Assembly: GCA_965243515.1 (NCBI GenBank)
Contig: OZ251572.1
Span: 1,047,239-1,111,238 of the forward strand
Direction of reading: 5' to 3'
Source: Phototrophicaceae bacterium
Lineage (GTDB): Bacteria; Chloroflexota; Anaerolineae; Aggregatilineales; Phototrophicaceae
DNA: 64,000 bases
Made by a program: the position numbers and the translations under genes. Below are positions 1-64,000 of the stretch, piece after piece (position 1 is the first letter of the stretch; every line of letters starts with the position of its first letter). The notes under the pieces are model-generated. The model had not been told where the DNA came from. It saw nothing but the letters and a program-made list of their open reading frames with translations, and ran no database searches.

Positions 1-753
1 CTGAACCCCGACAGCATCACCGAAAACGCCGCCAGTTTGATTCAAGATGGCTCTTGTTCGCCGGCGCTGGCCGGCGACCCTCTGCTTGATGAAGTGACCG
101 GTTCGCCGGCTTATTTTCCACTTCGGCCGGGCAGCGCGGCGATTGGGCGCGGCGATGCTCGTTACTGTTTGGCAAGTGATCAATCCGGCACATCGCGGGC
201 GCCGGGCGATGCCTGTGAAATTGGCGCCTATGAAGTCCCGGCGGAGTTGCTGGAAGCATTGGCGGAAGCGACGGTAACATCAACACCGACCGCGACACTG
301 ACGCCAACATCAGAAACGACGCTGACCTCAACATCAGAAGCGACAGTAACGTCAACATCAGATACGACGCTAACGGCAACATCAGAAGGAACGCTAACGT
401 CGACACCAGAAGCGACGCCGACATCGGATGCAACGGTAACACTGACGCCAGAAGGAACGCTAACGCCAACGCCAGAAGGAACACTGACCCCAACACCAGA
501 AGCGACGCCAGCGCCGGCGCCACCAGCCGGCGGCGCGATAGATACCTCCAGGCTTGGATTTATGGCGGTGGCATTTGCGCTGGTAGGCGCGGTTATGGTC
601 TTTCGCCTGCGGAATGAAACCGGGCAGAGTCTCGTCGAATACACCTTGATTCTCATCGTGGTCGCAGTGGTGATTATCGTTATCCTGGCGCTGATTAGCC
701 CGTCGATTGACAGCATTTTGGCCAACATCATCCAGCAGCTTAACACTCCCTGA
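1..753 (+). CDS. C-terminal part of a large surface/secreted protein (5' end outside window): beta-helix-type end motif, Thr/Pro repeat linker, hydrophobic anchor, then an in-frame Flp-pilin-like tail
   Basis: Frame 1 is open from nt 1; the track ORF 37..753 begins at an internal TTG. The motif DQSGTSRAPGDACEIGAYE resembles the conserved D.RG..R....CDIGA.E end of right-handed beta-helix / 'choice-of-anchor Q'-type surface proteins. It is followed by ~85 aa of T(L/V)T(S/P)T(S/P)E(A/G) repeats, the TM helix LGFMAVAFALVGAVMVF plus RLR, then ETGQSLVEYTLILIVV... Confidence 0.6.
   Translation: MNPDSITENAASLIQDGSCSPALAGDPLLDEVTGSPAYFPLRPGSAAIGRGDARYCLASDQSGTSRAPGDACEIGAYEVPAELLEALAEATVTSTPTATLTPTSETTLTSTSEATVTSTSDTTLTATSEGTLTSTPEATPTSDATVTLTPEGTLTPTPEGTLTPTPEATPAPAPPAGGAIDTSRLGFMAVAFALVGAVMVFRLRNETGQSLVEYTLILIVVAVVIIVILALISPSIDSILANIIQQLNTP
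271..528 (+). repeat. About 10 tandem copies of a 24-nt (8-codon) unit encoding T(L/V)T(S/P)T(S/P)E(A/G/T)
   Basis: Hand-parsed units start at 271, 295, 319, 343, 367, 391, 415 (18-nt unit), 433, 457, 481 and 505. Examples: acgctgacctcaacatcagaagcg and acgctaacgccaacgccagaagga. Confidence 0.9.
595..753 (+). CDS. Flp/Fap-type prepilin-like module (alternative internal-start reading of the 3' end of ORF 1..753; ATG at 595 or 562)
   Basis: MVFRLRNETG|QSLVEYTLILIVVAVVIIVILALISPSIDSILANIIQQLNTP has the short basic leader, the G/xxxEY processing motif and the hydrophobic helix typical of Flp pilins. A weak GGTAGG lies 7 nt upstream of ATG 595. No stop codon separates it from the upstream protein. 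Confidence 0.45.
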   Translation: MVFRLRNETGQSLVEYTLILIVVAVVIIVILALISPSIDSILANIIQQLNTP

Positions 754-771
754 TGGAAAGCGCGGGCAAAC

Positions 772-1902
772 ATGAAAATTGAACGGATTGAAACGTATAT
801 TGCCGAACAGCGATTGGAAACCCCCTTTTATTTTTCCCAATTTGGCTTTGACCGCCGCCAGGTCTGTCTGGTGAAAATCACGGCGGCCGATGGCAGCTAT
901 GGCTGGGGCGAAGGCTATGGCCCGGCTGGTGTGATTCAAGCTGGCATCGCCTATCTGTCGCCGTTGGTTATCGGGGAAGATCCGCTCCATGTAGAGGCCA
1001 TCTGGAGCAGAATGCACCGACAATCGCTGGACTATGCGCGGCGCGGCGTGCTGGTGGCGGCCATCAGCGCGGTTGACATTGCGCTCTGGGATTTGTGCGG
1101 CAAACTGCTGAATCAGCCAGTGTCAGTGCTGCTGGGCGGACGGCGGCGCGATAAAATCCAGGTGTACGCCACTGGGATGTATTTTACTGATACCGACGAC
1201 CTGCCGAGCAAACTCATCGACGAAGCGAAAACCTATGCCGCGCAGGGTTATCAAGCCCTGAAGATGAAGGTCGGGCTGGGCGTCGCTCAAGATGTGCGGC
1301 ATGCGCGGGCGCTGCGGCTGGCGATTGGCGATGATATTGACTTGATGGTCGATGCCAACCATGCCTATTCGCGCAGTGAGGCGCTGTCCTTTGCCCGCCA
1401 GGTCGAGTCGCTGAACATCCGCTTCTTTGAGGAGCCGCTTTCGCCAGAGGATTATGAAGGCTATCGTCAGCTGCGTCAAAGAACCGATATTCCCATTGCC
1501 GGCGGCGAATGCGAGTATCTGATGGCTGGCTTTCGGCATCTGCTGGCCAATCAATGCGTCGATATCGCCCAGCCTGATATTTGCGCCGCTGGCGGATTGA
1601 CCGAAGTTAAGCGCATCGCCGCCTTGGCCAACGCCTTTCAGACCAACGTCATCCCGCACAGCTGGGGCAGTGGCATCGCTTTTGCCGCCGGCCTGCATCT
1701 GGTCAGTACGCTGGACGTTGTGCCAGGCCGACTAACGATGCCGCAACCCTTGCTGGAGATGGATCGTTCGGAAAATCCCCTGCGCGACCGATTGACGGCG
1801 CCGCGTTTTCAGGCAGTGGACGGATTTGTCGATGTGCCGACCGCGCCCGGCCTGGGCGTGGATGTCGACGCCGATACGCTGGCCGAATTCACCCAGGCCT
1901 AA
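772..1902 (+). CDS. Enolase-superfamily enzyme, mandelate racemase/muconate lactonizing family (probable acid-sugar dehydratase)
   Basis: Ordered motifs ALKMKVG (KxK), DANHAY, FFEEP, AGGECEY and IPHSWGS; N-terminal capping domain with ..GWGEG.. Confidence 0.9.
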   Translation: MKIERIETYIAEQRLETPFYFSQFGFDRRQVCLVKITAADGSYGWGEGYGPAGVIQAGIAYLSPLVIGEDPLHVEAIWSRMHRQSLDYARRGVLVAAISAVDIALWDLCGKLLNQPVSVLLGGRRRDKIQVYATGMYFTDTDDLPSKLIDEAKTYAAQGYQALKMKVGLGVAQDVRHARALRLAIGDDIDLMVDANHAYSRSEALSFARQVESLNIRFFEEPLSPEDYEGYRQLRQRTDIPIAGGECEYLMAGFRHLLANQCVDIAQPDICAAGGLTEVKRIAALANAFQTNVIPHSWGSGIAFAAGLHLVSTLDVVPGRLTMPQPLLEMDRSENPLRDRLTAPRFQAVDGFVDVPTAPGLGVDVDADTLAEFTQA

Positions 1903-2552
1903 TCGCCAGGCGGCACCGCGGCCAGCACTGGCAGGCCGATAACCGACTCTAGATCTTCGCGGCGGCGGACGATGCTGCTTTCCAGGTATTCCAGCGCGAA
2001 GACGATGACCGCGCCCATAAACGCGCCGGCCAGCAGGCCGACCAGCGTATTGATGGTCACGTTGGGGCGGGCGCGGAAGGGCTGCGGATTGTCCTGCAAG
2101 CGGGCTTCAATGCGGTCTTCGCGGCGCGCCTGCTGATTGAGGTCATTGCGATATTCCAGCAATAGCTGTCCCCAGGCGGCGGCGATGCGGGCGGCTTCAT
2201 TCGGGGCTTTGTGTTCGGCATCGATCTGAATAACTAGGCTGGTTCGGTCGGCGGCGATGGTCACATCCGCGCGCAGCTGCCCGGGGGTCATATCCAGCTG
2301 CAAGCGGTCGATAACCTCGGCGGCGCGCAGGGAACTATCGAGATAGGCGACGTGGTTGTTGAGGATTTGGATGGCGGCTTGGGTGAGGCCGAAGTCGCTG
2401 CGGCTGGGGACAATCAGCACCTTTTGCGTGGCGCGGTAGACTGGCTCCAGCTGGCGGCTGAAGAGGAAGGCGGCGGCGGCGGCGATGAGGGCTAGCAGGA
2501 TGATGATCCAGCCGCGGCGGATGAGAATCGTCCCATAATCGACAAGGTTCAT
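1899..2552 (-). CDS. Wzz/YveK-type polysaccharide chain-length determinant protein
   Basis: N-terminal TM (GWIIILLALIAAAAAFLF), then SRQLEPVYRATQKVLI, a helical periplasmic segment and a C-terminal TM (LVGLLAGAFMGAVIVFAL). This is the typical Wzz layout. Confidence 0.75.
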   Translation of the reverse strand: MNLVDYGTILIRRGWIIILLALIAAAAAFLFSRQLEPVYRATQKVLIVPSRSDFGLTQAAIQILNNHVAYLDSSLRAAEVIDRLQLDMTPGQLRADVTIAADRTSLVIQIDAEHKAPNEAARIAAAWGQLLLEYRNDLNQQARREDRIEARLQDNPQPFRARPNVTINTLVGLLAGAFMGAVIVFALEYLESSIVRRREDLESVIGLPVLAAVPPGD

Positions 2553-2598
2553 GCGGGGCTGCCTTTGGCTTTTATCGCGGGCAATGGATTGATTTTAC

Positions 2599-2623
2599 CA
2601 CAGAGGTCACAGAGGCGCAGAGG
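2599..2623. repeat. Three adjacent copies of a C(A/G)CAGAGG octamer
   Basis: Read directly as cacagagg-t-cacagagg-cgcagagg. It lies in the intergenic gap between the wzz-like gene and the AT-rich FRG islet. Confidence 0.9.
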
Positions 2624-2646
2624 GGATACATGCACAATCTGGCAGG

Positions 2647-3696
2647 CTATTGCTTATTCTTTTTATTTGACTTCTCTGTAATTCCAAGTGCCGCTTTGGC
2701 TACCTTCTCATAAGTTGGTGTCAGATATGTTGATGCCATTCGTTTTTTTACAAGCAAGTTAAGCAGTTCTGCTCTCTGTGAAAACGGCAAAGTGAATTTA
2801 TAAATGCCTTTTGACTCTACTAATTTCGCCAGTTCAGCGTCAAAAGACCGCCAAGGATTACCTTCTGTTTCATAGAATTCGGTGTCACATAAAAATACCC
2901 CCATTTGTAGCCGAAGATTTAATATCTCAGTGTAAGGATGTTCCAATAAACGAATTGTTGTTTCTCTTAAATCATTATATCTTATCGCCCAAACAGCGAT
3001 ATTTTGAGGCAATTCGCCTTGAAGCAATTTGTCTAGATTCGCCTTATATCCGCGCGCATAATCCTCGAAGGTTTCTAATATCAAATCATTCACATTTCCT
3101 TTGCTATCTCTTTTGCTATCTTTTATGATTTTAATACACTTATCAAAGTATTCAGCTTTATTTTCTATAGACAGTCCTAATTTTCCATATAATTGAGCAA
3201 CATTCGCGGCGAAATAGGCGGCAACTAACGGGCTATAAGTAAAATCAAGTAATCGCGTCGGTACTCCGGAATGTTGAGCGATTGCAAAAACGATATGAGA
3301 AAAATCATACTCTATCCCACTGCTTAACTCCTCATTGCCTAACCACATTTTTGTATTCCTTTTGTTATCCATAATGTAATCGAGAGAATTATTAGGAATG
3401 GGTAAATTCATTAGATTTACATTGCTAATAAAGTTATCAATTAAATCAATCTCATAACTTGGGTAAGTATCTTTATCCCAATTTTCTGGTCTGAATAAAC
3501 TTGGCATTAGTTCCCATCTCGCGTCATTCTGCCCGCGAAAGATCCAATCAATAGGTCTTCCTCCCCAGCGCTCATGCGTCTCATCCAATTTTTGCAGAAA
3601 CCTTTTGGCAGTATATGAACGAACCGTTACGGATTTGAATGGATCGTTGTTCTCTGCTGGGCCGTTGTTTTCGTCGCTCATCGGCATCACCTGCAA
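2647..3696 (-). CDS. FRG-domain protein
   Basis: WIFRGQNDARWELMPSLFR (the name-giving FRG motif) and IAQHSGVPTRLLDFTYSPLVAAYFA match the FRG-domain signature. The gene is AT-rich: a hand count gives 25/60 G+C at 2641-2700 versus 40/60 at 1861-1920. Confidence 0.75.
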   Translation of the reverse strand: MQVMPMSDENNGPAENNDPFKSVTVRSYTAKRFLQKLDETHERWGGRPIDWIFRGQNDARWELMPSLFRPENWDKDTYPSYEIDLIDNFISNVNLMNLPIPNNSLDYIMDNKRNTKMWLGNEELSSGIEYDFSHIVFAIAQHSGVPTRLLDFTYSPLVAAYFAANVAQLYGKLGLSIENKAEYFDKCIKIIKDSKRDSKGNVNDLILETFEDYARGYKANLDKLLQGELPQNIAVWAIRYNDLRETTIRLLEHPYTEILNLRLQMGVFLCDTEFYETEGNPWRSFDAELAKLVESKGIYKFTLPFSQRAELLNLLVKKRMASTYLTPTYEKVAKAALGITEKSNKKNKQ

Positions 3697-3709
3697 TCAA
3701 GTAAATAAG

Positions 3710-3925
3710 TCAAACGCCATCATAATCACAGCCAGCGCCTGTCCGCGCAACCGGCGCTTGGCGGTCGTGCAACAGGTTCAGGATAACATCGTCATACTTG
3801 ACGCTTCCCGGCATAAAACGCTCGTGGAATGCCCGGCCAATATGCGCGACGTCACCGTATTTGAGAACGGTCCCGGCGATGACATCTGGGCTCTCTGAAC
3901 GAAGCTCTATGTAGCGGTTTATCAT
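3710..3925 (-). pseudogene. N-terminal fragment of an HK97-family phage prohead protease
   Basis: ELRSESPDVIAGTVLKYGDVAHIGRAFHERFMPGSVKYDDVILNLLHDRQAPVARTG follows the pattern of the protease N-terminus (..I.GYA..Y........E.I.PGAF....dV.ll..Hd....lG.t). The ORF stops after 71 aa, whereas intact proteins are roughly 180-200 aa. Confidence 0.45.
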
Positions 3926-3940
3926 CCACGGACTCCACTT

Positions 3941-4189
3941 TCAACACTCATAGAATAAATGGAAGTTGTCCACAGCGTATAAAAGCACAACTTCAGGCGG
4001 CTCCCAATCCTGGATAAACTGCTCCGAAGCTCCCATGGCTTCATACTTCTCAAAGTCGGGCACCGCATAACAGCTAGAAACAATCTCGCGGTGCCAAAAC
4101 CAGAACCAGAAACTGACGAACAGCACAATAAGCAAGAAAAAACCAAGCAAATCGCGCAGAGGAAACCACACACCCTTGTTTTTCATCAC
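3941..4189 (-). CDS. Small hypothetical membrane protein
   Basis: 82-aa ORF in the AT-rich islet with one strong TM helix (LLGFFLLIVLFVSFWFWFW). I see no recognisable family. Confidence 0.3.
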   Translation of the reverse strand: MMKNKGVWFPLRDLLGFFLLIVLFVSFWFWFWHREIVSSCYAVPDFEKYEAMGASEQFIQDWEPPEVVLLYAVDNFHLFYEC

Positions 4190-4327
4190 GCCTCCACTTG
4201 AAAACGAATCTGCTTCCAGCCATCTTTGCGCTTGAGTGCAAATCCAAAAAGCATATTTACCGTGAGCGAAACCTGCGTCTTTTGAACATTATCCATACAA
4301 CCATAATAAAAGCGCCCGTTCGGTCTG

Positions 4328-4438
4328 TCAAGTCCCAAAATTCCGCAGCTGCGTCTCATTGTAATCGCGGTGTTTATAGGCGGCGCTGCCCTTGTCAAAT
4401 TTCTCGACCAGTTGATGCACGGCCTCGGGCGCGGTCAT
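4328..4438 (-). pseudogene. Extreme N-terminal fragment (36 codons) of a type IIG restriction-modification / BREX PglX-like DNA methyltransferase
   Basis: From ATG 4438 the ORF reads MTAPEAVHQLVEKFDKGSAAYKHRDYNETQLRNFGT*. The ..LVEKF......YK...YNETQLR..F motif is the characteristic N-terminus of Eco57I/MmeI-like and PglX enzymes, which are normally over 900 aa. Confidence 0.45.
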
Positions 4439-4439
4439 G

Positions 4440-5429
4440 TCAGTCCCTTTCCATATCAATGACGATTTTAACCGCGCCTTCGTCTTGCAGGCGATGCAGT
4501 TCATAGGCCGCCAAGACATCGGCAAAGGCGAAAGTGTGCGTGATCATCGGCTTGACGTCGACCTTGCCGGCGCTGATCCACTCCAACGCGCGGCGCGTCG
4601 ATTCATGGTTGGCTTCGCGGCTGGTGTGAACCATCGCCTTGGCGGTGATCGTCTTGATAAAATACTGCCAGATGGGGAAGTCAATCGTCTCGCGGCGCGG
4701 CACGCCAAAATACAGGATAAAACCATTCTCGCGCGCAATCTCGACCGCCAGCGCAATCGAATCAGCTTCGCCGGCCGCTTCAATCACGACATCGGGCAGC
4801 TGGCCGCTGTTGATGGCCTTGAGCGCCGCCGTCGGGGAATCGCTGGCATTATGAATCGAATGAGTCGCGCCATATTGTCGGCTAAGTCGCAGGCGATAGG
4901 CCTTGAGGTCAAGCGCGATGATTTTGTCGGCGCCGCGCGCTTCCAGGACGGTATTGAACCACAGCCCGGCCGAACCCTGTCCAATCACGGCGACGGTCTT
5001 GCCGCGCACATCGGGCAGGGCTTTGGCGGCATGCAGGACAGTGCCGAACTGCTGCGCCTGCACCAGATGTTCGGACGGAATGCCATCGGACAGCGGCAGC
5101 AGACGGTCAATCGGCGCCAGATAGTATTCGGCCATGGCGCGGTGATCGGGCGCCAAGGCCAGCACGCGCTCGCCGACAGCAAACCCAGCATCCGCGGGGT
5201 CAATCGCTTCAATCCGGCCGACCATTTCGTGGCCGGTTTCGCCCGGCGCGGTCGGATAGCGATGGTCGGGCAGGTGATGAATATGGCGAATATCGCTGCC
5301 GCACAGGGACAGCCGCAGGGTCTTGACCAGCGCATGGCCGGCTTTCAGGCGCGGCTTGGGAACTTCGACAAAGATCGGCTGGCCGCGGGCGATGATTTGG
5401 ACGGCTTTCATAACGTGTTCTCCAGGCAA
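4440..5429 (-). CDS. Zinc-dependent medium-chain alcohol/polyol dehydrogenase (MDR family)
   Basis: LCGSDIRH, GHEMVGRI and VIGQGSAGL (Rossmann) motifs. The start may be ATG 5411 (MKAVQII...). Confidence 0.85.
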   Translation of the reverse strand: MPGEHVMKAVQIIARGQPIFVEVPKPRLKAGHALVKTLRLSLCGSDIRHIHHLPDHRYPTAPGETGHEMVGRIEAIDPADAGFAVGERVLALAPDHRAMAEYYLAPIDRLLPLSDGIPSEHLVQAQQFGTVLHAAKALPDVRGKTVAVIGQGSAGLWFNTVLEARGADKIIALDLKAYRLRLSRQYGATHSIHNASDSPTAALKAINSGQLPDVVIEAAGEADSIALAVEIARENGFILYFGVPRRETIDFPIWQYFIKTITAKAMVHTSREANHESTRRALEWISAGKVDVKPMITHTFAFADVLAAYELHRLQDEGAVKIVIDMERD

Positions 5430-5528
5430 TTCAGATGAGGATGAGTATAGCAGTTTCGCCGCGTTGGGTCATGGGATGAGGGGAATTTGGCGCGGCGCGT
5501 TTGCTGAATCATGGGCCGCCCGGCCAGC

Positions 5529-5555
5529 AAAAAAGCCACCCGCATAGGATGGCTT
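5529..5555 (-). terminator. Rho-independent terminator of glnA
   Basis: The minus-strand RNA reads AGCCAUCC-UAUGC-GGGUGGCU followed by UUUUUU: an 8-bp stem with one G-U pair, starting 25 nt after the glnA stop. Confidence 0.7.
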
Positions 5556-5579
5556 TTCCAAGTCAGACAGATTGACCGA

Positions 5580-7013
5580 CTAGATGCTGAAGTAAAGCTC
5601 GAATTCGTAGGGATGCGGACGCATGGCCACGGCGTCATGGTCGTTGACCTGCTTGTACTCGATATAGCTTTCGATGTATTCCTTGCTGAACACACCGCCT
5701 TCAAGCAGGAAATCGTGGTCGTCGGCCAGGGCGGCGAGGGCATCGTGCAGGTTGCCGGCCACGACCGGGGTTTCGACATGGCCTTCATACAGATCTTCTT
5801 CGGACGATTCGCCGGGGTCGATCTGGTTTATGATGCCGTCAATGCCCGCCATCAGCAGCGCCGGCAGGGCTTGATAGGGATTGGCGGCCGGGTCGGGGAA
5901 GCGGACTTCAACGCGCTTGGCTTTGGGATTGTCGCTGTACATCGGAATGCGGATGGCCGCCGAGCGGTTCCGCGCCGAATAAATCAGGTTCACCGGCGCT
6001 TCATAGCCCGGCACCAAGCGGCGATAGCTGTTGGTGATCGGGTTGGTGAAAGCCAGAATCGCCGCGGAGTGTTTCAAGACGCCGCCGATGTACCACAGCG
6101 CCATTTGGCTTAGGCCGGCGTATTTGTCGCCGGCGAAGAGCGGCACGCCGTCTTTCCACAGCGATTGATGCACGTGCATGCCAGATCCGTTCTCCTCAAA
6201 GAGAGGCTTGGGCATAAAGGTAGCGTGCAGGCCGTTTTTGGCGGCGACGTTTTTGGCGACGTATTTGTAGGTGACCATGTTGTCGGCCATCTTCAGCAGC
6301 GAATCGTATTTGAGGTCGAGTTCGGCTTGGCCGGCGCCGCCCACCTCGTGATGATGCACCTCGACTTCCAGCCCGACATCGGTCATGGTTTTGACGATCT
6401 CGGCGCGGATGTCATGGGTTTTGTCCTGCGGCGGCAGCGGGAAATAGCCCATCTTGATGCGGTTCATGTGGCCCTGCGCCGGGTCAGCCGAGCCGCTGTT
6501 CCAATCGCCTTCAAAGGAATCGACGCGGTAAAAGCTGCTGTTTTCGGACGTGCTGTACTGCACGTTGTCAAACATAAAGAATTCAGCTTCGGGCCCGAAG
6601 TAGGCGGTGTCCGCCAGGTCGGATACTCCGGCCAGATAGGCTTCGGCGCGTTTGGTGATGCCGCGCGGGTCGAGCGCATACGGTTCGCGGCTGATCGGGT
6701 CAAAGATGTCACAATACATGGTGAGCGTCTTGTACCGAAAGAAGGGATCAATGTAGGCGGTGCTTAGGTCGGCCAACAGAATCATGTCCGATTCGTTGAT
6801 GGCCTGAAAGCCCTGAATGCTGGAGCCGTCAAAGCCAAAGCCTTCCTCGAATTTGCCTTCGTCGACGACTCCAATCGGCATGCTGAAATGCTGTGGCACG
6901 CCGCGAATGTCAACGAAGCGCATATCCAATTCTACAACTTCATTTTCTTGCGCCCATGCCAGTAGAGTAGCGGGGGATTCCTTGGCGGAATCGGGGAGGG
7001 TGAACTTTGCCAT
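5580..7013 (-). CDS. glnA: Glutamine synthetase, type I
   Basis: Full-length match to the GSI pattern: VELDMRFVDIRGV, FDGSSI, GSGMHVHQSLW and NPYQALPALLMAG. Confidence 0.97.
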   Translation of the reverse strand: MAKFTLPDSAKESPATLLAWAQENEVVELDMRFVDIRGVPQHFSMPIGVVDEGKFEEGFGFDGSSIQGFQAINESDMILLADLSTAYIDPFFRYKTLTMYCDIFDPISREPYALDPRGITKRAEAYLAGVSDLADTAYFGPEAEFFMFDNVQYSTSENSSFYRVDSFEGDWNSGSADPAQGHMNRIKMGYFPLPPQDKTHDIRAEIVKTMTDVGLEVEVHHHEVGGAGQAELDLKYDSLLKMADNMVTYKYVAKNVAAKNGLHATFMPKPLFEENGSGMHVHQSLWKDGVPLFAGDKYAGLSQMALWYIGGVLKHSAAILAFTNPITNSYRRLVPGYEAPVNLIYSARNRSAAIRIPMYSDNPKAKRVEVRFPDPAANPYQALPALLMAGIDGIINQIDPGESSEEDLYEGHVETPVVAGNLHDALAALADDHDFLLEGGVFSKEYIESYIEYKQVNDHDAVAMRPHPYEFELYFSI

Positions 7014-7233
7014 ATTCGTTTAATCCTTTTGATAGAATCACTAAATCGCATGACAGCGTACAGTATAACGATAGCAGAGATTTTTGCAATAGTCATTACA
7101 GAAAATCATAGAAATTGGTCGGTTTTTTCTGTTCACTTTAGCCAAAGCCCTGATTTTATTAACCAAAAGGCTAGTAGACACCCGCCCCTGCGCCTGATAA
7201 CATACGCAAAATTAACTTGCGCGAGGTAAGCTG

Positions 7234-8010
7234 ATGTTCAAATGCCTAGCCACTGTCGCTGTTCTGCTGCTGATTATTCCCTTGTCGGCGCAGTCGCCCG
7301 AAGTCCCGCGGCTTATTCCCGAAGTCATCCGCGTTTTCCCGCATGACAGTCAGGCATTTACCCAGGGCCTGCTCTGGGATGACGGCTTCCTGTACGAATC
7401 CACCGGGCTGCGGGGGCAGTCGTCGCTGCGTCGAGTCGATATCGAATCAGGCCAGCCTTTGGAGATGGTCGCGCTGGATGAGACGTATTTTGCCGAGGGA
7501 CTGGAGCGCGTTGGCGGCCGGCTGATTCAGCTGACCTGGCAGGCCGGACGCGCCTTTGTCTATGATTTTGACACTTTGACGCAGTTGGGCGCGATTGAAT
7601 ATGAGGGCGAGGGCTGGGGACTTTGCTATGACGGACGCTATCTGTTTATGAGTGACGGCAGTTCCTATCTCTCTGTGCGCGATGCCGAAACCTTTGCGCT
7701 TATTTTCCGCGGCGCCGTCACCTTGAACGGGCAGATCATCCCGCCGCAGCTGCTTAACGAATTGGAATGCGTCGGCGATTCAGTGTATGCCAACGCCTGG
7801 AATACGGATTACATCTTCCGCATTGACAAATGGACCGGCGCCGTCACCGCAATGATTGACGCCTCATCGCTCCTGACGACGGCCGAAAGGGCGGCGTTAG
7901 ACGCCGGCAGCGTGCTGAATGGCATCGCGTACAATCCCGATTCGCAGACGTTTTTCATCACCGGCAAACGTTGGCCCAAGCTGTTTGAAGTGCGGTTCAT
8001 CGAGCCATAA
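7234..8010 (+). CDS. Glutaminyl-peptide cyclotransferase (bacterial beta-propeller type), secreted
   Basis: Signal peptide, then PHDSQAFTQGLLWDDGFLYESTGLRGQSSLRRVD...YFAEGL...LIQLTWQAGRAFVYD...GEGWGL, typical of glutamine cyclotransferase. Confidence 0.85.
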   Translation: MFKCLATVAVLLLIIPLSAQSPEVPRLIPEVIRVFPHDSQAFTQGLLWDDGFLYESTGLRGQSSLRRVDIESGQPLEMVALDETYFAEGLERVGGRLIQLTWQAGRAFVYDFDTLTQLGAIEYEGEGWGLCYDGRYLFMSDGSSYLSVRDAETFALIFRGAVTLNGQIIPPQLLNELECVGDSVYANAWNTDYIFRIDKWTGAVTAMIDASSLLTTAERAALDAGSVLNGIAYNPDSQTFFITGKRWPKLFEVRFIEP

Positions 8011-8236
8011 TATCAACATGGCAGCGCTTCAACATGCGAATGGCGGCGGAATGTATCGCCCGAAAGCCGCTCTTTTGCTGGCAGCTGCGGCCAACCCTGC
8101 CCAAACGGTCAGGATGAACCTCGTCATTGGTTGAATACCGCTCGCTGCCGGCTGATGGAACAATAAGGACAGAACAAGCAAAAGCCCGTTCGGCGGGTTT
8201 GTAATGTGCATAAATCCAAAACGAGAGGACTGTTTG

Positions 8237-9235
8237 ATGTCGATTGACGATGCCATCGTAGCTGACAGCGTTTATAAATCATTCGGGGATATTAAAGCGC
8301 TTGACGGGGTATCCATTGCCGTCAAAACGGGTCAAGTGCTGGGGTTGCTGGGCCCCAACGGCGCTGGCAAGACCACGCTGGTGCGGATTCTGACGACCTT
8401 GCTCAAGCCCGACCGCGGCGGCGTCATGGTCGGCGGCCTTGATGTCCTGCGCCAGCCTCAGCGCGTCCGCGAAAATATCGGGCTGGCCGGGCAGTATGCC
8501 GCCGTCGACGAAATCCTGACCGGGCGCGAGAACCTCATCATGGTCGGGCGGCTGTATCACATGAACCGACATCAGGCAAAACAGCGCGCCGCCGAACTGC
8601 TGGAACGGTTCGCATTGACCGAAGCGGCTGACCGCTCTGTCAAGACCTATTCGGGCGGGATGCGGCGGCGGCTGGATTTGGCGGCGAGCATTGTCGCCCG
8701 GCCGAAGATCCTCTTCCTTGATGAGCCAACCACCGGGCTGGACCCGCGCACGCGCATTGTCATGTGGAATACTATCCGCACTCTGGTTTCCGATGGCGCA
8801 ACCCTGCTGCTGACTACTCAATATCTGGAAGAGGCCGATGAACTGGCTGACCAAATTGCCGTGATCGATCATGGCCGCGTCATTGCCGAGGGAACATCTG
8901 ATGCGCTCAAAGCCAACCTCGCCAATGATTTTATTGATCTCAAGGTCGCCAATCCGCATCATACCCTTCGGGCGGCTGACCTGCTGCTGCCGCTGTCGAT
9001 GGAGGCGCCGCAGACCGATGACGTCCGCGGCAGCGTCACCATTGCCGTCGAAAACGGCGCCAAAAGCATTGCCGAAGTGGTTCGTCTGCTGGATGGCGGC
9101 GATATCGCCATTGTCGAACTCAACCTGCGCCGTCCGTCGCTGAATGATGTCTTCTTGAGCATCACCGGCGAAGCGATTGCAGACGAAGAAGCCAAGCCCA
9201 AAAAGCGGCGTTTCGGTCGCCGGCGCAGCGCTTGA
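8237..9235 (+). CDS. ABC transporter ATP-binding protein, DrrA/daunorubicin-resistance-like
   Basis: Walker A GPNGAGKTT, signature YSGGMRRRL and Walker B ILFLDEPT. I moved the start to ATG 8237 (MSIDDAIV...). Confidence 0.9.
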   Translation: MSIDDAIVADSVYKSFGDIKALDGVSIAVKTGQVLGLLGPNGAGKTTLVRILTTLLKPDRGGVMVGGLDVLRQPQRVRENIGLAGQYAAVDEILTGRENLIMVGRLYHMNRHQAKQRAAELLERFALTEAADRSVKTYSGGMRRRLDLAASIVARPKILFLDEPTTGLDPRTRIVMWNTIRTLVSDGATLLLTTQYLEEADELADQIAVIDHGRVIAEGTSDALKANLANDFIDLKVANPHHTLRAADLLLPLSMEAPQTDDVRGSVTIAVENGAKSIAEVVRLLDGGDIAIVELNLRRPSLNDVFLSITGEAIADEEAKPKKRRFGRRRSA

Positions 9236-9281
9236 TTGAGAACACTGCTCGCCAAACCAACCATACAAGGACACCCAAACC

Positions 9282-10115
9282 ATGACCCAGCAAACCCTGA
9301 AACCGGCGGCTTTCGCGCCGACCTCCAGCGATGCCAGCGCTTTCCAGCGTTTCAAGTGGAACTTTGTCGATACTTTCGTTGTCATGCGCCGCAATCTGAT
9401 GTATTTTGTGCGCCAGCCGCAGCTGCTCATTTTCGCCACTATCCAGCCGGTCATGTTCCTGCTGCTGTTCACCTATGTATTCGGCGGCGCCATTCGGTTT
9501 TCGACCGGCGGCGACTACATCAACTATTTGATGCCCGGCATCATCATTCAGACCATCGTCTTTGCCGCCACCAATACCACCATCGGGCTTTCGATGGATC
9601 TTTCGCGGGGGATGATTGACCGCTTTCGCTCGCTGCCGATGTCGCGGGCGGCGGTTCTCGCTGGGCGCACCACAGCCGATACGGTTCGCGGCGCTTTTAC
9701 CATTCTCATCATGCTAATCGCCGGGATGCTGATTGGCTTTCGCTTTGAGGATTGGGGCAGTGGCATCGCCGGCCTGGCGCTGGCCATCGCTTTTGGCCAT
9801 TCTTTCACCTGGATTTCAGCGACGATTGGCCTGTTTGTCAAAGACCCCGAAGCGGCGCAGGTCGCTGGATTTATCTGGGTGTTCCCTTTGACCTTCGCCA
9901 GTTCGATTTTTGTGCCGACCCAAACCATGCCCGACTGGCTGCGCGTCTTTGCCGAAAATCAGCCGGTCAGCGTGATTGCCACTGCGGTGCGCGACTTGAT
10001 GACAGGCACGGTGAACCCAGATGAGATTACGACGGCGCTTATCTGGATCGTCGGGATTTTCCTGGTGGCGATGCCGCTGGCGGTGCGTCAGTACGCCAAG
10101 GTGGCTTCGCGTTGA
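9282..10115 (+). CDS. ABC-2 type transporter permease (DrrB-like)
   Basis: Six predicted TM helices with the RNLMYFVRQPQLLIF start typical of ABC-2 permeases. It lies directly downstream of the ATPase gene. Confidence 0.8.
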   Translation: MTQQTLKPAAFAPTSSDASAFQRFKWNFVDTFVVMRRNLMYFVRQPQLLIFATIQPVMFLLLFTYVFGGAIRFSTGGDYINYLMPGIIIQTIVFAATNTTIGLSMDLSRGMIDRFRSLPMSRAAVLAGRTTADTVRGAFTILIMLIAGMLIGFRFEDWGSGIAGLALAIAFGHSFTWISATIGLFVKDPEAAQVAGFIWVFPLTFASSIFVPTQTMPDWLRVFAENQPVSVIATAVRDLMTGTVNPDEITTALIWIVGIFLVAMPLAVRQYAKVASR

Positions 10116-10464
10116 TTGGCTTGCAATGACATCGCGAAAACGCCCCAACTTGAGGATTCAGGAAGGGGCGCTTCTGCTCTGGCATTAGATCCACCTCGTC
10201 AATGATGGCGACTAAGCCTGACTTGCCATTCTTTGCCAGGCGGCGGCAATTCAGGTAGCGGTGGCTTCCCCGCGATTTGCAGTTTCAGCTATTTTTGCGT
10301 GAGCGATACCGGCGAATGTGTTCAGTACTGTTGCTAGCCATTAGTTTTCGCCCAAAACCTTCGTGTCCTGCAGCGGGATTAAGCCCCCCGTAGAAGGCTC
10401 GATACCACTATCACTATCAAACCCACAAGCCCGGCCCAGAAACGCTGGTCATGCAATAAGCTAT

Positions 10465-10701
10465 TCATTCCCTTAACCTTTCCCAACAACTATAGCCATC
10501 TGAACAAACATCCAGAGTCTTAAAACCCGCATTAATCATTCCAACGTAAACATCACCACCCGCCGCAAAACATTCATTCTGCGAATAAACCATAATATCC
10601 GGCCCGGCGCAAAACGACTCTGGCCTGTCATTCAGAATCGCCCAGCCAAACGAGAACACATACAGCAGCAGAAACAGCAGCAGCAAATAAATCAATCTCA
10701 T
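10465..10701 (-). CDS. Small secreted/membrane-anchored Cys-containing hypothetical protein
   Basis: 78-aa ORF with N-terminal MRLIYLLLLFLLLYVFSFGWAIL and 5 Cys in the remainder. Its ATG shares one base with the stop of the upstream ORF (TAATG). It lies in an AT-richer islet. Confidence 0.35.
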   Translation of the reverse strand: MRLIYLLLLFLLLYVFSFGWAILNDRPESFCAGPDIMVYSQNECFAAGGDVYVGMINAGFKTLDVCSDGYSCWERLRE

Positions 10702-11084
10702 TAACCTGACCCTTCAGATGAAGCTGACTGTCCCACATCCGCCTCTTCAAAGTCCCACCACCAATAGCAAACAACAGCCGTAATAACCACAACACCTAAG
10801 AGCAGATACCCCGACACAGGGCCCCAGCTAGAAAGATGCTTGCAAACAAACGAATACCAATCATCGCTTGCTTGCCAAATTTTTCCCGAGGATCTGTCCT
10901 CCACAATCCATAGCTCCTCATCATCAGAATTGCAATGAACATAATCAGGCAACACTATCGACAGCGCCTTGTCAAAGGTAAAAATCTGAAAGCTGAACAA
11001 GCAGGAAAAAAACATGACCCACACACAAGTAACAAACATCCTAAAACGGCTCATTGTCTTAATCCGCATAAGCCCCCACATCAA
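10701..11084 (-). CDS. Hypothetical two-TM membrane protein
   Basis: 127-aa ORF with TM helices near both ends and an acidic tail. Several in-frame starts are possible (TTG 11084, ATG 11081 and further downstream). No family recognised. Confidence 0.35.
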   Translation of the reverse strand: MMWGLMRIKTMSRFRMFVTCVWVMFFSCLFSFQIFTFDKALSIVLPDYVHCNSDDEELWIVEDRSSGKIWQASDDWYSFVCKHLSSWGPVSGYLLLGVVVITAVVCYWWWDFEEADVGQSASSEGSG

Positions 11085-11249
11085 GCGCCGTCAGAATCAT
11101 TGACGCCCCCCCTTCCGCAAACCAACCGACACCCTTCCGGCGATGCGGGTTTCCAGTCCCGCGGCTCGCACAACAAAAACGACATTCCTTTGTTAATTGA
11201 CACAAGAATTCAACTGCCTCATTCAGCTTTTTTGGGATATACTCAAACC

Positions 11250-11328
11250 GAAAACCTTCGCGGTTTTCACAGTTTTTTCAGGTTTCCTGTGGCAGCTTTT
11301 GGCGTGGAAACCGACTGCCACAGGAAAC
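11250..11328. repeat. Cluster of inverted repeats built from GGTTTYC / GRAAACC heptamers (two hairpins, one with an alternative pairing)
   Basis: gaaaacc(11250-56)/ggttttc(11262-68) form a 7-bp hairpin followed by T6 (11273-78). gtttcctgtggcag(11282-95)/ctgccacaggaaac(11315-28) form a perfect 14-bp stem. The loop contains ggaaacc (11306-12), which can instead pair with ggtttcc (11281-87). Confidence 0.85.
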
Positions 11329-11455
11329 TCCCAAATAAAGCCATGAAAGGCTTATATTCAAGAGTATCACATTGTTATCTTCTTTGCAAGCGCAAAATGC
11401 CTCGATTTTCTCGGTGGTAAAAACCTTCATCGCAAGCTACACTTGAGCTACATCT

Positions 11456-12532
11456 ATGTTCTCAAGCAGAAAGCGAATCCAAATGAACACAGCGCGGGTT
11501 TATATCGCCAATTCGGGAGACGATGACTATGGCATCACGGTTGCCGAACTTGATTATGCCGCCGGCCGTCTGCACATCATCCAGCAGGTAACAGAGATCA
11601 GCGAATGCCATTATCTGGCGCTTCATCCCAACCGCCAATACCTCTACGGGACGACGATGGACGGCGAAGTTGAAGCGGTCGCCTTTGCGGTTGACCAAGC
11701 CAGCGGCCAGCTAAACAAGCTCAACAGCCAGCCAGCGGCCGGCACATCGCCCTGTTACATCCTGGTCGAAGCCAGCCAAAAGAACGTCCTGATGGTCAAT
11801 TACACCGTCGCCGGCCAGCGCGGCAATATCCGCGTCTATCCGATTGGCGCCGACGGGCATCTGCAAGGCCACAGCGAAATGATCGAACACGATGGCCGCA
11901 GCGTCAATCCCGACCGCCAAGCCGAATCGCACCCGCACATGATCCTGACGACGCCCGACAATCGCTTCGCGCTGGTGCCAGATCTAGGCACTGACAAAAT
12001 CTATATCTATGACCTGGACGCGGGGCAGGGGAAACTTTGCCTGCATACGACTCTCGATCTGCCGGCCGGCGCCGGGCCGCGGCACCTGGCTTTTCATCCT
12101 GATTTGCCGATTATGTATGTCATCAACGAACTGGATTCGACGATGATGGCCTGGACTTATGATGACCAATATAACTGGACTCATCGCCAGACCATCTCGA
12201 CCCTGCCGGCGGCCGCCGCCGTGCATAACCAGTGCGCCGATGTCCATGTTCATCCCAATGGCAAATTCCTCTACGGCTCGAACCGCGGCCATGATTCGAT
12301 TGTCATCTATGCCCTGGATGAAGCTGGAATGCCGTCGCTCATCGGCCACGAATCGACGCAGGGGAATTGGCCGCGCGCCTTTGTGATTGACCCGCGCGGC
12401 GAATACTTGATAGTCGGCAACCGCCACAGCGACAATGCGGCCGTCTTTGCCATTGACCCGACGACCGGCGCGCTGCATCATCGCTCCACGTTGGATTTGG
12501 ACGCGCCGATTGCCTTCAAAATGTTTGGCTAG
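11456..12532 (+). CDS. Lactonase family protein (7-bladed beta-propeller, 6-phosphogluconolactonase/3-carboxymuconate-cyclase-like)
   Basis: Repeated blade motifs and HPHMILTTPDNRFALVPDLGTDKIYIYD...GAGPRHLAFHP...MYVINELDST are typical of the lactonase family. ATG 11483 is an alternative start. Confidence 0.8.
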   Translation: MFSSRKRIQMNTARVYIANSGDDDYGITVAELDYAAGRLHIIQQVTEISECHYLALHPNRQYLYGTTMDGEVEAVAFAVDQASGQLNKLNSQPAAGTSPCYILVEASQKNVLMVNYTVAGQRGNIRVYPIGADGHLQGHSEMIEHDGRSVNPDRQAESHPHMILTTPDNRFALVPDLGTDKIYIYDLDAGQGKLCLHTTLDLPAGAGPRHLAFHPDLPIMYVINELDSTMMAWTYDDQYNWTHRQTISTLPAAAAVHNQCADVHVHPNGKFLYGSNRGHDSIVIYALDEAGMPSLIGHESTQGNWPRAFVIDPRGEYLIVGNRHSDNAAVFAIDPTTGALHHRSTLDLDAPIAFKMFG

Positions 12533-12538
12533 CCCATT

Positions 12539-13555
12539 ATGCGCGTCTTAATCACCGGCGGCGCGGGTCTGGTCGGGCGCCCCATTACCGAAAAATTGGT
12601 CCGCAACGGCTGGGATGTGCGCGTCATCGGCATTGAGCCGACATGCGAGATAGAGGGTATTCGCTATGCCCAATGCGATATTCTCGATTTTGAATCCCTG
12701 GCCAAACAAGTTAAAGGCTGTGATGCCATCGTTCATCTGGCCGCTATCCCAAGCGTCGTTCACCATCCCAATTCCGCTGTGTTCAAGGTCAATGTCGCTG
12801 GCGCATACAACGTCTTTGAAGCCGCCGCCAAAGCCGGTGTGAAGCGCATCGCGCAAGCCAGTTCCATCAATGCGCTGGGCGGCTATTGGGGCTGTGATGA
12901 CCGCCAGTTTGAGTATTTCCCGCTGGATGAAAATCATCCCCTGCATACGACCGATGCCTATTCCTTTTCCAAGCAGATGGTTGAGGACATTGCCGATTAT
13001 TACTGGCGCCGCGCCGCGATTTCCAGCGTGTCCTTTCGTCTGCCGGCCGTCTGGTCAGACGCGGTGATTGAGCGGCGGCGGCTGCGCGGGCATCTGGCGG
13101 CCAAACGCGAAAAACTGACGGCCTTCCTAAAACGGCCGCGGCATGAACAGCGCGAACAGCTGACTGAAGTTCGGACGCATATTCTGCGGCTGCGGGCGCG
13201 GCATATTCTGGAATACGAGGTGCGGCAGTCAGGCGCATTTGAAGACGAAGCGCGCCAGGATGATTGGCTGTGGTCGTCCTATTTCTTTGACCGCTACAAT
13301 TACTGGACTTTTATTCATACCGATGATTCGACGCAGGCCTTTGAACGGGCGCTTACGGCGGATTTCAGCGGCGCCCATCCGCTGTTTGTCAACAGCGACA
13401 GGAATTATCTCGGCGTCGAATCTGAAACCTTGCTGGCGGTCTTTTATCCCGAAGTCGGCCGGCGCGTCAAAAAGCTGGCCGGCGCGGCCGCGCTGGTGAG
13501 CAATGACCGCGCCGCCGACCTGATTGGCTATGAGGCTGCTGTGCATCGCATTTAG
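12539..13555 (+). CDS. NAD-dependent epimerase/dehydratase family protein (extended SDR)
   Basis: MRVLITGGAGLVG Rossmann motif and a YSFSK catalytic YxxxK. Confidence 0.85.
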   Translation: MRVLITGGAGLVGRPITEKLVRNGWDVRVIGIEPTCEIEGIRYAQCDILDFESLAKQVKGCDAIVHLAAIPSVVHHPNSAVFKVNVAGAYNVFEAAAKAGVKRIAQASSINALGGYWGCDDRQFEYFPLDENHPLHTTDAYSFSKQMVEDIADYYWRRAAISSVSFRLPAVWSDAVIERRRLRGHLAAKREKLTAFLKRPRHEQREQLTEVRTHILRLRARHILEYEVRQSGAFEDEARQDDWLWSSYFFDRYNYWTFIHTDDSTQAFERALTADFSGAHPLFVNSDRNYLGVESETLLAVFYPEVGRRVKKLAGAAALVSNDRAADLIGYEAAVHRI

Positions 13556-14631
13556 CCGTCATCGGCATACTGCTGTGAGCTAAAGACATAGACGTTATTC
13601 ACAATCTCGCCGGCTTCATCGGCTTCGGCCAGCGCTGTCCATTCATAAATCCAGCGGGCGTCGCTAAGGCTTAAATTGACGCAGCCATGACTGCGGCGAT
13701 AGCCAAAATCATTATGCCAATACGTTCCGTGCAAGCTGATATCGCCGTCGAAGTACATCGTCCACGGCACATCCTGCAAGGCATAGGCATCGGGCGCGCC
13801 GACGGCGCCGCTCATCGAATCGCGGTCGAGCCGCGCCCAGATGGCAAAGACGCCTTCATTGGTCGGCCACTTGGGCAGGCCGCTGGAAATTAACGTGGCA
13901 AAGACTGGCCGGTCATCCTCATAGGCGATCAAGGTTTGCTCAAACAGGTCAATCGCGACCCAATGCCCGCCGACTTCCGGCGGTCGTTCGGCTGGGGCGA
14001 ACATGGCGACATATTCCTGGCGCAGCCATTGCCGCGGCCCAATCAGATACCAGAGATTGCCGTCTTCATCATGCTCGGCGGCGAAGATATTCACCAGGTC
14101 ATAACGGCGGGTCACATAACCGCTTTCGGCGCTGCCCCTTTCGCCGGGCTGTAAAGAAGTATAAATGCCCGTCCGATCTAAAATGACCGCGAAGGGATGC
14201 TGCCAATTGGGCGGCAGGAGCATGCCGGTGAAGCGCGAGGCCGGCGCATATCGGGCATTTTCCTGCATCAGCCATTCGCCGCCGACGCGCTGAATCCAGC
14301 CGGGGACGCTGGTGTCGGTCGCATTGACAAAGTTGAATCCGGCCGGTATCTGACCAATCACTTGCCCGCCGGGCGCGTCGTACAAGCTGACGGCCGCCGG
14401 CCCGACTCGCCAAAAGCTGTAATGATTCAGGGAGAAACGGTCTTCGGGGATGTTTTCCAGCGTCGGCTGTGGAAAGGCGCGCATCATAGCGAAACAGGCC
14501 TCGCCGGGTTCGGCCGCTGACTGGCAAACCGCCGGATCATAATCAAAGCCAGCCAAGCTGTCCTGCGCCAGAACCCCCGCAAGCTGGATGAATCCGAATG
14601 CCAAAACGATGAATAAATACCTTGCTGTCAT
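13552..14631 (-). CDS. L,D-transpeptidase (YkuD domain) with N-terminal signal peptide
   Basis: C-terminal YkuD signature ...ISLHGTYWHNDFGYRRSHGCVNLSLSDARWIYEW (catalytic H...SHGC). Confidence 0.85.
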   Translation of the reverse strand: MTARYLFIVLAFGFIQLAGVLAQDSLAGFDYDPAVCQSAAEPGEACFAMMRAFPQPTLENIPEDRFSLNHYSFWRVGPAAVSLYDAPGGQVIGQIPAGFNFVNATDTSVPGWIQRVGGEWLMQENARYAPASRFTGMLLPPNWQHPFAVILDRTGIYTSLQPGERGSAESGYVTRRYDLVNIFAAEHDEDGNLWYLIGPRQWLRQEYVAMFAPAERPPEVGGHWVAIDLFEQTLIAYEDDRPVFATLISSGLPKWPTNEGVFAIWARLDRDSMSGAVGAPDAYALQDVPWTMYFDGDISLHGTYWHNDFGYRRSHGCVNLSLSDARWIYEWTALAEADEAGEIVNNVYVFSSQQYADDG

Positions 14632-14673
14632 GCGCGCTCCGCGATGCTGTTAGGGTCTTAAATTGAATCGTCC

Positions 14674-14703
14674 TTCAAACTGCTTGCGAAATCATAACAT
14701 AAT
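14674..14703 (+). promoter_or_regulatory. Candidate sigma-70-type promoter for hemCD
   Basis: TTCAAA, an 18-nt spacer, then CATAAT. The element ends 56 nt before the hemC ATG. By-eye match only. Confidence 0.25.
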
Positions 14704-14759
14704 TTGCTTGCCGGTGGTGTAAAATAACGCTGTCTATACGATTTTCGAACCGTACAGCC

Positions 14760-15695
14760 ATGACCAGAACCATTCGCATCGGCAGCCGCGCGTCCAAACT
14801 GTCGCTTTGGCAGGCGCGCTTTGCCGCTGATCTGATCCGAGAGCATTATGATGATGTTAGGGTTGAACTGAAGCCATTCCAAACGCGCGGCGACAGAATT
14901 CGGTCGCGGCCATTGGCGGCAATCGGCGGGAAGGGGCTGTTCACGCAGGAGCTTGAAGCCGCGCTGCGCCGGCGGGAGATCGACGGCGCGGTGCACAGCC
15001 TGAAAGATTTGCCGACCGAAGAAGCTGAAGGGCTTTGTCTTGGCGCGGTTCCCAAGCGCGGCAATCCCCATGATGTCCTGATAAGCCGCGAGGGCAAGCG
15101 CCTGTTCAGTCTGCCAAAGGGCGCTTGCGTCGGCACCGGCAGCCGGCGGCGGCGGGCCCAGCTTCTCTATCATCGTCCTGACCTGCGTATTCTGAATATC
15201 CGCGGCAATGTGCCGACGCGGATACGAAAGCTGATGGCGGATGGCAGCCGATATGACGCCATTGTTTTGGCGGCCGCCGGGCTGGAACGGCTGAAGATGG
15301 CCGACCGCATCACCGAAACCTTTGCCATCCCGCGCATGACCAGCGCCGCCGGACAGGGCGCGCTGGCGATTCAGTGCCGCGCCGAGCCGGAGGCGAAAAA
15401 GTTTTTTGCGCCGTTGACCGATGAGGAAACGCAGCTGGCGGTGACGGCCGAGCGGGCTTTTCTGGCGGCATTGGGCGGCGGGTGTTCCTTGCCGGTGGGC
15501 GCTTATGCGTTTGTCGAGGATCAGCGGCTGCATCTGCGCGGGCGCGTGACGTCCATGGATGGCGGGCGGCAGGTTGATGTGGCCGGTGAGACGGCGCGCG
15601 TTCCCGAAGGCCTGCGGTCGGCTCATCAGCTTGGCCTTGATTTGGCGCAGCAGGCGCTTCGGCAGGGCGCCGCCGAGATTCTGTCGGCGCTATGA
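14760..15695 (+). CDS. hemC: Hydroxymethylbilane synthase (porphobilinogen deaminase)
   Basis: IRIGSRASKLSLWQA, FQTRGDRI, GGKGLFTQELE, RGNVPTRIRKL and a C-terminal GGCSLPVGAY. Confidence 0.95.
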   Translation: MTRTIRIGSRASKLSLWQARFAADLIREHYDDVRVELKPFQTRGDRIRSRPLAAIGGKGLFTQELEAALRRREIDGAVHSLKDLPTEEAEGLCLGAVPKRGNPHDVLISREGKRLFSLPKGACVGTGSRRRRAQLLYHRPDLRILNIRGNVPTRIRKLMADGSRYDAIVLAAAGLERLKMADRITETFAIPRMTSAAGQGALAIQCRAEPEAKKFFAPLTDEETQLAVTAERAFLAALGGGCSLPVGAYAFVEDQRLHLRGRVTSMDGGRQVDVAGETARVPEGLRSAHQLGLDLAQQALRQGAAEILSAL

Positions 15696-16462
15696 CTGTC
15701 CTTTTCAATAAACGCATCGTCGTTACCCGCGCCGCGCATCAGGCAGCGGCATTGGAACAGGTTATTCGCCGGCGGGGCGCGGTTCCCGTTCTTTATCCCT
15801 GCATTGCGATTGCGCCGCCCCGAGACACGGCCGCGCTGGATGCCTGCTTGGCGGCCCTGGACGAATTTGACTGGCTGCTGCTGACCAGCGCCAACGCCGT
15901 GCGGATGGTAGCCGACCGTTTAAGCCGACTCAAACTGCATCCGGACTGGACGAGGATTAAAATTGCCGCGGTTGGGCCTAAGACTGGCGCCGAACTGCGG
16001 GCCCGGCTGGCGGCGGCCGATTTTATGCCGTCGGCATTTACGGCCGAATGCTTGGCGAACAGCCTGCCTCTAACAATCGGCAGCCGTCTGTTTCTGCCAC
16101 AGTCGGCTTTGGCGGATGAGACCATCGCCGCCATCCTCCGCACCCGCGGCGCCGAGGTGAGTACGGCGGTGGCTTATCATACGGTGATGGGCCGCGGCGG
16201 CGCCGATGTGCCGGGGATGATTAGGCGCCATGAAATCGATGCCCTGACCTTTACCAGCCCGTCGGCGCTGAACTATTTCGCGCAGCGCAGTCGATTGGAG
16301 CGGATGCCGAATCTGCCGGCGGTGTGCATCGGGCCTTCGACGGCTCGCCGGGCGGCGGCGGCTGGCTTTCGGCAGACGATTGTCCCGCGGGAATACTCGC
16401 TGCGCGGGATGATGGATGCGCTGGCGGATTATTATGCTTCCCCGCCAAAACCCGCATTCTGA
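15692..16462 (+). CDS. hemD: Uroporphyrinogen-III synthase
   Basis: ATGA overlap with hemC. KRIVVTRA...LLLTSANAVR and a second half-domain ending with TFTSPSAL match the HemD pattern. Confidence 0.85.
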   Translation: MTVLFNKRIVVTRAAHQAAALEQVIRRRGAVPVLYPCIAIAPPRDTAALDACLAALDEFDWLLLTSANAVRMVADRLSRLKLHPDWTRIKIAAVGPKTGAELRARLAAADFMPSAFTAECLANSLPLTIGSRLFLPQSALADETIAAILRTRGAEVSTAVAYHTVMGRGGADVPGMIRRHEIDALTFTSPSALNYFAQRSRLERMPNLPAVCIGPSTARRAAAAGFRQTIVPREYSLRGMMDALADYYASPPKPAF

Positions 16463-16616
16463 TGGCGGCCGTTCATCAATGGCGAGGCATTTATAGATAA
16501 ACGCTATCTTAATACGTTCTTTATGCTTGGGGACGTTTTTCGTACTATAATGGCATTATTGGAATCACCGTGGCCGGCACAGGCATACATCCTTTGATAA
16601 TTGGAGGCAGTGTCTT

Positions 16617-16946
16617 ATGCACTTGGATCACACCATTTATACGCACGAGAAATTTACCGAGCAAGATCTGCATTGGTGTCCCAAATCGGAAGACTATGCG
16701 GCTGGCAATCATCTGCTTGCGGCGCTGCGCTCCGGCTGGCGGCTGGCAAAGCCCGAGATTAAGGCCAAACAGGTTTGGAAAAACGGGAGCCGCCCGCTGA
16801 CGATTTATCACTTCGCCCTGATTCGCAATCATCAAACCCTGTGCATGCCGGTGCTTAGCAATCCTTATGTTGAACGGTATATCATCCAAAATCGGCTTCT
16901 CATTGTTTTGGATGCCGAGCCTGACTGTCTTGTGATTCCAGGATAA
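16617..16946 (+). CDS. Small hypothetical protein, paralogue 1 of a tandem pair
   Basis: 109-aa ORF with GGAGG (16603-07) 9 nt upstream of the ATG and TATAAT at 16546-51. It shares ..AGG..LL.AL..GW...(W).G.R...I.HF...R.....M.V..NPYV.R.. with the next ORF. Confidence 0.5.
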   Translation: MHLDHTIYTHEKFTEQDLHWCPKSEDYAAGNHLLAALRSGWRLAKPEIKAKQVWKNGSRPLTIYHFALIRNHQTLCMPVLSNPYVERYIIQNRLLIVLDAEPDCLVIPG

Positions 16947-17054
16947 AAGGTTTGTTAAAATCGCTTTAAGCGCGTTTGAGAGGCCTTGCTCTTCGGTTTG
17001 ATTGACCTTATCATAAGAGCCAATGACAACATTCACTGCGGGGGCTTCCCGACG

Positions 17055-17369
17055 ATGATGAATCCAACCCAGCGCGACCCGCATATTCAGCATCAGGACA
17101 TTACCAGCCAGCATTGGAGCTTCTCTTCGGAGCGATTCGCTGGCGGTGACAACCTGCTGACGGCGCTGGCGCGCGGCTGGGAAATTGAAAGCAAGGTGAT
17201 ACTCAAGCGGCATTGGTTTGCCGGGATGCGCTGCATCGAGATTTTTCATTTTACCATCAAGCGCGGCGCGGTCATTGCCGAAATGGCGGTGATTGGGAAT
17301 CCCTATGTGTATCGTTTCCTTGCCGATTATCCGATTGAGCTTGTCGAGGAAGACGCTGCCAAGGCCTGA
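17055..17369 (+). CDS. Small hypothetical protein, paralogue 2 of a tandem pair
   Basis: 104 aa counted from ATG 17055 (the track ORF starts at 16986). About 23 identical positions over a ~62-residue hand alignment with the 16617 ORF. Confidence 0.45.
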   Translation: MMNPTQRDPHIQHQDITSQHWSFSSERFAGGDNLLTALARGWEIESKVILKRHWFAGMRCIEIFHFTIKRGAVIAEMAVIGNPYVYRFLADYPIELVEEDAAKA

Positions 17370-17486
17370 ACGCGCCGCAGCCGCCTTAGCACAACCACTC
17401 CCTCATCCTTCCTTTCCCGCGGCGGCAGTAATAGGCTATACTGATACGCGAATGCTTGCTTGTGATGTCATAATGGGAAAGGGCCC

Positions 17487-20400
17487 ATGTCTGGGGATCA
17501 ATCCAAGAAACATTTGCCGGGCAATGAGCCTGAACGGAAAGACGACTCGCCGCCGCTGACCCCGGAGGAGATGCTTCAGTCCATTTTGAAGCCAAAACCA
17601 GCGGCGGCCTCGTCTGAAACGCTGGCGCCGCCCGAAGATTCGCCGGCGCTGTCATCACAGCCGCCAAACCCAGACCTGGCGCGCCCCGAGGATCTTCAGT
17701 TTGCCCGTCGGTCAGATGCCGAATCGGAAGCCGATGCTCCGCTGGCGGCTGAAAAGGAAAGCAAACGGGCGGCCGCCGCGAAATCGGATGAAGCGGACAC
17801 GCTTGTCGAGCCTTTGCCGGCCGCGGTCGCCGAAGAGGCCGAGCGGTTTATCGCTATGCGGGATCAAGCGGCGGCCTGGACTGACCGACTCAATAACCAG
17901 GAAATCACTTTCGACGAATACCAGCGCCGTCTCTACGACGCGATGGTGCAGGATGAGGCCGGGATATGGTGGATGATCGATGCCGAAAACGAGCAGTGGT
18001 ATCGTCACAACCCCGACAGCAATCAATGGGAAGAAGATGAGCCGGCGGCTTTGCGCGAGCTTGAGCGATACCATCGGGCAGCAGCCGGTGATGCGCGGGC
18101 CGGCGCCCCGATTGTCGATGCGCGCGGGGTTAAAATCGGCGCAATGCCGCCGACCGCCGACGAACACTACACCTTTCCCAGCACAGCCGCGCTTTCCGAT
18201 GAACTGCCCGACCAAAAAGCGACTGTCAAGAGCAGTTCCGACGGCGGCGGGATGTCTGATTATGAGTTGGAAGCGCCGCCGGTGGTGCAGGAAGTTTTGG
18301 ATGCGCGGCGCGGCGCGGCGCGGCGGCGGCTGGTTTCGGCGGCGGCTGTTGTTCTGATCTTGGTTTTGACGGCGCTGATTGCCGCCGCCGTCGGCATAAT
18401 GGCCTGGTATGGCGATGCGGTCAGGCCCTTTCAGGAAGACATCGCCGGACTCGCCAGCTACAGCCCCGAATTTCAGACGGCGCGGATACTGGATGCCAAC
18501 GGCGCGTTGATCGCGGCGCTCAACAGCCAGCAGACCGGCGCGCGGACGACTGTTCCGCTGGATGACATGAGTCCCTACATCATCCACGCGATTATCTCGC
18601 AGGAAAACGAACGTTACTTTGCCGACCCTGGCTTTGACCCGATTGCGATTGCGCGGGCCTTTATTCAGAACATCAGCGGCGGCGGCATCGAATCCGGCGC
18701 CAGCACGATTACCCAGCAGATTGCCCGCAACCTAGTCTTGCGCGATGCCGAAGTTTCGATAGAGCGCAAGGTCAGCGAGATTCTGGTCGCGCTGGAAATC
18801 GCCAATCAATATGACAAGAACTTCATCCTGGAACTGTATTTGAATGAGGTTTTCTTTGCCAATCAGAATTATGGCGTGGAAGCCGCGTCGCAATTTTATT
18901 TTGGACATGGCGCCGATGAACTGAATTTTGCCGAAGCGGCTTTGCTGGCAAGCATCGTGCCGTCGCCGTCGCAGAATGACCCGGTTGTGAATCGTCCGAC
19001 AGCCATCCAGGGAATGCGGGCGACCATGCACAAGATGCTGGATATCGGCTGCCTGCAATTCCAGCATGGCGATTGGCCGAGCCGCGGACCCTTCTGCATT
19101 CAGGCGGGCCAAGAGGTGATGAACGACGGCGTCCCGCAGGTTCTCGTCCGCACCAACAGCGCTGGGGAGATTGCCGGCGGGCTGGCGATTGTGCAAATTG
19201 CGGAAATGGAAACCACAGAATTTGAGCCGCTGGATGTTCGGCTGCGCTATCCGCATTTTGTCAATTATGTTCAGGCGCGGGTTGAGGCCGAGTTTGGCGC
19301 CAATGCGCTTTTCCAGCGCGGCTTTCAGATCTATACCACCTTGAATCCGTCGGCGCAGGCGGCGGCGCAGGCGGCCTTGAGCAGTCAGGTCAGCCAGCTG
19401 GTGTCTGCCGGCGTGAATACGGGGGCGGTGATGGTGACCGACCCCAACAGCGGCGCTATCCGGGCGATGGTCGGCAGCCATGATTTTGATGATGACCTGG
19501 CCGGGCAGGTCAACAATGCGCTGACTTTCCAGCAGCCAGGCTCGGCGATCAAGCCGATAGTCTATGCGGCGGCAGTCGGCGGTCATCAGGGGAATTATCT
19601 GACGCCGGCGAGTATTTTGTGGGATGTGCCGGTGACCTATGACCTGGGCGCCGGGCAGACTTATTCGCCGGTGAATTTTGACCGTCGGTTTCATGGCCCA
19701 GTGTCCGTGCGGGCCGCCCTGCAAAACAGCTACAACGTCGCCGCCGTGAAAGCCTATTTGTTTTCGGGGTCGGAACGTTTTGTCGAGACGGCGCGAACCT
19801 TTGGCCTGCAGTTCCCCGATGGGACGCTGCCGACGATTGCCAGCGCCTTGGGGGCTAATGAAGTCCGCCTGTTTGACATGATGCAGGCATACGGCGTCTT
19901 TGCCAGCGGCGGGCGGCGGGCGCCGCTCTATGCGATTGAGCGCATCACGGAAACGATTGACGGGGAAGAGGCTGAAGTCGCGTGGGAAGGCGCGGCGGCC
20001 GAACAGGCTATATCGCCGGCGCTTGCCTATCTGATGCAGAATATCCTTAGCGATGACCAAGCTCGCCGCCCGACTTACCCGCCGGGATCGTCTTTGACCC
20101 TGGAAAACATCGGCATTCCAACCCAGAATTTCGCGGCGGCAAAGACCGGCACATCGAATGACAGCCGCGACCTGTGGACGATGGGGTTCACTCGCAACGC
20201 TGTCGTCGGCGTCTGGTTGGGGACGTATAATAATTCGCCTACATTCGGGACGACTGGCTACAACAGCGCCGCGCCGGTGTGGAATGCGGTAATGGAAGCG
20301 GCGCTGGCCGGGCAGGCGCCGCCCCAATTTGAAAACCCCGGCGGCGTTGTCGTCCGCGAGATCTGCCGCACAACCGGCACGCTTAATTATCCCGATTGCC

Positions 20401-21059
20401 CAGAACCCACGACCGGGCTGTTCATCCAGGATCAGTTCCCGCCCGGCCCGGAGCAGGGCTTTATTCAGACCGCCGCCGTTGACAGCTGGACCGGCCTGCT
20501 GGCGAATGACTTTTGCGATGACCATGTTATCGACCGCGCTTTCGTCGCCACGGACGATCTTTCGGCGGTTGACTGGCTGAATACGACTGCGGAAGGGCGG
20601 GAGTATGCCGAATGGCTCGGTCTGTCGCTGCCGGCGTCGGCGCCGCCGACGGGCTCCTGCGCCCAGGGGCAAGGGCTGCCGGCGGTTCATATAAGCTCGC
20701 CGAATGAAGGCGCGGTGATCCGCGGCGCGGTCGAGATCCGCGGCCAGGTTCAAGCGCCGGACTTTTCTCATTATGAATTGCTGTATGCCCGCGCCGGGGA
20801 GGACGAATCGTTTATCCCGATTAGCTCGGCGCTGGTTCAAGTCCCGCAGCATGGCGGCTTTCTGGGGACTTGGGATACTCTGGCGGCTCAAATCCCGACC
20901 GGCAATTACATCCTGCGTTTGCTGGCGACGTCCTTGACTGGCGGCTCCATTCAGCGCGACCTGAATATCCTGGTCGATAATCCGATGCCGACGGCAACGC
21001 CGGGCGCAGTCATCACACCGGTTTTTGCGCCGACAGTCGTCTCCGTTCCTTCCGGCTGA
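17487..21059 (+). CDS. Class A penicillin-binding protein (PBP1A-type transglycosylase/transpeptidase) with a ~280-aa cytoplasmic N-terminal extension
   Basis: GT51 motifs (AIISQENERYF, GASTITQQIARN, RKVSEILVALEIA), transpeptidase SAIKP, and a single TM at ~aa 283-310. Confidence 0.95.
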   Translation: MSGDQSKKHLPGNEPERKDDSPPLTPEEMLQSILKPKPAAASSETLAPPEDSPALSSQPPNPDLARPEDLQFARRSDAESEADAPLAAEKESKRAAAAKSDEADTLVEPLPAAVAEEAERFIAMRDQAAAWTDRLNNQEITFDEYQRRLYDAMVQDEAGIWWMIDAENEQWYRHNPDSNQWEEDEPAALRELERYHRAAAGDARAGAPIVDARGVKIGAMPPTADEHYTFPSTAALSDELPDQKATVKSSSDGGGMSDYELEAPPVVQEVLDARRGAARRRLVSAAAVVLILVLTALIAAAVGIMAWYGDAVRPFQEDIAGLASYSPEFQTARILDANGALIAALNSQQTGARTTVPLDDMSPYIIHAIISQENERYFADPGFDPIAIARAFIQNISGGGIESGASTITQQIARNLVLRDAEVSIERKVSEILVALEIANQYDKNFILELYLNEVFFANQNYGVEAASQFYFGHGADELNFAEAALLASIVPSPSQNDPVVNRPTAIQGMRATMHKMLDIGCLQFQHGDWPSRGPFCIQAGQEVMNDGVPQVLVRTNSAGEIAGGLAIVQIAEMETTEFEPLDVRLRYPHFVNYVQARVEAEFGANALFQRGFQIYTTLNPSAQAAAQAALSSQVSQLVSAGVNTGAVMVTDPNSGAIRAMVGSHDFDDDLAGQVNNALTFQQPGSAIKPIVYAAAVGGHQGNYLTPASILWDVPVTYDLGAGQTYSPVNFDRRFHGPVSVRAALQNSYNVAAVKAYLFSGSERFVETARTFGLQFPDGTLPTIASALGANEVRLFDMMQAYGVFASGGRRAPLYAIERITETIDGEEAEVAWEGAAAEQAISPALAYLMQNILSDDQARRPTYPPGSSLTLENIGIPTQNFAAAKTGTSNDSRDLWTMGFTRNAVVGVWLGTYNNSPTFGTTGYNSAAPVWNAVMEAALAGQAPPQFENPGGVVVREICRTTGTLNYPDCPEPTTGLFIQDQFPPGPEQGFIQTAAVDSWTGLLANDFCDDHVIDRAFVATDDLSAVDWLNTTAEGREYAEWLGLSLPASAPPTGSCAQGQGLPAVHISSPNEGAVIRGAVEIRGQVQAPDFSHYELLYARAGEDESFIPISSALVQVPQHGGFLGTWDTLAAQIPTGNYILRLLATSLTGGSIQRDLNILVDNPMPTATPGAVITPVFAPTVVSVPSG

Positions 21060-21115
21060 TCCATGCCAATTCTGCTACAATATCCCCATCGGGGCGAAAT
21101 CGGGAGGATACAGGC

Positions 21116-23377
21116 ATGAAGCAGCATCCGCTGGTGGAGGGTATGAATGCGCAGCAGGCGGCCGCCATCACCGCCGGCGCGGGGCCGGTGTTGGTGCTGG
21201 CAGGCCCCGGCAGTGGCAAGACCAGTGTTCTGACTCGCCGCGCCGCTTATCTGATTAGCGAACGCCGCGTGCCGCATCATCGCATCATGGCGGTGACCTT
21301 TACCAACAAAGCGGCCGGCGAAATGCGGGCGCGCATTGAAAAGCTGCTGGGGCAGCCTTTGCGCGGCTTGCAAGTGGGGACATTTCACGCTACCTGCGCC
21401 CGCTTCCTGCGGATGGAAGCCGAAAGCATCGACTATAAGCCGGATTATGTCATTTATGACAGCGATGACCAGCAGTCGCTGGTTAAACAGGTGATGAAGC
21501 GGCTCGATATTGACCCCAAGCGGTACAACCCGCGCGCTATTTTGGCCGGGATTTCCAGCGCCAAGAACGAGATGATCTTGCCGCATGAATTCCAGTCGGT
21601 GGATTATTTCGGCGAGATTGTCAAGCAGGTTTATGACCGGTATCAAACTGCCTTGCGGGATGCCAATGCAATGGATTTTGATGATTTGCTGCTGAACATG
21701 GTTTTGCTGCTGCGCGGCAGCGACATCCTGCGGAAAAAGTATCAAAGCCGATTTGAATATGTGCTGGTCGATGAGTTTCAGGATACTAACAAAGTGCAGT
21801 ATGAACTGGTGCGGTGTTTTGCGGCGCCGCAGAACAACGTCTTTGCGGTTGGTGATGAAGACCAGGCGATTTACGCGTTTCGCGGCGCCGACCGCCGCAA
21901 CGTCCTGCGTTACCGCGACGATTACGCCGAGTCAACCGTCTTTCTGCTGGAGCAGAATTATCGCAGCACCCAAAACATCCTTGACGCTGCCCGCGCGGTC
22001 ATCGACCATAATCGCAACCGCACTCCCAAAGCGCTGCATACCGATAAAGGGCGGGGCAAACCTATCCGGGTTCACGAAGCCTATAACGAGCGTTATGAGG
22101 CTGAATATGTGCTGGAGCAGATTCAGCAGATGCGTTTGCAGCAGGGCCGCGAGTACCGGGATTTTGCTGTGATGTACCGCACCAATGCCCAGTCGCGCGC
22201 GATGGAGCAGGCTTTTGTTCAGGCGAGCGCGCCGTATGTGCTGGTGGGCGGGGTCGGCTTCTATAAACGGCGCGAGGTCAAGGACCTGCTGGCCTATCTG
22301 CGGCTGATACACAACCCGGATGACCGCGTCAGCTTTGAGCGCATTATCAACGTTCCCAAACGCGGGATCGGCAGAAAATCGCTGGATTCCTTCACTGGCT
22401 GGGTAACACAGCAGGGCATGACCATCAGCGATGCGCTGAACCGCTTGTTTTATGATGACCCGTCGCCGCTGTCGGCGGCTGTTAGGAAGAAATTCGTCCG
22501 CTTTGCCGAATGGCTTTCGGGCTGGCAGGAGATGGCGAAGGTCGGCGATCTGCTGGCGATGTTTGACGATATTACAGCAAAGATCGGCTATTTCTCGTAT
22601 CTGGAGGACATCAGCAAGCTGCCGCAGGAAGCCGCCGACCGCGCCGACCATGTGCGCGAGCTGCGCGGCCTGCTGCAATATGCGCTGGAGGATGACCAGC
22701 CATTGCATGAATTTCTTGCCGAACAGTCGCTAGTGTCTGATGTCGACAGCTTGCAGGAAGATACCGATGCCGTGACGCTGATGACCTTGCATGCCGCCAA
22801 AGGGCTGGAATATCCGGTGGTGTTTATCACCGGGCTGGAGACGGGGGTTCTGCCGCATTTTCGCTCCTTTGAAGAAAAGGAAGGCATTGAAGAAGAGCGC
22901 CGTCTATTTTATGTCGGCGTGACCCGCGCCCAGCAGACGCTTTATTTGAGCTATGCCTTTCGGCGCGCCCTGTACAGCGGCAGCGCGCCGGCAAGCCCCT
23001 CGGAATTTCTTGCCAGCCTGCCGCTGCATCTGCTTGATGGCTCGCCGGTTACGCTGGCGAACCTGCGCCGGGCGCAGTCTTATGAGTCGCAGCTTCGCTG
23101 GGAGGATCCGCCTTCTCAAAGCGGCCGGCGGGCGAATCCGGCGGCCAAACCCGAAAGCCCGCTGCGTAAAAAGATCATCCCATTCCCTGGCAGCCGCGCG
23201 CCTCAAGGCGATGTATCGGGATTCAAAATCGGCGGGCGCGTGTTTCATCCGCAGTTTGGCGCCGGCAATGTCATTGGCATTGAAAGCGATGGCGATATTG
23301 TCAATGTCCTGTTTGCCGGGCACGGCCTCAAGAAAATTATGGCTGATGCCGACGGCTTCAGGCCGATTGACAGATAA
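21116..23377 (+). CDS. pcrA: ATP-dependent DNA helicase, UvrD/PcrA family
   Basis: AGPGSGKTSVLTRR (motif I), VDEFQDTN (II), YRSTQNIL (IV), TLHAAKGLEYPVVF and YVGVTRA (VI). Confidence 0.95.
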   Translation: MKQHPLVEGMNAQQAAAITAGAGPVLVLAGPGSGKTSVLTRRAAYLISERRVPHHRIMAVTFTNKAAGEMRARIEKLLGQPLRGLQVGTFHATCARFLRMEAESIDYKPDYVIYDSDDQQSLVKQVMKRLDIDPKRYNPRAILAGISSAKNEMILPHEFQSVDYFGEIVKQVYDRYQTALRDANAMDFDDLLLNMVLLLRGSDILRKKYQSRFEYVLVDEFQDTNKVQYELVRCFAAPQNNVFAVGDEDQAIYAFRGADRRNVLRYRDDYAESTVFLLEQNYRSTQNILDAARAVIDHNRNRTPKALHTDKGRGKPIRVHEAYNERYEAEYVLEQIQQMRLQQGREYRDFAVMYRTNAQSRAMEQAFVQASAPYVLVGGVGFYKRREVKDLLAYLRLIHNPDDRVSFERIINVPKRGIGRKSLDSFTGWVTQQGMTISDALNRLFYDDPSPLSAAVRKKFVRFAEWLSGWQEMAKVGDLLAMFDDITAKIGYFSYLEDISKLPQEAADRADHVRELRGLLQYALEDDQPLHEFLAEQSLVSDVDSLQEDTDAVTLMTLHAAKGLEYPVVFITGLETGVLPHFRSFEEKEGIEEERRLFYVGVTRAQQTLYLSYAFRRALYSGSAPASPSEFLASLPLHLLDGSPVTLANLRRAQSYESQLRWEDPPSQSGRRANPAAKPESPLRKKIIPFPGSRAPQGDVSGFKIGGRVFHPQFGAGNVIGIESDGDIVNVLFAGHGLKKIMADADGFRPIDR

Positions 23378-23379
23378 CG

Positions 23380-24399
23380 CTATTCGCTGGGCCAGCCGTC
23401 GGCGCGCTCGCCGCGTTCAAGCGCGGCGCGGATGGCGGCCGCGGCCTCTTCGGTGACCCACTGGCTCCAGATGTCCTCGTTCTCATCCAGCCACCAGATG
23501 GCGGTATCGGCATGGCTGAAGCCTTCGGTGCCGCGAATCGACAGGATGCCATAAATTTCGGGCGTTAATTCCCATTTTCGCAGCATTTGAGTGACTTCGG
23601 GCGTCCGTTCCAACAGCTGCGGACGCGCCGCGATGATGACAGTCGCATCCTCATAAGCGCAGGCCTTGGTCGTCGACCAGCACAGGTCGCTGTAGGGCGG
23701 CTCTTCCAGCCGCGCCATATCAAGTTTAATCGCCGACGACATGGAATCGTCCAGATAGCCCAGCCACGGCTCCTTTTTGGCGTAGGCATCAAAGAGGTCG
23801 CGGTTCATGGCCGCTTCGGTCGCCGGGACGAAGATATGGATATGCTCGGTCATGCCATAGCCGTCGATTTGAAGCTGGTTGATGGCATGGCAGGGCCAAC
23901 TCGGCGGGCAGCTGACCAGTCGGGCTTTGCCGCCGCTTTCAGGAGTGGCGAACAGGTTTTGGTACTGTTCTTCTTTCAGGTCTTCAATCGAATCCAGTTC
24001 GGGATGCGCCGCCTGGACATAAGCCGGCATCATAAAGGCTGACTGCGATATGCCATCCAAAGAGGCGCCGAGAGAGACCGCATCGCCGGCGGCGAAAGCA
24101 TCCTGCCAGCCTTCGCTGATTGAAAGCCAGAGTTCCATAATGACGTCGGTTTCGCCCTGGCGCAAGCTCTGCATCAAGCCGGTCATATCTTGCAGCAGGC
24201 CGCTGATATTCCCATCCACCACATCAGTAGGGTAGCCGTAGCCTTTCTCGATGATGTACTGCGCGATGCGATTTTGGGTCAGGGCAGTATCAAAGGTGAG
24301 ATCGCCGAAAGTGATCGGCTGCTGCGCCATGACCGCGGCATAGCCTGCCAGCAGAACAGCAAGCAATAGGATAAACAGCCGCGCCGGTTTGAACATCAT
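23380..24399 (-). CDS. Glycine-betaine/osmoprotectant-type ABC substrate-binding protein (OpuAC-like); no cognate permease or ATPase nearby
   Basis: Signal peptide, ITFGDL.FDTALTQNRIAQYIIEKGYGY and VIMELWLS resemble the OpuAC/ProX fold pattern. Confidence 0.65.
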   Translation of the reverse strand: MMFKPARLFILLLAVLLAGYAAVMAQQPITFGDLTFDTALTQNRIAQYIIEKGYGYPTDVVDGNISGLLQDMTGLMQSLRQGETDVIMELWLSISEGWQDAFAAGDAVSLGASLDGISQSAFMMPAYVQAAHPELDSIEDLKEEQYQNLFATPESGGKARLVSCPPSWPCHAINQLQIDGYGMTEHIHIFVPATEAAMNRDLFDAYAKKEPWLGYLDDSMSSAIKLDMARLEEPPYSDLCWSTTKACAYEDATVIIAARPQLLERTPEVTQMLRKWELTPEIYGILSIRGTEGFSHADTAIWWLDENEDIWSQWVTEEAAAAIRAALERGERADGWPSE

Positions 24400-24411
24400 G
24401 GTCTCTCCTAA

Positions 24412-25320
24412 TTACCAGCCGCGCTTGCCCAGCACAACCTGTTCGGGCGTGACATTGATGCCGACCATCGCTTCGCCCAAGTTGCGGCTGACCTCGGCCA
24501 AAATCTGCGGCTCCTGATAATGGGTGACGGCCTGCACAATGGCTTTGGCGCGTTTTTCTGGATTGCCGCTCTTGAAGATGCCGCTGCCGACGAAGACGCC
24601 GTCGACGCCAAGCTGCATCATCAGCGCGGCATCGGCTGGCGTGGCGACGCCGCCGGCGGCGAAGTTCACCACTGGCAAACGGCCGAGTTCGGCGGTTTCC
24701 CTGACCAGATGATGCGGCGCCCGGATTTCCTTGGCATAGCTGTACAGTTCATCGGCGTCCATGCGGCTGATGCGGCGGATTTCGCCGCCGACGGCGCGGG
24801 CGTGGCGGACGGCTTCGACGACGTCGCCAGTGCCGGCTTCGCCTTTGGTACGCATCATGGCGGCGCCTTCGCTGATGCGGCGCAAAGCCTCGCCAAGATT
24901 GCGGCATCCACAGACAAAGGGAACGTTAAACTTCCATTTGTTGATGTGATGCTCTTCATCGGCTGGCGTCAAGACCTCGCTCTCGTCGATATAATCGACT
25001 CCCAAGGCCTCCAATATCTGCGCTTCGACAAAGTGTCCGATGCGGGCTTTGGCCATGACGGGAATGGAGACGGCCTGGATAATTCCTTCGATCATGTCGG
25101 GGTCGCTCATGCGGGCGACGCCGCCTTGGACGCGAATATCGGCTGGCACGCGCTCAAGCGCCATCACGGCAGCCGCGCCGGCCTCTTCGGCGATCTGCGC
25201 CTGCGCTGGGGTGACGACATCCATAATCACGCCGCCCTTGAGCATTTGCGCCAAACCGCGCTTGACCTTGTCGGTGCCTTTTTCGGCGCTGCCATTTTGC
25301 TGATGTCTGCCTGAATCCAT
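24412..25320 (-). CDS. pdxS: Pyridoxal 5'-phosphate synthase, lyase subunit PdxS
   Basis: [48 protein letters not shown] and [20 protein letters not shown] moved the start to ATG 25320. Confidence 0.95.
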
Positions 25321-25414
25321 TGGGTGACCTCTTTTCAAACTTATTCCAAGCCTATGATAAGGCATTTGAAAGCAAAATGATATGTTTAACGCAGTCGATT
25401 AAGTCTATTTTCAT

Positions 25415-25873
25415 TCAGGTCGGCTTCCGCTTTCGGCGTTTCCAGCGGGTGATGGCTCTTCGCTGGCGCCAGATGAGGCCGGCGGCAGCCAGAGCGCCGA
25501 CATAATTGGCGATAAAATCGCCCCAGGAAAAGTAGCGGTCGGAGACAAACGTCTGCTGATATTCGGTCAGGGCGCCGATGGCGAGGGTGATGCCGGCGGC
25601 GAGCGCCAGACTTGCCAAAACACTCGCATGCCCCAGCCAAGCCCAGAACCACAAGGCGCAGGCGATGGCAAAAGTCACGAAATGCACGGCGGTGAATGCA
25701 AGCTCGCGGACGGGAGTGTTGGGGCCAGAAGGCACTCCCATATTATGCAGATAGCCTTCCGGCTGTATCAGCAGGTTGCTAATCCATAGCGACCAGCCAA
25801 TGGCCGCCAGCCAGCGCACCGGCCATTTCTGAAGCAATGCGAACAGCTTTTCCATCATATACTTGGCGCCCAA
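25415..25873 (-). CDS. VanZ-like membrane protein
   Basis: Four TM helices. The C-terminal ..EYQQTFVSDRYFSWGDFIANYVGALAA resembles the VanZ family E..Q......R..s..D...N..G motif. Confidence 0.5.
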   Translation of the reverse strand: MGAKYMMEKLFALLQKWPVRWLAAIGWSLWISNLLIQPEGYLHNMGVPSGPNTPVRELAFTAVHFVTFAIACALWFWAWLGHASVLASLALAAGITLAIGALTEYQQTFVSDRYFSWGDFIANYVGALAAAGLIWRQRRAITRWKRRKRKPT

Positions 25874-25949
25874 GTGATTTTACCAGACCATAGCATAGCC
25901 GTTATCCAACAGATATTCAACCTTTGTTTGCCCATCCATGCCGCCGAGT

Positions 25950-27209
25950 TCAGGCAGTCGGCTGCCGCCACCACCAGCCAGCCTTTCGGCGTTCGCCATA
26001 TTTGAGTTTTTTGTCCAGCCACAAAGCCAGCCGCCGCCAGCGATTGCCCAGCATCCAGCGCAGAATGCGGTTATGGAATTTTGAAAAATCTTTGTTGTAT
26101 GGGCAAACGCGAATGCAAATCGAGCAGTCCGTTCCTTGGTTGACCCAAAACTTGAAGCATTTTTTGGCGTCAATCGTCCACTTTTTGACGCCCTTGAGAT
26201 GTGACAGGCCATCATAAGTCTCATAGCTGGGCGCGTCGGCCGGGATAGCTTTAATCGGACAGCCATCGCTGCATCGGCGGCAAACATTGCAGGTTTCGGT
26301 GACGCCAAAGTCGATGGGTTCATCGGCGACCAGCGGCAAATCAGTAAATATCTTGGCGATCCGCACCCTGGGCCCATATTCCGGCGTAATCAGCAGACCG
26401 TGCCGGCCGTACTGCCCCAGGCCGGCCTGAATCGCCAGCGGGATTGATAAAGCGGTGTCATTGAGGCTGGCGACGGCGCGGTAGCCCAGGTTGCGAATGT
26501 ACTGCGTTATCGACAGGACAGCGATGATGTCTTTGCTGTAGCCTTGCCCGGTGGCGGCGCCGCTCAAGGCCGATGGCACGGTTTGGATGGTTTGGTGGTG
26601 CATTTCGTTGGCGATCACGACTACGCTGGTGAAGTCATCGGGCAGGTCCATTACCTTGTCGGTCAGTTTTTGGCGGCTGTAGCGGTGCGTATAAACCCAG
26701 CGCTCGTCATATTCGCAGATGCCAATCGTATCGGCGCCGAGGAACTTGCCGGCGCGTTTGAGGTCAGCCGTGTTTTCGGCCGCCGCGCCTTTGATTTTGC
26801 GCGCCGCGCCTTCGCGAAACATGGTATAGCTGTCCAAAAAGCCCTCTTTGCGGTCTGCTGACATCTCCAGCAAATCGGCGGTGAAATCGGCAATGTACCA
26901 GGCGGCGTTTCGCAGGGCATAATCTCGATGCTGGAAGCCCTCGACCTTGCGGAACTGCGCCAAATCGGTAAAGTAGGATTCATAGAACCGGCGGGCGCGG
27001 TCAGAGCGAACCTCATCGTCCCAGATGGAGCGGTTGAACATGTCGTGCTTTTGATTGAAACGCTCAAAGTCGCTCGAAACCTCGAAGCCGGTTTTGGCAT
27101 CGACGGGCTTTGAGCAGACGCAGCTTTCGCACTGGCAGCGCGCTTGTTTGGTTTTGGCGGAACTTATCATGCTAATAATCCTGGACAGGGATTTGCCATC
27201 CCCTTTCAT
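25950..27209 (-). CDS. Reductive-dehalogenase-family (RdhA-like) iron-sulfur protein, no TAT leader
   Basis: GLGQYGRHGLLITPEYGPRVRIAKIFTDLPL, then CNVCRRCSDGCP, a ~40-aa insert with KKWTIDAKKCFKFW, then CSICIRVCPYNK. This is the RdhA arrangement of two 4Fe-4S motifs. There is no RRxFLK motif, and the start ATG overlaps the stop of the upstream gene (ATGA). Confidence 0.65.
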   Translation of the reverse strand: MKGDGKSLSRIISMISSAKTKQARCQCESCVCSKPVDAKTGFEVSSDFERFNQKHDMFNRSIWDDEVRSDRARRFYESYFTDLAQFRKVEGFQHRDYALRNAAWYIADFTADLLEMSADRKEGFLDSYTMFREGAARKIKGAAAENTADLKRAGKFLGADTIGICEYDERWVYTHRYSRQKLTDKVMDLPDDFTSVVVIANEMHHQTIQTVPSALSGAATGQGYSKDIIAVLSITQYIRNLGYRAVASLNDTALSIPLAIQAGLGQYGRHGLLITPEYGPRVRIAKIFTDLPLVADEPIDFGVTETCNVCRRCSDGCPIKAIPADAPSYETYDGLSHLKGVKKWTIDAKKCFKFWVNQGTDCSICIRVCPYNKDFSKFHNRILRWMLGNRWRRLALWLDKKLKYGERRKAGWWWRQPTA

Positions 27210-29410
27210 TTATATTGCAGTTGAATAAATTCTTTAATTCGGTCTGTGTGTTCAGCCAATCTTTGCTCCAGCGTCTTCAGCTTTATCCATGTTTCTTCAA
27301 ACGGCTCAAACAAAGAAATTTGCTCCTCAATAGGCAGGATAGGTATCGGAAAATCTTTGATATGGCTTATGTAGATATGCGGCTGGCCGGTGCCTTGCTG
27401 GCGGCTGTAAATTTCCTGCTGTTTAAGTTTCATGCACATAAAAAGGTATCTGTTCAGGAATTTTGATTCATCTTTACTTTTGATCACGATTGAATCGGAT
27501 GCCCATATTGGGCTGTCATGCCACCATACATAACCGGCGTACGCGCCGGATTTGCTTATCGTGAATACACCTCCTAAGTAATTATATTCGCCATGTGTAT
27601 AAGGAACAGTGCCGCGCCCACCAGCAATGACCGGGATATTGCCGGGAGTTGTATCGGCTTTGGTAATGGATTTGCCATTTTGCAGCACAGCCGCTTCTTC
27701 AAGGCTAATATAATCTTTGTCGTTTGCGACCTTCCATTTTTCGTATAAATGAAAGGATTGTCGACTTTCCAGATTTTTAACTGAAATTACGCTAATATCA
27801 AGATTGATGGGCATATTCTCTTCAGGCTCGTCCGAATCCTGATAAAAGAAGAGCGTTTTATCCAAGTCATTTATGTCATTTACCGGCGTGCGCTTGCTGT
27901 CAAAGCCGTCGTTTCTAATGGCTGCTTGATAGAACCAATCGGTTTGCCGCGCGCCTTTGTCGGTCAAATAAATAATGCCGGTTTTAGCGTCGGTGTAAGG
28001 CGCGAAGCAGCCGCGCGGCAGCCTGGCCAAGAGTCTGACGCGCGAATTCGAGAACAGGAATCTCAACAACTCGGTATGCTTGCGATTGACAAGCAGCCCA
28101 TCCGGCACGACGATTGCCATAGACCCGCCGAGCCTCAAGCTGTTAAAACACTTTATAACGCAGGCTTCATCAGCATCCTTTGGACTGCCCTCGACGAGAT
28201 CTAATATCTCTTGAGACACATTTTGCGAAAATGGGATATTAGAAAGGACGTTGTCGTACTTCCCATCCGTATCTGCCCGCAGGCTGTTCTGCTGTGTTAC
28301 TCCCGAATGGCCATCGCCAAACAAAATCATATTCATTTTGGCGATGCGCGCGGTAGTGGTGATTTCCCCGCCGAAGACGGTTTTATTATGCAATGTGTCA
28401 AACACTTCTTTCGACAATCGGCGCTGCTGGCTGATATGCTTAAATGATTCGGTGAGAAATCCGCCGGTGCCGCAAAATGGATCATAGATGTTTTCGCCAT
28501 ACTTCGGATTAAGCAGCCTAACCATGAACCTTATGATATGGCGGGGCGTGAAATACTCGCCCAGATCGTTTTGAGTGTCGGTGGTCTTCTGAATAAAATG
28601 TTCAAAGGCGACGCCTTTTATGTCTTCGTCAATGCCGGTGAGATGCAAGGGATTGAGTTTGTGAATAATTTTCCTCATGGCGCTGGCGTATTCTGGCTCA
28701 ATAGATGATTTAGTGATGACTTCGCCGCCGTAGACTTCACTAAGCCGATTCATCGCGACTTCATTCAAATAAAGCAAGAGGTCTTTTTCGGGCTGCTGAA
28801 GCAGCTGATGCCAGATTTCACCGTCGCCCTTTTCGCTAAGCAGTTTCAAAAAGAGGATGTTGGCGAATTCGCTGAATCTTTCGATGCCGGCGCGAAGGCC
28901 GGCTGCTCTAAGGTCGTTATTCAGTTCTGAAAACAACTGAATTAACTGTTCCCTGGACTTGATGACTTCTCTGGGAACGGTGAATATCTCGTTTGTCCCT
29001 TCACTCTGAAATCGCTTCAGCAGTTCCAGAGGAAGAAATTCGTTCACTTCGACGCCGTTCAAGTACAAGGGCTTGCCGCTGTCGAGATATTGAGACTTTA
29101 AGGTCGCGCCATTGCAGGCGAAGACTATTTTTACTCCAATTCGGTCGGCATAATTTTTGGCTTGACTAAGCGCATCATTGAGATTCGTCACCGCTGGCTT
29201 CTTGGCCTCAATTACGGCAAGCGGAATGGCACCGTCGAATAAAGTGTAATCGGGTCTTTTGTTTCCTAGATTTTGCGTGCTTTGATGCGACAGCCGGGCT
29301 TTGACTGATTCTTCGAAAAATACATTTCGCCTATGATCTTGAGCGTCGAGAAACCATCCCTTCGCCTCTAAAGCACGGTCTATTTGATATCGAATGTCTG
29401 TCTCAATCAC
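27206..29410 (-). CDS. Single-chain restriction-modification-like protein: PD-(D/E)xK nuclease-like N-domain + gamma-class N6-adenine methyltransferase + one HsdS-type target-recognition domain (type IIG/IIB-like)
   Basis: RPDYTLF...AVIEAKK (HsdR_N-type nuclease motif), motif I IYDPFCGTGGFL, motif IV VLSNIPFS, and a C-terminal TRD ending ..GTGQPHIYISHIKDFPIPILPIEEQ. The gene is AT-rich: a hand count gives 26/60 G+C at 28561-28620. Confidence 0.8.
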   Translation of the reverse strand: MIETDIRYQIDRALEAKGWFLDAQDHRRNVFFEESVKARLSHQSTQNLGNKRPDYTLFDGAIPLAVIEAKKPAVTNLNDALSQAKNYADRIGVKIVFACNGATLKSQYLDSGKPLYLNGVEVNEFLPLELLKRFQSEGTNEIFTVPREVIKSREQLIQLFSELNNDLRAAGLRAGIERFSEFANILFLKLLSEKGDGEIWHQLLQQPEKDLLLYLNEVAMNRLSEVYGGEVITKSSIEPEYASAMRKIIHKLNPLHLTGIDEDIKGVAFEHFIQKTTDTQNDLGEYFTPRHIIRFMVRLLNPKYGENIYDPFCGTGGFLTESFKHISQQRRLSKEVFDTLHNKTVFGGEITTTARIAKMNMILFGDGHSGVTQQNSLRADTDGKYDNVLSNIPFSQNVSQEILDLVEGSPKDADEACVIKCFNSLRLGGSMAIVVPDGLLVNRKHTELLRFLFSNSRVRLLARLPRGCFAPYTDAKTGIIYLTDKGARQTDWFYQAAIRNDGFDSKRTPVNDINDLDKTLFFYQDSDEPEENMPINLDISVISVKNLESRQSFHLYEKWKVANDKDYISLEEAAVLQNGKSITKADTTPGNIPVIAGGRGTVPYTHGEYNYLGGVFTISKSGAYAGYVWWHDSPIWASDSIVIKSKDESKFLNRYLFMCMKLKQQEIYSRQQGTGQPHIYISHIKDFPIPILPIEEQISLFEPFEETWIKLKTLEQRLAEHTDRIKEFIQLQYK

Positions 29411-29442
29411 CTGGACATCTCCAGTTTATTGTCTATGACACT

Positions 29443-29531
29443 CTTATGCTAACATAAACTTGACAATCCTGCCATTGCTTGGGGCATGTCATTTGCGCCG
29501 ACGGCATGCAGTCGGTATGCTTATGCTAACA
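29443..29531. repeat. 12-nt direct repeat cttatgctaaca (two copies, starts 77 nt apart) in the divergent RM-like/phzF intergenic region
   Basis: Exact copies at 29443-29454 and 29520-29531, with TTGACA at 29459-64 between them. Confidence 0.85.
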
Positions 29532-29572
29532 GGCAGTGAATAAAAGATATTTATGGCACAGGCAGGGACTCG

Positions 29573-30451
29573 ATGACGCGGATTGAATTTTACATTGTCG
29601 ATGTCTTCACCATCGGGCGCAAATACACCGGCAACCAGCTGGCGGTTTATCTGGGCAACCCGCCGACCGCGCTGATGCAGCAGCTGGCGAAGGAGATCAA
29701 TTTCTCCGAGATCGCCTTTGTAACGTCCAATACGCCTGAAAACGGCGGCTATAATGTGCGGATATTCATGCCCGAAGTCGAAGCGCCTTTCGCCGGGCAT
29801 CCCGTGCTTGGCACAGCTTACGTCATTCGGCGCGAGCTTATCCGCAAGCCAGTCGATGGCCTATTGCTGAACCTGGCGGTCGGACAGATTCCCGTGACCT
29901 TTGGCGAGGATGGCGTGATTTGGATGCGGCAGAATCCACCGACCTTTGGCCGCCGGTTTGAAGCGGCGGAAGTGGCGCCGATACTCAATGTCGACGAGTC
30001 GGATATTGATCGGCGCTATCCGATTCAGGAAGTGTCGACTGGCTTGCCCTTTGTGATTGCGCCGATGGTGTCGCTGGATGCGGTGAAACGGGCGCGGGTC
30101 AATCTTGATCGGCTGCGGGCGATGCTTGGCGCGCATGATGCCATTGGCCCGGCGATATTCTGCCCGCAGACCCTGCATGAGGAAAACGATATTCATGTGC
30201 GGGTTTTGGACGATATTTATGGCGCGCCCGAAGACCCGGCCACCGGCAGCGCCAACGGCTGCATCGCCGGCTACCTTGTCCATTATCGCTGTTTCGGCGG
30301 CGGCATCTCGCTGCGTTCCGAACAGGGCTATCAAATCGGACGGCCTTCGCTGCTGCATCTCCAAGCCCATCGGACAGCCGATGAAATCGTGATTCGGGTT
30401 GGCGGGCAGGTCGAGATGGTGGCGCAGGGACATCTGGCTTCTGATGAATAA
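29573..30451 (+). CDS. PhzF-family isomerase (phenazine biosynthesis-like protein)
   Basis: FYIVDVFT...GNQLAVY...LAKEINFSEIAFV...VRIFMPEVEAPFAGHPVLGTA and a second half with ..EDPATGSANG. Confidence 0.85.
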   Translation: MTRIEFYIVDVFTIGRKYTGNQLAVYLGNPPTALMQQLAKEINFSEIAFVTSNTPENGGYNVRIFMPEVEAPFAGHPVLGTAYVIRRELIRKPVDGLLLNLAVGQIPVTFGEDGVIWMRQNPPTFGRRFEAAEVAPILNVDESDIDRRYPIQEVSTGLPFVIAPMVSLDAVKRARVNLDRLRAMLGAHDAIGPAIFCPQTLHEENDIHVRVLDDIYGAPEDPATGSANGCIAGYLVHYRCFGGGISLRSEQGYQIGRPSLLHLQAHRTADEIVIRVGGQVEMVAQGHLASDE

Positions 30452-30485
30452 CCTGACAGCTTGCAGAAGCAGAGTAAGGGAAGAG

Positions 30486-32123
30486 ATGAACGAGTTGAAT
30501 GTTAGGAACAGGACAATTTTTCATGGGGACAATCTGGAGTTTCTGCGCGGGATAAACAGCGAGACGATACACCTTATCGCGACTGATCCGCCGTTTAAGA
30601 AGGGGCGCGACTTTCACGCGGCGCCGGGGAGTCTAGCGCAAGGCGCGCGCTTCAAGGATCGCTGGTCTTGGGAACAGGACGTACAGGGCGATTGGGTGGA
30701 CAAAATTAAGGACGATTGGCCGGCGGCCTATGCGGTGATTGAAAGCACGCGGTTAAGCTATGGTGAGGATATGAGCGCGTTTTTGTGCTGGCTGGGTGTG
30801 CGGCTCATGGAGATGCGCCGGGCGCTGCGGGCCGATGGCAGTTTGTACCTTCACATCGACCATACGGCGCACGCGTACGTGAAGGCGCTTCTCGACTCCA
30901 TCTTTGGCGCGCGGAACTTCAGGAATGAAATTGTGTGGAGGCGTGTTCGAGGAGCAAAAAACGATGCTCGACAATATGGGCGGTCTTCTGATACCATTCT
31001 TTTTTATACCAAGAGTCAAAAGTGGACTTTTGACCCGCCGCGATTAAAGCAAGTTGATGACAGCTGGTATAAAAAAAGAGATGAAAGGGGTAAATATGTA
31101 TCAAGGCCTCTTCTCGCGTCAGGGGCAACAAAAGGAGACAGCGGGCAAGTTTGGCGCGGCGTCGCCCCCAAAGGCCATTGGATTGTTCCCCGCTTGCTAA
31201 CTGCCAGGTATGAAAAGGAGCAAAACAGAAAATTACAGGGAACAGTGCGCGAACGTCTGGATATATTAGCCGATGCGGGATACATCGACTTTTCACATAA
31301 TGGCAATCCATCATGGAGACGTTATTTATTTGAAGCTAATCCACCCCGTGTAGATAATATATGGGATGATGAAGAGACAAAACTTATGTCTCGAAATTCC
31401 CTAGAGCGTATCGGCTATCCAACGCAGAAGCCTCTCGCGTTATATGAGCGCATCATCAAGGCATCTTCCAACCCCGGCGACTTCGTCCTCGACCCTTTCT
31501 GCGGCTGCGCCACAACCCCCGTCGCCGCCGAGCGCCTCGGCCGCCAATGGATAGGAATGGACATCTGGGACAAAGCGCACGACACCGTCCTCTCCCGCCT
31601 AGAGCGCAACAATCTAGCAGTTCCCACCCGCGAGGAAAAAGAAGACCAGCCCAACCTCTTTACCTTTGGCGATGTAACCTATAGCGCGATTCCGCCGACT
31701 CGGACTGATGACAATGAAATCGCCGCGCCGCGCATCAAGCATAAAATCCCAATTCCAAAAGAGAAATGGGAGATGCTATCGCACAAGCAGATGAAATGGC
31801 ATCTCGCGCAATACCAGCGGCGAGAGGGAAAAGAGGGACTGATTGTATGCGCTGGCTGCGGGCGCGAGTTGGAAGTCGAGTTCATGGAGCTAGATCATAT
31901 CTCGCCCAAGTCAGATGGCGGCGCCAACAGCATCATCAATCGCATCTTAATATGCCGCCCGTGCAATGGCCGAAAGAGCAATGGTCTAACGCTCACCGGT
32001 CTGCATCGCGAAAACAGGCGTGAAAAGTGGATGCAGAGCAAGGAACTCGCCGACTTCGCCAAGCTGCGGCAATCGGAAGCAGTCGACCACGCCAAGCGCG
32101 ATCCCGATAGTATTCAGGTATAA
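30486..32123 (+). CDS. Beta-class (N4/N6, PF01555-like) DNA methyltransferase fused to a C-terminal HNH nuclease domain
   Basis: Motif IV IATDPPF near the N-terminus, YPTQKPLALYERII, and motif I VLDPFCGCATTPVAAERLGRQWIGMDI. The C-terminal HNH reads CAGCGRELEVEFMELDHISPKSDGGANSIINRILICRPCNGRKS. ATG 30486 is preceded by AAGGGAAGAG. Confidence 0.85.
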   Translation: MNELNVRNRTIFHGDNLEFLRGINSETIHLIATDPPFKKGRDFHAAPGSLAQGARFKDRWSWEQDVQGDWVDKIKDDWPAAYAVIESTRLSYGEDMSAFLCWLGVRLMEMRRALRADGSLYLHIDHTAHAYVKALLDSIFGARNFRNEIVWRRVRGAKNDARQYGRSSDTILFYTKSQKWTFDPPRLKQVDDSWYKKRDERGKYVSRPLLASGATKGDSGQVWRGVAPKGHWIVPRLLTARYEKEQNRKLQGTVRERLDILADAGYIDFSHNGNPSWRRYLFEANPPRVDNIWDDEETKLMSRNSLERIGYPTQKPLALYERIIKASSNPGDFVLDPFCGCATTPVAAERLGRQWIGMDIWDKAHDTVLSRLERNNLAVPTREEKEDQPNLFTFGDVTYSAIPPTRTDDNEIAAPRIKHKIPIPKEKWEMLSHKQMKWHLAQYQRREGKEGLIVCAGCGRELEVEFMELDHISPKSDGGANSIINRILICRPCNGRKSNGLTLTGLHRENRREKWMQSKELADFAKLRQSEAVDHAKRDPDSIQV

Positions 32124-32172
32124 AGAAGGCGGGATCGGGTATGTTCAAATTGAATTCTGAAAAGGAGAGGAC

Positions 32173-33147
32173 ATGGAATACAGAAATCTGGGACGGACAG
32201 GAGTCAAAGTCTCGCCGCTGTGCTTTGGGACGATGTCGTTTGGCGATATTGCCGATGAGGCTGAATCGGCAAAGATGTTTCATCGCTGCCGCGAGCGGGG
32301 CATCAACTTTTTCGACTGCGCCAATGTTTATGCTGGCGGGCGTTCCGAAGAGATCCTGGGCGATTTGATTGCCGACTGCCGCGATGAAATTGTCCTGACG
32401 ACCAAAGTTGTCTCACAGATGGGCGCCGATGTGAATGACGCCGGGGCGTCGCGGCGGCATATTCAAATCAGCGTCGAGCAGAGTTTGAAACGTCTGAAAA
32501 CCGACCGAATTGATGTGTATTTTTTGCATCATTATGATGCCGATACACCGATTGAGGAGACCTTGCGCGCGTTGGATGATCTGGTGCGGCAGGGGAAAAT
32601 CCTGTACCCGGCGGTTAGCAACTGGTCAGCCTGGCAGACGATGAAAGCGCAGGGCATCGCCAGTCGGGCCGGGCTGGCGCGGATTGAATGCTTGCAGCCG
32701 ATGTACAACCTGGTCAAGCGGCAGGCGGAGGTGGAGATTCTGCCGATGGCCGCCAGCGAGCAGATCGGCGTCATTCCCTACAGTCCATTGGGCGGCGGCC
32801 TGCTGACGGGCAAATATGCGCCAGAAATCAAACCCGACGCGGGGCGGCTGGTGGAAAACAAGATGTACATCAAACGTTATGGCGTGGCGGATTATTATCA
32901 GACGGCGGCTGATTTTGCGGCTCATGCGCGGCAGCGCGGGGTTCATCCGGCGACACTGGCGGTGGCCTGGGTGATGGCGAATCCGGCTGTGACCGCGCCC
33001 ATCATCGGCGCCCGCAGCCTTGAGCAGCTGGAGGATTCGCTGGCGGCGCTTGAGGTGACGATGACGTCCGAATGGCATCAGCAGATTTCAGCGCTTTCCA
33101 GCGCGCCGCCGCCGGCCAACGACCGTTTGGAAGAACGGGCGAAATAA
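32173..33147 (+). CDS. Aldo/keto reductase
   Basis: YRNLGRTGVKVSPLCFGTMSFG, NFFDCANVYAGGRSEEILG, and the C-terminal IIGARSLEQLEDSL. Confidence 0.9.
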   Translation: MEYRNLGRTGVKVSPLCFGTMSFGDIADEAESAKMFHRCRERGINFFDCANVYAGGRSEEILGDLIADCRDEIVLTTKVVSQMGADVNDAGASRRHIQISVEQSLKRLKTDRIDVYFLHHYDADTPIEETLRALDDLVRQGKILYPAVSNWSAWQTMKAQGIASRAGLARIECLQPMYNLVKRQAEVEILPMAASEQIGVIPYSPLGGGLLTGKYAPEIKPDAGRLVENKMYIKRYGVADYYQTAADFAAHARQRGVHPATLAVAWVMANPAVTAPIIGARSLEQLEDSLAALEVTMTSEWHQQISALSSAPPPANDRLEERAK

Positions 33148-33210
33148 GTTGCCTTAATTCGCAAAGCGCGCGATAATGTCGGCATATTAAAGTATTGAAA
33201 GAGGGAAATC

Positions 33211-34110
33211 ATGGATTTTGTTACCGCACTCAAGTATCCATTCAACAGCGCCGCCAAGGTGTTTAGCATCGTGCTGGTGATGACGATTGCGTTTGCCGTG
33301 TGTCTGGCTTTGATTATCGGCTCTTATGACTGGAGTTCTTTGGCCGAGGCGGTCAACAGCGGCATCAACCAGTCGATTGGCGCTGTCGAGACTTCTGGGG
33401 ATGCCGCCAGCCATGAACTGCTAAACGAGGAGCAGATGGAAGGGCTTGGCGTTGGCCTGGGTCGGGCCGCGCTTGGCCTGCTGGGGCTGGTCATTGTCAG
33501 CATCGTCGGCGGATTTTGGTTTTCGGGTTACAGCGTCGATGTCGTTCGCGCGGTGATGGCCGGTCGGGATGTCTTGCCGGCGGTCGAATTCGGCCGGAAT
33601 ATGCGGGCTGGCTTCATGCTGTTTCTTTCGGCGGTCTTGTATGGTCTGCTGTTTGTCGTCTATCTGATTGCCGTTGGCCTGCTGTCCAATTTGGGCGGCC
33701 TGATTGTTTTTCTGGCGGTCATTGCGGCCATCCCATTTCTGTTTGTCATGGGCTGGGGATATTACATCGGCATGGCGCGTTACGCGGCTGAAGGCGATTC
33801 CGGCGCGGTCTTCCAAATCTGGAGAAATATGAAAACCGCCCGCGCCAATATCGGCCCGGGAGTGAGCCTGGTGTTTTTTCAGATTGTACTGGGCTTCATC
33901 TATAACATCGGGACGAGAGTTCTGGACGGCTTGATCAATGGAATCACCGGGTCGGGCGGCGTGCTGCTGACGGCGCTGGTTATATCAGTGATTGTCTTCT
34001 TCGCGCTGAACCTGTTCCAGCATTTTTCGGCGCAGCACTTGATCGCGCAGTACGCCATGCGAATCGGCATCGGCGGGGCCGGGCCAAAGGACAAGGTTGA
34101 TTTTGATTAG
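33211..34110 (+). CDS. DUF4013-like polytopic membrane protein
   Basis: ALKYPFNS...KVFSIVLV at the N-terminus and GFWFSGYSVDVVRAVMAGRDVLPAVEFGRNMRAGF match my memory of the DUF4013 pattern. Confidence 0.55.
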   Translation: MDFVTALKYPFNSAAKVFSIVLVMTIAFAVCLALIIGSYDWSSLAEAVNSGINQSIGAVETSGDAASHELLNEEQMEGLGVGLGRAALGLLGLVIVSIVGGFWFSGYSVDVVRAVMAGRDVLPAVEFGRNMRAGFMLFLSAVLYGLLFVVYLIAVGLLSNLGGLIVFLAVIAAIPFLFVMGWGYYIGMARYAAEGDSGAVFQIWRNMKTARANIGPGVSLVFFQIVLGFIYNIGTRVLDGLINGITGSGGVLLTALVISVIVFFALNLFQHFSAQHLIAQYAMRIGIGGAGPKDKVDFD

Positions 34111-34553
34111 CCCGACTTGAGGTCGCCATGCGAATCGAGCAGATGCTTGAGGGCCTCCCATTCTTTGCGTAAGGCGCTCTTGAGGGTCATGCTGAAGAAA
34201 AGCCCGAACCAAAACATCCAGCGCGTGCGGATATTCACCGTTTCGCGGACGCTGGTCTGCTGGCCGCGATGCTCAAAGGTGATGGTGGCGATGAAGGGAA
34301 AGCCCCAATAGGAGCCTTTGAGTTCGATTTTGCGGTTGCGCTCATAATCGGTGACGTCGCTGTTGACGAAGCCTCGGCGGCCCATCAGGTGGCGCGTCAT
34401 CGCCACCATTGACCCGGGTCGTATCGGGTCGCCATTGGTGATTCCAACGCCCTGCACACTGCGCCAGTGGACGTCGTTTCTGAAGTCGCCCACGTATTTG
34501 AAGACCTGAAAGACAGGGCGGTTAATCAGGACTTGATTTTCAAATTTGGGCAT
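34107..34553 (-). CDS. SRPBCC-superfamily (polyketide cyclase/dehydrase-like) protein
   Basis: 148 aa starting ..ENQVLINRPVFQVFKYVGDFRNDVHW, with an alternating beta-strand pattern and a C-terminal helix. Confidence 0.6.
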   Translation of the reverse strand: MPKFENQVLINRPVFQVFKYVGDFRNDVHWRSVQGVGITNGDPIRPGSMVAMTRHLMGRRGFVNSDVTDYERNRKIELKGSYWGFPFIATITFEHRGQQTSVRETVNIRTRWMFWFGLFFSMTLKSALRKEWEALKHLLDSHGDLKSG

Positions 34554-34622
34554 GCGGCACCAGCTTCCTCTTGATGAACGCGCCCTATTATAACCTGCGC
34601 GGGCGGGGATTCAATGAACAGT

Positions 34623-35516
34623 CTACACGATTCCGATGATGTACAGATAAAGGAAGACCCATGTCGCCACCCATACCAGCGCATCGATGCGGTCAAGGAC
34701 GCCGCCGTGACCGGGAAACAGATTAAAGCCTTTGACATAGCTGTCTTTGACGCTGAAGAAACGTTTCAAGGCTGATTCAAACAGGTCGCCGCTGACGGCG
34801 AGGAACGGGCCGACGACCACCATGGGGATCAGTATCGGCTGGAAGACGCCGCTGATGATTAGGATAACAAAGGCGAGGATCCAGGCGCCGAGGATGCCGC
34901 CGATGGCGCCTTCGACGGTTTTATGCGGCGAGATCAGCGGCGCCAGCTTGGTTTTGCCGAAGATGCGCCCGAAAACATAAGCGAATGTATCGGCGCCCCA
35001 GGTGATGGCATAGACGACAAAGAGCCATACCAATCCGTTTGGCTGGCTATTGCGGACGCTAAGCAGGAAGGCGGCGGGGAAGGCGATGTAGATGATGCCG
35101 CACATGGTGATGCCAACCTGCGCCAGCGCGCGGCGGCCCGCTTTGGGCTGGCGCGAGAACTCCAAGATCAAAGTCAGGACAGCGCCGCCGCCGGCCGCCA
35201 GCAGCCAGAGCCAATCCTGATTCAAAAAGAAACCCAGCGCGATGGCGATGCCAGTCGGGATGCCGGTCAGCGAACTGCCTTGCATGGCGGTGTCTTTTTC
35301 CATCACATAGAATTCCAGCATGCCGATGCACATGACCGGCAGCAGGATGATGAGGAAGGGGATGCCGCCGGCGAAGGACGCCAGCAGCGCCACTGGCAGG
35401 AGAACGGCCGCGGTGACAAGCCGCAGGCGAAGGTTGGCTGTTTTGCCGGAGTTGGTGAAAAGTCCGCCGCTCATGCTGTTCGCCTCTGGAATCGAATCCG
35501 CGCTTAATCCATCCAA
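34623..35516 (-). CDS. cdsA: Phosphatidate cytidylyltransferase
   Basis: TWGADTFAYVFGRIFGKTKLAPLISPHKTVEGAIGG and SGDLFESALKRFFSVKDS..LFPGHGGVLDRIDAL. The start may be ATG 35474. Confidence 0.9.
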   Translation of the reverse strand: MDGLSADSIPEANSMSGGLFTNSGKTANLRLRLVTAAVLLPVALLASFAGGIPFLIILLPVMCIGMLEFYVMEKDTAMQGSSLTGIPTGIAIALGFFLNQDWLWLLAAGGGAVLTLILEFSRQPKAGRRALAQVGITMCGIIYIAFPAAFLLSVRNSQPNGLVWLFVVYAITWGADTFAYVFGRIFGKTKLAPLISPHKTVEGAIGGILGAWILAFVILIISGVFQPILIPMVVVGPFLAVSGDLFESALKRFFSVKDSYVKGFNLFPGHGGVLDRIDALVWVATWVFLYLYIIGIV

Positions 35517-35536
35517 ATGTCATTATACTCTTGCGA

Positions 35537-35558
35537 ACCTTTTTGTTTCAAAAAAGGT
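35537..35558. other. A/T-rich 8-bp hairpin between the orphan ORF and cdsA (weak terminator candidate)
   Basis: accttttt-gtttca-aaaaaggt. On the minus strand no U-run follows; on the plus strand UAUUUU follows after GG. Confidence 0.25.
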
Positions 35559-35610
35559 GGTATTTTAAGCATCTTTCGCCACACTATAGGATTTAGAGGA
35601 TTCTGCCACA

Positions 35611-36543
35611 TCAATACTCAATTCCGCCATATTGGTAACGCCGTTGATTCCTTCCCGCAGACACCTTGTCGTAAAATTCGCCTGCCAGACTATATGCCAA
35701 AACAAATTCCTGAATACCATAAATCATTGAGAAACATTGACCCCTTACAAATTCCTTCTCTTCTTCGCTTTTATCAGCACGCTTCTTTGCTATTGTATTT
35801 CTATATGTTCTCCACTGAATAACCTGATCGGCTACAATCTTTGTGATTATGTCCTCTTCAACAAATTTTTGCGTTATCCATGCCGGAAAGTTCACATTTC
35901 GCGCAGGCGCTTTGCACTTTCCAATAAGGCAGAGTCTTTGCTCTAGTACATCGTAAGCCTTTATAATGGCATCATCTGGTTTTCCTTCTTCATATAGACC
36001 CATTGCCGCTTGTAATTCTTCGTCCATTATTCTATACATAAAACGTTCCACATCGCTTCCATTTAAGAAAGCGCGCAAGTTTTTTATTCCTTTGCGAAAC
36101 CATCGGCACGAATTGATATAGTCAGCAGTCGACTTGTGTAAGCTATCAGGCCCGATAAGTGGGCCGCGATTCTCTACAAGACCTACATATACACCCATGC
36201 CGTATAACAAATTTTGTAGATTATCGACTAATTCGCTATCCTGCTGTTTAAGTGCGTCCAACATTTCTTGGTCTTTCTTCCAGTTTTTCTGTAGACAATC
36301 CCAAACATCATCAGGGATCAACCCATCCTTGTCTCTCCACACACCATCCTTTGTCAATTCCCAGCCAGGAACAAATGATTCCAAATTTTCCTCATCCCCA
36401 TCTTTGAAATAAGATAGATCGCCCGGCGGTTTTATTTTGTGCTCACATGGATGGAGTTCAATTTTATCACCATTCCAGTTTGTTCCGTAACGTGGACCGG
36501 CATTCATCTCTGCGCGCTGTTGGGTTAATTTTTCGTTTCCCAT
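35611..36543 (-). CDS. Hypothetical protein (310 aa), AT-rich orphan inserted between cdsA and frr
   Basis: Long ORF with no competing frame, a soluble charged composition and a helical C-terminal half. A hand count gives 24/60 G+C at 36241-36300. No family recognised. Confidence 0.5.
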   Translation of the reverse strand: MGNEKLTQQRAEMNAGPRYGTNWNGDKIELHPCEHKIKPPGDLSYFKDGDEENLESFVPGWELTKDGVWRDKDGLIPDDVWDCLQKNWKKDQEMLDALKQQDSELVDNLQNLLYGMGVYVGLVENRGPLIGPDSLHKSTADYINSCRWFRKGIKNLRAFLNGSDVERFMYRIMDEELQAAMGLYEEGKPDDAIIKAYDVLEQRLCLIGKCKAPARNVNFPAWITQKFVEEDIITKIVADQVIQWRTYRNTIAKKRADKSEEEKEFVRGQCFSMIYGIQEFVLAYSLAGEFYDKVSAGRNQRRYQYGGIEY

Positions 36544-36727
36544 TTTCTTACCCTTTCTATAGCCGTGTTATTAATTTGACTCGCCTGATGTCTTTATTTT
36601 AACATTAGCTGGCCAGACTTGCATACCGCGCTTACATTATCGGGCAAATGGGGATATAATAAAATGGTTCGGCGGCAGCCGCGCTTTTGGGGCTGATGCA
36701 AGCCGGTAACGAAGACCTTGGGACAGG

Positions 36728-37294
36728 ATGGCTGTGATGATTAATGACATACTGGACGAAGCGAAACACAAGATGAACGCGACCTTGTCGGTTTTTCGGG
36801 AAGATTTAAGCCGAATGCGGAGCGGGCGCGCCAGCACGGCTTTGGTCAATCGGCTGATGGTCGAGTATTATGGACAGGATACGGAATTGCGCCAGCTGGC
36901 GAGCATTTCGACCCCGGAAGCGATGCAAATACTGATTCGCCCTTATGATAAAGCGGCTGTGAAGAGCATCGAGAAAGCCATTCAAATGTCGGATATCGGC
37001 GTCAATCCCAGCGTGGATGGCGAGAATATCCGCTTGAATATGCCGGCTTTGACCCGCGAGCGGCGCCGCGAGCTGGTGAAATTTCTGAACCGCCGCATGG
37101 AAGATGCGCGGGTTGCCATTCGCAATATCCGCCGTTCGGCAAACAGCGATTTGCTGGAATTTGAAAAAGAGAAAATGATTTCCGAAGATGACCGCAAGCG
37201 GGGCGAAAACGAAGTGCAGAAGCTGACCGACTCGTTTATCCGACAAATCGACGAACTGGGCGCCGACAAAGAGAAAGATATTATGGAAGTGTAG
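36728..37294 (+). CDS. frr: Ribosome recycling factor
   Basis: Full-length RRF pattern: REDLSRMRSGRASTALV, ISTPEAMQILIRPYD and NIRLNMPALTRERRRELVK. The start could be ATG 36737. Confidence 0.97.
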   Translation: MAVMINDILDEAKHKMNATLSVFREDLSRMRSGRASTALVNRLMVEYYGQDTELRQLASISTPEAMQILIRPYDKAAVKSIEKAIQMSDIGVNPSVDGENIRLNMPALTRERRRELVKFLNRRMEDARVAIRNIRRSANSDLLEFEKEKMISEDDRKRGENEVQKLTDSFIRQIDELGADKEKDIMEV

Positions 37295-37398
37295 CCGTCT
37301 GGCGCGCGCATCACCGCGGCAATAAGGATTTCTCGCCGCGGCGGTGTACACGGTATCGGAGACCTTTGTAATCACCCGTGGGATTCTGGGGTAAATCT

Positions 37399-38169
37399 AT
37401 GACGTTGGCAACCAACCAAAATCATTGGCGGCGGCAGCTGCCCCCGCTTGAAAAAGTGCCGACTCATGCTGCGATTATTATGGACGGCAACGGCCGCTGG
37501 GCAAAGCAGCGGGGTTTGCCGCGTTCGGTGGGGCATCGTCAGGGGACTGAAAATCTGCGGCGTATTATCCGGGCGGCGGTTGAGTTTGGCGTGAAGGTGA
37601 TGACGATTTACGCGTTCTCGACGGAAAACTGGTCGCGCCCGCGCCGCGAGGTCATGCTGCTGATGCGGATCCTGGAGATGGTGATCGACCGCGAGCTTCA
37701 GGAACTCCATGATGAAGGGGTGCAGATTCGGCACATTGGCGAGTTGGACGGGATCGAACCGCGATTGGCAAAGAAGGTGGTCGAGGCCTGTGAGTTCACG
37801 CGGGACAATCGGCGTTTGATTTTGAATGTCGCCTTTAATTACGGCGGGCGCGATGAGATTGTCCGCGCCGTGCAGCGGATTGTCCGCGATGGCATCCCAG
37901 CCGAGCAGATTACCGAAGCGACTATCAGCGATTACATCTACACCAGCGATTTGCCCGACCCCGACCTGATTATCCGCACCAGCGGCGAGTTTCGCTTGAG
38001 CAACTTTCTTATCTGGCAGGGGGCTTACAGCGAAATCTATACCACGCCAACCTATTGGCCAGACTTTGACAAGGCGGAATTTCACCGGGCGCTGATGGAA
38101 TTTGGCAATCGGCGGCGGCGCTTTGGCAAAACTGATGAGCAGATTGATGCCGACCCTGACCGTCGATGA
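37399..38169 (+). CDS. uppS: Isoprenyl transferase / undecaprenyl-diphosphate synthase
   Basis: [48 protein letters not shown] and RRFG. I moved the start to ATG 37399. Confidence 0.95.
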
Positions 38170-38187
38170 CCAGGGCCTCAAGGGACG

Positions 38188-39162
38188 ATGAGCATGAGGA
38201 AAAAACGACTCGGCCGAACCGAGATTGAGCTTCCGATTGTGGGGATTGGAACGGCATTCACTGGCATCCCAACCCAGAATCAAACGGTCGATGACTATGA
38301 AGGCGCGCCTAATCAGGCTGATGAAGAGCTTGGCGCCGCCGCGCTGACGGCGGCCTTGGATGCCGGCTGTAGATTTATTGACACCGCCGCGTTGTACGGC
38401 CGCACGTTGAGCGAGAAGATGATTGGCGAAGCCCTGCGCCGCCGCCCGGAACTGAAAGCGGACGTTGTCGTCACTACCAAAGCCGGGCGCGTCTATGAAG
38501 GCTATGATTTCAGTTTTGAGGGCCTTGTCAAGAGCGTCTATGCCAGTCTGGAACGGCTGGGGCTGGACGCGCTGGACATCGTGTACATCCATGACGCTAT
38601 GGGACGTCCGATGGAGGAGATACTGTCAAAGCAGGGCGCGCTGGGGGCTTTGCGTCATTTGCAGGCCGAGGGCATTGTCAAATTTGTCGGGACGGCCGCC
38701 AATGACCCGGCGACCAATGCGGCGTATATCCAAACTGGCGAATTTGACGCGGCTGTCATTGCTGACTGCTGGAGCCTCATCAATCTGAAAGCGCGGGAGG
38801 AAATCTTCCCGGCGGCCAGCAAGCATGACGTTGGTCTGGTAACGGCGACGCCGCTGGAGCGCGGTCTGCTGGTGACGGGCCCGGTCGCTGATGCGCGGTA
38901 TCTCAATCGGAATTTCAGCCAGGCCTGTCTTGATCATGTCGGCAGGATTCAGCGCGTGTGCCAGCGATATGGCGTTCCGATGATTGCGGCGGCTTTGCAG
39001 TGGTGCCCGCGTCATCCGCAGGTTGCTTCTGTTATTCCGGGCGTGCGGCTGTCGCAGGAAGCCGAAACCAGCATGGCGGCGGCGCGAATGGATATTCCAG
39101 ATGAATTATGGGCCGATTTACAGCCCTTGGTGAAGCACTTTGACACGGCGATTCCGGTTTAG
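38188..39162 (+). CDS. Aldo/keto reductase
   Basis: LGRTEIELPIVGIGT, IDTAALYGRTLSEKMIGEAL, YIHD, and the C-terminal VIPGVRLSQEAE. Confidence 0.85.
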   Translation: MSMRKKRLGRTEIELPIVGIGTAFTGIPTQNQTVDDYEGAPNQADEELGAAALTAALDAGCRFIDTAALYGRTLSEKMIGEALRRRPELKADVVVTTKAGRVYEGYDFSFEGLVKSVYASLERLGLDALDIVYIHDAMGRPMEEILSKQGALGALRHLQAEGIVKFVGTAANDPATNAAYIQTGEFDAAVIADCWSLINLKAREEIFPAASKHDVGLVTATPLERGLLVTGPVADARYLNRNFSQACLDHVGRIQRVCQRYGVPMIAAALQWCPRHPQVASVIPGVRLSQEAETSMAAARMDIPDELWADLQPLVKHFDTAIPV

Positions 39163-40181
39163 CCGCGTTTAGGCGCTGGGCTGGCGGTGTCCAGTTCGCG
39201 CGCCGAGGCGATGTCGGTCCAGCCCATGCCCTGATAAACCAGGAAGCCGAACCCAGCCACAGTCACCGGCAGCGCGACGACGATATGCACAAGGACGGCA
39301 TAAGCCGCCGCGGTGGCCGCTGGTATGCCGACGGCGATTAAAATGGCGCTGATGACAAATTCAAAAACGCCGATCTGGCCGGGCGAGGCCGGTATCAGGC
39401 CGGCCAAGTTGACGGCGCCGATCAGCAGCAGCGCCAGCGGGTAGCTCAATTCCAGCCCAAAGGCGGCCATGACAATCCAATAGACGGCGGCTTCGATAGC
39501 CCAGGTTAAAAACGAACTGACGACCGCGCCCAGCAGGTCAAGCGGACTTCGCAGGCCTTCCAGCCCGACCAGAATGTCCTCGCTGATGCCGCTGATGACG
39601 GCGGCTGGCTTTTGCGGGAGTATTTTGTGCAGGAGCTTGACAAGCTGCCGCAGGCGGTTTGCTTGGGCCGCCAAGATAAAGAATATCAGCATGGCGCCAA
39701 TAAACAGGGGCGCGGTCACTGTGGCGATGGCTCTGGCTTCGGACGACTGCACATCGACCAGCAGAAGGCCGAGCAGAACAAAGGTCAGCATGACCAGGCC
39801 GTCCAATACGCGTTCGATCAGAATAGTTGTGGCGGCGCGCGCCAATGGCACCTGATGGCCGCGGCGCAGAAGCCAGGCGCGCAGAGCCTCGCCGGCGCGG
39901 AGCGGATAGACGGTGTTGCCCATATAGCCGATGGCGACAATCCGCGTCAGTGAATGCAGGGGGATATGCTGGACGGCGCGCAAAAGGAACTGCCAGCGCA
40001 GGGAAATCACGGCTACAGCTAGAAAATAGACCAGCGCCGCCAGCAGCGTCAGCGGCAAATCAACATGGCGCAGAGTGTTCCAGAACTGTTCGGGCTGCAA
40101 ATCCCGAAAGGTAAGAAACAGCATGACCAGGCTGATAAGCAGGCCGATGCCAATAAGAATGCGCTTGCCGCCGATGTTCAT
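39159..40181 (-). CDS. UPF0104 / lysylphosphatidylglycerol-synthase-TM-region-like (flippase-like) membrane protein
   Basis: About 8 TM helices with KRILIGIGLLISLVMLFLTFRDL...LRWQFLL...PLRAGEALRAWLL, typical of the TIGR00374-like family. Confidence 0.7.
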   Translation of the reverse strand: MNIGGKRILIGIGLLISLVMLFLTFRDLQPEQFWNTLRHVDLPLTLLAALVYFLAVAVISLRWQFLLRAVQHIPLHSLTRIVAIGYMGNTVYPLRAGEALRAWLLRRGHQVPLARAATTILIERVLDGLVMLTFVLLGLLLVDVQSSEARAIATVTAPLFIGAMLIFFILAAQANRLRQLVKLLHKILPQKPAAVISGISEDILVGLEGLRSPLDLLGAVVSSFLTWAIEAAVYWIVMAAFGLELSYPLALLLIGAVNLAGLIPASPGQIGVFEFVISAILIAVGIPAATAAAYAVLVHIVVALPVTVAGFGFLVYQGMGWTDIASARELDTASPAPKRG

Positions 40182-40232
40182 TGCCGTACCATAGCAGAGG
40201 ATGGGGCAGCTGTGTAGATGTAAAGTATTTTG

Positions 40233-41366
40233 TCAAGCGCCCAGCGGCAGTCGGTCCAATGCCGGCCGCGGCGGCGCATAGCTAAGGGCGAGCGCATCGG
40301 CGACGGCTGGATGCGTGCATTGCCCGGCAAAGGTGTTCAGCCCTTTGAGAAAACCGTCATCGGCTTGCAGGGCCGCTTTCGCTCCCATATTGGCGATTTT
40401 CAGCGCGTAGGGCAGGGTGGCGTTGGACAATGCCAGGCTGGACGTTCGGGGGACGGCGCCGGGCATATTGGCGACGCCATAATGCAGAACGCCGTCGATG
40501 ACGTAAGTTGGGTCGGTATGCGTTGTGACGCGGGTTGTTTCCACGCAGCCGCCCTGATCGACGGCGACGTCAACGATGACGGCGCCTTGTGGCATGGCAG
40601 GCAGCATATCCCGCGTGACCAGCATGGGGGCGCGGGCGCCGGCGATCAAAACCGAGCCGATGAGGGCATCCGCCGTCTGAATGGCATGGGTGATATTGCT
40701 GTGGCTGGAATACAGGGCGCCGAAGCGGCCGGCCAGCAGATCATCCAGGCGGCGCAGACGGTCGAGGTTAATGTCGAGCAGGGTGACGCGGGCACCCATG
40801 CCCAGCGCGATTTTGGCGGCGTTGGCGCCGACTGTGCCGCCGCCGAGAATAACGACGTGAGCAGGGGCCACGCCAGGCACACCGCCCATTAGGATGCCGC
40901 GGCCGCCTTGCGGTTTTTCCAGATAATGCGAGACGACCTGCGCCGCCATCCGTCCGGCGACTTCGCTCATTGGCTCCAGCAGCGGCAGACGCCCGGCCGC
41001 ATCTTCGACGGTTTCATAGGCGATCCCCGTCACGCCGCTGTCAAGCATGGCATGCGTGAGACTCTCCTCGGCCGCCAGATGCAAATAGGTGAAAAGGGTC
41101 AGGTCAGGGCGCAGATAAGCATATTCAATCGCCTGGGGTTCCTTGACTTTGATGATCAAATCGGCGCGTGACCAGACCTCGGCCGCCGAATCAAGCAGGA
41201 CGGCCCCGGCGGCCGCATATTCATCGTCGGAAAAGCCGCTGCCGCTTCCAGCCCCGCTCTCGACAAAAGCGCGGTGGCCGCGCTTGACCAATTCGCCTAG
41301 GCCAGCCGGCGGCAGCGCCACGCGATGCTCATCGGCCTTGAGTTCTTTGGGGATGCCAATGTTCAT
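40233..41366 (-). CDS. ald: Alanine dehydrogenase
   Basis: MNIGIPKELKADEHRVALPP, IIKVKEP, MSEVAGRMA and VVILGGGTVGANAA. Confidence 0.95.
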   Translation of the reverse strand: MNIGIPKELKADEHRVALPPAGLGELVKRGHRAFVESGAGSGSGFSDDEYAAAGAVLLDSAAEVWSRADLIIKVKEPQAIEYAYLRPDLTLFTYLHLAAEESLTHAMLDSGVTGIAYETVEDAAGRLPLLEPMSEVAGRMAAQVVSHYLEKPQGGRGILMGGVPGVAPAHVVILGGGTVGANAAKIALGMGARVTLLDINLDRLRRLDDLLAGRFGALYSSHSNITHAIQTADALIGSVLIAGARAPMLVTRDMLPAMPQGAVIVDVAVDQGGCVETTRVTTHTDPTYVIDGVLHYGVANMPGAVPRTSSLALSNATLPYALKIANMGAKAALQADDGFLKGLNTFAGQCTHPAVADALALSYAPPRPALDRLPLGA

Positions 41367-41459
41367 GGGTCGTTTTCCTGTACAGTCCGCTTTCCTATTA
41401 TTGTACGCGGCGCAGGAAAATTGTCCACCAATTTCGTACAGAACGCACGAATAGATGTG

Positions 41460-42572
41460 TCAAATGACAAAATGCTCGTATTCGTTTTCGGCTGGCAGCC
41501 CCCAAACTGACCAGAAATCGCCGGTGCGCGGACACATGATGGCGGCGCCGCAGCTTTCGACGTCCATTGGCGGCTTGGGGCGGGTGCAGATAGCTTCTTC
41601 GTCGCGGGTGAGCGACATCAGGTCGTCAATGGCGACGGCGTCTTTGGCCAGCAGTTCGCGGGCGCGGCGCAGTCGATTCTCTGAACTGTTTTGGGAGTCG
41701 GGCGGCCGTTGGCGGGCCAGCCGCAGGTTCTTCTGGATGAGGCAGTGGTTGGTGTGGACGATGGTCTCGTCGGTGAGTTCGCGGATGTGCATGGATGTGG
41801 ACATGGCTTCAGCTTCATAGCCGCGGCCTTGTCCGTCCATCAGCATATAATTGTGCGCGCCGGCTAGTTTGGCGCCGGTCAGGCAGGCGAGGGCGTCTTC
41901 CAAATTGCCTTGCTGGAGGATTTTCCGCACGACAAAAGGCCAAGTCACGCCGATTTGACCGTCGGTCGACATCAGATTGTTGATGCCAACGGCGATGCCG
42001 GCGCTGTTCATCCCAATCATACCGACGCAGCCAGTGATGGTGAAGGCGAGGAAGGCCGGCGCATTCGGCGGCTGGCCATGGAGCAAAATCACATAGGGCG
42101 TCGCCGAGGCGTGCATGTCCCAAGTTTGGCCGAAGAAGCCTTGTCCAGTGACACTGCGGCGGTTGGGGATCATAAAGGCGGTGCAGTTGTCGGCGGCATA
42201 GGAAGGCGCGGCGGCTGGCTGGACGGCGCTGCCCAAGTTATAGACGACATCGATAAAATCGGTAAAGCCGTTGTTGATGACCAGTTCGGCCAGACTTAGG
42301 CCAGTCGCGTCGGCCATGCCCTGCAATTCGTCCATCAAATCGGGAGCATAGCGCTGATGCTCGGTGACGCAGGCTTCGGCCAGGCTGATGACGGCTTGGC
42401 GCGGCAGACTATGCCCAGTCCAGCGTTTGTCCTGGCAAAGCGCCACGCGGTCTTTGGTGAACAGGTGGATTTCATCGTGAAAAAGCTGCCCGTGCGCCCA
42501 TCCCATCTCATAAGGCGAACCCGACAATTTGACAACCCGCATCTTTTTCATGGCCGTCCTCCTTGTCTGCAT
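41460..42572 (-). CDS. C45-family peptidase / acyl-CoA:6-aminopenicillanic-acid acyltransferase-like Ntn hydrolase
   Basis: LSGSPYEMGWAHG near the N-terminus and the putative nucleophile context AADNCTAFMI. Confidence 0.7.
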   Translation of the reverse strand: MQTRRTAMKKMRVVKLSGSPYEMGWAHGQLFHDEIHLFTKDRVALCQDKRWTGHSLPRQAVISLAEACVTEHQRYAPDLMDELQGMADATGLSLAELVINNGFTDFIDVVYNLGSAVQPAAAPSYAADNCTAFMIPNRRSVTGQGFFGQTWDMHASATPYVILLHGQPPNAPAFLAFTITGCVGMIGMNSAGIAVGINNLMSTDGQIGVTWPFVVRKILQQGNLEDALACLTGAKLAGAHNYMLMDGQGRGYEAEAMSTSMHIRELTDETIVHTNHCLIQKNLRLARQRPPDSQNSSENRLRRARELLAKDAVAIDDLMSLTRDEEAICTRPKPPMDVESCGAAIMCPRTGDFWSVWGLPAENEYEHFVI

Positions 42573-42620
42573 TATATTCGATTATCATAAAGATGACAAG
42601 CAAGCGGGAGGAAGCTGCTG

Positions 42621-42851
42621 ATGAACGAGATGACCGTACGCTTTTTGGTGAACTGGCTTCCCATATTGATTATTGTTGTATATGCGCTGGCGGGCGTCGC
42701 CGGGATCGCGCGTCTTCGCAATCAGTTTCGTCGCCAATCCCTTTTGGCAAATGAACTGCTGGTGTGGGTTCTCTTTGTTGCGCTTGTTCCGTTCGGGGGA
42801 TTTCTCGTCTTGATCCTCTTTCATAATCAGGACAAGCAAAAGCGCGGATGA
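42621..42851 (+). CDS. Small two-TM protein, PLD-nuclease-N-terminal (PLDc_N)-like
   Basis: 76 aa; LLVWVLFVALVPFGGFLVLILF resembles the PLDc_N motif (..iP.iG.i.Yl.f). Confidence 0.4.
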   Translation: MNEMTVRFLVNWLPILIIVVYALAGVAGIARLRNQFRRQSLLANELLVWVLFVALVPFGGFLVLILFHNQDKQKRG

Positions 42852-42889
42852 TGATGCGGCGCATGAAACAAAGTCAATGATTTTACGGA

Positions 42890-43687
42890 CTACATCTTAT
42901 CCATTTCGGCGCGGACGGTATCAAGCAGATTTTCGGCGCGGATTTGCGCCAATGTATAGCAAGGCCCGCCCAAATGGTCGGCCAAACGCTGCGCCAGGCC
43001 TTGGTCAAAGGCGACATGCTCCATATTGATGGTCACGGTGCGGATGTCAGCCTCATGGATTTTGCGGGCAATCGAATGCGCCTCTTCCTGCGGCGAAATG
43101 GATTCGCTGATGGAGACATTGCCAGCGCCGTCGGTCAGCAGAATCATCATCGGCATCACATCAGGATTGAGGTTCTTTTCGCGCATGACAGCCTCATAGG
43201 TCATCAGCAGCCCGGCCGACAGCGGCGTTTTGCCGCCGACTGGAATATCGGCCATGGCCTCCTTGGCCAGCACAACTGAATTGGTGGGCGGCAGCACCAG
43301 CGAGGCGCGGTCCTTTTGGAAGACGACCAGGCCGACGCGGTCGCGGCGCTGATAAGCATCGGTCAGCAGGGACATGATGGCGCCTTTGGTGGCCTGCATC
43401 CGCTCGGAAACGGCCATGCTCCACGAAGCGTCGACGGTGAACATGATCAGGTTGGCGGCCTTGCGAACGCGGACTTTCTCCTGCAAGTCGGTTTTTCGCA
43501 GGGCGTAGGCCATGCCGGTTTCCTGCTTTTGGGCATCGCGCTGCTTCTGAAAGGGAGCGGCGGCGCGCAGCGTGGCGTCAAAGGCGATGTCGCGCGGCTT
43601 GTCGCCGGCCTGCTTGGCGCGGACGTAGCGGCCTCGCTTGCGGTCGGTGCGCGTAGTCGAGCGGCGGCCCGACTGACGGCGAGTCAT
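42890..43687 (-). CDS. vWA/MIDAS-domain protein homologous to the C-terminal half of Mg-/Co-chelatase subunit D (BchD/ChlD/CobT-like)
   Basis: DATLRAAAPFQ...IMFTVDASWSM (MIDAS DxSxS)...VGLVVF...GGKTPLSAGL...ILLTDGAGN. The reading frame is open a further 57 codons upstream of the ATG. Confidence 0.85.
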   Translation of the reverse strand: MTRRQSGRRSTTRTDRKRGRYVRAKQAGDKPRDIAFDATLRAAAPFQKQRDAQKQETGMAYALRKTDLQEKVRVRKAANLIMFTVDASWSMAVSERMQATKGAIMSLLTDAYQRRDRVGLVVFQKDRASLVLPPTNSVVLAKEAMADIPVGGKTPLSAGLLMTYEAVMREKNLNPDVMPMMILLTDGAGNVSISESISPQEEAHSIARKIHEADIRTVTINMEHVAFDQGLAQRLADHLGGPCYTLAQIRAENLLDTVRAEMDKM

Positions 43688-43845
43688 CTTGTCAAGCTGC
43701 GTGTTCAGCTTGCGGGCTTCAAATTCGGCCCTCGATTCGATTTGCTGGCCGCCTTCCCACCAGCGGGCATCCGAACTGGGGAAGACATCCTGCGGGGCGG
43801 CTTCGGTCTGGCCAAGCTGCTCTTCCTGCGGCTCGCCCTGGCCGT

Positions 43846-44967
43846 CTAGCGTCTCACTTTTTTTTTAGACTGCGCGGCCTGCTCGTCGCTGTTTTCGGTG
43901 AATTCGCCGGCCTCTTCGCCTTCGCCTATTTCCTGCCGTTTGTCTTCGACGGCCGATTCGACTGCGTTGAGATCAGCTTGGGCGTCAGTAAAGGGCCCGC
44001 GCTTGAGACGGTGCGGAATGGTCAGGCGGATCGCCAGGGTAATGTCGCGGTCATTGATGGCCACGCGCCCTTCATAAGCGGCATGGGCCCGCGCGGCTTT
44101 CAGCACCACCAAATCGGCGCGGTGACCGTCGATATGCAGATCGCTGATGATGCTGGCGATGACGCGCAGGTCGCTGCTGGTATGCGAAACCTGGTCGATA
44201 ATCTGGCGGGCGGCGGCGATGCGCTGTGACAATTCATCATCAACTGGCTCCCATTCGGCCTTGAAGTCCAGCGGACTGTTTTCATAGGCGATATGCCGTT
44301 CCAAAATCTCAATTCGTTCGCCGGCGGCCTTGATGCCAGTGACATCGACCGAAAGCGCAAAGCGGTCAAGCAGCTGCGGACGGAGGTCGCCTTCTTCGGG
44401 GTTCATCGTGCCGACCAGGATAAAACGCGCCGGATGGCTGAAGCTGATGCCCTCGCGCTCGACGATGTTGATGCCCATGGCGGCGCTGTCCAGCAAAAGA
44501 TCAACAATATGATCGTCAAGCAGGTTGATCTCGTCGACGTACAAAATGCCGCGGTTGGCGTTGGCCAGCACGCCGGTATCGAAATGACGTTCGCCGAATT
44601 GAATCGCCTTTTCGATGTCGAGCGTGCCGACCACGCGGTCCTCGGTCGCGCTGACTGGCAGATCGACAAAACTGATGCGGCGGCTGGCGATTGGCATATC
44701 GGCGGCGTCGCTGTACTTTTGGCGGGCAAAATCCGACCACGATTCGGGGCGATAGGGATCGTCGTTGAAGGGCGAATCGGCGATGACCTGTATCTCTGGC
44801 AGCAGGGCGGCCAAGGCGCGGGCGGCCGTCGACTTGCCGGTGCCGCGTTCGCCGCGGATCAGCACGCCGCCGATCCTCATGTCAATCGCGTTAAGGATCA
44901 GCGCCAGCTTCATCAAATCCTGCCCGACAATGGCGGTGAAGGGATAGACAGGCGGTCGTTTGCTCAT
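43846..44967 (-). CDS. AAA+ ATPase of the Mg-chelatase subunit I family (BchI/ChlI-like)
   Basis: YPFTAIVGQDLMKLALILNAID..IGGVLIRGERGTGKST (Walker A), ILYVDEINLLDDHIVD (Walker B), VGTMNPEEGDLRPQLLDRF and an acidic C-terminal tail. Confidence 0.9.
   Translation of the reverse strand: MSKRPPVYPFTAIVGQDLMKLALILNAIDMRIGGVLIRGERGTGKSTAARALAALLPEIQVIADSPFNDDPYRPESWSDFARQKYSDAADMPIASRRISFVDLPVSATEDRVVGTLDIEKAIQFGERHFDTGVLANANRGILYVDEINLLDDHIVDLLLDSAAMGINIVEREGISFSHPARFILVGTMNPEEGDLRPQLLDRFALSVDVTGIKAAGERIEILERHIAYENSPLDFKAEWEPVDDELSQRIAAARQIIDQVSHTSSDLRVIASIISDLHIDGHRADLVVLKAARAHAAYEGRVAINDRDITLAIRLTIPHRLKRGPFTDAQADLNAVESAVEDKRQEIGEGEEAGEFTENSDEQAAQSKKKVRR
43858..43866 (-). repeat. A9 homopolymer (T9 on the + strand) 10 nt before the stop of the BchI-like gene; candidate slippery site
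   Basis: The minus strand reads CAG TCT AAA AAA AAA GTG AGA CGC TAG. Confidence 0.95.
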
Positions 44968-45105
44968 GGGTTTCGATTGTCCCTCATCATAACGAATTTC
45001 ACTGAATGGCTGATTATAGGATAGAGTAGCGGCTGTGACAATATGGATTTTCGACGGTGGCTGGTATAAACTTGTCCTCTTATTGATTTTGGAGGGAGCA
45101 AGACC

Positions 45106-45519
45106 ATGCAGATGAAATACAAGTCACAGGTTCGGGGGATGCTGGCGGGCGCAAGGGGCGATGCGCGGCGTTTTTATGAGGACAAGCTGAACTTTGAGAC
45201 TGACCCGGCGGATGTTTATGCGGACGTCAAAAACGGCGTGGACGACTTTGTTATTCTGGATGTACGCAACGCGGATGATTATGCCGTCAAGCATATTGAA
45301 GGCGCGCTTAGTCTACCGCACAGCCGCATCAATGCCAAGCGGATGAGCGAGTTCGCGGCGGATACACTGTTTGTGGTGTACTGCTGGGGGCCGGGCTGCA
45401 ATGGTTCGACCAAAGCCGCGCTTAAACTGGCGCAGCTTGGCTGTGCCGTCAAGGAGATGATTGGTGGCATTGAATACTGGGAACGCGAGGGCTATCCGGT
45501 GGCTGCGTCCAGTGATTGA
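45106..45519 (+). CDS. Rhodanese-domain sulfurtransferase-like protein
   Basis: VILDVRNADDYAVKHIEGALSLP and the active-site loop VVYCWGPGCNGS. Confidence 0.85.
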   Translation: MQMKYKSQVRGMLAGARGDARRFYEDKLNFETDPADVYADVKNGVDDFVILDVRNADDYAVKHIEGALSLPHSRINAKRMSEFAADTLFVVYCWGPGCNGSTKAALKLAQLGCAVKEMIGGIEYWEREGYPVAASSD

Positions 45520-45580
45520 TTTTGCGGACGGTCGAGGTTGTGGACAAATTGGCGAAAATCCCCGTACTTGAGGCGGCGCG

Positions 45581-46525
45581 GTGAGCGAAACCATCATCTG
45601 CGTCACCCCCAATGCGGCTTTGGACCGCACCTTGGTCGTCCCCGATTTTGCTGTAGGGCGTATCTCGCGCATCCGTCAGGGCATCGCCGTTCCCGGCGGC
45701 AAAGGCCTTAACGTCGTCCGCGCTATTCGCATCCTGGGCGGCGAGCCGTTGGCTATGGGCCTGCTGGGCGGCCATACCGGGCGCACGGTGGCGGCGCTGG
45801 CGGCTGAAGAGGGCTATCAGGCCGAATGGACCTGGCATCAAGGCGAAACCCGCACCTGCACCATTATTGCGCCGCCCGACGGCCATTCTACCGTCATCAA
45901 CGAATCGGGCCAAATCCAAGCCGCCGACTGGGCCAGGCTGGTCGATGACATCTGCCGAATCACCGAACGCGAGCGGGCCAGCATGGTTTGTTTCTGCGGC
46001 AGTCTGCCCTTGGGCGCGCCGTCGCACGCGCCGACCGATGCGATTGAACGGCTCAAGGCGATGGGCCGACAAGTCTGGATCGATTCCAGCGGCGCCGCGC
46101 TTGAAAATGCCATTGCCGCCAAACCGTATGCCGTGAAGGTCAACCGCGACGAGATCGCCGCCGTCTTGGATATGAATGTGAACACCGATGAAGAGGCTGT
46201 TTTGGCGGCCAAGCAGTTGATCGCGGCTGGACTTGGCGCGGCGGTGATTTCGATGGGGGCTGAAGGGGCGATGCTGGCGCGTTCGGATTTGACTGTCAAA
46301 GCGACGCCGCCCGATATTCAAGCGGTTGACCCGATTGCCAGCGGCGACTGCCTGCATGCCGGCCTGCTGACCGCGCTGGCGGCCGGGCGCGGTTTTGTCG
46401 AGGCTGTCCGCGCTGGAGTCGCCGCTGGGACGGTCAATGCGCTGTATGCCGGCGGCGCGCAGTTCACGCGGCGGCATTACCTGGAAATTCTGCGCCATAC
46501 CCAAGTCGAGATTCTGCCAGACTGA
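45581..46525 (+). CDS. PfkB-family sugar kinase (1-phosphofructokinase/tagatose-6-phosphate-kinase type)
   Basis: GTG start, with NAALDRT, PGGKGLNVVRA and the C-terminal DPIASGDCLHAGL. Confidence 0.85.
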   Translation: MSETIICVTPNAALDRTLVVPDFAVGRISRIRQGIAVPGGKGLNVVRAIRILGGEPLAMGLLGGHTGRTVAALAAEEGYQAEWTWHQGETRTCTIIAPPDGHSTVINESGQIQAADWARLVDDICRITERERASMVCFCGSLPLGAPSHAPTDAIERLKAMGRQVWIDSSGAALENAIAAKPYAVKVNRDEIAAVLDMNVNTDEEAVLAAKQLIAAGLGAAVISMGAEGAMLARSDLTVKATPPDIQAVDPIASGDCLHAGLLTALAAGRGFVEAVRAGVAAGTVNALYAGGAQFTRRHYLEILRHTQVEILPD

Positions 46526-46552
46526 CCGCGCGGCAAAAATTTTACAAATAAT

Positions 46553-46581
46553 TTAACATTTTCATACAAGATTCATATACA
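46553..46581 (+). promoter_or_regulatory. Candidate sigma-70-type promoter for the ABC/GldG-like operon
   Basis: TTAACA (46553-58), a 17-nt spacer, then TATACA (46576-81), in an AT-rich gap ~65 nt upstream of ATG 46645. By-eye match only. Confidence 0.3.
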
Positions 46582-46644
46582 GGATTTCTATGATTGCCGC
46601 CGAAAAACAACGGCTTTTGAGTCATGGCCGGGAAAGGACTGCTT

Positions 46645-47559
46645 ATGATCTATGTTCGAAACATCACCAAGCGATACGGCGCGATTGAAGCGCTGCGCGG
46701 CGTGAGCTTTGACATTCAGCCGGGCGAGATAGTCGGTCTGCTGGGGCCCAACGGCGCCGGCAAATCCACGGCGATTAAAATTATGACCGGCTTTCTGCAT
46801 CCAGATGAGGGCGAAGTCGAAATTGATGGCCACAATGTACTGCGCCAACTCCATGCGGTGCAGGCGAAAATCGGCTATCTGTCGGAAAATACGCCGCTGT
46901 ACCCGGAACTGTCGGTGCAAGCGTATCTCACGATGATGGCTGAACTGCGCGATGCGCCGCCGGATCGATTTCTGTCGCTGCTGTCCGATGCGGTTTATGG
47001 GGCTGGTTTGCAGGATTATCTGACCCGTCCGATTGCTTCGCTGAGCAAGGGTTTGCGGCAGCGGGTTGGCTTGGCGCAGGCGATTTTGCACAAGCCGCCG
47101 TTTTTAATCCTGGATGAGCCGACGGTGGGGCTGGATCCAACGCAGATTGTCGAGATACGGAGCCTTATCAAGCGGCTGGCGGCCGAGGCGACTATCCTGT
47201 TCTCATCGCATATTTTATCGGAAGTTGAGGCGATCTGCGACCGGGTCGTGATTGTCATCAATGGGGAAGTCAAAGCCGACCAAAGCCTGCGGGAGTTAAG
47301 CATGAGCAACAACGCCACTCTGGTTTTGCAAGCGGAAGCCGAAGACGCGGCGGCGGCGCTGGCGGGCATTGAGGGCATAACGCGGATCCAGGAAATTCGC
47401 TCGCGGGACGATTATCCAGCCTATCGGATTACAAGTTCGGCTGATATTACGCCGATTATTTATCATATCGCCCGCGACCGGGATTGGGCTGTGCGCGAAA
47501 TTCGGCGCGACAGCGTTACGCTCGAATCCTTCTTCAATCAGATGGCGACCACAGCGTAA
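46645..47559 (+). CDS. ABC transporter ATP-binding protein (GldA/ABC-2 type)
   Basis: Walker A GPNGAGKST, signature LSKGLRQRV and Walker B FLILDEPT. I moved the start to ATG 46645. Confidence 0.9.
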   Translation: MIYVRNITKRYGAIEALRGVSFDIQPGEIVGLLGPNGAGKSTAIKIMTGFLHPDEGEVEIDGHNVLRQLHAVQAKIGYLSENTPLYPELSVQAYLTMMAELRDAPPDRFLSLLSDAVYGAGLQDYLTRPIASLSKGLRQRVGLAQAILHKPPFLILDEPTVGLDPTQIVEIRSLIKRLAAEATILFSSHILSEVEAICDRVVIVINGEVKADQSLRELSMSNNATLVLQAEAEDAAAALAGIEGITRIQEIRSRDDYPAYRITSSADITPIIYHIARDRDWAVREIRRDSVTLESFFNQMATTA

Positions 47560-47568
47560 GGGGGAAAT

Positions 47569-50475
47569 ATGAAGAAGATTCTTTCGATTGCGCGCAAGGA
47601 ACTCAAGCTCTATTTCGGCTCGCCGATGGCGCTGATTTTTGTTGGCGTTTTCCTGGCGCTGACGCTGTTTGTCTTTTTCTGGGTCGATTCGTTTTTTGCC
47701 CGCGGCATAGCGGATGTTCGGGCGCTGTTTGAGTGGATGCCGCTGCTGATGATCTTTTTGGTGTCGGCTTTGACCATGCACCAATGGAGCCGCGAGGAAG
47801 ACAGCGGCAATCTGCAAGTCCTGCTGACGATGCCAATTCATTTGGTCGAACTGGTCATCGGGAAGTTTCTGTCGGCGCTGGTTCTGGTCGCGGCTGCGCT
47901 GGGGCTGACTCTGTTTCTGCCGATTACGGTGGCATCGCTGGGCAATCTTGACTGGGGGCCGGTCATCGGCGGCTATCTGGCGGCTTTGCTGCTGGCATCG
48001 ACTTATATCGCCATTGGTCTCTTTATCTCGTCGAGGACAAGCAATCAACTGGTGGCTCTGATTGGAACGGCGGCGGTCTGCGGTCTGTTCCAGGCGGTCG
48101 GGTCGCCGGTAGTTACGGATTTGCTGGGCGCCAGCGCTGGGGATATTCTGCGCCTGTTCGGGACTGGCAGCCGTTTTGAAAGCATTGAGCGCGGCGTCAT
48201 TGACCTGCGCGATTTGATGTATTATCTGTCGCTGACGGTTTTCTTTTTGGGCTTGAACATTCTGTCGCTGGACAGCAAGCGCTGGAGCCAAGGTCGGCAT
48301 TTGCGCTCGTATCGGCGCAGCGGCAAGATGACGGCGGCGCTGGCTGGCTTGAATCTGCTGGCGTTCAATCTGCTGATTGCGCCGGTTAGCGCGGCGCGGC
48401 TCGACCTGACGCAGAACAGCGAATACAGTCTGTCTGATGCGACTAGGGACTTGCTGGGCAACTTGCGGGAGCCGCTGCTGGTGCGCGGCTATTTCAGTGA
48501 AGAGAGTCATCCTTTGCTGTCGCCGCTGGCGCCGCGCATCAAGGATACGCTGCGGGAATATGAGCTTGCCGCCAATGGCATGATGGAGCTTGAGTTTATT
48601 GATCCGCTGACGAACCCGGAGATGGAGCGCGAGGCGAATCAGATTTATGGCATTCGGCCGACGCCGCTCCAGGTCAATGACCGCGGCGGCGTTTCGCTGG
48701 TCAATGTTTATTTTGATGTGCTGATTGCTTATGGCGATCAGACGGCGACGCTCAACTTTTCGGATTTGATCGAAATCACCGATTATGTTCGTTTGCGGAA
48801 CCTGGAATATGACCTGACAAGCAGCATCCAGCGGGCGGTGTTTGGTTTTCAAAGTCTGGATGCGGCGCTGGATTCGCTGGATGAGCCGGCGCGGCTAAGT
48901 CTGTATCTGTCGTCGGCGACTCTGCCGGAGATGATGCGGGAAGCGAGTCAAACGATGCAGGATGCCGCGGGTGAGATCGCCGCTGGCCGGCCGGACAAGG
49001 TCGTTTTCGAAGTAGTTGATATGTCGGCGCCTGACCCTGGCATCAGCGAACAGGAATTGTTTGACCGCTATGAGATTCAATCAGTGGCGACCAGCTTCTT
49101 TGCCGTCGAGACCTTTTATCTGCATCTGGTGGTGGAATCCGGCGACAGCGTCCAGGTGATTTATCCGTCTGGGGATTTAAGCCAGGTAGAAATGCGTAAC
49201 GCGGTTGAAGCGGCGCTCAAGCGGCTGTCATCGGGGTTTTTGAAAGTGATTGGCCTGTGGCTGCCGCCGGCGCAGGGCGTCAATCAGTTCGGGCAGCAGA
49301 TGCCGAGTTTGCAGCAGTACACCATCTTGGAAAACGATTTGCGCGAGACCTTTGAACTGCGCCGTTTGACGCTGGATGAGGGGCGGGTTCCGAATGAGGT
49401 TGATGTATTGATTGTGGTGGCGCCGCATAACATGACTGACTTGCAGCGGTATGCGATTGATCAGTTTCTTATGCGCGGCGGGTCGGTGATTGTGGCTGGC
49501 GGGCATTATCGGCTGGGGCTGGATCCAGCGCAGGGCGGGCTGAAGCTGGATGTCAACGAAAACGGCATCGAGGATATGCTGGAAAGCTATGGCATTATCA
49601 TCGGCGACGGCCTGGTTTTGGATCGGCAGAATGCGCCGTTCCCGGTGCAGACGCAGCGCGATCTTGGCGATATGGTGGTGAGCGAATTGCAGGCTTTGGA
49701 TTATCCGTTCTTTGTCGATGTGCGGCCCAATGGCTTTGATGCCGAGCATCCGGCGGTCAGCAGCCTGCCCTTTGTCACGATGAACTGGACTTCTTCGGTC
49801 AGCGCCGATGAGACGGTTCTGGCGGATGCGGCGGTCGTTACGTTGATACGTTCAAGCGGCGCCGCTTGGGAAACGGCGGACAGCAATATCCAGCCTGATT
49901 TGGAGGCGTATCCGACGCTGGGATTCGCGGTTGGCGAGGAGCAGGGTTCGTTTCCGCTGGCGGTGGCGGCGCGCGGGTCTTTTGACAGCTTCTTTCTCGA
50001 TAAGCCGTCGCCCTTTGAAGCGTCGGGCGAGGATGATGCCGCCGGCCAGCCTGAAGCCATCGGCTTGATTGAACGGTCGCCTGACAGCGCCGATTTAATC
50101 GTTCTGGGCAGTTCGGAATTTGTGAATGACAATGTGTATCAGATTTCGCGCAGCTTTGGCGACGACCGTTTTTCCAGCAATTTGCAGCTGATTGCCAACG
50201 CTGTTGAGTGGTTCACTGAAGATGGTTCGCTGGCGTCCATTCGCAGCCGCGGCAGCGCGGCGCGCATCCTGCCGCCGATTCGCGCCGCCGAGCAGAATCA
50301 ATGGGTGGCGCTTAATTACGCGGCGGCGCTCATTGGCCTGCTTCTCATTGCCGCCGTCTGGCAAATCCAGCGGCGCGCCGAGAAGCCCATCGCGCTTACT
50401 GCGCCGTCAAGCGGGCTGGCGGGCGCAGAGCAAGCGCATCCCGATGCTATGAACAAGACGGAAGGAGAAGCCTGA
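47569..50475 (+). CDS. Fusion of an ABC-2 permease (GldF-like, ~240 aa) with a GldG-like 'ABC-type uncharacterized transport system' domain and a C-terminal TM
   Basis: N-terminal six-TM ABC-2 module (ARKELKLYFGSPMALIF), then LDLTQNSEYSLSDATRDLL..LREPLLVRGYFS, typical of GldG, and a terminal TM helix. Confidence 0.8.
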   Translation: MKKILSIARKELKLYFGSPMALIFVGVFLALTLFVFFWVDSFFARGIADVRALFEWMPLLMIFLVSALTMHQWSREEDSGNLQVLLTMPIHLVELVIGKFLSALVLVAAALGLTLFLPITVASLGNLDWGPVIGGYLAALLLASTYIAIGLFISSRTSNQLVALIGTAAVCGLFQAVGSPVVTDLLGASAGDILRLFGTGSRFESIERGVIDLRDLMYYLSLTVFFLGLNILSLDSKRWSQGRHLRSYRRSGKMTAALAGLNLLAFNLLIAPVSAARLDLTQNSEYSLSDATRDLLGNLREPLLVRGYFSEESHPLLSPLAPRIKDTLREYELAANGMMELEFIDPLTNPEMEREANQIYGIRPTPLQVNDRGGVSLVNVYFDVLIAYGDQTATLNFSDLIEITDYVRLRNLEYDLTSSIQRAVFGFQSLDAALDSLDEPARLSLYLSSATLPEMMREASQTMQDAAGEIAAGRPDKVVFEVVDMSAPDPGISEQELFDRYEIQSVATSFFAVETFYLHLVVESGDSVQVIYPSGDLSQVEMRNAVEAALKRLSSGFLKVIGLWLPPAQGVNQFGQQMPSLQQYTILENDLRETFELRRLTLDEGRVPNEVDVLIVVAPHNMTDLQRYAIDQFLMRGGSVIVAGGHYRLGLDPAQGGLKLDVNENGIEDMLESYGIIIGDGLVLDRQNAPFPVQTQRDLGDMVVSELQALDYPFFVDVRPNGFDAEHPAVSSLPFVTMNWTSSVSADETVLADAAVVTLIRSSGAAWETADSNIQPDLEAYPTLGFAVGEEQGSFPLAVAARGSFDSFFLDKPSPFEASGEDDAAGQPEAIGLIERSPDSADLIVLGSSEFVNDNVYQISRSFGDDRFSSNLQLIANAVEWFTEDGSLASIRSRGSAARILPPIRAAEQNQWVALNYAAALIGLLLIAAVWQIQRRAEKPIALTAPSSGLAGAEQAHPDAMNKTEGEA

Positions 50476-51494
50476 TGTTGAATCGCAGCAATATGGCGCT
50501 TGCGGTCCTGCTCCTGATACAGACTGCGCTGCTGGGCATTTCGGCCATCGGCGCGACGCGCACTGTCACCGCGCCGACGGGGCCGCTGCTGGCGGGATTT
50601 TCGGCGGCGGCGGTCGAGCGAATCACAGTTGCCGACAATCTCGATAACGAGGTGAGCCTGGCGCGGAGCGAAGAGGGCTGGGTTTTGCCGAATGCGGATG
50701 ACTTCCCGGCGAATGCGGCCAAGATCGAGGAGCTGCTTGGCAAAATCGCTGACCTGAACACTGGGCGGCTGATTGCGTCCAGTTCATCGAGTCTGGCGCG
50801 GCTGGAAGTCGGGGACGATAAGTTCCAGCGGCGGCTAGGCCTGGTGACTGATTCGGCGAGCGAGTCGCTTTATCTCGGCGGCAGCGGCGGCGTTGATGCG
50901 GTTTATGTCCGCCGCGGCGGCGACAGCCAGGTGTATCTGGGCGTCGGGCTGAATACGTGGGAGGCGCCGACCCAAGTTTCGATGTGGATCGACACGAGTT
51001 ATGTCAATGTGCCGCAGGAAGATATCCTGGCGATAACTCTGAACAATGATCATGGCCGCTTCGGTTTCCGCCGCGACGGCGAGGCGTGGGTGTATGCCGG
51101 CCTTGGCGAAGGCGAAACTTTTGATACGACGCGGATGGCGAATATCCTGCGGAATGCGGCTTCGGTTCGCATGACTGAACCGCTTGGGCTGGAGGCGCGG
51201 GATGCGTATGGGCTTGATGACCCGGCGGTCACAGTCGAGGTTTTGCATCGAGAGGTCCTTGAGGTCGAATCGGCGGCGGCTGAAACGGCGGACGAAGCGG
51301 CTGATGAAACCGAAGCTGAAATTGAATATGTCGAGCGGTCTTATACCCTTGCGATTGGCGCGCAGCAGGAGGGCGGCGATTATGCGCTGAAGTCGTCGGC
51401 GAAGGACTATTACGTTCTGGCGCGGCAAACGGCAGCGGATGCCTTTGCTGATGTCAGCCATGAGACGCTGGTCGCAGACGGCGAATCGGAATAA
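50475..51494 (+). CDS. DUF4340-like protein (usual partner of GldG-like proteins)
   Basis: N-terminal TM, then ..VERITVADNLDNEVSLARSEEGWVLPNADDFPANAAKIEELL. Its start overlaps the upstream stop by 1 nt. Confidence 0.65.
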   Translation: MLNRSNMALAVLLLIQTALLGISAIGATRTVTAPTGPLLAGFSAAAVERITVADNLDNEVSLARSEEGWVLPNADDFPANAAKIEELLGKIADLNTGRLIASSSSSLARLEVGDDKFQRRLGLVTDSASESLYLGGSGGVDAVYVRRGGDSQVYLGVGLNTWEAPTQVSMWIDTSYVNVPQEDILAITLNNDHGRFGFRRDGEAWVYAGLGEGETFDTTRMANILRNAASVRMTEPLGLEARDAYGLDDPAVTVEVLHREVLEVESAAAETADEAADETEAEIEYVERSYTLAIGAQQEGGDYALKSSAKDYYVLARQTAADAFADVSHETLVADGESE

Positions 51495-51638
51495 GCTGGC
51501 CGTTTCAATCTTTTGCTATGAGGCCTGCCCGACGGCGGCCTCATCAGCGTTCACTGCAACACAGCCCTCGTTATTTGGATGTTCCGCGTTTATCATGGGG
51601 CGCGTTATTCATCGCCGCGTCAGTCATCGGGGAGAGTT

Positions 51639-54638
51639 ATGCCGCCAGCTTTGAATTTTCAGCAGGTCATCTTGAAACTGCATGCGTTTTGGGCATCGCA
51701 TCACTGCGTGATTGGCGAGCCGTACAATGTTCAGGTGGGCGCGGGGACGGGCAATCCAGCGACGCTGCTCAAGGTTTTGGGGCCGGAGCCGTGGCGCGTG
51801 GCTTATGTGGAGCCGAGCGTTCGGCCTGATGATGGGCGCTTTGGTCAAAATCCCAATCGGATGCAGAAATACTATCAATATCAAGTCATTCTGAAGCCTG
51901 ACCCTGGCAATCCGCAGGAGCTTTATCTGGCGTCGCTGGAGGCGCTTGGCATCAGTCGGCGCGAACATGACATTCGCTTTGTTGAGGATAACTGGGAATC
52001 GCCGGCTTTGGGGGCGTGGGGGCTGGGCTGGGAAGTATGGCTTGATGGTCAGGAAATTACGCAGTTCACCTATTTTCAGCAGGCTGGCGGCCTGCAGCTT
52101 GAGCCGGTCAGCGTTGAGATCACTTATGGGATTGAGCGGATTGCGCTGGCTTTGCAGGGGCGCGAATCGGCTTGGGCGATGGACTGGATGGATGGGCTTA
52201 GCTATGCCGATGTGATGTTTAATGAGGAGCTTGAGCATTGCCGTTATTATTTTGACACGGCGGATGTTGGGGCGCTGCGGCAGGTGTATGACATTTATGA
52301 GCGCGAATATGCGCGGGCGCTGGAGGGGGATGCGCTGATTGCGGCTTATGATTATGTGCTGAAGTGCAGTCATTTGTTTAATGTGCTGGATACGCGCGGC
52401 GCAGTTGGCGTGACGGAACGCGCCAATTATTTTCGGCGCATGCGCGAGATGACCCGCGGCATCGCCAAGGCATACGTCGCCAAGCGCGAGCAGCTGGGCT
52501 ATCCGCTGATGAAAATGGCGGAAAAATGGCGCGGCTTTCAGGTTCAATGCGCGGCGGATTTGCCGCCGGGGCCGACGGCGGCGGCGGATGTCTTGATTGA
52601 GATTGGGGTAGAGGAACTGCCGGCGGCGGATGCGGCGGCGGCGCTACGGCAGGCGCGGCAGAGCGCGCCGACGTTGTTTGATGAATTGCGGCTGGATCAC
52701 AAGGGAGTCGAAGTTTATGCCACGCCGCGCCGAATTGTCGTTATTGGCCGTCAGGTGGCGCCGCGTCAAACTGATGAGGTGTTTATCGCCAAGGGCCCGC
52801 CGGCTGACCGCGCCTTTGATGCGGATGGCCAGCCAACGCGGGCGGCGCGGGGTTTCGCCAAGAGCAAAGGGCTTGATGTGGCTGATCTGGAAGTGCGCGA
52901 GATGGATGGCGGGCGGTATGTTACGGCGCGGGTGCGTCATGTCGGGCGGCCGACGACCGAGGCGCTGGCGGAAAGGCTGCCGCCGTTCATCGCTGGGCTG
53001 AAGTTTGGCAAGACGATGCGCTGGAATGAGACCGGGGCGGTTTTTTCGCGGCCGGTGCGCTGGCTGGCGGCGCTGTTTGGCGATGTCGTGATTCCATTTG
53101 AATTCGCCGGCCTCGCCAGCGGCAATGTCACCCGCGGCCTGCGGCCTTATGGTTCGCCGCAGACGACGCTCAATGGCCTGGAAAGTTATCTGGCGGCTGG
53201 CCGGGAACAGGGAATAATCCTGGATGATGAGCAGCGGCGGGCGGTGATTGAAGCGCAGGCGCAAACGCTGGCGGCGGAAGTCGGCGGGCGGGTGGCGGCT
53301 GACCGGGAACTGCTGGCGGAAGTGGCGAACTTGGTCGAGGCGCCGAGGGCCTTCCGCGGCGGCTTTGATGTGAAATATCTTGAATTGCCGCGCGATGTTT
53401 TGGTGACAGTTATGCGGAAGCATCAGCGTTATTTCGCGGTCGAGGATGCTGATGGTCGCTTGATGAACTATTTTATTGGCGTCCGCAACGGCGACGGCGA
53501 ATATCTTGACAAGGTTGTTCGGGGCAATGAGCATGTTATTGGCGCGCGATTTTCGGATGCGGTTTTCTTTTATCAGGCGGATATGCAGAGGTCGCTGGAA
53601 GATTGTCTGCCGCGGCTTGACACGCTGACGTTTCAGGCTGATTTGGGATCGATGCTGGCGAAAAGCCGCCGCGTCGGCGGGACGATTGCGGGGTTGGGCG
53701 AACTGCTGGGGATGGATGCGGCCGATATTGCGACGGCGGAGCAGGCGGCGCCGATTGCCAAAGCGGACTTGGCGACGAACATGGTAGTCGAGATGACTTC
53801 GCTGCAAGGGATTATGGGGCGCGAATATGCGCTGAAAGCGGGGCGGCCGGCGGCGGTCGCTGATGCTATTTTTGAGCATTGGCTGCCGCGCGGCGCCGAT
53901 GATATTTTGCCGACCAGCGATGCTGGCCGTCTGCTGGCGGTGGCGGACAAGCTGGATAGCCTGCTGGGGCTGTTTGCGGTGGGGCTGGCGCCGAAATCAA
54001 CGTCCGATCCTTATGGGCTGCGCCGAATGGCCGTGGGCATCGTGCAAATTCTGGTGGACGGGGACATTGAAGTCGATTTGCGCCAAGCGATTGAACGCGT
54101 GGCGCCGAGCCAGCCAGTGGAAGTCGGGGCGGGCGTCAAGCGGCAGGTTCTTGATTTTGCGCGGGCGCGCTTGGCGGCGTGGCTGGGCGATGAGCAGGGC
54201 CGGCGGCCGGATGTCATCCGGGCGGTTCTGAAGGCGCAGGCGCATAATCCAGCCGGCGCGGCGCGGGGCGTGGATGAGCTAAGCGAATGGGTCATGCGCG
54301 ATGATTGGGAGTCTATTTTGGACAGCTTTGCCCGCTGCGCGCGGATGACAGCTAATGAAGCGGCGCAGACCTTGAGGGCGGAACTGCTGGCTGAACCGCA
54401 GGAGAAGCGGCTTTACGCCGCTGTTCAGGCGGCGGCGGACGGGCTGGCGCGGTCGGATAATGCGGGCAATTTTCTGCGGGCTTTTGCGCCGATGGCGGCG
54501 GCGATTGACGACTTCTTTGATCATGTGCTGGTTCATACTGATGATGCGCGGCTGCGTCAAAATCGGATTGCGCTTTTGCAGATGGTTAGTCGGATGCAGG
54601 ATGGGCGCGCTGATTTGAGCGAGTTGGACAATTTTTAG
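51639..54638 (+). CDS. glyQS: Glycine--tRNA ligase, alpha and beta subunits fused in one polypeptide
   Basis: The GlyQ part has [40 protein letters not shown] and [19 protein letters not shown]. It continues without a stop into the GlyS part ([11 protein letters not shown]...). GGAGAG precedes ATG 51639. Confidence 0.95.
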
Positions 54639-54758
54639 GGGAGGGGATGCGCGCGTAAGAATTTTGTATAAATGTTTTAACGCGCGGCTGTGGCTATGGC
54701 ATAAGCGGCGGCGGCTGTTTATAATTGATTATTGTCAGCAGATGGGAGTATGTTTGCC

Positions 54759-56837
54759 ATGTCAGTGACGGATGAGATTAAGGCGCGCATTGACATTGTG
54801 AATTATATTCAGCGTTCGGTCCCATCGCTGAAGAAGGCTGGGCGTCATTATAAAGCCTGCTGTCCGTTCCACGATGAAAAGACCCCGTCGTTTGTTGTTA
54901 ATCCAGAGAGGCAGACGTGGCGCTGTTTTGGCGCCTGCGCTGAAGGCGGCGATCTGTTCACCTTTGCCCAAAAGCTGCACGGCTGGGATTTCAAGGAGAC
55001 GCTGCGCGAACTGGGGCAGGAAGCCGGGGTGCAAATTCGCCGGCAGACTCCTGAACAAAAGTCCCGCGATGATTATTTGGAACGGCTGCGCGGTCTGCTG
55101 GCGGCGGCGGCTGATTATTATCACCGCCTTTTGTTTGATGCCGAAGGGCATGAGACGCGGCTGTATGCCCGCGACCAGCGCGGCTTGACCGAAGACACCA
55201 TCAAGGCTTTTCAGATTGGGTATGCGCCTAATCGCTGGGACGGTCTGCTGAAAATGCTGGGCGGGCTTGGCTATGGCGAAGCTGAAATGATTGAGGCTGG
55301 TCTGGCGATTCGCAGTGACAAGGGGCGGGTGTATGACCGTTTTCGGCATCGGCTGATGATTCCGATTCGGGATGGGCGCGGGCGCGTGGTCGGTTTTGGC
55401 GGGCGGGCGCTTGATCCACAGGATACGGTCAAATACATCAATTCGCCGCAGACGCCGCTCTTCAATAAGAGTCAGCTTTTGTTCGGGCTGGACAGTGGCA
55501 GGCGCGCTATCCGCGATATGGGAACGGCGGTGATTGTCGAGGGCTATTTGGATGTGATTCAGGCGCATCAAGCTGGGTATCGCAATGTTGCCGCGCAGAT
55601 GGGCACGGCTATGACCGAGGCGCAGGTCAGGCAGGCGGCGCGCTATGCTGACAAAATCGTCATCGCGCTGGATGCTGATGAGGCTGGGCAGCGGGCGGCC
55701 CGCCGCAGTTTGGAAGTTGCGCGTCAAACGCTGGCCGATGACCTTGCTGGTCGGCTGTCGGTGGATGTGCGGGTTCTGCAAATGCCGACTGGCAAGGATC
55801 CTGATGATTTTCTGCGCGAATCGCCGGAGGGCTGGGAGGCCTTGGTGGAGGGAGCGCGGTCGGTGGCTGATTTTGTGATTGATATGGAAACCGCCGGCTT
55901 GTCATCGCAGGCAGGCATGCAGGAGCGTCAGTCGGCCGCCAATCGGATTTTGCCGATCCTGATGGGTTCTGAAAACAATTTGTATCAGCAGGAAAATATA
56001 CAAAAGCTGGCGAGGCGGTTAAGGATAGGCGAGCGCGATTTGCTGGCTTGGGCGCAGGAACAGCTGGCGGCGAATCGAAAGGCGCCGCCGTCCGCGCCTC
56101 CGCCGCCGGATAATGTTCCGCCGGATCTGCCGCCGGAGTATTGGGGCGAAAATGATGATATGCCGCCGGACAGCGCGGGGGAGGCCGAAGGGCGGCCGCG
56201 TTCGGCGGCATCGCAAGCGGCCAGGAAGCAAGAGCGGGCGATTGAATCGCACTGTTTGGGCTTGCTGATGAAGCATCCGAATCTGCTGTATCAGGTGAAT
56301 CGGCGGCTGCGGGAACTGGCGGGCGATGATGAGGGTCTGCTGCGGGGGCCTTTGTGTGATTTGGGGATGGAAGATTTTACGCAGAGTCAGTATCGGGTTT
56401 TGATGGGCCGTTTGCAGGAGTCGATGACGCAGGATGATATGGAGCCGCTGCATTATGTCGGGTCGATGCTTGAGCGGGAACTGCGGGCGGATTTTGAGGC
56501 TTTGCTGATTGAGGCGCCTGAAGTTGTTTCGGCGCGGGTGCGAGGGGGGTTTCAGGTCGATATGCTTGATATTTTCAAAAAGCGGATGGACAAGGGCGGC
56601 CCTAATACGGATGTTCGGCAGGAATTGGTGGGGCGGGCATTGCAGCTGCGGCTGGAGCGGCTGGAGCAGGAACGGGTCGAGATGCAGTATTTGCAAGAGG
56701 AGGCGCAGGCCGGCGATGACGAGGACCAGGCGCATCATCATCGTCTTAATCGGAAGATTATTTTGTCGATCAAGGCGAAGGCGCGGATTGACTGGGCGGT
56801 CAGTCGGGCTGCGGTCGGCGGCGGCGACTGGAATTGA
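54759..56837 (+). CDS. dnaG: DNA primase
   Basis: CHC2 zinc finger [26 protein letters not shown] and TOPRIM ([18 protein letters not shown]). I prefer start ATG 54759, which is 10 nt after GGGAG. Confidence 0.95.
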   Translation: [692 protein letters not shown]

Positions 56838-56866
56838 TGAAAGCAGAGTAGAGAGTTGGATGGCTG

Positions 56867-58429
56867 ATGGCGGGCAAAGACAACCGAATTCGCGCATTCA
56901 ATGTTTATGACAGCGGCGAAGATGAGCGTCTGCTGGCGGAGGTTCGGGGCAGCATCAACCGCAATGACCGCGGCGCGGCTTTTGAAGAGGGCGGGCTGGA
57001 TTCTGGCGATGACGGCGCGGATAAAAGGCTGCCGATGACGGATGATCCAGTGCGGATGTATCTGAAGGAAATTGGTCAGGTGCCGCTGCTGGACAGCAAC
57101 CGCGAGATGTGGCTAAGCGCTCAAATTGCCGCCGAGCGGCATTTGGAGGCTTTGCGCGATGAACTGATGAGCCTGGACAATCTTCAGTCTGGCGGGCGGC
57201 TGCCGAATTATCTTGATGTCGAGCGGTATGCCTATAAAAAGCTGGGTCAGAACTGGCGCGAGCTTTTGGAAGCGATTAAGGAATTTGATGTCGCCGCGCC
57301 TGATTTTGACAAGGCGATTGACGAGGCGCAGGGGATTGCGCGGAATTGGGATGTTGAGGGCGATTCGTATATTCGGGGCTGGCTCAATCAGCAGAATTGG
57401 GGGCGCGACGCCCAATGGGCCAAGGTGGCGAAGCTGTTTTTTGAGATTGTTCATGCCATCTGTCTGTTTCCGCTTGAACGGCAGGCGCAGATGCGGCGCT
57501 ATATTCGGCGGCAGAACGAACTGCCGTCCTTTGGGCAGTTTGATGCTTGGATTGAGGACGCGGCTGACCCGATTGAACTGGCGAAGCATCAGCAGGAGCA
57601 GGTTGAGCATCAGGCGGCGCTGGCGGTGGAAGACCTGACGCGGGCGAATCTGCGGCTGGTTGTCAGTGTGGCCAAGCGGTATATGGGGCGCGGCATCAGC
57701 TTTCTTGATCTTATTCAGGAAGGCAATGTGGGTTTGCTGCGGGCGGTCAACAAGTTCGATCATACCAAGGGCTACAAGTTCAGCACGTATGCGACTTGGT
57801 GGATTCGTCAGGCTATCAGCCGGGCGATTGCGGATCAGGCGCGGACGATACGGATTCCAGTTCACATGGTCGAGACGATTAATCGGCTGATGCGGGTTCA
57901 GCGCGAGCTTTTGCAAAAGCTGGGGGCTGAACCCAACGCCGAGCAGATTGCGCTGGAGATGAATTTTCTGACGGATGCGGAGCGCGAGGCGGTCAAGCAG
58001 GGGCGGCGGGAAGATCTGCCGCTGGCGCCGGGCTTGAATCGCAAACTGCGCCGCGCGGTTCAGAAAGTCCGCAAGATCATGCGTATCAGCCAGGAGCCCA
58101 TGAGTCTGGACATGCCGGTTGGGCAGGAAGACAGCAGTTATCTGGGGGATTTTATTCCGGATGAGAATGCGATTGGGCCGGTTGATGCCGCCAGCCGTCA
58201 ACTCCTGAAAGATCAGATTCGCTCGGCGCTGGGGGTATTAAGCGAGCGCGAGCGTCAGGTATTGGAGATGCGCTATGGTCTGGTGGACAGCCATGATTAT
58301 ACGCTGGAGGAGGTCGGGCGTTATTTGGGCGTGACCCGCGAGCGGATTCGCCAGGTTGAGACCAAGGCATTGCGGAAGCTCCGTCATCCGACCCGTTCGC
58401 GTCAGCTGCGCGATTACCTTGAGATGTAG
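56867..58429 (+). CDS. rpoD: Primary RNA polymerase sigma factor (sigma-70/RpoD)
   Basis: Region 1.2 [11 protein letters not shown], region 2 [47 protein letters not shown], and region 4 [19 protein letters not shown]. Confidence 0.97.
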
Positions 58430-58440
58430 GCCTGGGCGGC

Positions 58441-59118
58441 ATGGAGATTGATTCACTGCATAGCTGGGATTTGGAGCCGCGGGCGGCGGTGGCTTTGCAG
58501 AAGGAACTGGCGGCGCAGCTGATCAGTGACCGGCCGCTTGATTTGCGAAAGATCGACACCGTCGCTGGGGTGGATGTGAGCGTCAAGGATGGGATGTCGC
58601 AGGCGGCTGTTGTGGTGATGAGTTATCCGGGGCTTGAGACGCTGGAGGCAGCGCGCGCCAGTCGCCGAACGGCTTATCCTTATATTCCTGGTTTGTTGAG
58701 TTTCCGCGAGGGGCCGGCGCTGGAAGAGGCTTTCCGCCGGCTGTCGATTGAGCCGGATGTGTTTATTTTTGATGGCATGGGGCAGATTCATCCGCGGCGG
58801 ATGGGGATTGCGGCGCATCTTGGTTTGTGGCTGCGGCGGCCGACGGTGGGCTGTGGCAAGACGCATTTGATTGGGGACTATGAAGAGCCGGCAAAGGCAA
58901 AGGGCAGCTGGTCGGTTTTGACGCATCGGGGGGAGCGGCTTGGGGCTGTTTTGCGGACGCGGGCGAATGTCAAGCCGGTTTATGTTTCCGTTGGGCATTT
59001 GGCGGACATCGACACAGCGATTGAATTGGTCCTTGCCTGCACGCCCAAGTATCGTCTGCCGCGTCCGATTCGTCAGGCGCATGCCGCGGCCGGCGAGCAT
59101 GAAAAGCATTGGCGGTAA
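58441..59118 (+). CDS. nfi: Endonuclease V (deoxyinosine 3' endonuclease)
   Basis: VAGVDVS, YIPGLLSFREGP, FDGMGQIHPRRMGIAAHLG, VGCGKT and VSVGH. Confidence 0.9.
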   Translation: MEIDSLHSWDLEPRAAVALQKELAAQLISDRPLDLRKIDTVAGVDVSVKDGMSQAAVVVMSYPGLETLEAARASRRTAYPYIPGLLSFREGPALEEAFRRLSIEPDVFIFDGMGQIHPRRMGIAAHLGLWLRRPTVGCGKTHLIGDYEEPAKAKGSWSVLTHRGERLGAVLRTRANVKPVYVSVGHLADIDTAIELVLACTPKYRLPRPIRQAHAAAGEHEKHWR

Positions 59119-59433
59119 TGCGCGGCCTTTTGGTCGCCCTTTGGCGCCTGGCCCGCGCTAGGCTCTGTCTATGGAACCCCCGCGCCGTTCTTTCGATGAT
59201 CATCCTTTTCGCTGGCCGCCCCGTGCGCGGCGCGATATTTGCGGCTGCGGCGGGCGGGCGATGGGATTTATGCCCGAAAATCGTTTCGGCGCGGGCGGCA
59301 AGCGGGGGTTCTGCTGGTCTCAAAGTCAAGCGGGCCTTGCGGTTCAGCCGTTTTTCGGCTTGGGGTTTCGTTTGCGCTGGTCGGGGTCGGCGGTGGATGG
59401 ATTGCCCGTATTCGGGTATGGATTAGCCGCCAC

Positions 59434-59496
59434 GGCGCGCGTTTTGACCGTATTGGCGCGCGTTTTGACCGTATTCGTGTACGTTTTGACCGCGTG
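59434..59496. repeat. 21-nt tandem repeat GGCGCGCGTTTTGACCGTATT: two perfect copies plus one degenerate copy (14/21)
   Basis: Copies at 59434-54, 59455-75 and 59476-96. Each retains CGTTTTGACCG, which contains a TTGACC -35-like hexamer. Confidence 0.95.
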
Positions 59497-59739
59497 TGTC
59501 CATGGATTTAAGGGGATCGGCGCGGATTGGGAAGTTTGGGGAGCGCCATCGCCATGTTCTTCGCCACTATGCGGCTGGATTTGATGCGATTGTCCGCTGA
59601 TCCGAGCGGTTTGAATAAGCGGCGGCCGGCGGTATCGACTATACTTGCCGCTGAATCGGCGCGTATGTGGCAGCCGACGTTCGTTATTGTACGCAGGCGC
59701 CGGGTTTCTGTTCTTTCGCCGCTTGAAGCTAAACAGGTG

Positions 59740-60966
59740 ATGTATATTTCACGCCGCAAGACTGCGCTGTTCACGCGCCGTTCCCGCCGCGGGAGAGGCT
59801 GCATGCCGCTGCTGGTATGGCTTGGCGTCACGGTGATGGTGGTTGCTTTGGGGCGCGATTGGATCGGGCAATGGCTGCATCTGAATCGGCCGCAGCGGGC
59901 TGAAATCAATTTTCAGTCGGCGCAGTCGGCTTTTGACCGTGGCGATTTGGCGGCCGCTATCGACTATGCCCGGCAGCTGCTCCAGCGAAAGCCGACGGAT
60001 GAGCGAACGGTGACCCTGTTGATTCGGGCGCTTGTTTATCACAGTTATTCTGAATTTGATGGTGATTCGGCGCGGCGGGAGGCGCTGGATTTAAGCCAAC
60101 GCGGGATGGGCTGGCTGCCGCGCAGTTTGAATATGCAGGCAGGCCGCGCCTATGCTTTGCAGGCGAATGGTTATTCGGATGAGGCGGCGCGGATGGCCTT
60201 GCGGGTGATCAAGCGTTCGCCGGAGCATATCCTGGCGCGGATTGCTCTGTCGCTGTCGTATGGGTCGCAGGGGATTTTCGAGGCGGCGCTGCGCGAAGCA
60301 AAGGTGGCGGCGGCATTGTCCAATCAGTATCAGCAGTATCAGATGGAAAGCCAGCGGACGGCGGCGATTGCTTATGGTGACCTCGGCCAGTATGAGCAGG
60401 CGGCGGCCCATATCGACCGCGCCATTGGTTTCAACCGCAAACTGATTCCGCTTTATTTTGAGCGGGCGCTGTACGCGATGCAAATGGGCAACAGCGATTT
60501 GGCGTCGGTTTCTTATTTTCAGGTGATGGCTTTTGATGCGGACAATGTGAAAGTTCGCCTGCGGCTTTGTGAGATGTCCAGCAGTCTGCAAGAGCGGGCG
60601 CCGGCGATTCGTTACTGCGGTGAAGTGACTGAATTGGCGCCGAAGTGGTCGGATGGCTGGTATCAACTGGGGCGGGCTTATTTCTTGCAGGGCGATTTTG
60701 CCAGCGCGCAAAAGGCTTTGCATCAATGCGCCCGCTTGCAGGTCGAGCAGGATGTGGCGATAGCCGAGCGACAGTTTGAGTGCTGGTATCTGCAAGGTCA
60801 GTCGGCCGAGATACTTGGCGACTGCGAGGCGCTGATGGCGGCTTTTAATGAGTTTCTTGAGATGACAAGCCGCGCTAGGCTGCCGCAGACCTGGTCGTAT
60901 CCGCCGGGAGGCCCGCCGATTTGCGCCGATACTCCGACGGCGGCGGCGGTGTATTCATCGCCTTGA
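59740..60966 (+). CDS. Membrane-anchored TPR-repeat protein
   Basis: Basic N-terminus, TM (LLVWLGVTVMVVAL), then repeated ~34-aa helical units (..AAIDYARQLLQRKP.., ..EAARMALRVIKRSP.., ..GWYQLGRAYFLQGDFASAQKAL..). The start is uncertain: 59527, 59740 or 59803. Confidence 0.55.
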   Translation: MYISRRKTALFTRRSRRGRGCMPLLVWLGVTVMVVALGRDWIGQWLHLNRPQRAEINFQSAQSAFDRGDLAAAIDYARQLLQRKPTDERTVTLLIRALVYHSYSEFDGDSARREALDLSQRGMGWLPRSLNMQAGRAYALQANGYSDEAARMALRVIKRSPEHILARIALSLSYGSQGIFEAALREAKVAAALSNQYQQYQMESQRTAAIAYGDLGQYEQAAAHIDRAIGFNRKLIPLYFERALYAMQMGNSDLASVSYFQVMAFDADNVKVRLRLCEMSSSLQERAPAIRYCGEVTELAPKWSDGWYQLGRAYFLQGDFASAQKALHQCARLQVEQDVAIAERQFECWYLQGQSAEILGDCEALMAAFNEFLEMTSRARLPQTWSYPPGGPPICADTPTAAAVYSSP

Positions 60967-62118
60967 GGCGGGCTTATGGCTTTCTGCCAGCAGCAGGCGA
61001 TAGAGTCGCAGGGTTTCGGCGGCGATTTGGCGAAAGGTGAAGCCTTCAAGCGCGATTTGTCGGCCGCGGGCGCCCATCTGCTGCCGTTGCGCTGGGTTAT
61101 CGATGAGGTGGCTGATGGCGGCGGCGAGCGCGGCGGCATCTCCTGGCGGAACGACCAGCCCGTTGCGGCCGTGCTGGATGATTTCGCGGCAGCCGGGGGT
61201 GTCGGTCGTTACGCAGGCGCGGGCGCAGGCGGCGGCTTCGATCAGGACTTTGGGCACGCCTTCGCCATAGGTTGAGGGCAGGCAGACGATGCTGCTTTTG
61301 GCATAGACTTGGGGCATATCGGCGCGCTTGCCGTCCCATTCTATCAGCCCTTCGTCATGCCATGCCCGCAGCTGCGCCGCCGGGACGTTCAGTGGGCTGG
61401 TTGTTTCTTCATAGCCAACCACGCGGAAGCGCGCTTTGCCTTGCAGCTGCCGGGCGGCATCAACAAATTCGCCCAGCCCTTTTTGCCACAGCAGCCGCCC
61501 GGCAAAAAGCGCGACTGGTAGGCCATCGAGTGTCTCGGCTTGGGGGCGGAAAACATTTTCATCCACCCCGGAACCGCGGATCAGAACGCTTTTTTCGGGA
61601 TGGACTAAGGAGTGGTCAGTGAATAATTGGAGGTCGTCTGGATTTTGGAAAATCATCCGCGTTCCTTCGCCGGCCATCACCAGTCGAAATATCGGCCGAG
61701 TGAACAGCCGCAGCAGGGATGCTTTCAGGCCGCTGTCGGCGAAGACATAGCCGAGGCCGCTCATGGCGTGGATCACGCTTTTTCGCCCAGTTAGTCTGGC
61801 GGCGATTCCGCCATAGAGAACTGGCTTGATGCTGACATGATGCAGCAGGTCTGGCTGGAGGCGGGCGTACAGCTGGCACAGCGCCTTCAGGGTCTTCAAT
61901 TCGGTCAGGGGGTTGATGCCATGCTGACTCAAGGGAAGCGGATGAAAGGGCAAACGGCTGGCGGCAATTTGCTGGACGGATTCGCGGTCATGTTCCGCGG
62001 CGGCGACATGCACTTCAAAGCCGGCGTCGCGGGCGGCTAAGGCCAGCGGCAAACGGTGTGAGACAAAAAAACGCGGGATGTTGACGACATACAGCAGTTT
62101 GGGAGCATTGGTTTGCAC
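60955..62118 (-). CDS. Glycosyltransferase, GT4 family (GT-B fold)
   Basis: KLLYVVNIPRFFVSHRLPLA N-domain and the C-domain VCLPSTYGEGVPKVLIEAAACARACVTTD..G..EII (E-x7-E-like). Confidence 0.85.
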   Translation of the reverse strand: MQTNAPKLLYVVNIPRFFVSHRLPLALAARDAGFEVHVAAAEHDRESVQQIAASRLPFHPLPLSQHGINPLTELKTLKALCQLYARLQPDLLHHVSIKPVLYGGIAARLTGRKSVIHAMSGLGYVFADSGLKASLLRLFTRPIFRLVMAGEGTRMIFQNPDDLQLFTDHSLVHPEKSVLIRGSGVDENVFRPQAETLDGLPVALFAGRLLWQKGLGEFVDAARQLQGKARFRVVGYEETTSPLNVPAAQLRAWHDEGLIEWDGKRADMPQVYAKSSIVCLPSTYGEGVPKVLIEAAACARACVTTDTPGCREIIQHGRNGLVVPPGDAAALAAAISHLIDNPAQRQQMGARGRQIALEGFTFRQIAAETLRLYRLLLAESHKPASRR

Positions 62119-62157
62119 AGAAGCGCCTTTACATTTTTCTCAAGACTCGCCGGCGGG

Positions 62158-62688
62158 TCACGGATTTCGCTCGCGGCTGACCGGGAGAAATGAAAGCTGT
62201 TCCTGCGGGTTTTGACGAGGTTCATCGGCTTCGTGATCGTTCAGCGCTTCGTCTGGGGCATGCCGCGCCAGATGCGAGCCAGCCAGAACATAGACGAGCA
62301 CGCCTAATGATGACAGAGAAAAACTTGCCAAAATCCCCAGCATTTGCAGCTGTCCGAAGAAAATGTCGCCGGTGTCGCTGCGAATGTGCGTGCCGAAGCC
62401 AAGAATATCAGCCAGGCCGGCCAGCGCCGCAAAGAGAATGCCGGTCAGCGCCAGCCGCGTTCCGATTTGCTGCACGAGAGTTGAGGGGACGTCAAGATAA
62501 AATGTGAATTTCAAGTAGACCAGGGCGCCGAGGATGAGCAGGGCATAACCCAGCAGGACCATTGTCACCTGAACGAGGCCAATGCCAATGGTGGGTTCTG
62601 CGCCGGTCACGCCGGGAAACAGCCCCATCAAACAAAGCATGACGCCCATCGCGCCCAGAGCAATGCCTACCTGTGCAAAGCGCCACAT
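62158..62688 (-). CDS. Hypothetical polytopic membrane protein
   Basis: 176 aa with about 5 TM helices and an acidic tail. No family recognised. Confidence 0.4.
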   Translation of the reverse strand: MWRFAQVGIALGAMGVMLCLMGLFPGVTGAEPTIGIGLVQVTMVLLGYALLILGALVYLKFTFYLDVPSTLVQQIGTRLALTGILFAALAGLADILGFGTHIRSDTGDIFFGQLQMLGILASFSLSSLGVLVYVLAGSHLARHAPDEALNDHEADEPRQNPQEQLSFLPVSRERNP

Positions 62689-62858
62689 ATCCGCCTGTCC
62701 ATCGGGTTAAGCTCCTTATAGCTTTGGCAGCCTGTCGACCGCTGCTGCACTCTTGAGCTTACAGTAGTTTAACCTGCCTTTCCTGCTGATGATAGAGGAT
62801 TGTGTTCACTTATGATATGCTGATTGGGCGCACTGTTGAGCCGCGAAAGGGATGTACC

Positions 62859-64000
62859 TTGCATATTATTCATGTCAGCGGCGTTACTGTCCAGTTTGCC
62901 GGGCGCGAGCTTTACCGCGGTCTGTCGTGGACGCTTGGCGACCGCGACCGAATTGGGCTGGTCGGGCCCAACGGCGCCGGCAAGTCGACGCTGTTCAAAC
63001 TGCTGCTGGGTGATATCGAGCCGGATAAAGGTCATATCAGCCGTCAGAAGGGGATTCGATTGGGTTATTTGCCACAAGACGTCGAACTGCCGCCTGACAA
63101 GACTCTGATTGAAACGGCGATGATCAAACCGCGTGAACTGGTCGAGGTGGAAGCGCGGCTGGATGCGATAGAAGCGCAGCTGGCTGATCCAGAGGTGTAT
63201 GGCGATGCGCGCCGGCTGGCAAACGTTCTCGAAAAACATGAGGCGCAGCTGGCGGTGTATGAGCGCATGAACGGGCCGCGACATGCCAGCCATGTCAGGG
63301 AACTCTTGGCGATGCTGGGTTTTCGGCCGGAAGATTATGACCGATCAGCGGCGTCCCTGTCCGGCGGGCAGAAGAAGATGGTGGCGCTGGTGCGGCTGGC
63401 TGTCGCCGCGCCTGATATTCTCCTGCTGGATGAGCCTGACAACCATCTCGATGTGATCGGCAAAGGCCATCTGGAGCGGTTTATCCTTAATTATCGCAGC
63501 AGCGTCGTGATTATTTCGCATGACCGTTATTTGCTGGACGAAGTGGTGACGCAGACGGTTGAGTTGGCGGACGGCAAAATCACTGTGTATCATGGCAACT
63601 ATTCGTATTATCTGAACGAACGGGAACTGCGGCGGTTGCGCCAGCAGCAGCAGTATGTGACCCAGCAGAAAGAGATCGCGCGGCTGGAGGCGATGATTGA
63701 GCGTTTTGAACGCTGGGCGAAGCAGGTTTTGAGCCGCAAGCACATGCTGGCCGCCCGTCAGCGGCGGCGGATGCTGGAGAAAATGGAGGAGCGCGGCGAA
63801 ATCATCGAGAAAGTAGTAGACGCCAAGCGGATGGACTTCAAAGTCGCTGGCTGGCGCGGCAGTAAAAAGGCGCTGGAACTTGATAGGGTGTCGATGGCCT
63901 TTGGAGACGAACCGCTGTTTTTCGATGTCGATCTGCTGCTGCGGCATGGCGAAAGGGTGGGCTTGATTGGCCCCAATGGCGCCGGCAAGACAGTTCTGTT
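62859..64000 (+). CDS. ABC-F family ATPase (3' end outside window)
   Basis: This ORF is not in the supplied track because it runs off the window. I read it directly. (M)HIIHVSGVTVQFAG from TTG 62859 follows AAGGGA. It has Walker A GPNGAGKST (62964-), signature LSGGQKKM, Walker B LLLDEPDNHLD, a Q/R-rich linker and a second Walker A GPNGAGKT at the window end. ATG 62817 and GTG 62802 are in-frame alternative starts. Confidence 0.9.
   Translation, partial: MHIIHVSGVTVQFAGRELYRGLSWTLGDRDRIGLVGPNGAGKSTLFKLLLGDIEPDKGHISRQKGIRLGYLPQDVELPPDKTLIETAMIKPRELVEVEARLDAIEAQLADPEVYGDARRLANVLEKHEAQLAVYERMNGPRHASHVRELLAMLGFRPEDYDRSAASLSGGQKKMVALVRLAVAAPDILLLDEPDNHLDVIGKGHLERFILNYRSSVVIISHDRYLLDEVVTQTVELADGKITVYHGNYSYYLNERELRRLRQQQQYVTQQKEIARLEAMIERFERWAKQVLSRKHMLAARQRRRMLEKMEERGEIIEKVVDAKRMDFKVAGWRGSKKALELDRVSMAFGDEPLFFDVDLLLRHGERVGLIGPNGAGKTVL

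Follow-up and report, generated by a model that had tools for sequence, protein, structure and literature searches.

An A9 run at the end of a ChlI/BchI-like ATPase gene joins that gene to the reading frame of a linker and vWA domain, and the two annotated genes at this site in the 64-kb window (the whole stretch of 64,000 nucleotides that was analysed) are best explained as one gene decoded in two ways. We put the probability at about 0.85 that this is an fs-chlD gene of the ChlI/ChlD-CobS/CobT chelatase family of AAA+/vWA proteins, with the second decoding obtained mainly through RNA-polymerase slippage. Standard decoding would halt three codons past A9, and its product, the small subunit, would be a ChlI-like ATPase of 373 aa. 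A programmed -1 change inside the run would send a fraction of expression into the linker and vWA frame and give a 692-aa ChlD-like medium subunit, with an AAA+ module identical to that of the small subunit. As the main route, RNA polymerase would slip on the T9 template and insert an extra A, so that the mRNA has A10; a second contribution may come from ribosomes slipping by -1 on A_AAA_AAA. The two products would be expected to assemble into an I/D-type complex. The earlier note had proposed that A9 joins a BchI-like AAA+ ORF to a BchD-like linker and vWA frame, so that both partners come from one locus, and the comparative tests all came out in favour of that proposal.

Table 1. Features of the locus. 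Positions are those of the window.
Feature	Position	Strand	Evidence or remark
ORF1, 0 frame: 373 aa (41 kDa) ChlI/BchI-like AAA+ ATPase, "small subunit", ends KKKVRR-stop	43846..44967	-	TIGR02442 positions 1-350; TIGR02030 399 bits; PDB ChlI 8osf E = 2e-106
Walker A GERGTGKST of AAA+ module	44827..44853	-	invariant in 25-sequence alignment
Walker B ILYVDEIN of AAA+ module	44524-44547	-	invariant in 25-sequence alignment
vWA/MIDAS part, 265-aa ORF to gene finders; C-terminal half of predicted 692-aa (77 kDa) ChlD-like "medium subunit"	42890..43687	-	profile matches; PDB BchD vWA 2x31
MIDAS DxSxS motif DASWS	43418-43432	-	motif reading
A9 slippery run (AAA AAA AAA = KKK in 0 frame; includes heptamer A_AAA_AAA); putative -1 frame-change site	43858-43866	-	direct reading; T9 on + strand
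0-frame stop TAG; sets short-product C-terminus	43846-43848	-	direct reading; three codons past A9
-1-frame upstream stop TAA	43865-43867	-	direct reading
+1 (third)-frame stop TGA (AAG TGA); would end products of A8 or A11 mRNA	43854-43856	-	directly after A9
57-codon linker, -1 frame (SETLDG...AAPQDVF...ARWWEGGQ...LDK)	43688..43858	-	from ORF1, reachable only by -1 shift
Candidate promoter, TTGTCA-17-TATAAT, 11/12 matches	45013..45041	-	consensus scan; ~45 nt upstream of gene ATG

The minus strand at the junction reads ...CAG TCT AAA AAA AAA GTG AGA CGC TAG. Direct reading bears out the earlier note on the positions of the A9 run, of the 0-frame TAG and of the TAA that overlaps the start of the run. 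It likewise bears out a -1 frame that, from the last A of A9, reads SETLDGQGEPQEEQLGQTEAAPQDVFPSSDARWWEGGQQIESRAEFEARKLNTQLDK through 57 codons and then enters the 265-aa vWA ORF at ATG 43687. None of these 57 linker codons is ATG, GTG or TTG. The same note had seen no Shine-Dalgarno-like (SD-like) stretch before ATG 43687, and the 25 nt upstream of it (CAAGCTGAACACGCAGCTTGACAAG) indeed hold no GGAGG-like run. A9 is the longest homopolymer in the window, where every other measures 7 or less.

The predicted -1 product has the three-part build described in the earlier note; the length given there, 373 + 57 + 265 aa, is corrected to 370 + 57 + 265 = 692 aa, because the KKK of the run is shared between the two products and the VRR tail is lost, leaving ORF1 a share of 370 residues rather than 373. 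Across the junction this product would carry the peptide ...AAQSKKKSETLDGQGEPQ.... The best-scoring model is TIGR02442, an NCBIfam hypoth_equivalog described as "putative cobaltochelatase" (fused ChlI-ChlD), whose own members are single ORFs. It matches the -1 fusion end to end, over positions 1-640 of 641 in one stretch, with 733.2 bits. Searched separately, ORF1 covers model positions 1-350 and the vWA ORF covers 405-640, and adding the linker stretches the match on the vWA side back to position 356 (356-640). The score of the fusion is under the curated cut-off (733.2 vs 779.45 bits), and the protein is therefore classed as a close relative and not as a certified equivalog. Cut-offs of the Mg-chelatase profiles are missed as well, by the fusion for TIGR02031 (442 vs 499.55 bits) and by ORF1 for TIGR02030 (399 vs 466.95). 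The best matches in PDB are ChlI (8osf, 6l8d), BchI (1g8p) and the vWA domain of BchD (2x31). The patterns of an AAA+/vWA-MIDAS motor are all found, namely Walker A GxxGxGK[ST], Walker B hhhhDE and MIDAS DxSxS...T...D, and the family alignment shows no variation at K45, D145, E146, D513, S515, S517, T581 or D613.

Read in the -1 frame, the linker evolves as protein does. A comparison of 12 close relatives gives 21, 7 and 47 variable columns, of 57 each, at its first, second and third codon positions, a distribution typical of coding DNA and like that of the flanking domains. Eight linker residues upstream of ATG 43687, Q393, W403, W404, G406, G407, F416, R419 and D426, are family-invariant in the alignment. 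In four of the genomes that share the -1 arrangement (hereafter shifted), the linker is without any ATG, GTG or TTG.

The same -1 arrangement is present in 44 other loci, 25 of them in GTDB species-representative genomes and 19 on metagenome contigs, with A9 in 37 and A10 in 7; with the present locus included, the 45 comprise 38 with A9 and 7 with A10. The earlier note had asked whether orthologous loci keep the run, the open -1 frame and the amino acids of the linker, or have one fused ORF instead. All three are kept in these 44 loci, and more distant relatives carry the fused ORF. A rough NJ tree places the shifted loci in one deep clade, reaching down to ~64% protein identity. Its A9 runs fall in phase 0, 1 or 2 and its A10 runs in phase 1. 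The 0-frame stop occupies the identical position in 26/26 shifted loci of the genome set, as TAG, TAA or TGA, and stands at most 4 codons from the run in 45/45. The third frame is shut within 10 codons in 91% of the 45 shifted loci vs 24% of background, percentages that overstate independence given the kinship of the loci, with a background drawn from the vWA domain and not from the acidic linker.

The -1 product aligns over its whole length with fused homologues of ~680 aa, many of which keep an in-frame A9; in 47 homologues with an in-frame junction a run of A7-A11 occupies the equivalent site. Single proteins of 665-736 aa, covering 97-100% of the fusion, make up 119 of the best 120 homologues, the exception being P0074. 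Where chlI follows chlD as a separate gene, the A run is missing. Recurrence of the A run at the linker site exceeds chance: over 896,622 bases from 160 homologous loci, runs of at least 9 A on the coding strand of the linker number 83, and there is one A/T run of at least 9 anywhere else on either strand. As judged from the aligned sequences, purifying selection acts on both halves of the gene and on the -1-frame linker, and the run and the early stops are conserved at the nucleotide level. Within the gene but outside the run, Lys is encoded by AAG 19 times and by AAA 8 times. Counts for every long ORF in the window taken together, 393 AAA and 328 AAG, include spurious overlapping ORFs and were set aside.

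Three ordinary explanations were listed in the earlier note, a homopolymer length error, a recent split of one gene and a two-gene arrangement, and each is contradicted by the comparative evidence. If the assembly were in error and the true genome had A10, the gene would be a plain fused one. The exact ORF1 product does occur on a contig of 3.3 Mb that probably derives from long reads, and in L001, a close relative, the run is A10 and the junction in frame; yet A9 with the same -1 relation recurs in 37 other loci, among which are contigs whose names point to SPAdes (NODE_) and MEGAHIT (k141_), taken by us to mean short-read data, as well as two complete chromosomes. A 0-frame stop conserved three codons past the run would, moreover, be pointless in a fused gene. 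L001 was considered as a witness for a fused wild type and rejected, because its copy of the gene has two other frameshifts on the same contig; its A10 junction is probably assembly noise. We regard an assembly error as most improbable, and grant no more to a recent frameshift mutation that split a fused gene and left a pseudogene or a decaying vWA half. More distant homologues do have the fused form, as such a history would have it; against it, the split is common to the whole deep clade, variation is biased to third positions in both halves and in the linker, and no Walker A/B or MIDAS residue has been lost.

Hardly more credible is an ordinary operon of two genes, in which a chlI-like gene is followed by a vWA protein initiated independently at ATG 43687. 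Gene callers and NCBI do annotate two genes here, an "ATP-binding protein" and the 265-aa ORF, and the ATG is kept in the closest relatives. That ATG, Met428 of the fusion, nevertheless lies 158 nt beyond the stop of ORF1 without an SD, is preceded by conserved coding with family-invariant residues in a frame that offers no start codon, and is replaced by a Leu or Ile codon in many relatives, many shifted ones among them. Phase variation at the DNA level, in which replication slippage between A9 and A10 would toggle the long product in subpopulations, is also unlikely, if a little less so than the operon. Poly-A tracts are slippery for DNA polymerase too (PMC3711429), and the family holds both A9 and A10 genotypes. 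Within the A9 phase-0 clade, however, every consensus sequence is A9 except that of the noisy L001, and split lengths dominate the 90%-identity clusters, which have 64 members for the ORF1 product and 77 for the vWA product, those listed being mostly of the same split lengths. The A10 runs of the -1 clade stand in a different phase and keep the -1 relation; therefore they do not act as an on/off toggle. No sequence for comparing run lengths within the species came from an exact-pattern search (A7-A12) of the metagenome collection.

As to the step at which the frame changes, we favour RNA-polymerase slippage over purely ribosomal frameshifting as the probable mechanism, because run length and not codon phase is conserved and because no downstream structure is conserved. 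A run of at least 9 is maintained in all three codon phases, and both off-frames close early past the run in shifted loci. A stimulatory downstream structure, which the earlier note had thought worth seeking, is not supported: RNAalifold on 20 shifted loci finds 0 pairs, and the 101 nt downstream of the run in the window fold at -33.6 kcal/mol with z = +0.95. Rfam at a permissive threshold gives no match in 43500-44100, and the shifted loci have no conserved SD-like element upstream of the run. Purely ribosomal -1 frameshifting would have tRNA-Lys re-pair in the P and A sites on a faithful A9 mRNA; it would yield the same two products and differ only in the shift step, and we hold it to be a possible but clearly less probable account. 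The heptamer it needs is present at A9 and available in every phase of the run, and the chlD event is called PRF in the literature, with A_AAA_AAR said to be under purifying selection (PMC9227772, PMC5009743). Set against these points are the missing structure and the missing SD-like element, the holding of the run at 9 or more rather than at 7 in all three phases, and a published efficiency that climbs with run length beyond the heptamer (PMC3711429). Slippage in vivo, its efficiency, and its split between transcription and translation are inferred.

Recoding of this gene family is already published, and the locus matches fs-chlD, for which PMC9227772 cites Antonov 2020 (MBE). In published fs-chlD, as here, an ORF for a ChlI-like protein precedes one in the -1 frame that completes a ChlD-like protein with linker and vWA domain; a poly-A (A_AAA_AAR) site lies at the junction, with A9 or A10 in 45/45 of our -1 loci; the pair is annotated as two adjacent ~1-kb genes; and fused homologues exist. 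The "magnesium chelatase" cluster of -1 frameshifts gave 63%, 40% and 10% for A11, A9 and A7 cassettes in E. coli (Antonov 2013, PMC3711429), production of small and medium subunits from fs-chlD has been described with Anaerolineaceae included (Kuznetsov 2022, PMC9227772), and chlD recoding has been reviewed (Atkins 2016, PMC5009743). Examples are known in Chloroflexi, from Herpetosiphon and Anaerolineaceae; the uncultured Chloroflexota lineage treated here (relatives: Aggregatilineales, Phototrophicaceae, Anaerolineae) is not named in the published fs-chlD accounts, as far as these were checked. Published cases usually have a stimulatory downstream structure, which is not obligatory, whereas none is conserved in the present clade.

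BchI/BchD (ChlI/ChlD) and CobS/CobT resemble the predicted pair in that a small AAA+ subunit is partnered by a medium one that consists of AAA+, an acidic/Pro-rich linker and vWA-MIDAS. In those systems each subunit has a gene to itself, and the D subunit contains a diverged AAA+ module. Here, by contrast, both predicted products bear the identical AAA+ module with Walker motifs intact. The tau/gamma system of dnaX, unrelated to the present family beyond the AAA+ fold, is alike in that a single AAA+ gene encodes two proteins of different length, both with the ATPase module, which join in one assembly, as the two products here presumably would. It is alike also in using a run of A in Lys codons as the slip site: A9 with transcriptional slippage in Thermus thermophilus (PMC3711429), and A_AAA_AAG with -1 PRF in E. 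coli. E. coli dnaX has an SD and a stem-loop as stimulators, neither of which was found at the present locus. In dnaX of E. coli and Thermus the long form is the default and the short one arises by the shift, the reverse of the order proposed here, and some two-ORF dnaX genes have the same 0-frame-short arrangement as this locus (PMC3711429).

The locus and dozens of its relatives are deposited as two genes and should instead be entered as a single recoded gene yielding two products. For fs-chlD, a deep and well-sampled clade is gained, with 45 loci and several run lengths and codon phases. Its comparative pattern (length kept regardless of phase, no conserved stimulator, both off-frames shut early) bears on the question of transcriptional versus ribosomal slippage. 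No new field is opened, the phenomenon, the rationale of small and medium subunits and the reporter evidence being already published.

Cobalt-chelatase cases of fs-chlD are tied to cobN, whereas the present 64-kb window shows none; a search of it for cobN, chlH and B12 genes found none of these and no chelatase of CobN size among its 10 largest ORFs, nor is there a second ChlI-like copy in the window. We suggest, as a tentative and rather doubtful extension, that two-product decoding across this large clade of uncultured Chloroflexota is driven by slippage of RNA polymerase on an A9/A10 tract selected for its length, rather than by the ribosomal frameshifting after which the family is named in print, with the default flipped to the small subunit, and that the motor may operate with no CobN/ChlH large subunit, i.e. 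outside tetrapyrrole metal insertion. The neighbours are unrelated: PfkB, ABC transporter, AAT and AlaDH (Pfam families from the syntenic locus L001), along with what we take, from a reading of the ORF and not from a profile, to be a rhodanese-like protein.

Read directly from the window, ORF1, the 373-aa AAA+ gene, ends on the minus strand with CAG TCT AAA AAA AAA GTG AGA CGC TAG, where the A9 run is the longest homopolymer of the window (next longest, 7). Counted from the run's last A, the -1 frame has no stop for 57 codons, SETLDG...AAPQDVFPSSDARWWEGGQ...NTQLDK, and then enters ATG 43687 of the 265-aa vWA ORF. None of these linker codons is ATG, GTG or TTG, and no Shine-Dalgarno (SD)-like sequence was found 5' of ATG 43687. 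The run, the stop, the open -1 frame and the lack of an SD are all as the earlier note describes them; only its arithmetic changes, the -1 product being 692 aa long.

Features of the window, by position
Feature	Position	Strand	Remark
ORF1, 373-aa AAA+	43846-44967	-	direct reading
A9 run	43858-43866	-	direct reading
0-frame (ORF1-frame) stop	43846-43848	-	direct reading
-1-frame closing stop TAA	43865-43867	-	just 5' of open stretch; direct reading
Third-frame stop TGA (AAG TGA)	43854-43856	-	directly after run; direct reading
vWA ORF, 265 aa, start ATG 43687	42890-43687	-	direct reading
Candidate sigma-70-like near-consensus promoter, TTGTCA-17-TATAAT, 11/12	45013-45041	-	5' of fs-chlD gene
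Candidate sigma-70-like near-consensus promoter, identical hexamers, TTGTCA-17-TATAAT, 11/12	42571-42599	-	5' of AAT/C45-peptidase-like ORF
AAT/C45-peptidase-like ORF	41460-42572	-	next minus-strand gene
Reductive-dehalogenase-family ORF	25953-27209	-
MAD2/HsdM-like DNA methyltransferase	27209-28753	-
Adenine-methyltransferase-like ORF	30444-32120	+	559 aa
Fused alpha-beta glycine--tRNA ligase	51579-54635	+	single 1019-aa ORF
dnaG	54750-56834
rpoD	56867-58426
PBP1A-family penicillin-binding protein	17487-21056	+	1190 aa

ORF1 carries Mg_chelatase, AAA_5 and AAA_lid_2 domains, and the downstream ORF a vWA domain. Among NCBIfam models, TIGR02442 ('putative cobaltochelatase'), built for a fused protein and 641 positions long, fits both ORFs best; ORF1 covers 1-350 of it and the vWA ORF 405-640. 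Adding the 57 -1-frame codons to the vWA ORF extends its match back to position 356, and one alignment of the conceptual -1 product spans positions 1-640. Since the score of this product lies under the curated cut-off (733 vs 779 bits), as do those for BchD/ChlD (442 vs 499.55) and BchI/ChlI (399 vs 466.95), we class the gene by these models as a relative of the three families, not a certified member. The Walker A, Walker B and MIDAS DxSxS motifs are all intact and do not vary across the family; among solved structures, ChlI (8osf, 6l8d), BchI (1g8p) and the BchD vWA domain (2x31) come closest.

Among the 120 best protein matches to the -1 product, mostly from Anaerolineae/Chloroflexota MAGs, 119 are single proteins of 665-736 aa (97-100% coverage, 58-63% identity); the sole exception, P0074, is encoded by homologous locus L001. 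The acidic linker is highly variable among the fused homologues, except for a KKK, KKN, KKT or EKK motif exactly at the position of the window's run. An A7-A10 run occupies this site in 26 in-frame genes among 80 species-representative loci, A9 in 17 of them, and the metagenome set holds 21 further in-frame genes with A7-A11. All three codon phases of the run occur in in-frame genes. Because the motif is an A run at the DNA level in every phase, the conserved object is the nucleotide run, not a Lys triplet. Across 896,622 bases from 160 loci, coding-strand A runs of at least 9 number 83 at the linker site, and A/T runs of that length number 1 anywhere else. Lys codons in the window's gene, run excluded, are AAG 19 times and AAA 8 times. 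Loci with a separate chlI gene directly 3' of chlD lack the run: at L062, L069, L071, L075, L080, L081 and several of L137-L161 (Dormibacterota-type), a run-less fused chlD has a chlI-like gene next to it, a genotype complementary to that of slippery-run genes and one that fits the idea of a run that lets chlD provide its own small subunit.

The window's exact arrangement, A9 in phase 0 with halves in -1 relation, is common to 25 species-representative genomes, in all of which a 0-frame stop (TAG, TAA or TGA) lies exactly three codons past the run. Two are complete chromosomes (OY760398.1 and OZ244875.1), and SPAdes- and MEGAHIT-style contig names among the rest imply assembly from short reads, data in which homopolymer lengths are not error-prone. 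Metagenomes contribute 19 more -1 loci (A9 in 12, A10 phase 1 in 7). The ortholog comparison called for in the earlier note finds the run, the -1 relation and the early 0-frame stop kept in both sets. In a rough NJ tree one clade holds all 45 -1 genes, the most distant of them about 64% identical to the window. Run length and phase vary from subclade to subclade (A9 phase 0; A10 phase 1; A9 phase 2; A9 phase 1), with the -1 relation kept in all, and the sister groups of the clade are in-frame with A9-A11. Clusters at 90% identity of the exact window products have 64 members (373-aa) and 77 members (265-aa), mostly of the same split lengths, with named members annotated 'ATP-binding protein'.

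Among close relatives an in-frame junction occurs only in L001, a syntenic locus (ENA ERZ21830300 ctg654804l, gene 5352-7422, ~87-91% amino acid identity) with A10 at 6484-6493. Its gene has two other frameshifts, near '...GTMNPEEGD' and near the C-terminus, and the contig has the look of noisy long-read data; its run length is therefore not trustworthy, and the junction was set aside as assembly noise. Two loci classed as in-frame from HSP frames have A9 runs (L016:4097-4105 and L077:1748-1756) with a 0-frame stop 1-3 codons after; the L016 tail, gtc cct cgg tag, is that of the shifted clade. Both probably have the -1 arrangement also, with incomplete HSPs or additional indels confusing the picture.

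Variable columns of the linker, counted in the -1 frame across 12 genes of ~90% identity, fall at codon positions 1/2/3 as 21/7/47, the pattern also seen in ORF1 (82/42/321) and the vWA part (45/13/222). In a 25-sequence family alignment, linker residues Q393, W403, W404, G406, G407, F416, R419 and D426 are invariant, all 5' of ATG 43687, and the Met codon there is replaced by Leu or Ile in many relatives. No ATG, GTG or TTG start codon occurs anywhere in the linker of four shifted genomes. These patterns indicate translation of the linker from a start other than ATG 43687. Added to the 158-nt gap and the missing SD, they exclude an ordinary, independently initiated vWA gene; the linker's coding pattern and the old, stable split in relatives exclude both sequencing error and recent pseudogenisation. 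None of the three ordinary explanations allowed by the earlier note survives, and its reading of A9 as joining a BchI-like ORF to a BchD-like linker and vWA frame by -1 shift or slippage gains support from relatives and linker alike. The comparisons argue that A9 is a genuine, selected recoding site.

Standard decoding would give a 41-kDa ChlI-like protein with C-terminus KKKVRR, and a -1 frame change within the run would keep that AAA+ module but yield a ChlD-like protein of 77 kDa, made from A10 or A7 mRNA or by a ribosomal -1 slip; A8 or A11 mRNA would terminate immediately at TGA. In-frame relatives would be the mirror case, with the long form as default and a slip either way ending early. 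Off-frame termination in them comes at a median of 5-6 codons after a slip in either direction, against a median of 21-28 codons in vWA-domain off-frames; this comparison is limited by the relatedness of the sequences and by the different composition of linker and vWA background.

We put the probability that slippage is mainly transcriptional, by RNA polymerase, at roughly 55-60%. A heptamer is enough for a ribosomal slip, yet the run is at least 9 in 45/45 -1 genes and 38/47 run-bearing in-frame genes, whatever the phase, which favours the polymerase. The same is favoured by the early closure of the third frame in -1 genes and by the searches for stimulators: no conserved downstream structure, of the kind that the earlier note proposed to look for, emerged (0 pairs in an alignment fold of 20 loci; z = +0.95 for the window's own fold), and neither a conserved upstream SD nor an Rfam match was found. 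Published reporter efficiencies, which climb past heptamer length (A7 10%, A9 40%, A11 63%), and transcriptional slippage at A9 in Thermus dnaX, mentioned in the same paper, also count for RNA polymerase (PMC3711429). Purely ribosomal -1 frameshifting seems less likely: A_AAA_AAA is a classic shift site and the literature names the chlD event PRF (PMC9227772; PMC5009743), but the phase-independent run length and the lack of conserved downstream structure or upstream SD speak against it.

The window gene belongs to the published 'magnesium chelatase'/fs-chlD recoding, in which one gene yields small and medium chelatase subunits, and its kind is already described. Antonov et al. 2013 reported 23 such genes with -1 frameshifts in six genera, among them Herpetosiphon of the Chloroflexi, and measured frameshifting in E. 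coli; each had been annotated as a pair of neighbouring ~1-kb genes, and fused homologues were known (PMC3711429). A_AAA_AAR is under purifying selection according to the review of Atkins et al. 2016 (PMC5009743). Kuznetsov et al. found fs-chlD genes in Anaerolineaceae, some carriers being without the large subunit or a B12/chlorophyll pathway, where the complex's function is unknown (PMC9227772). The window gene differs in detail only: it comes from another lineage, in which relatives bear the labels Aggregatilineales, Phototrophicaceae and Anaerolineae MAGs; no stimulator is conserved; and it sits by itself amid housekeeping genes, since no cobN was found within the 64-kb window, which has one ChlI-like copy. 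The practical value is correction of the two-gene annotation. The large, phase-diverse clade is test material for transcriptional versus ribosomal slippage, and lets one ask the role of an I/D motor with no large chelatase subunit nearby.

Elsewhere in the window there is an ORF of the reductive-dehalogenase family (TIGR02486, 198 bits, over cut-off), a B12-dependent enzyme class; it adjoins a MAD2/HsdM-like DNA methyltransferase. A 559-aa adenine-methyltransferase-like ORF close to these two matches at its C-terminus the HNH region of IscB/Cas9d models. The glycine--tRNA ligase, followed by dnaG and then rpoD, scores slightly below the NF011499 cut-off (1144 vs 1244 bits), with glyQ and glyS domain models above theirs. 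In the PBP1A-family protein the glycosyltransferase domain starts only at about residue 285, which implies a long, unassigned N-terminal extension or a start called too early.
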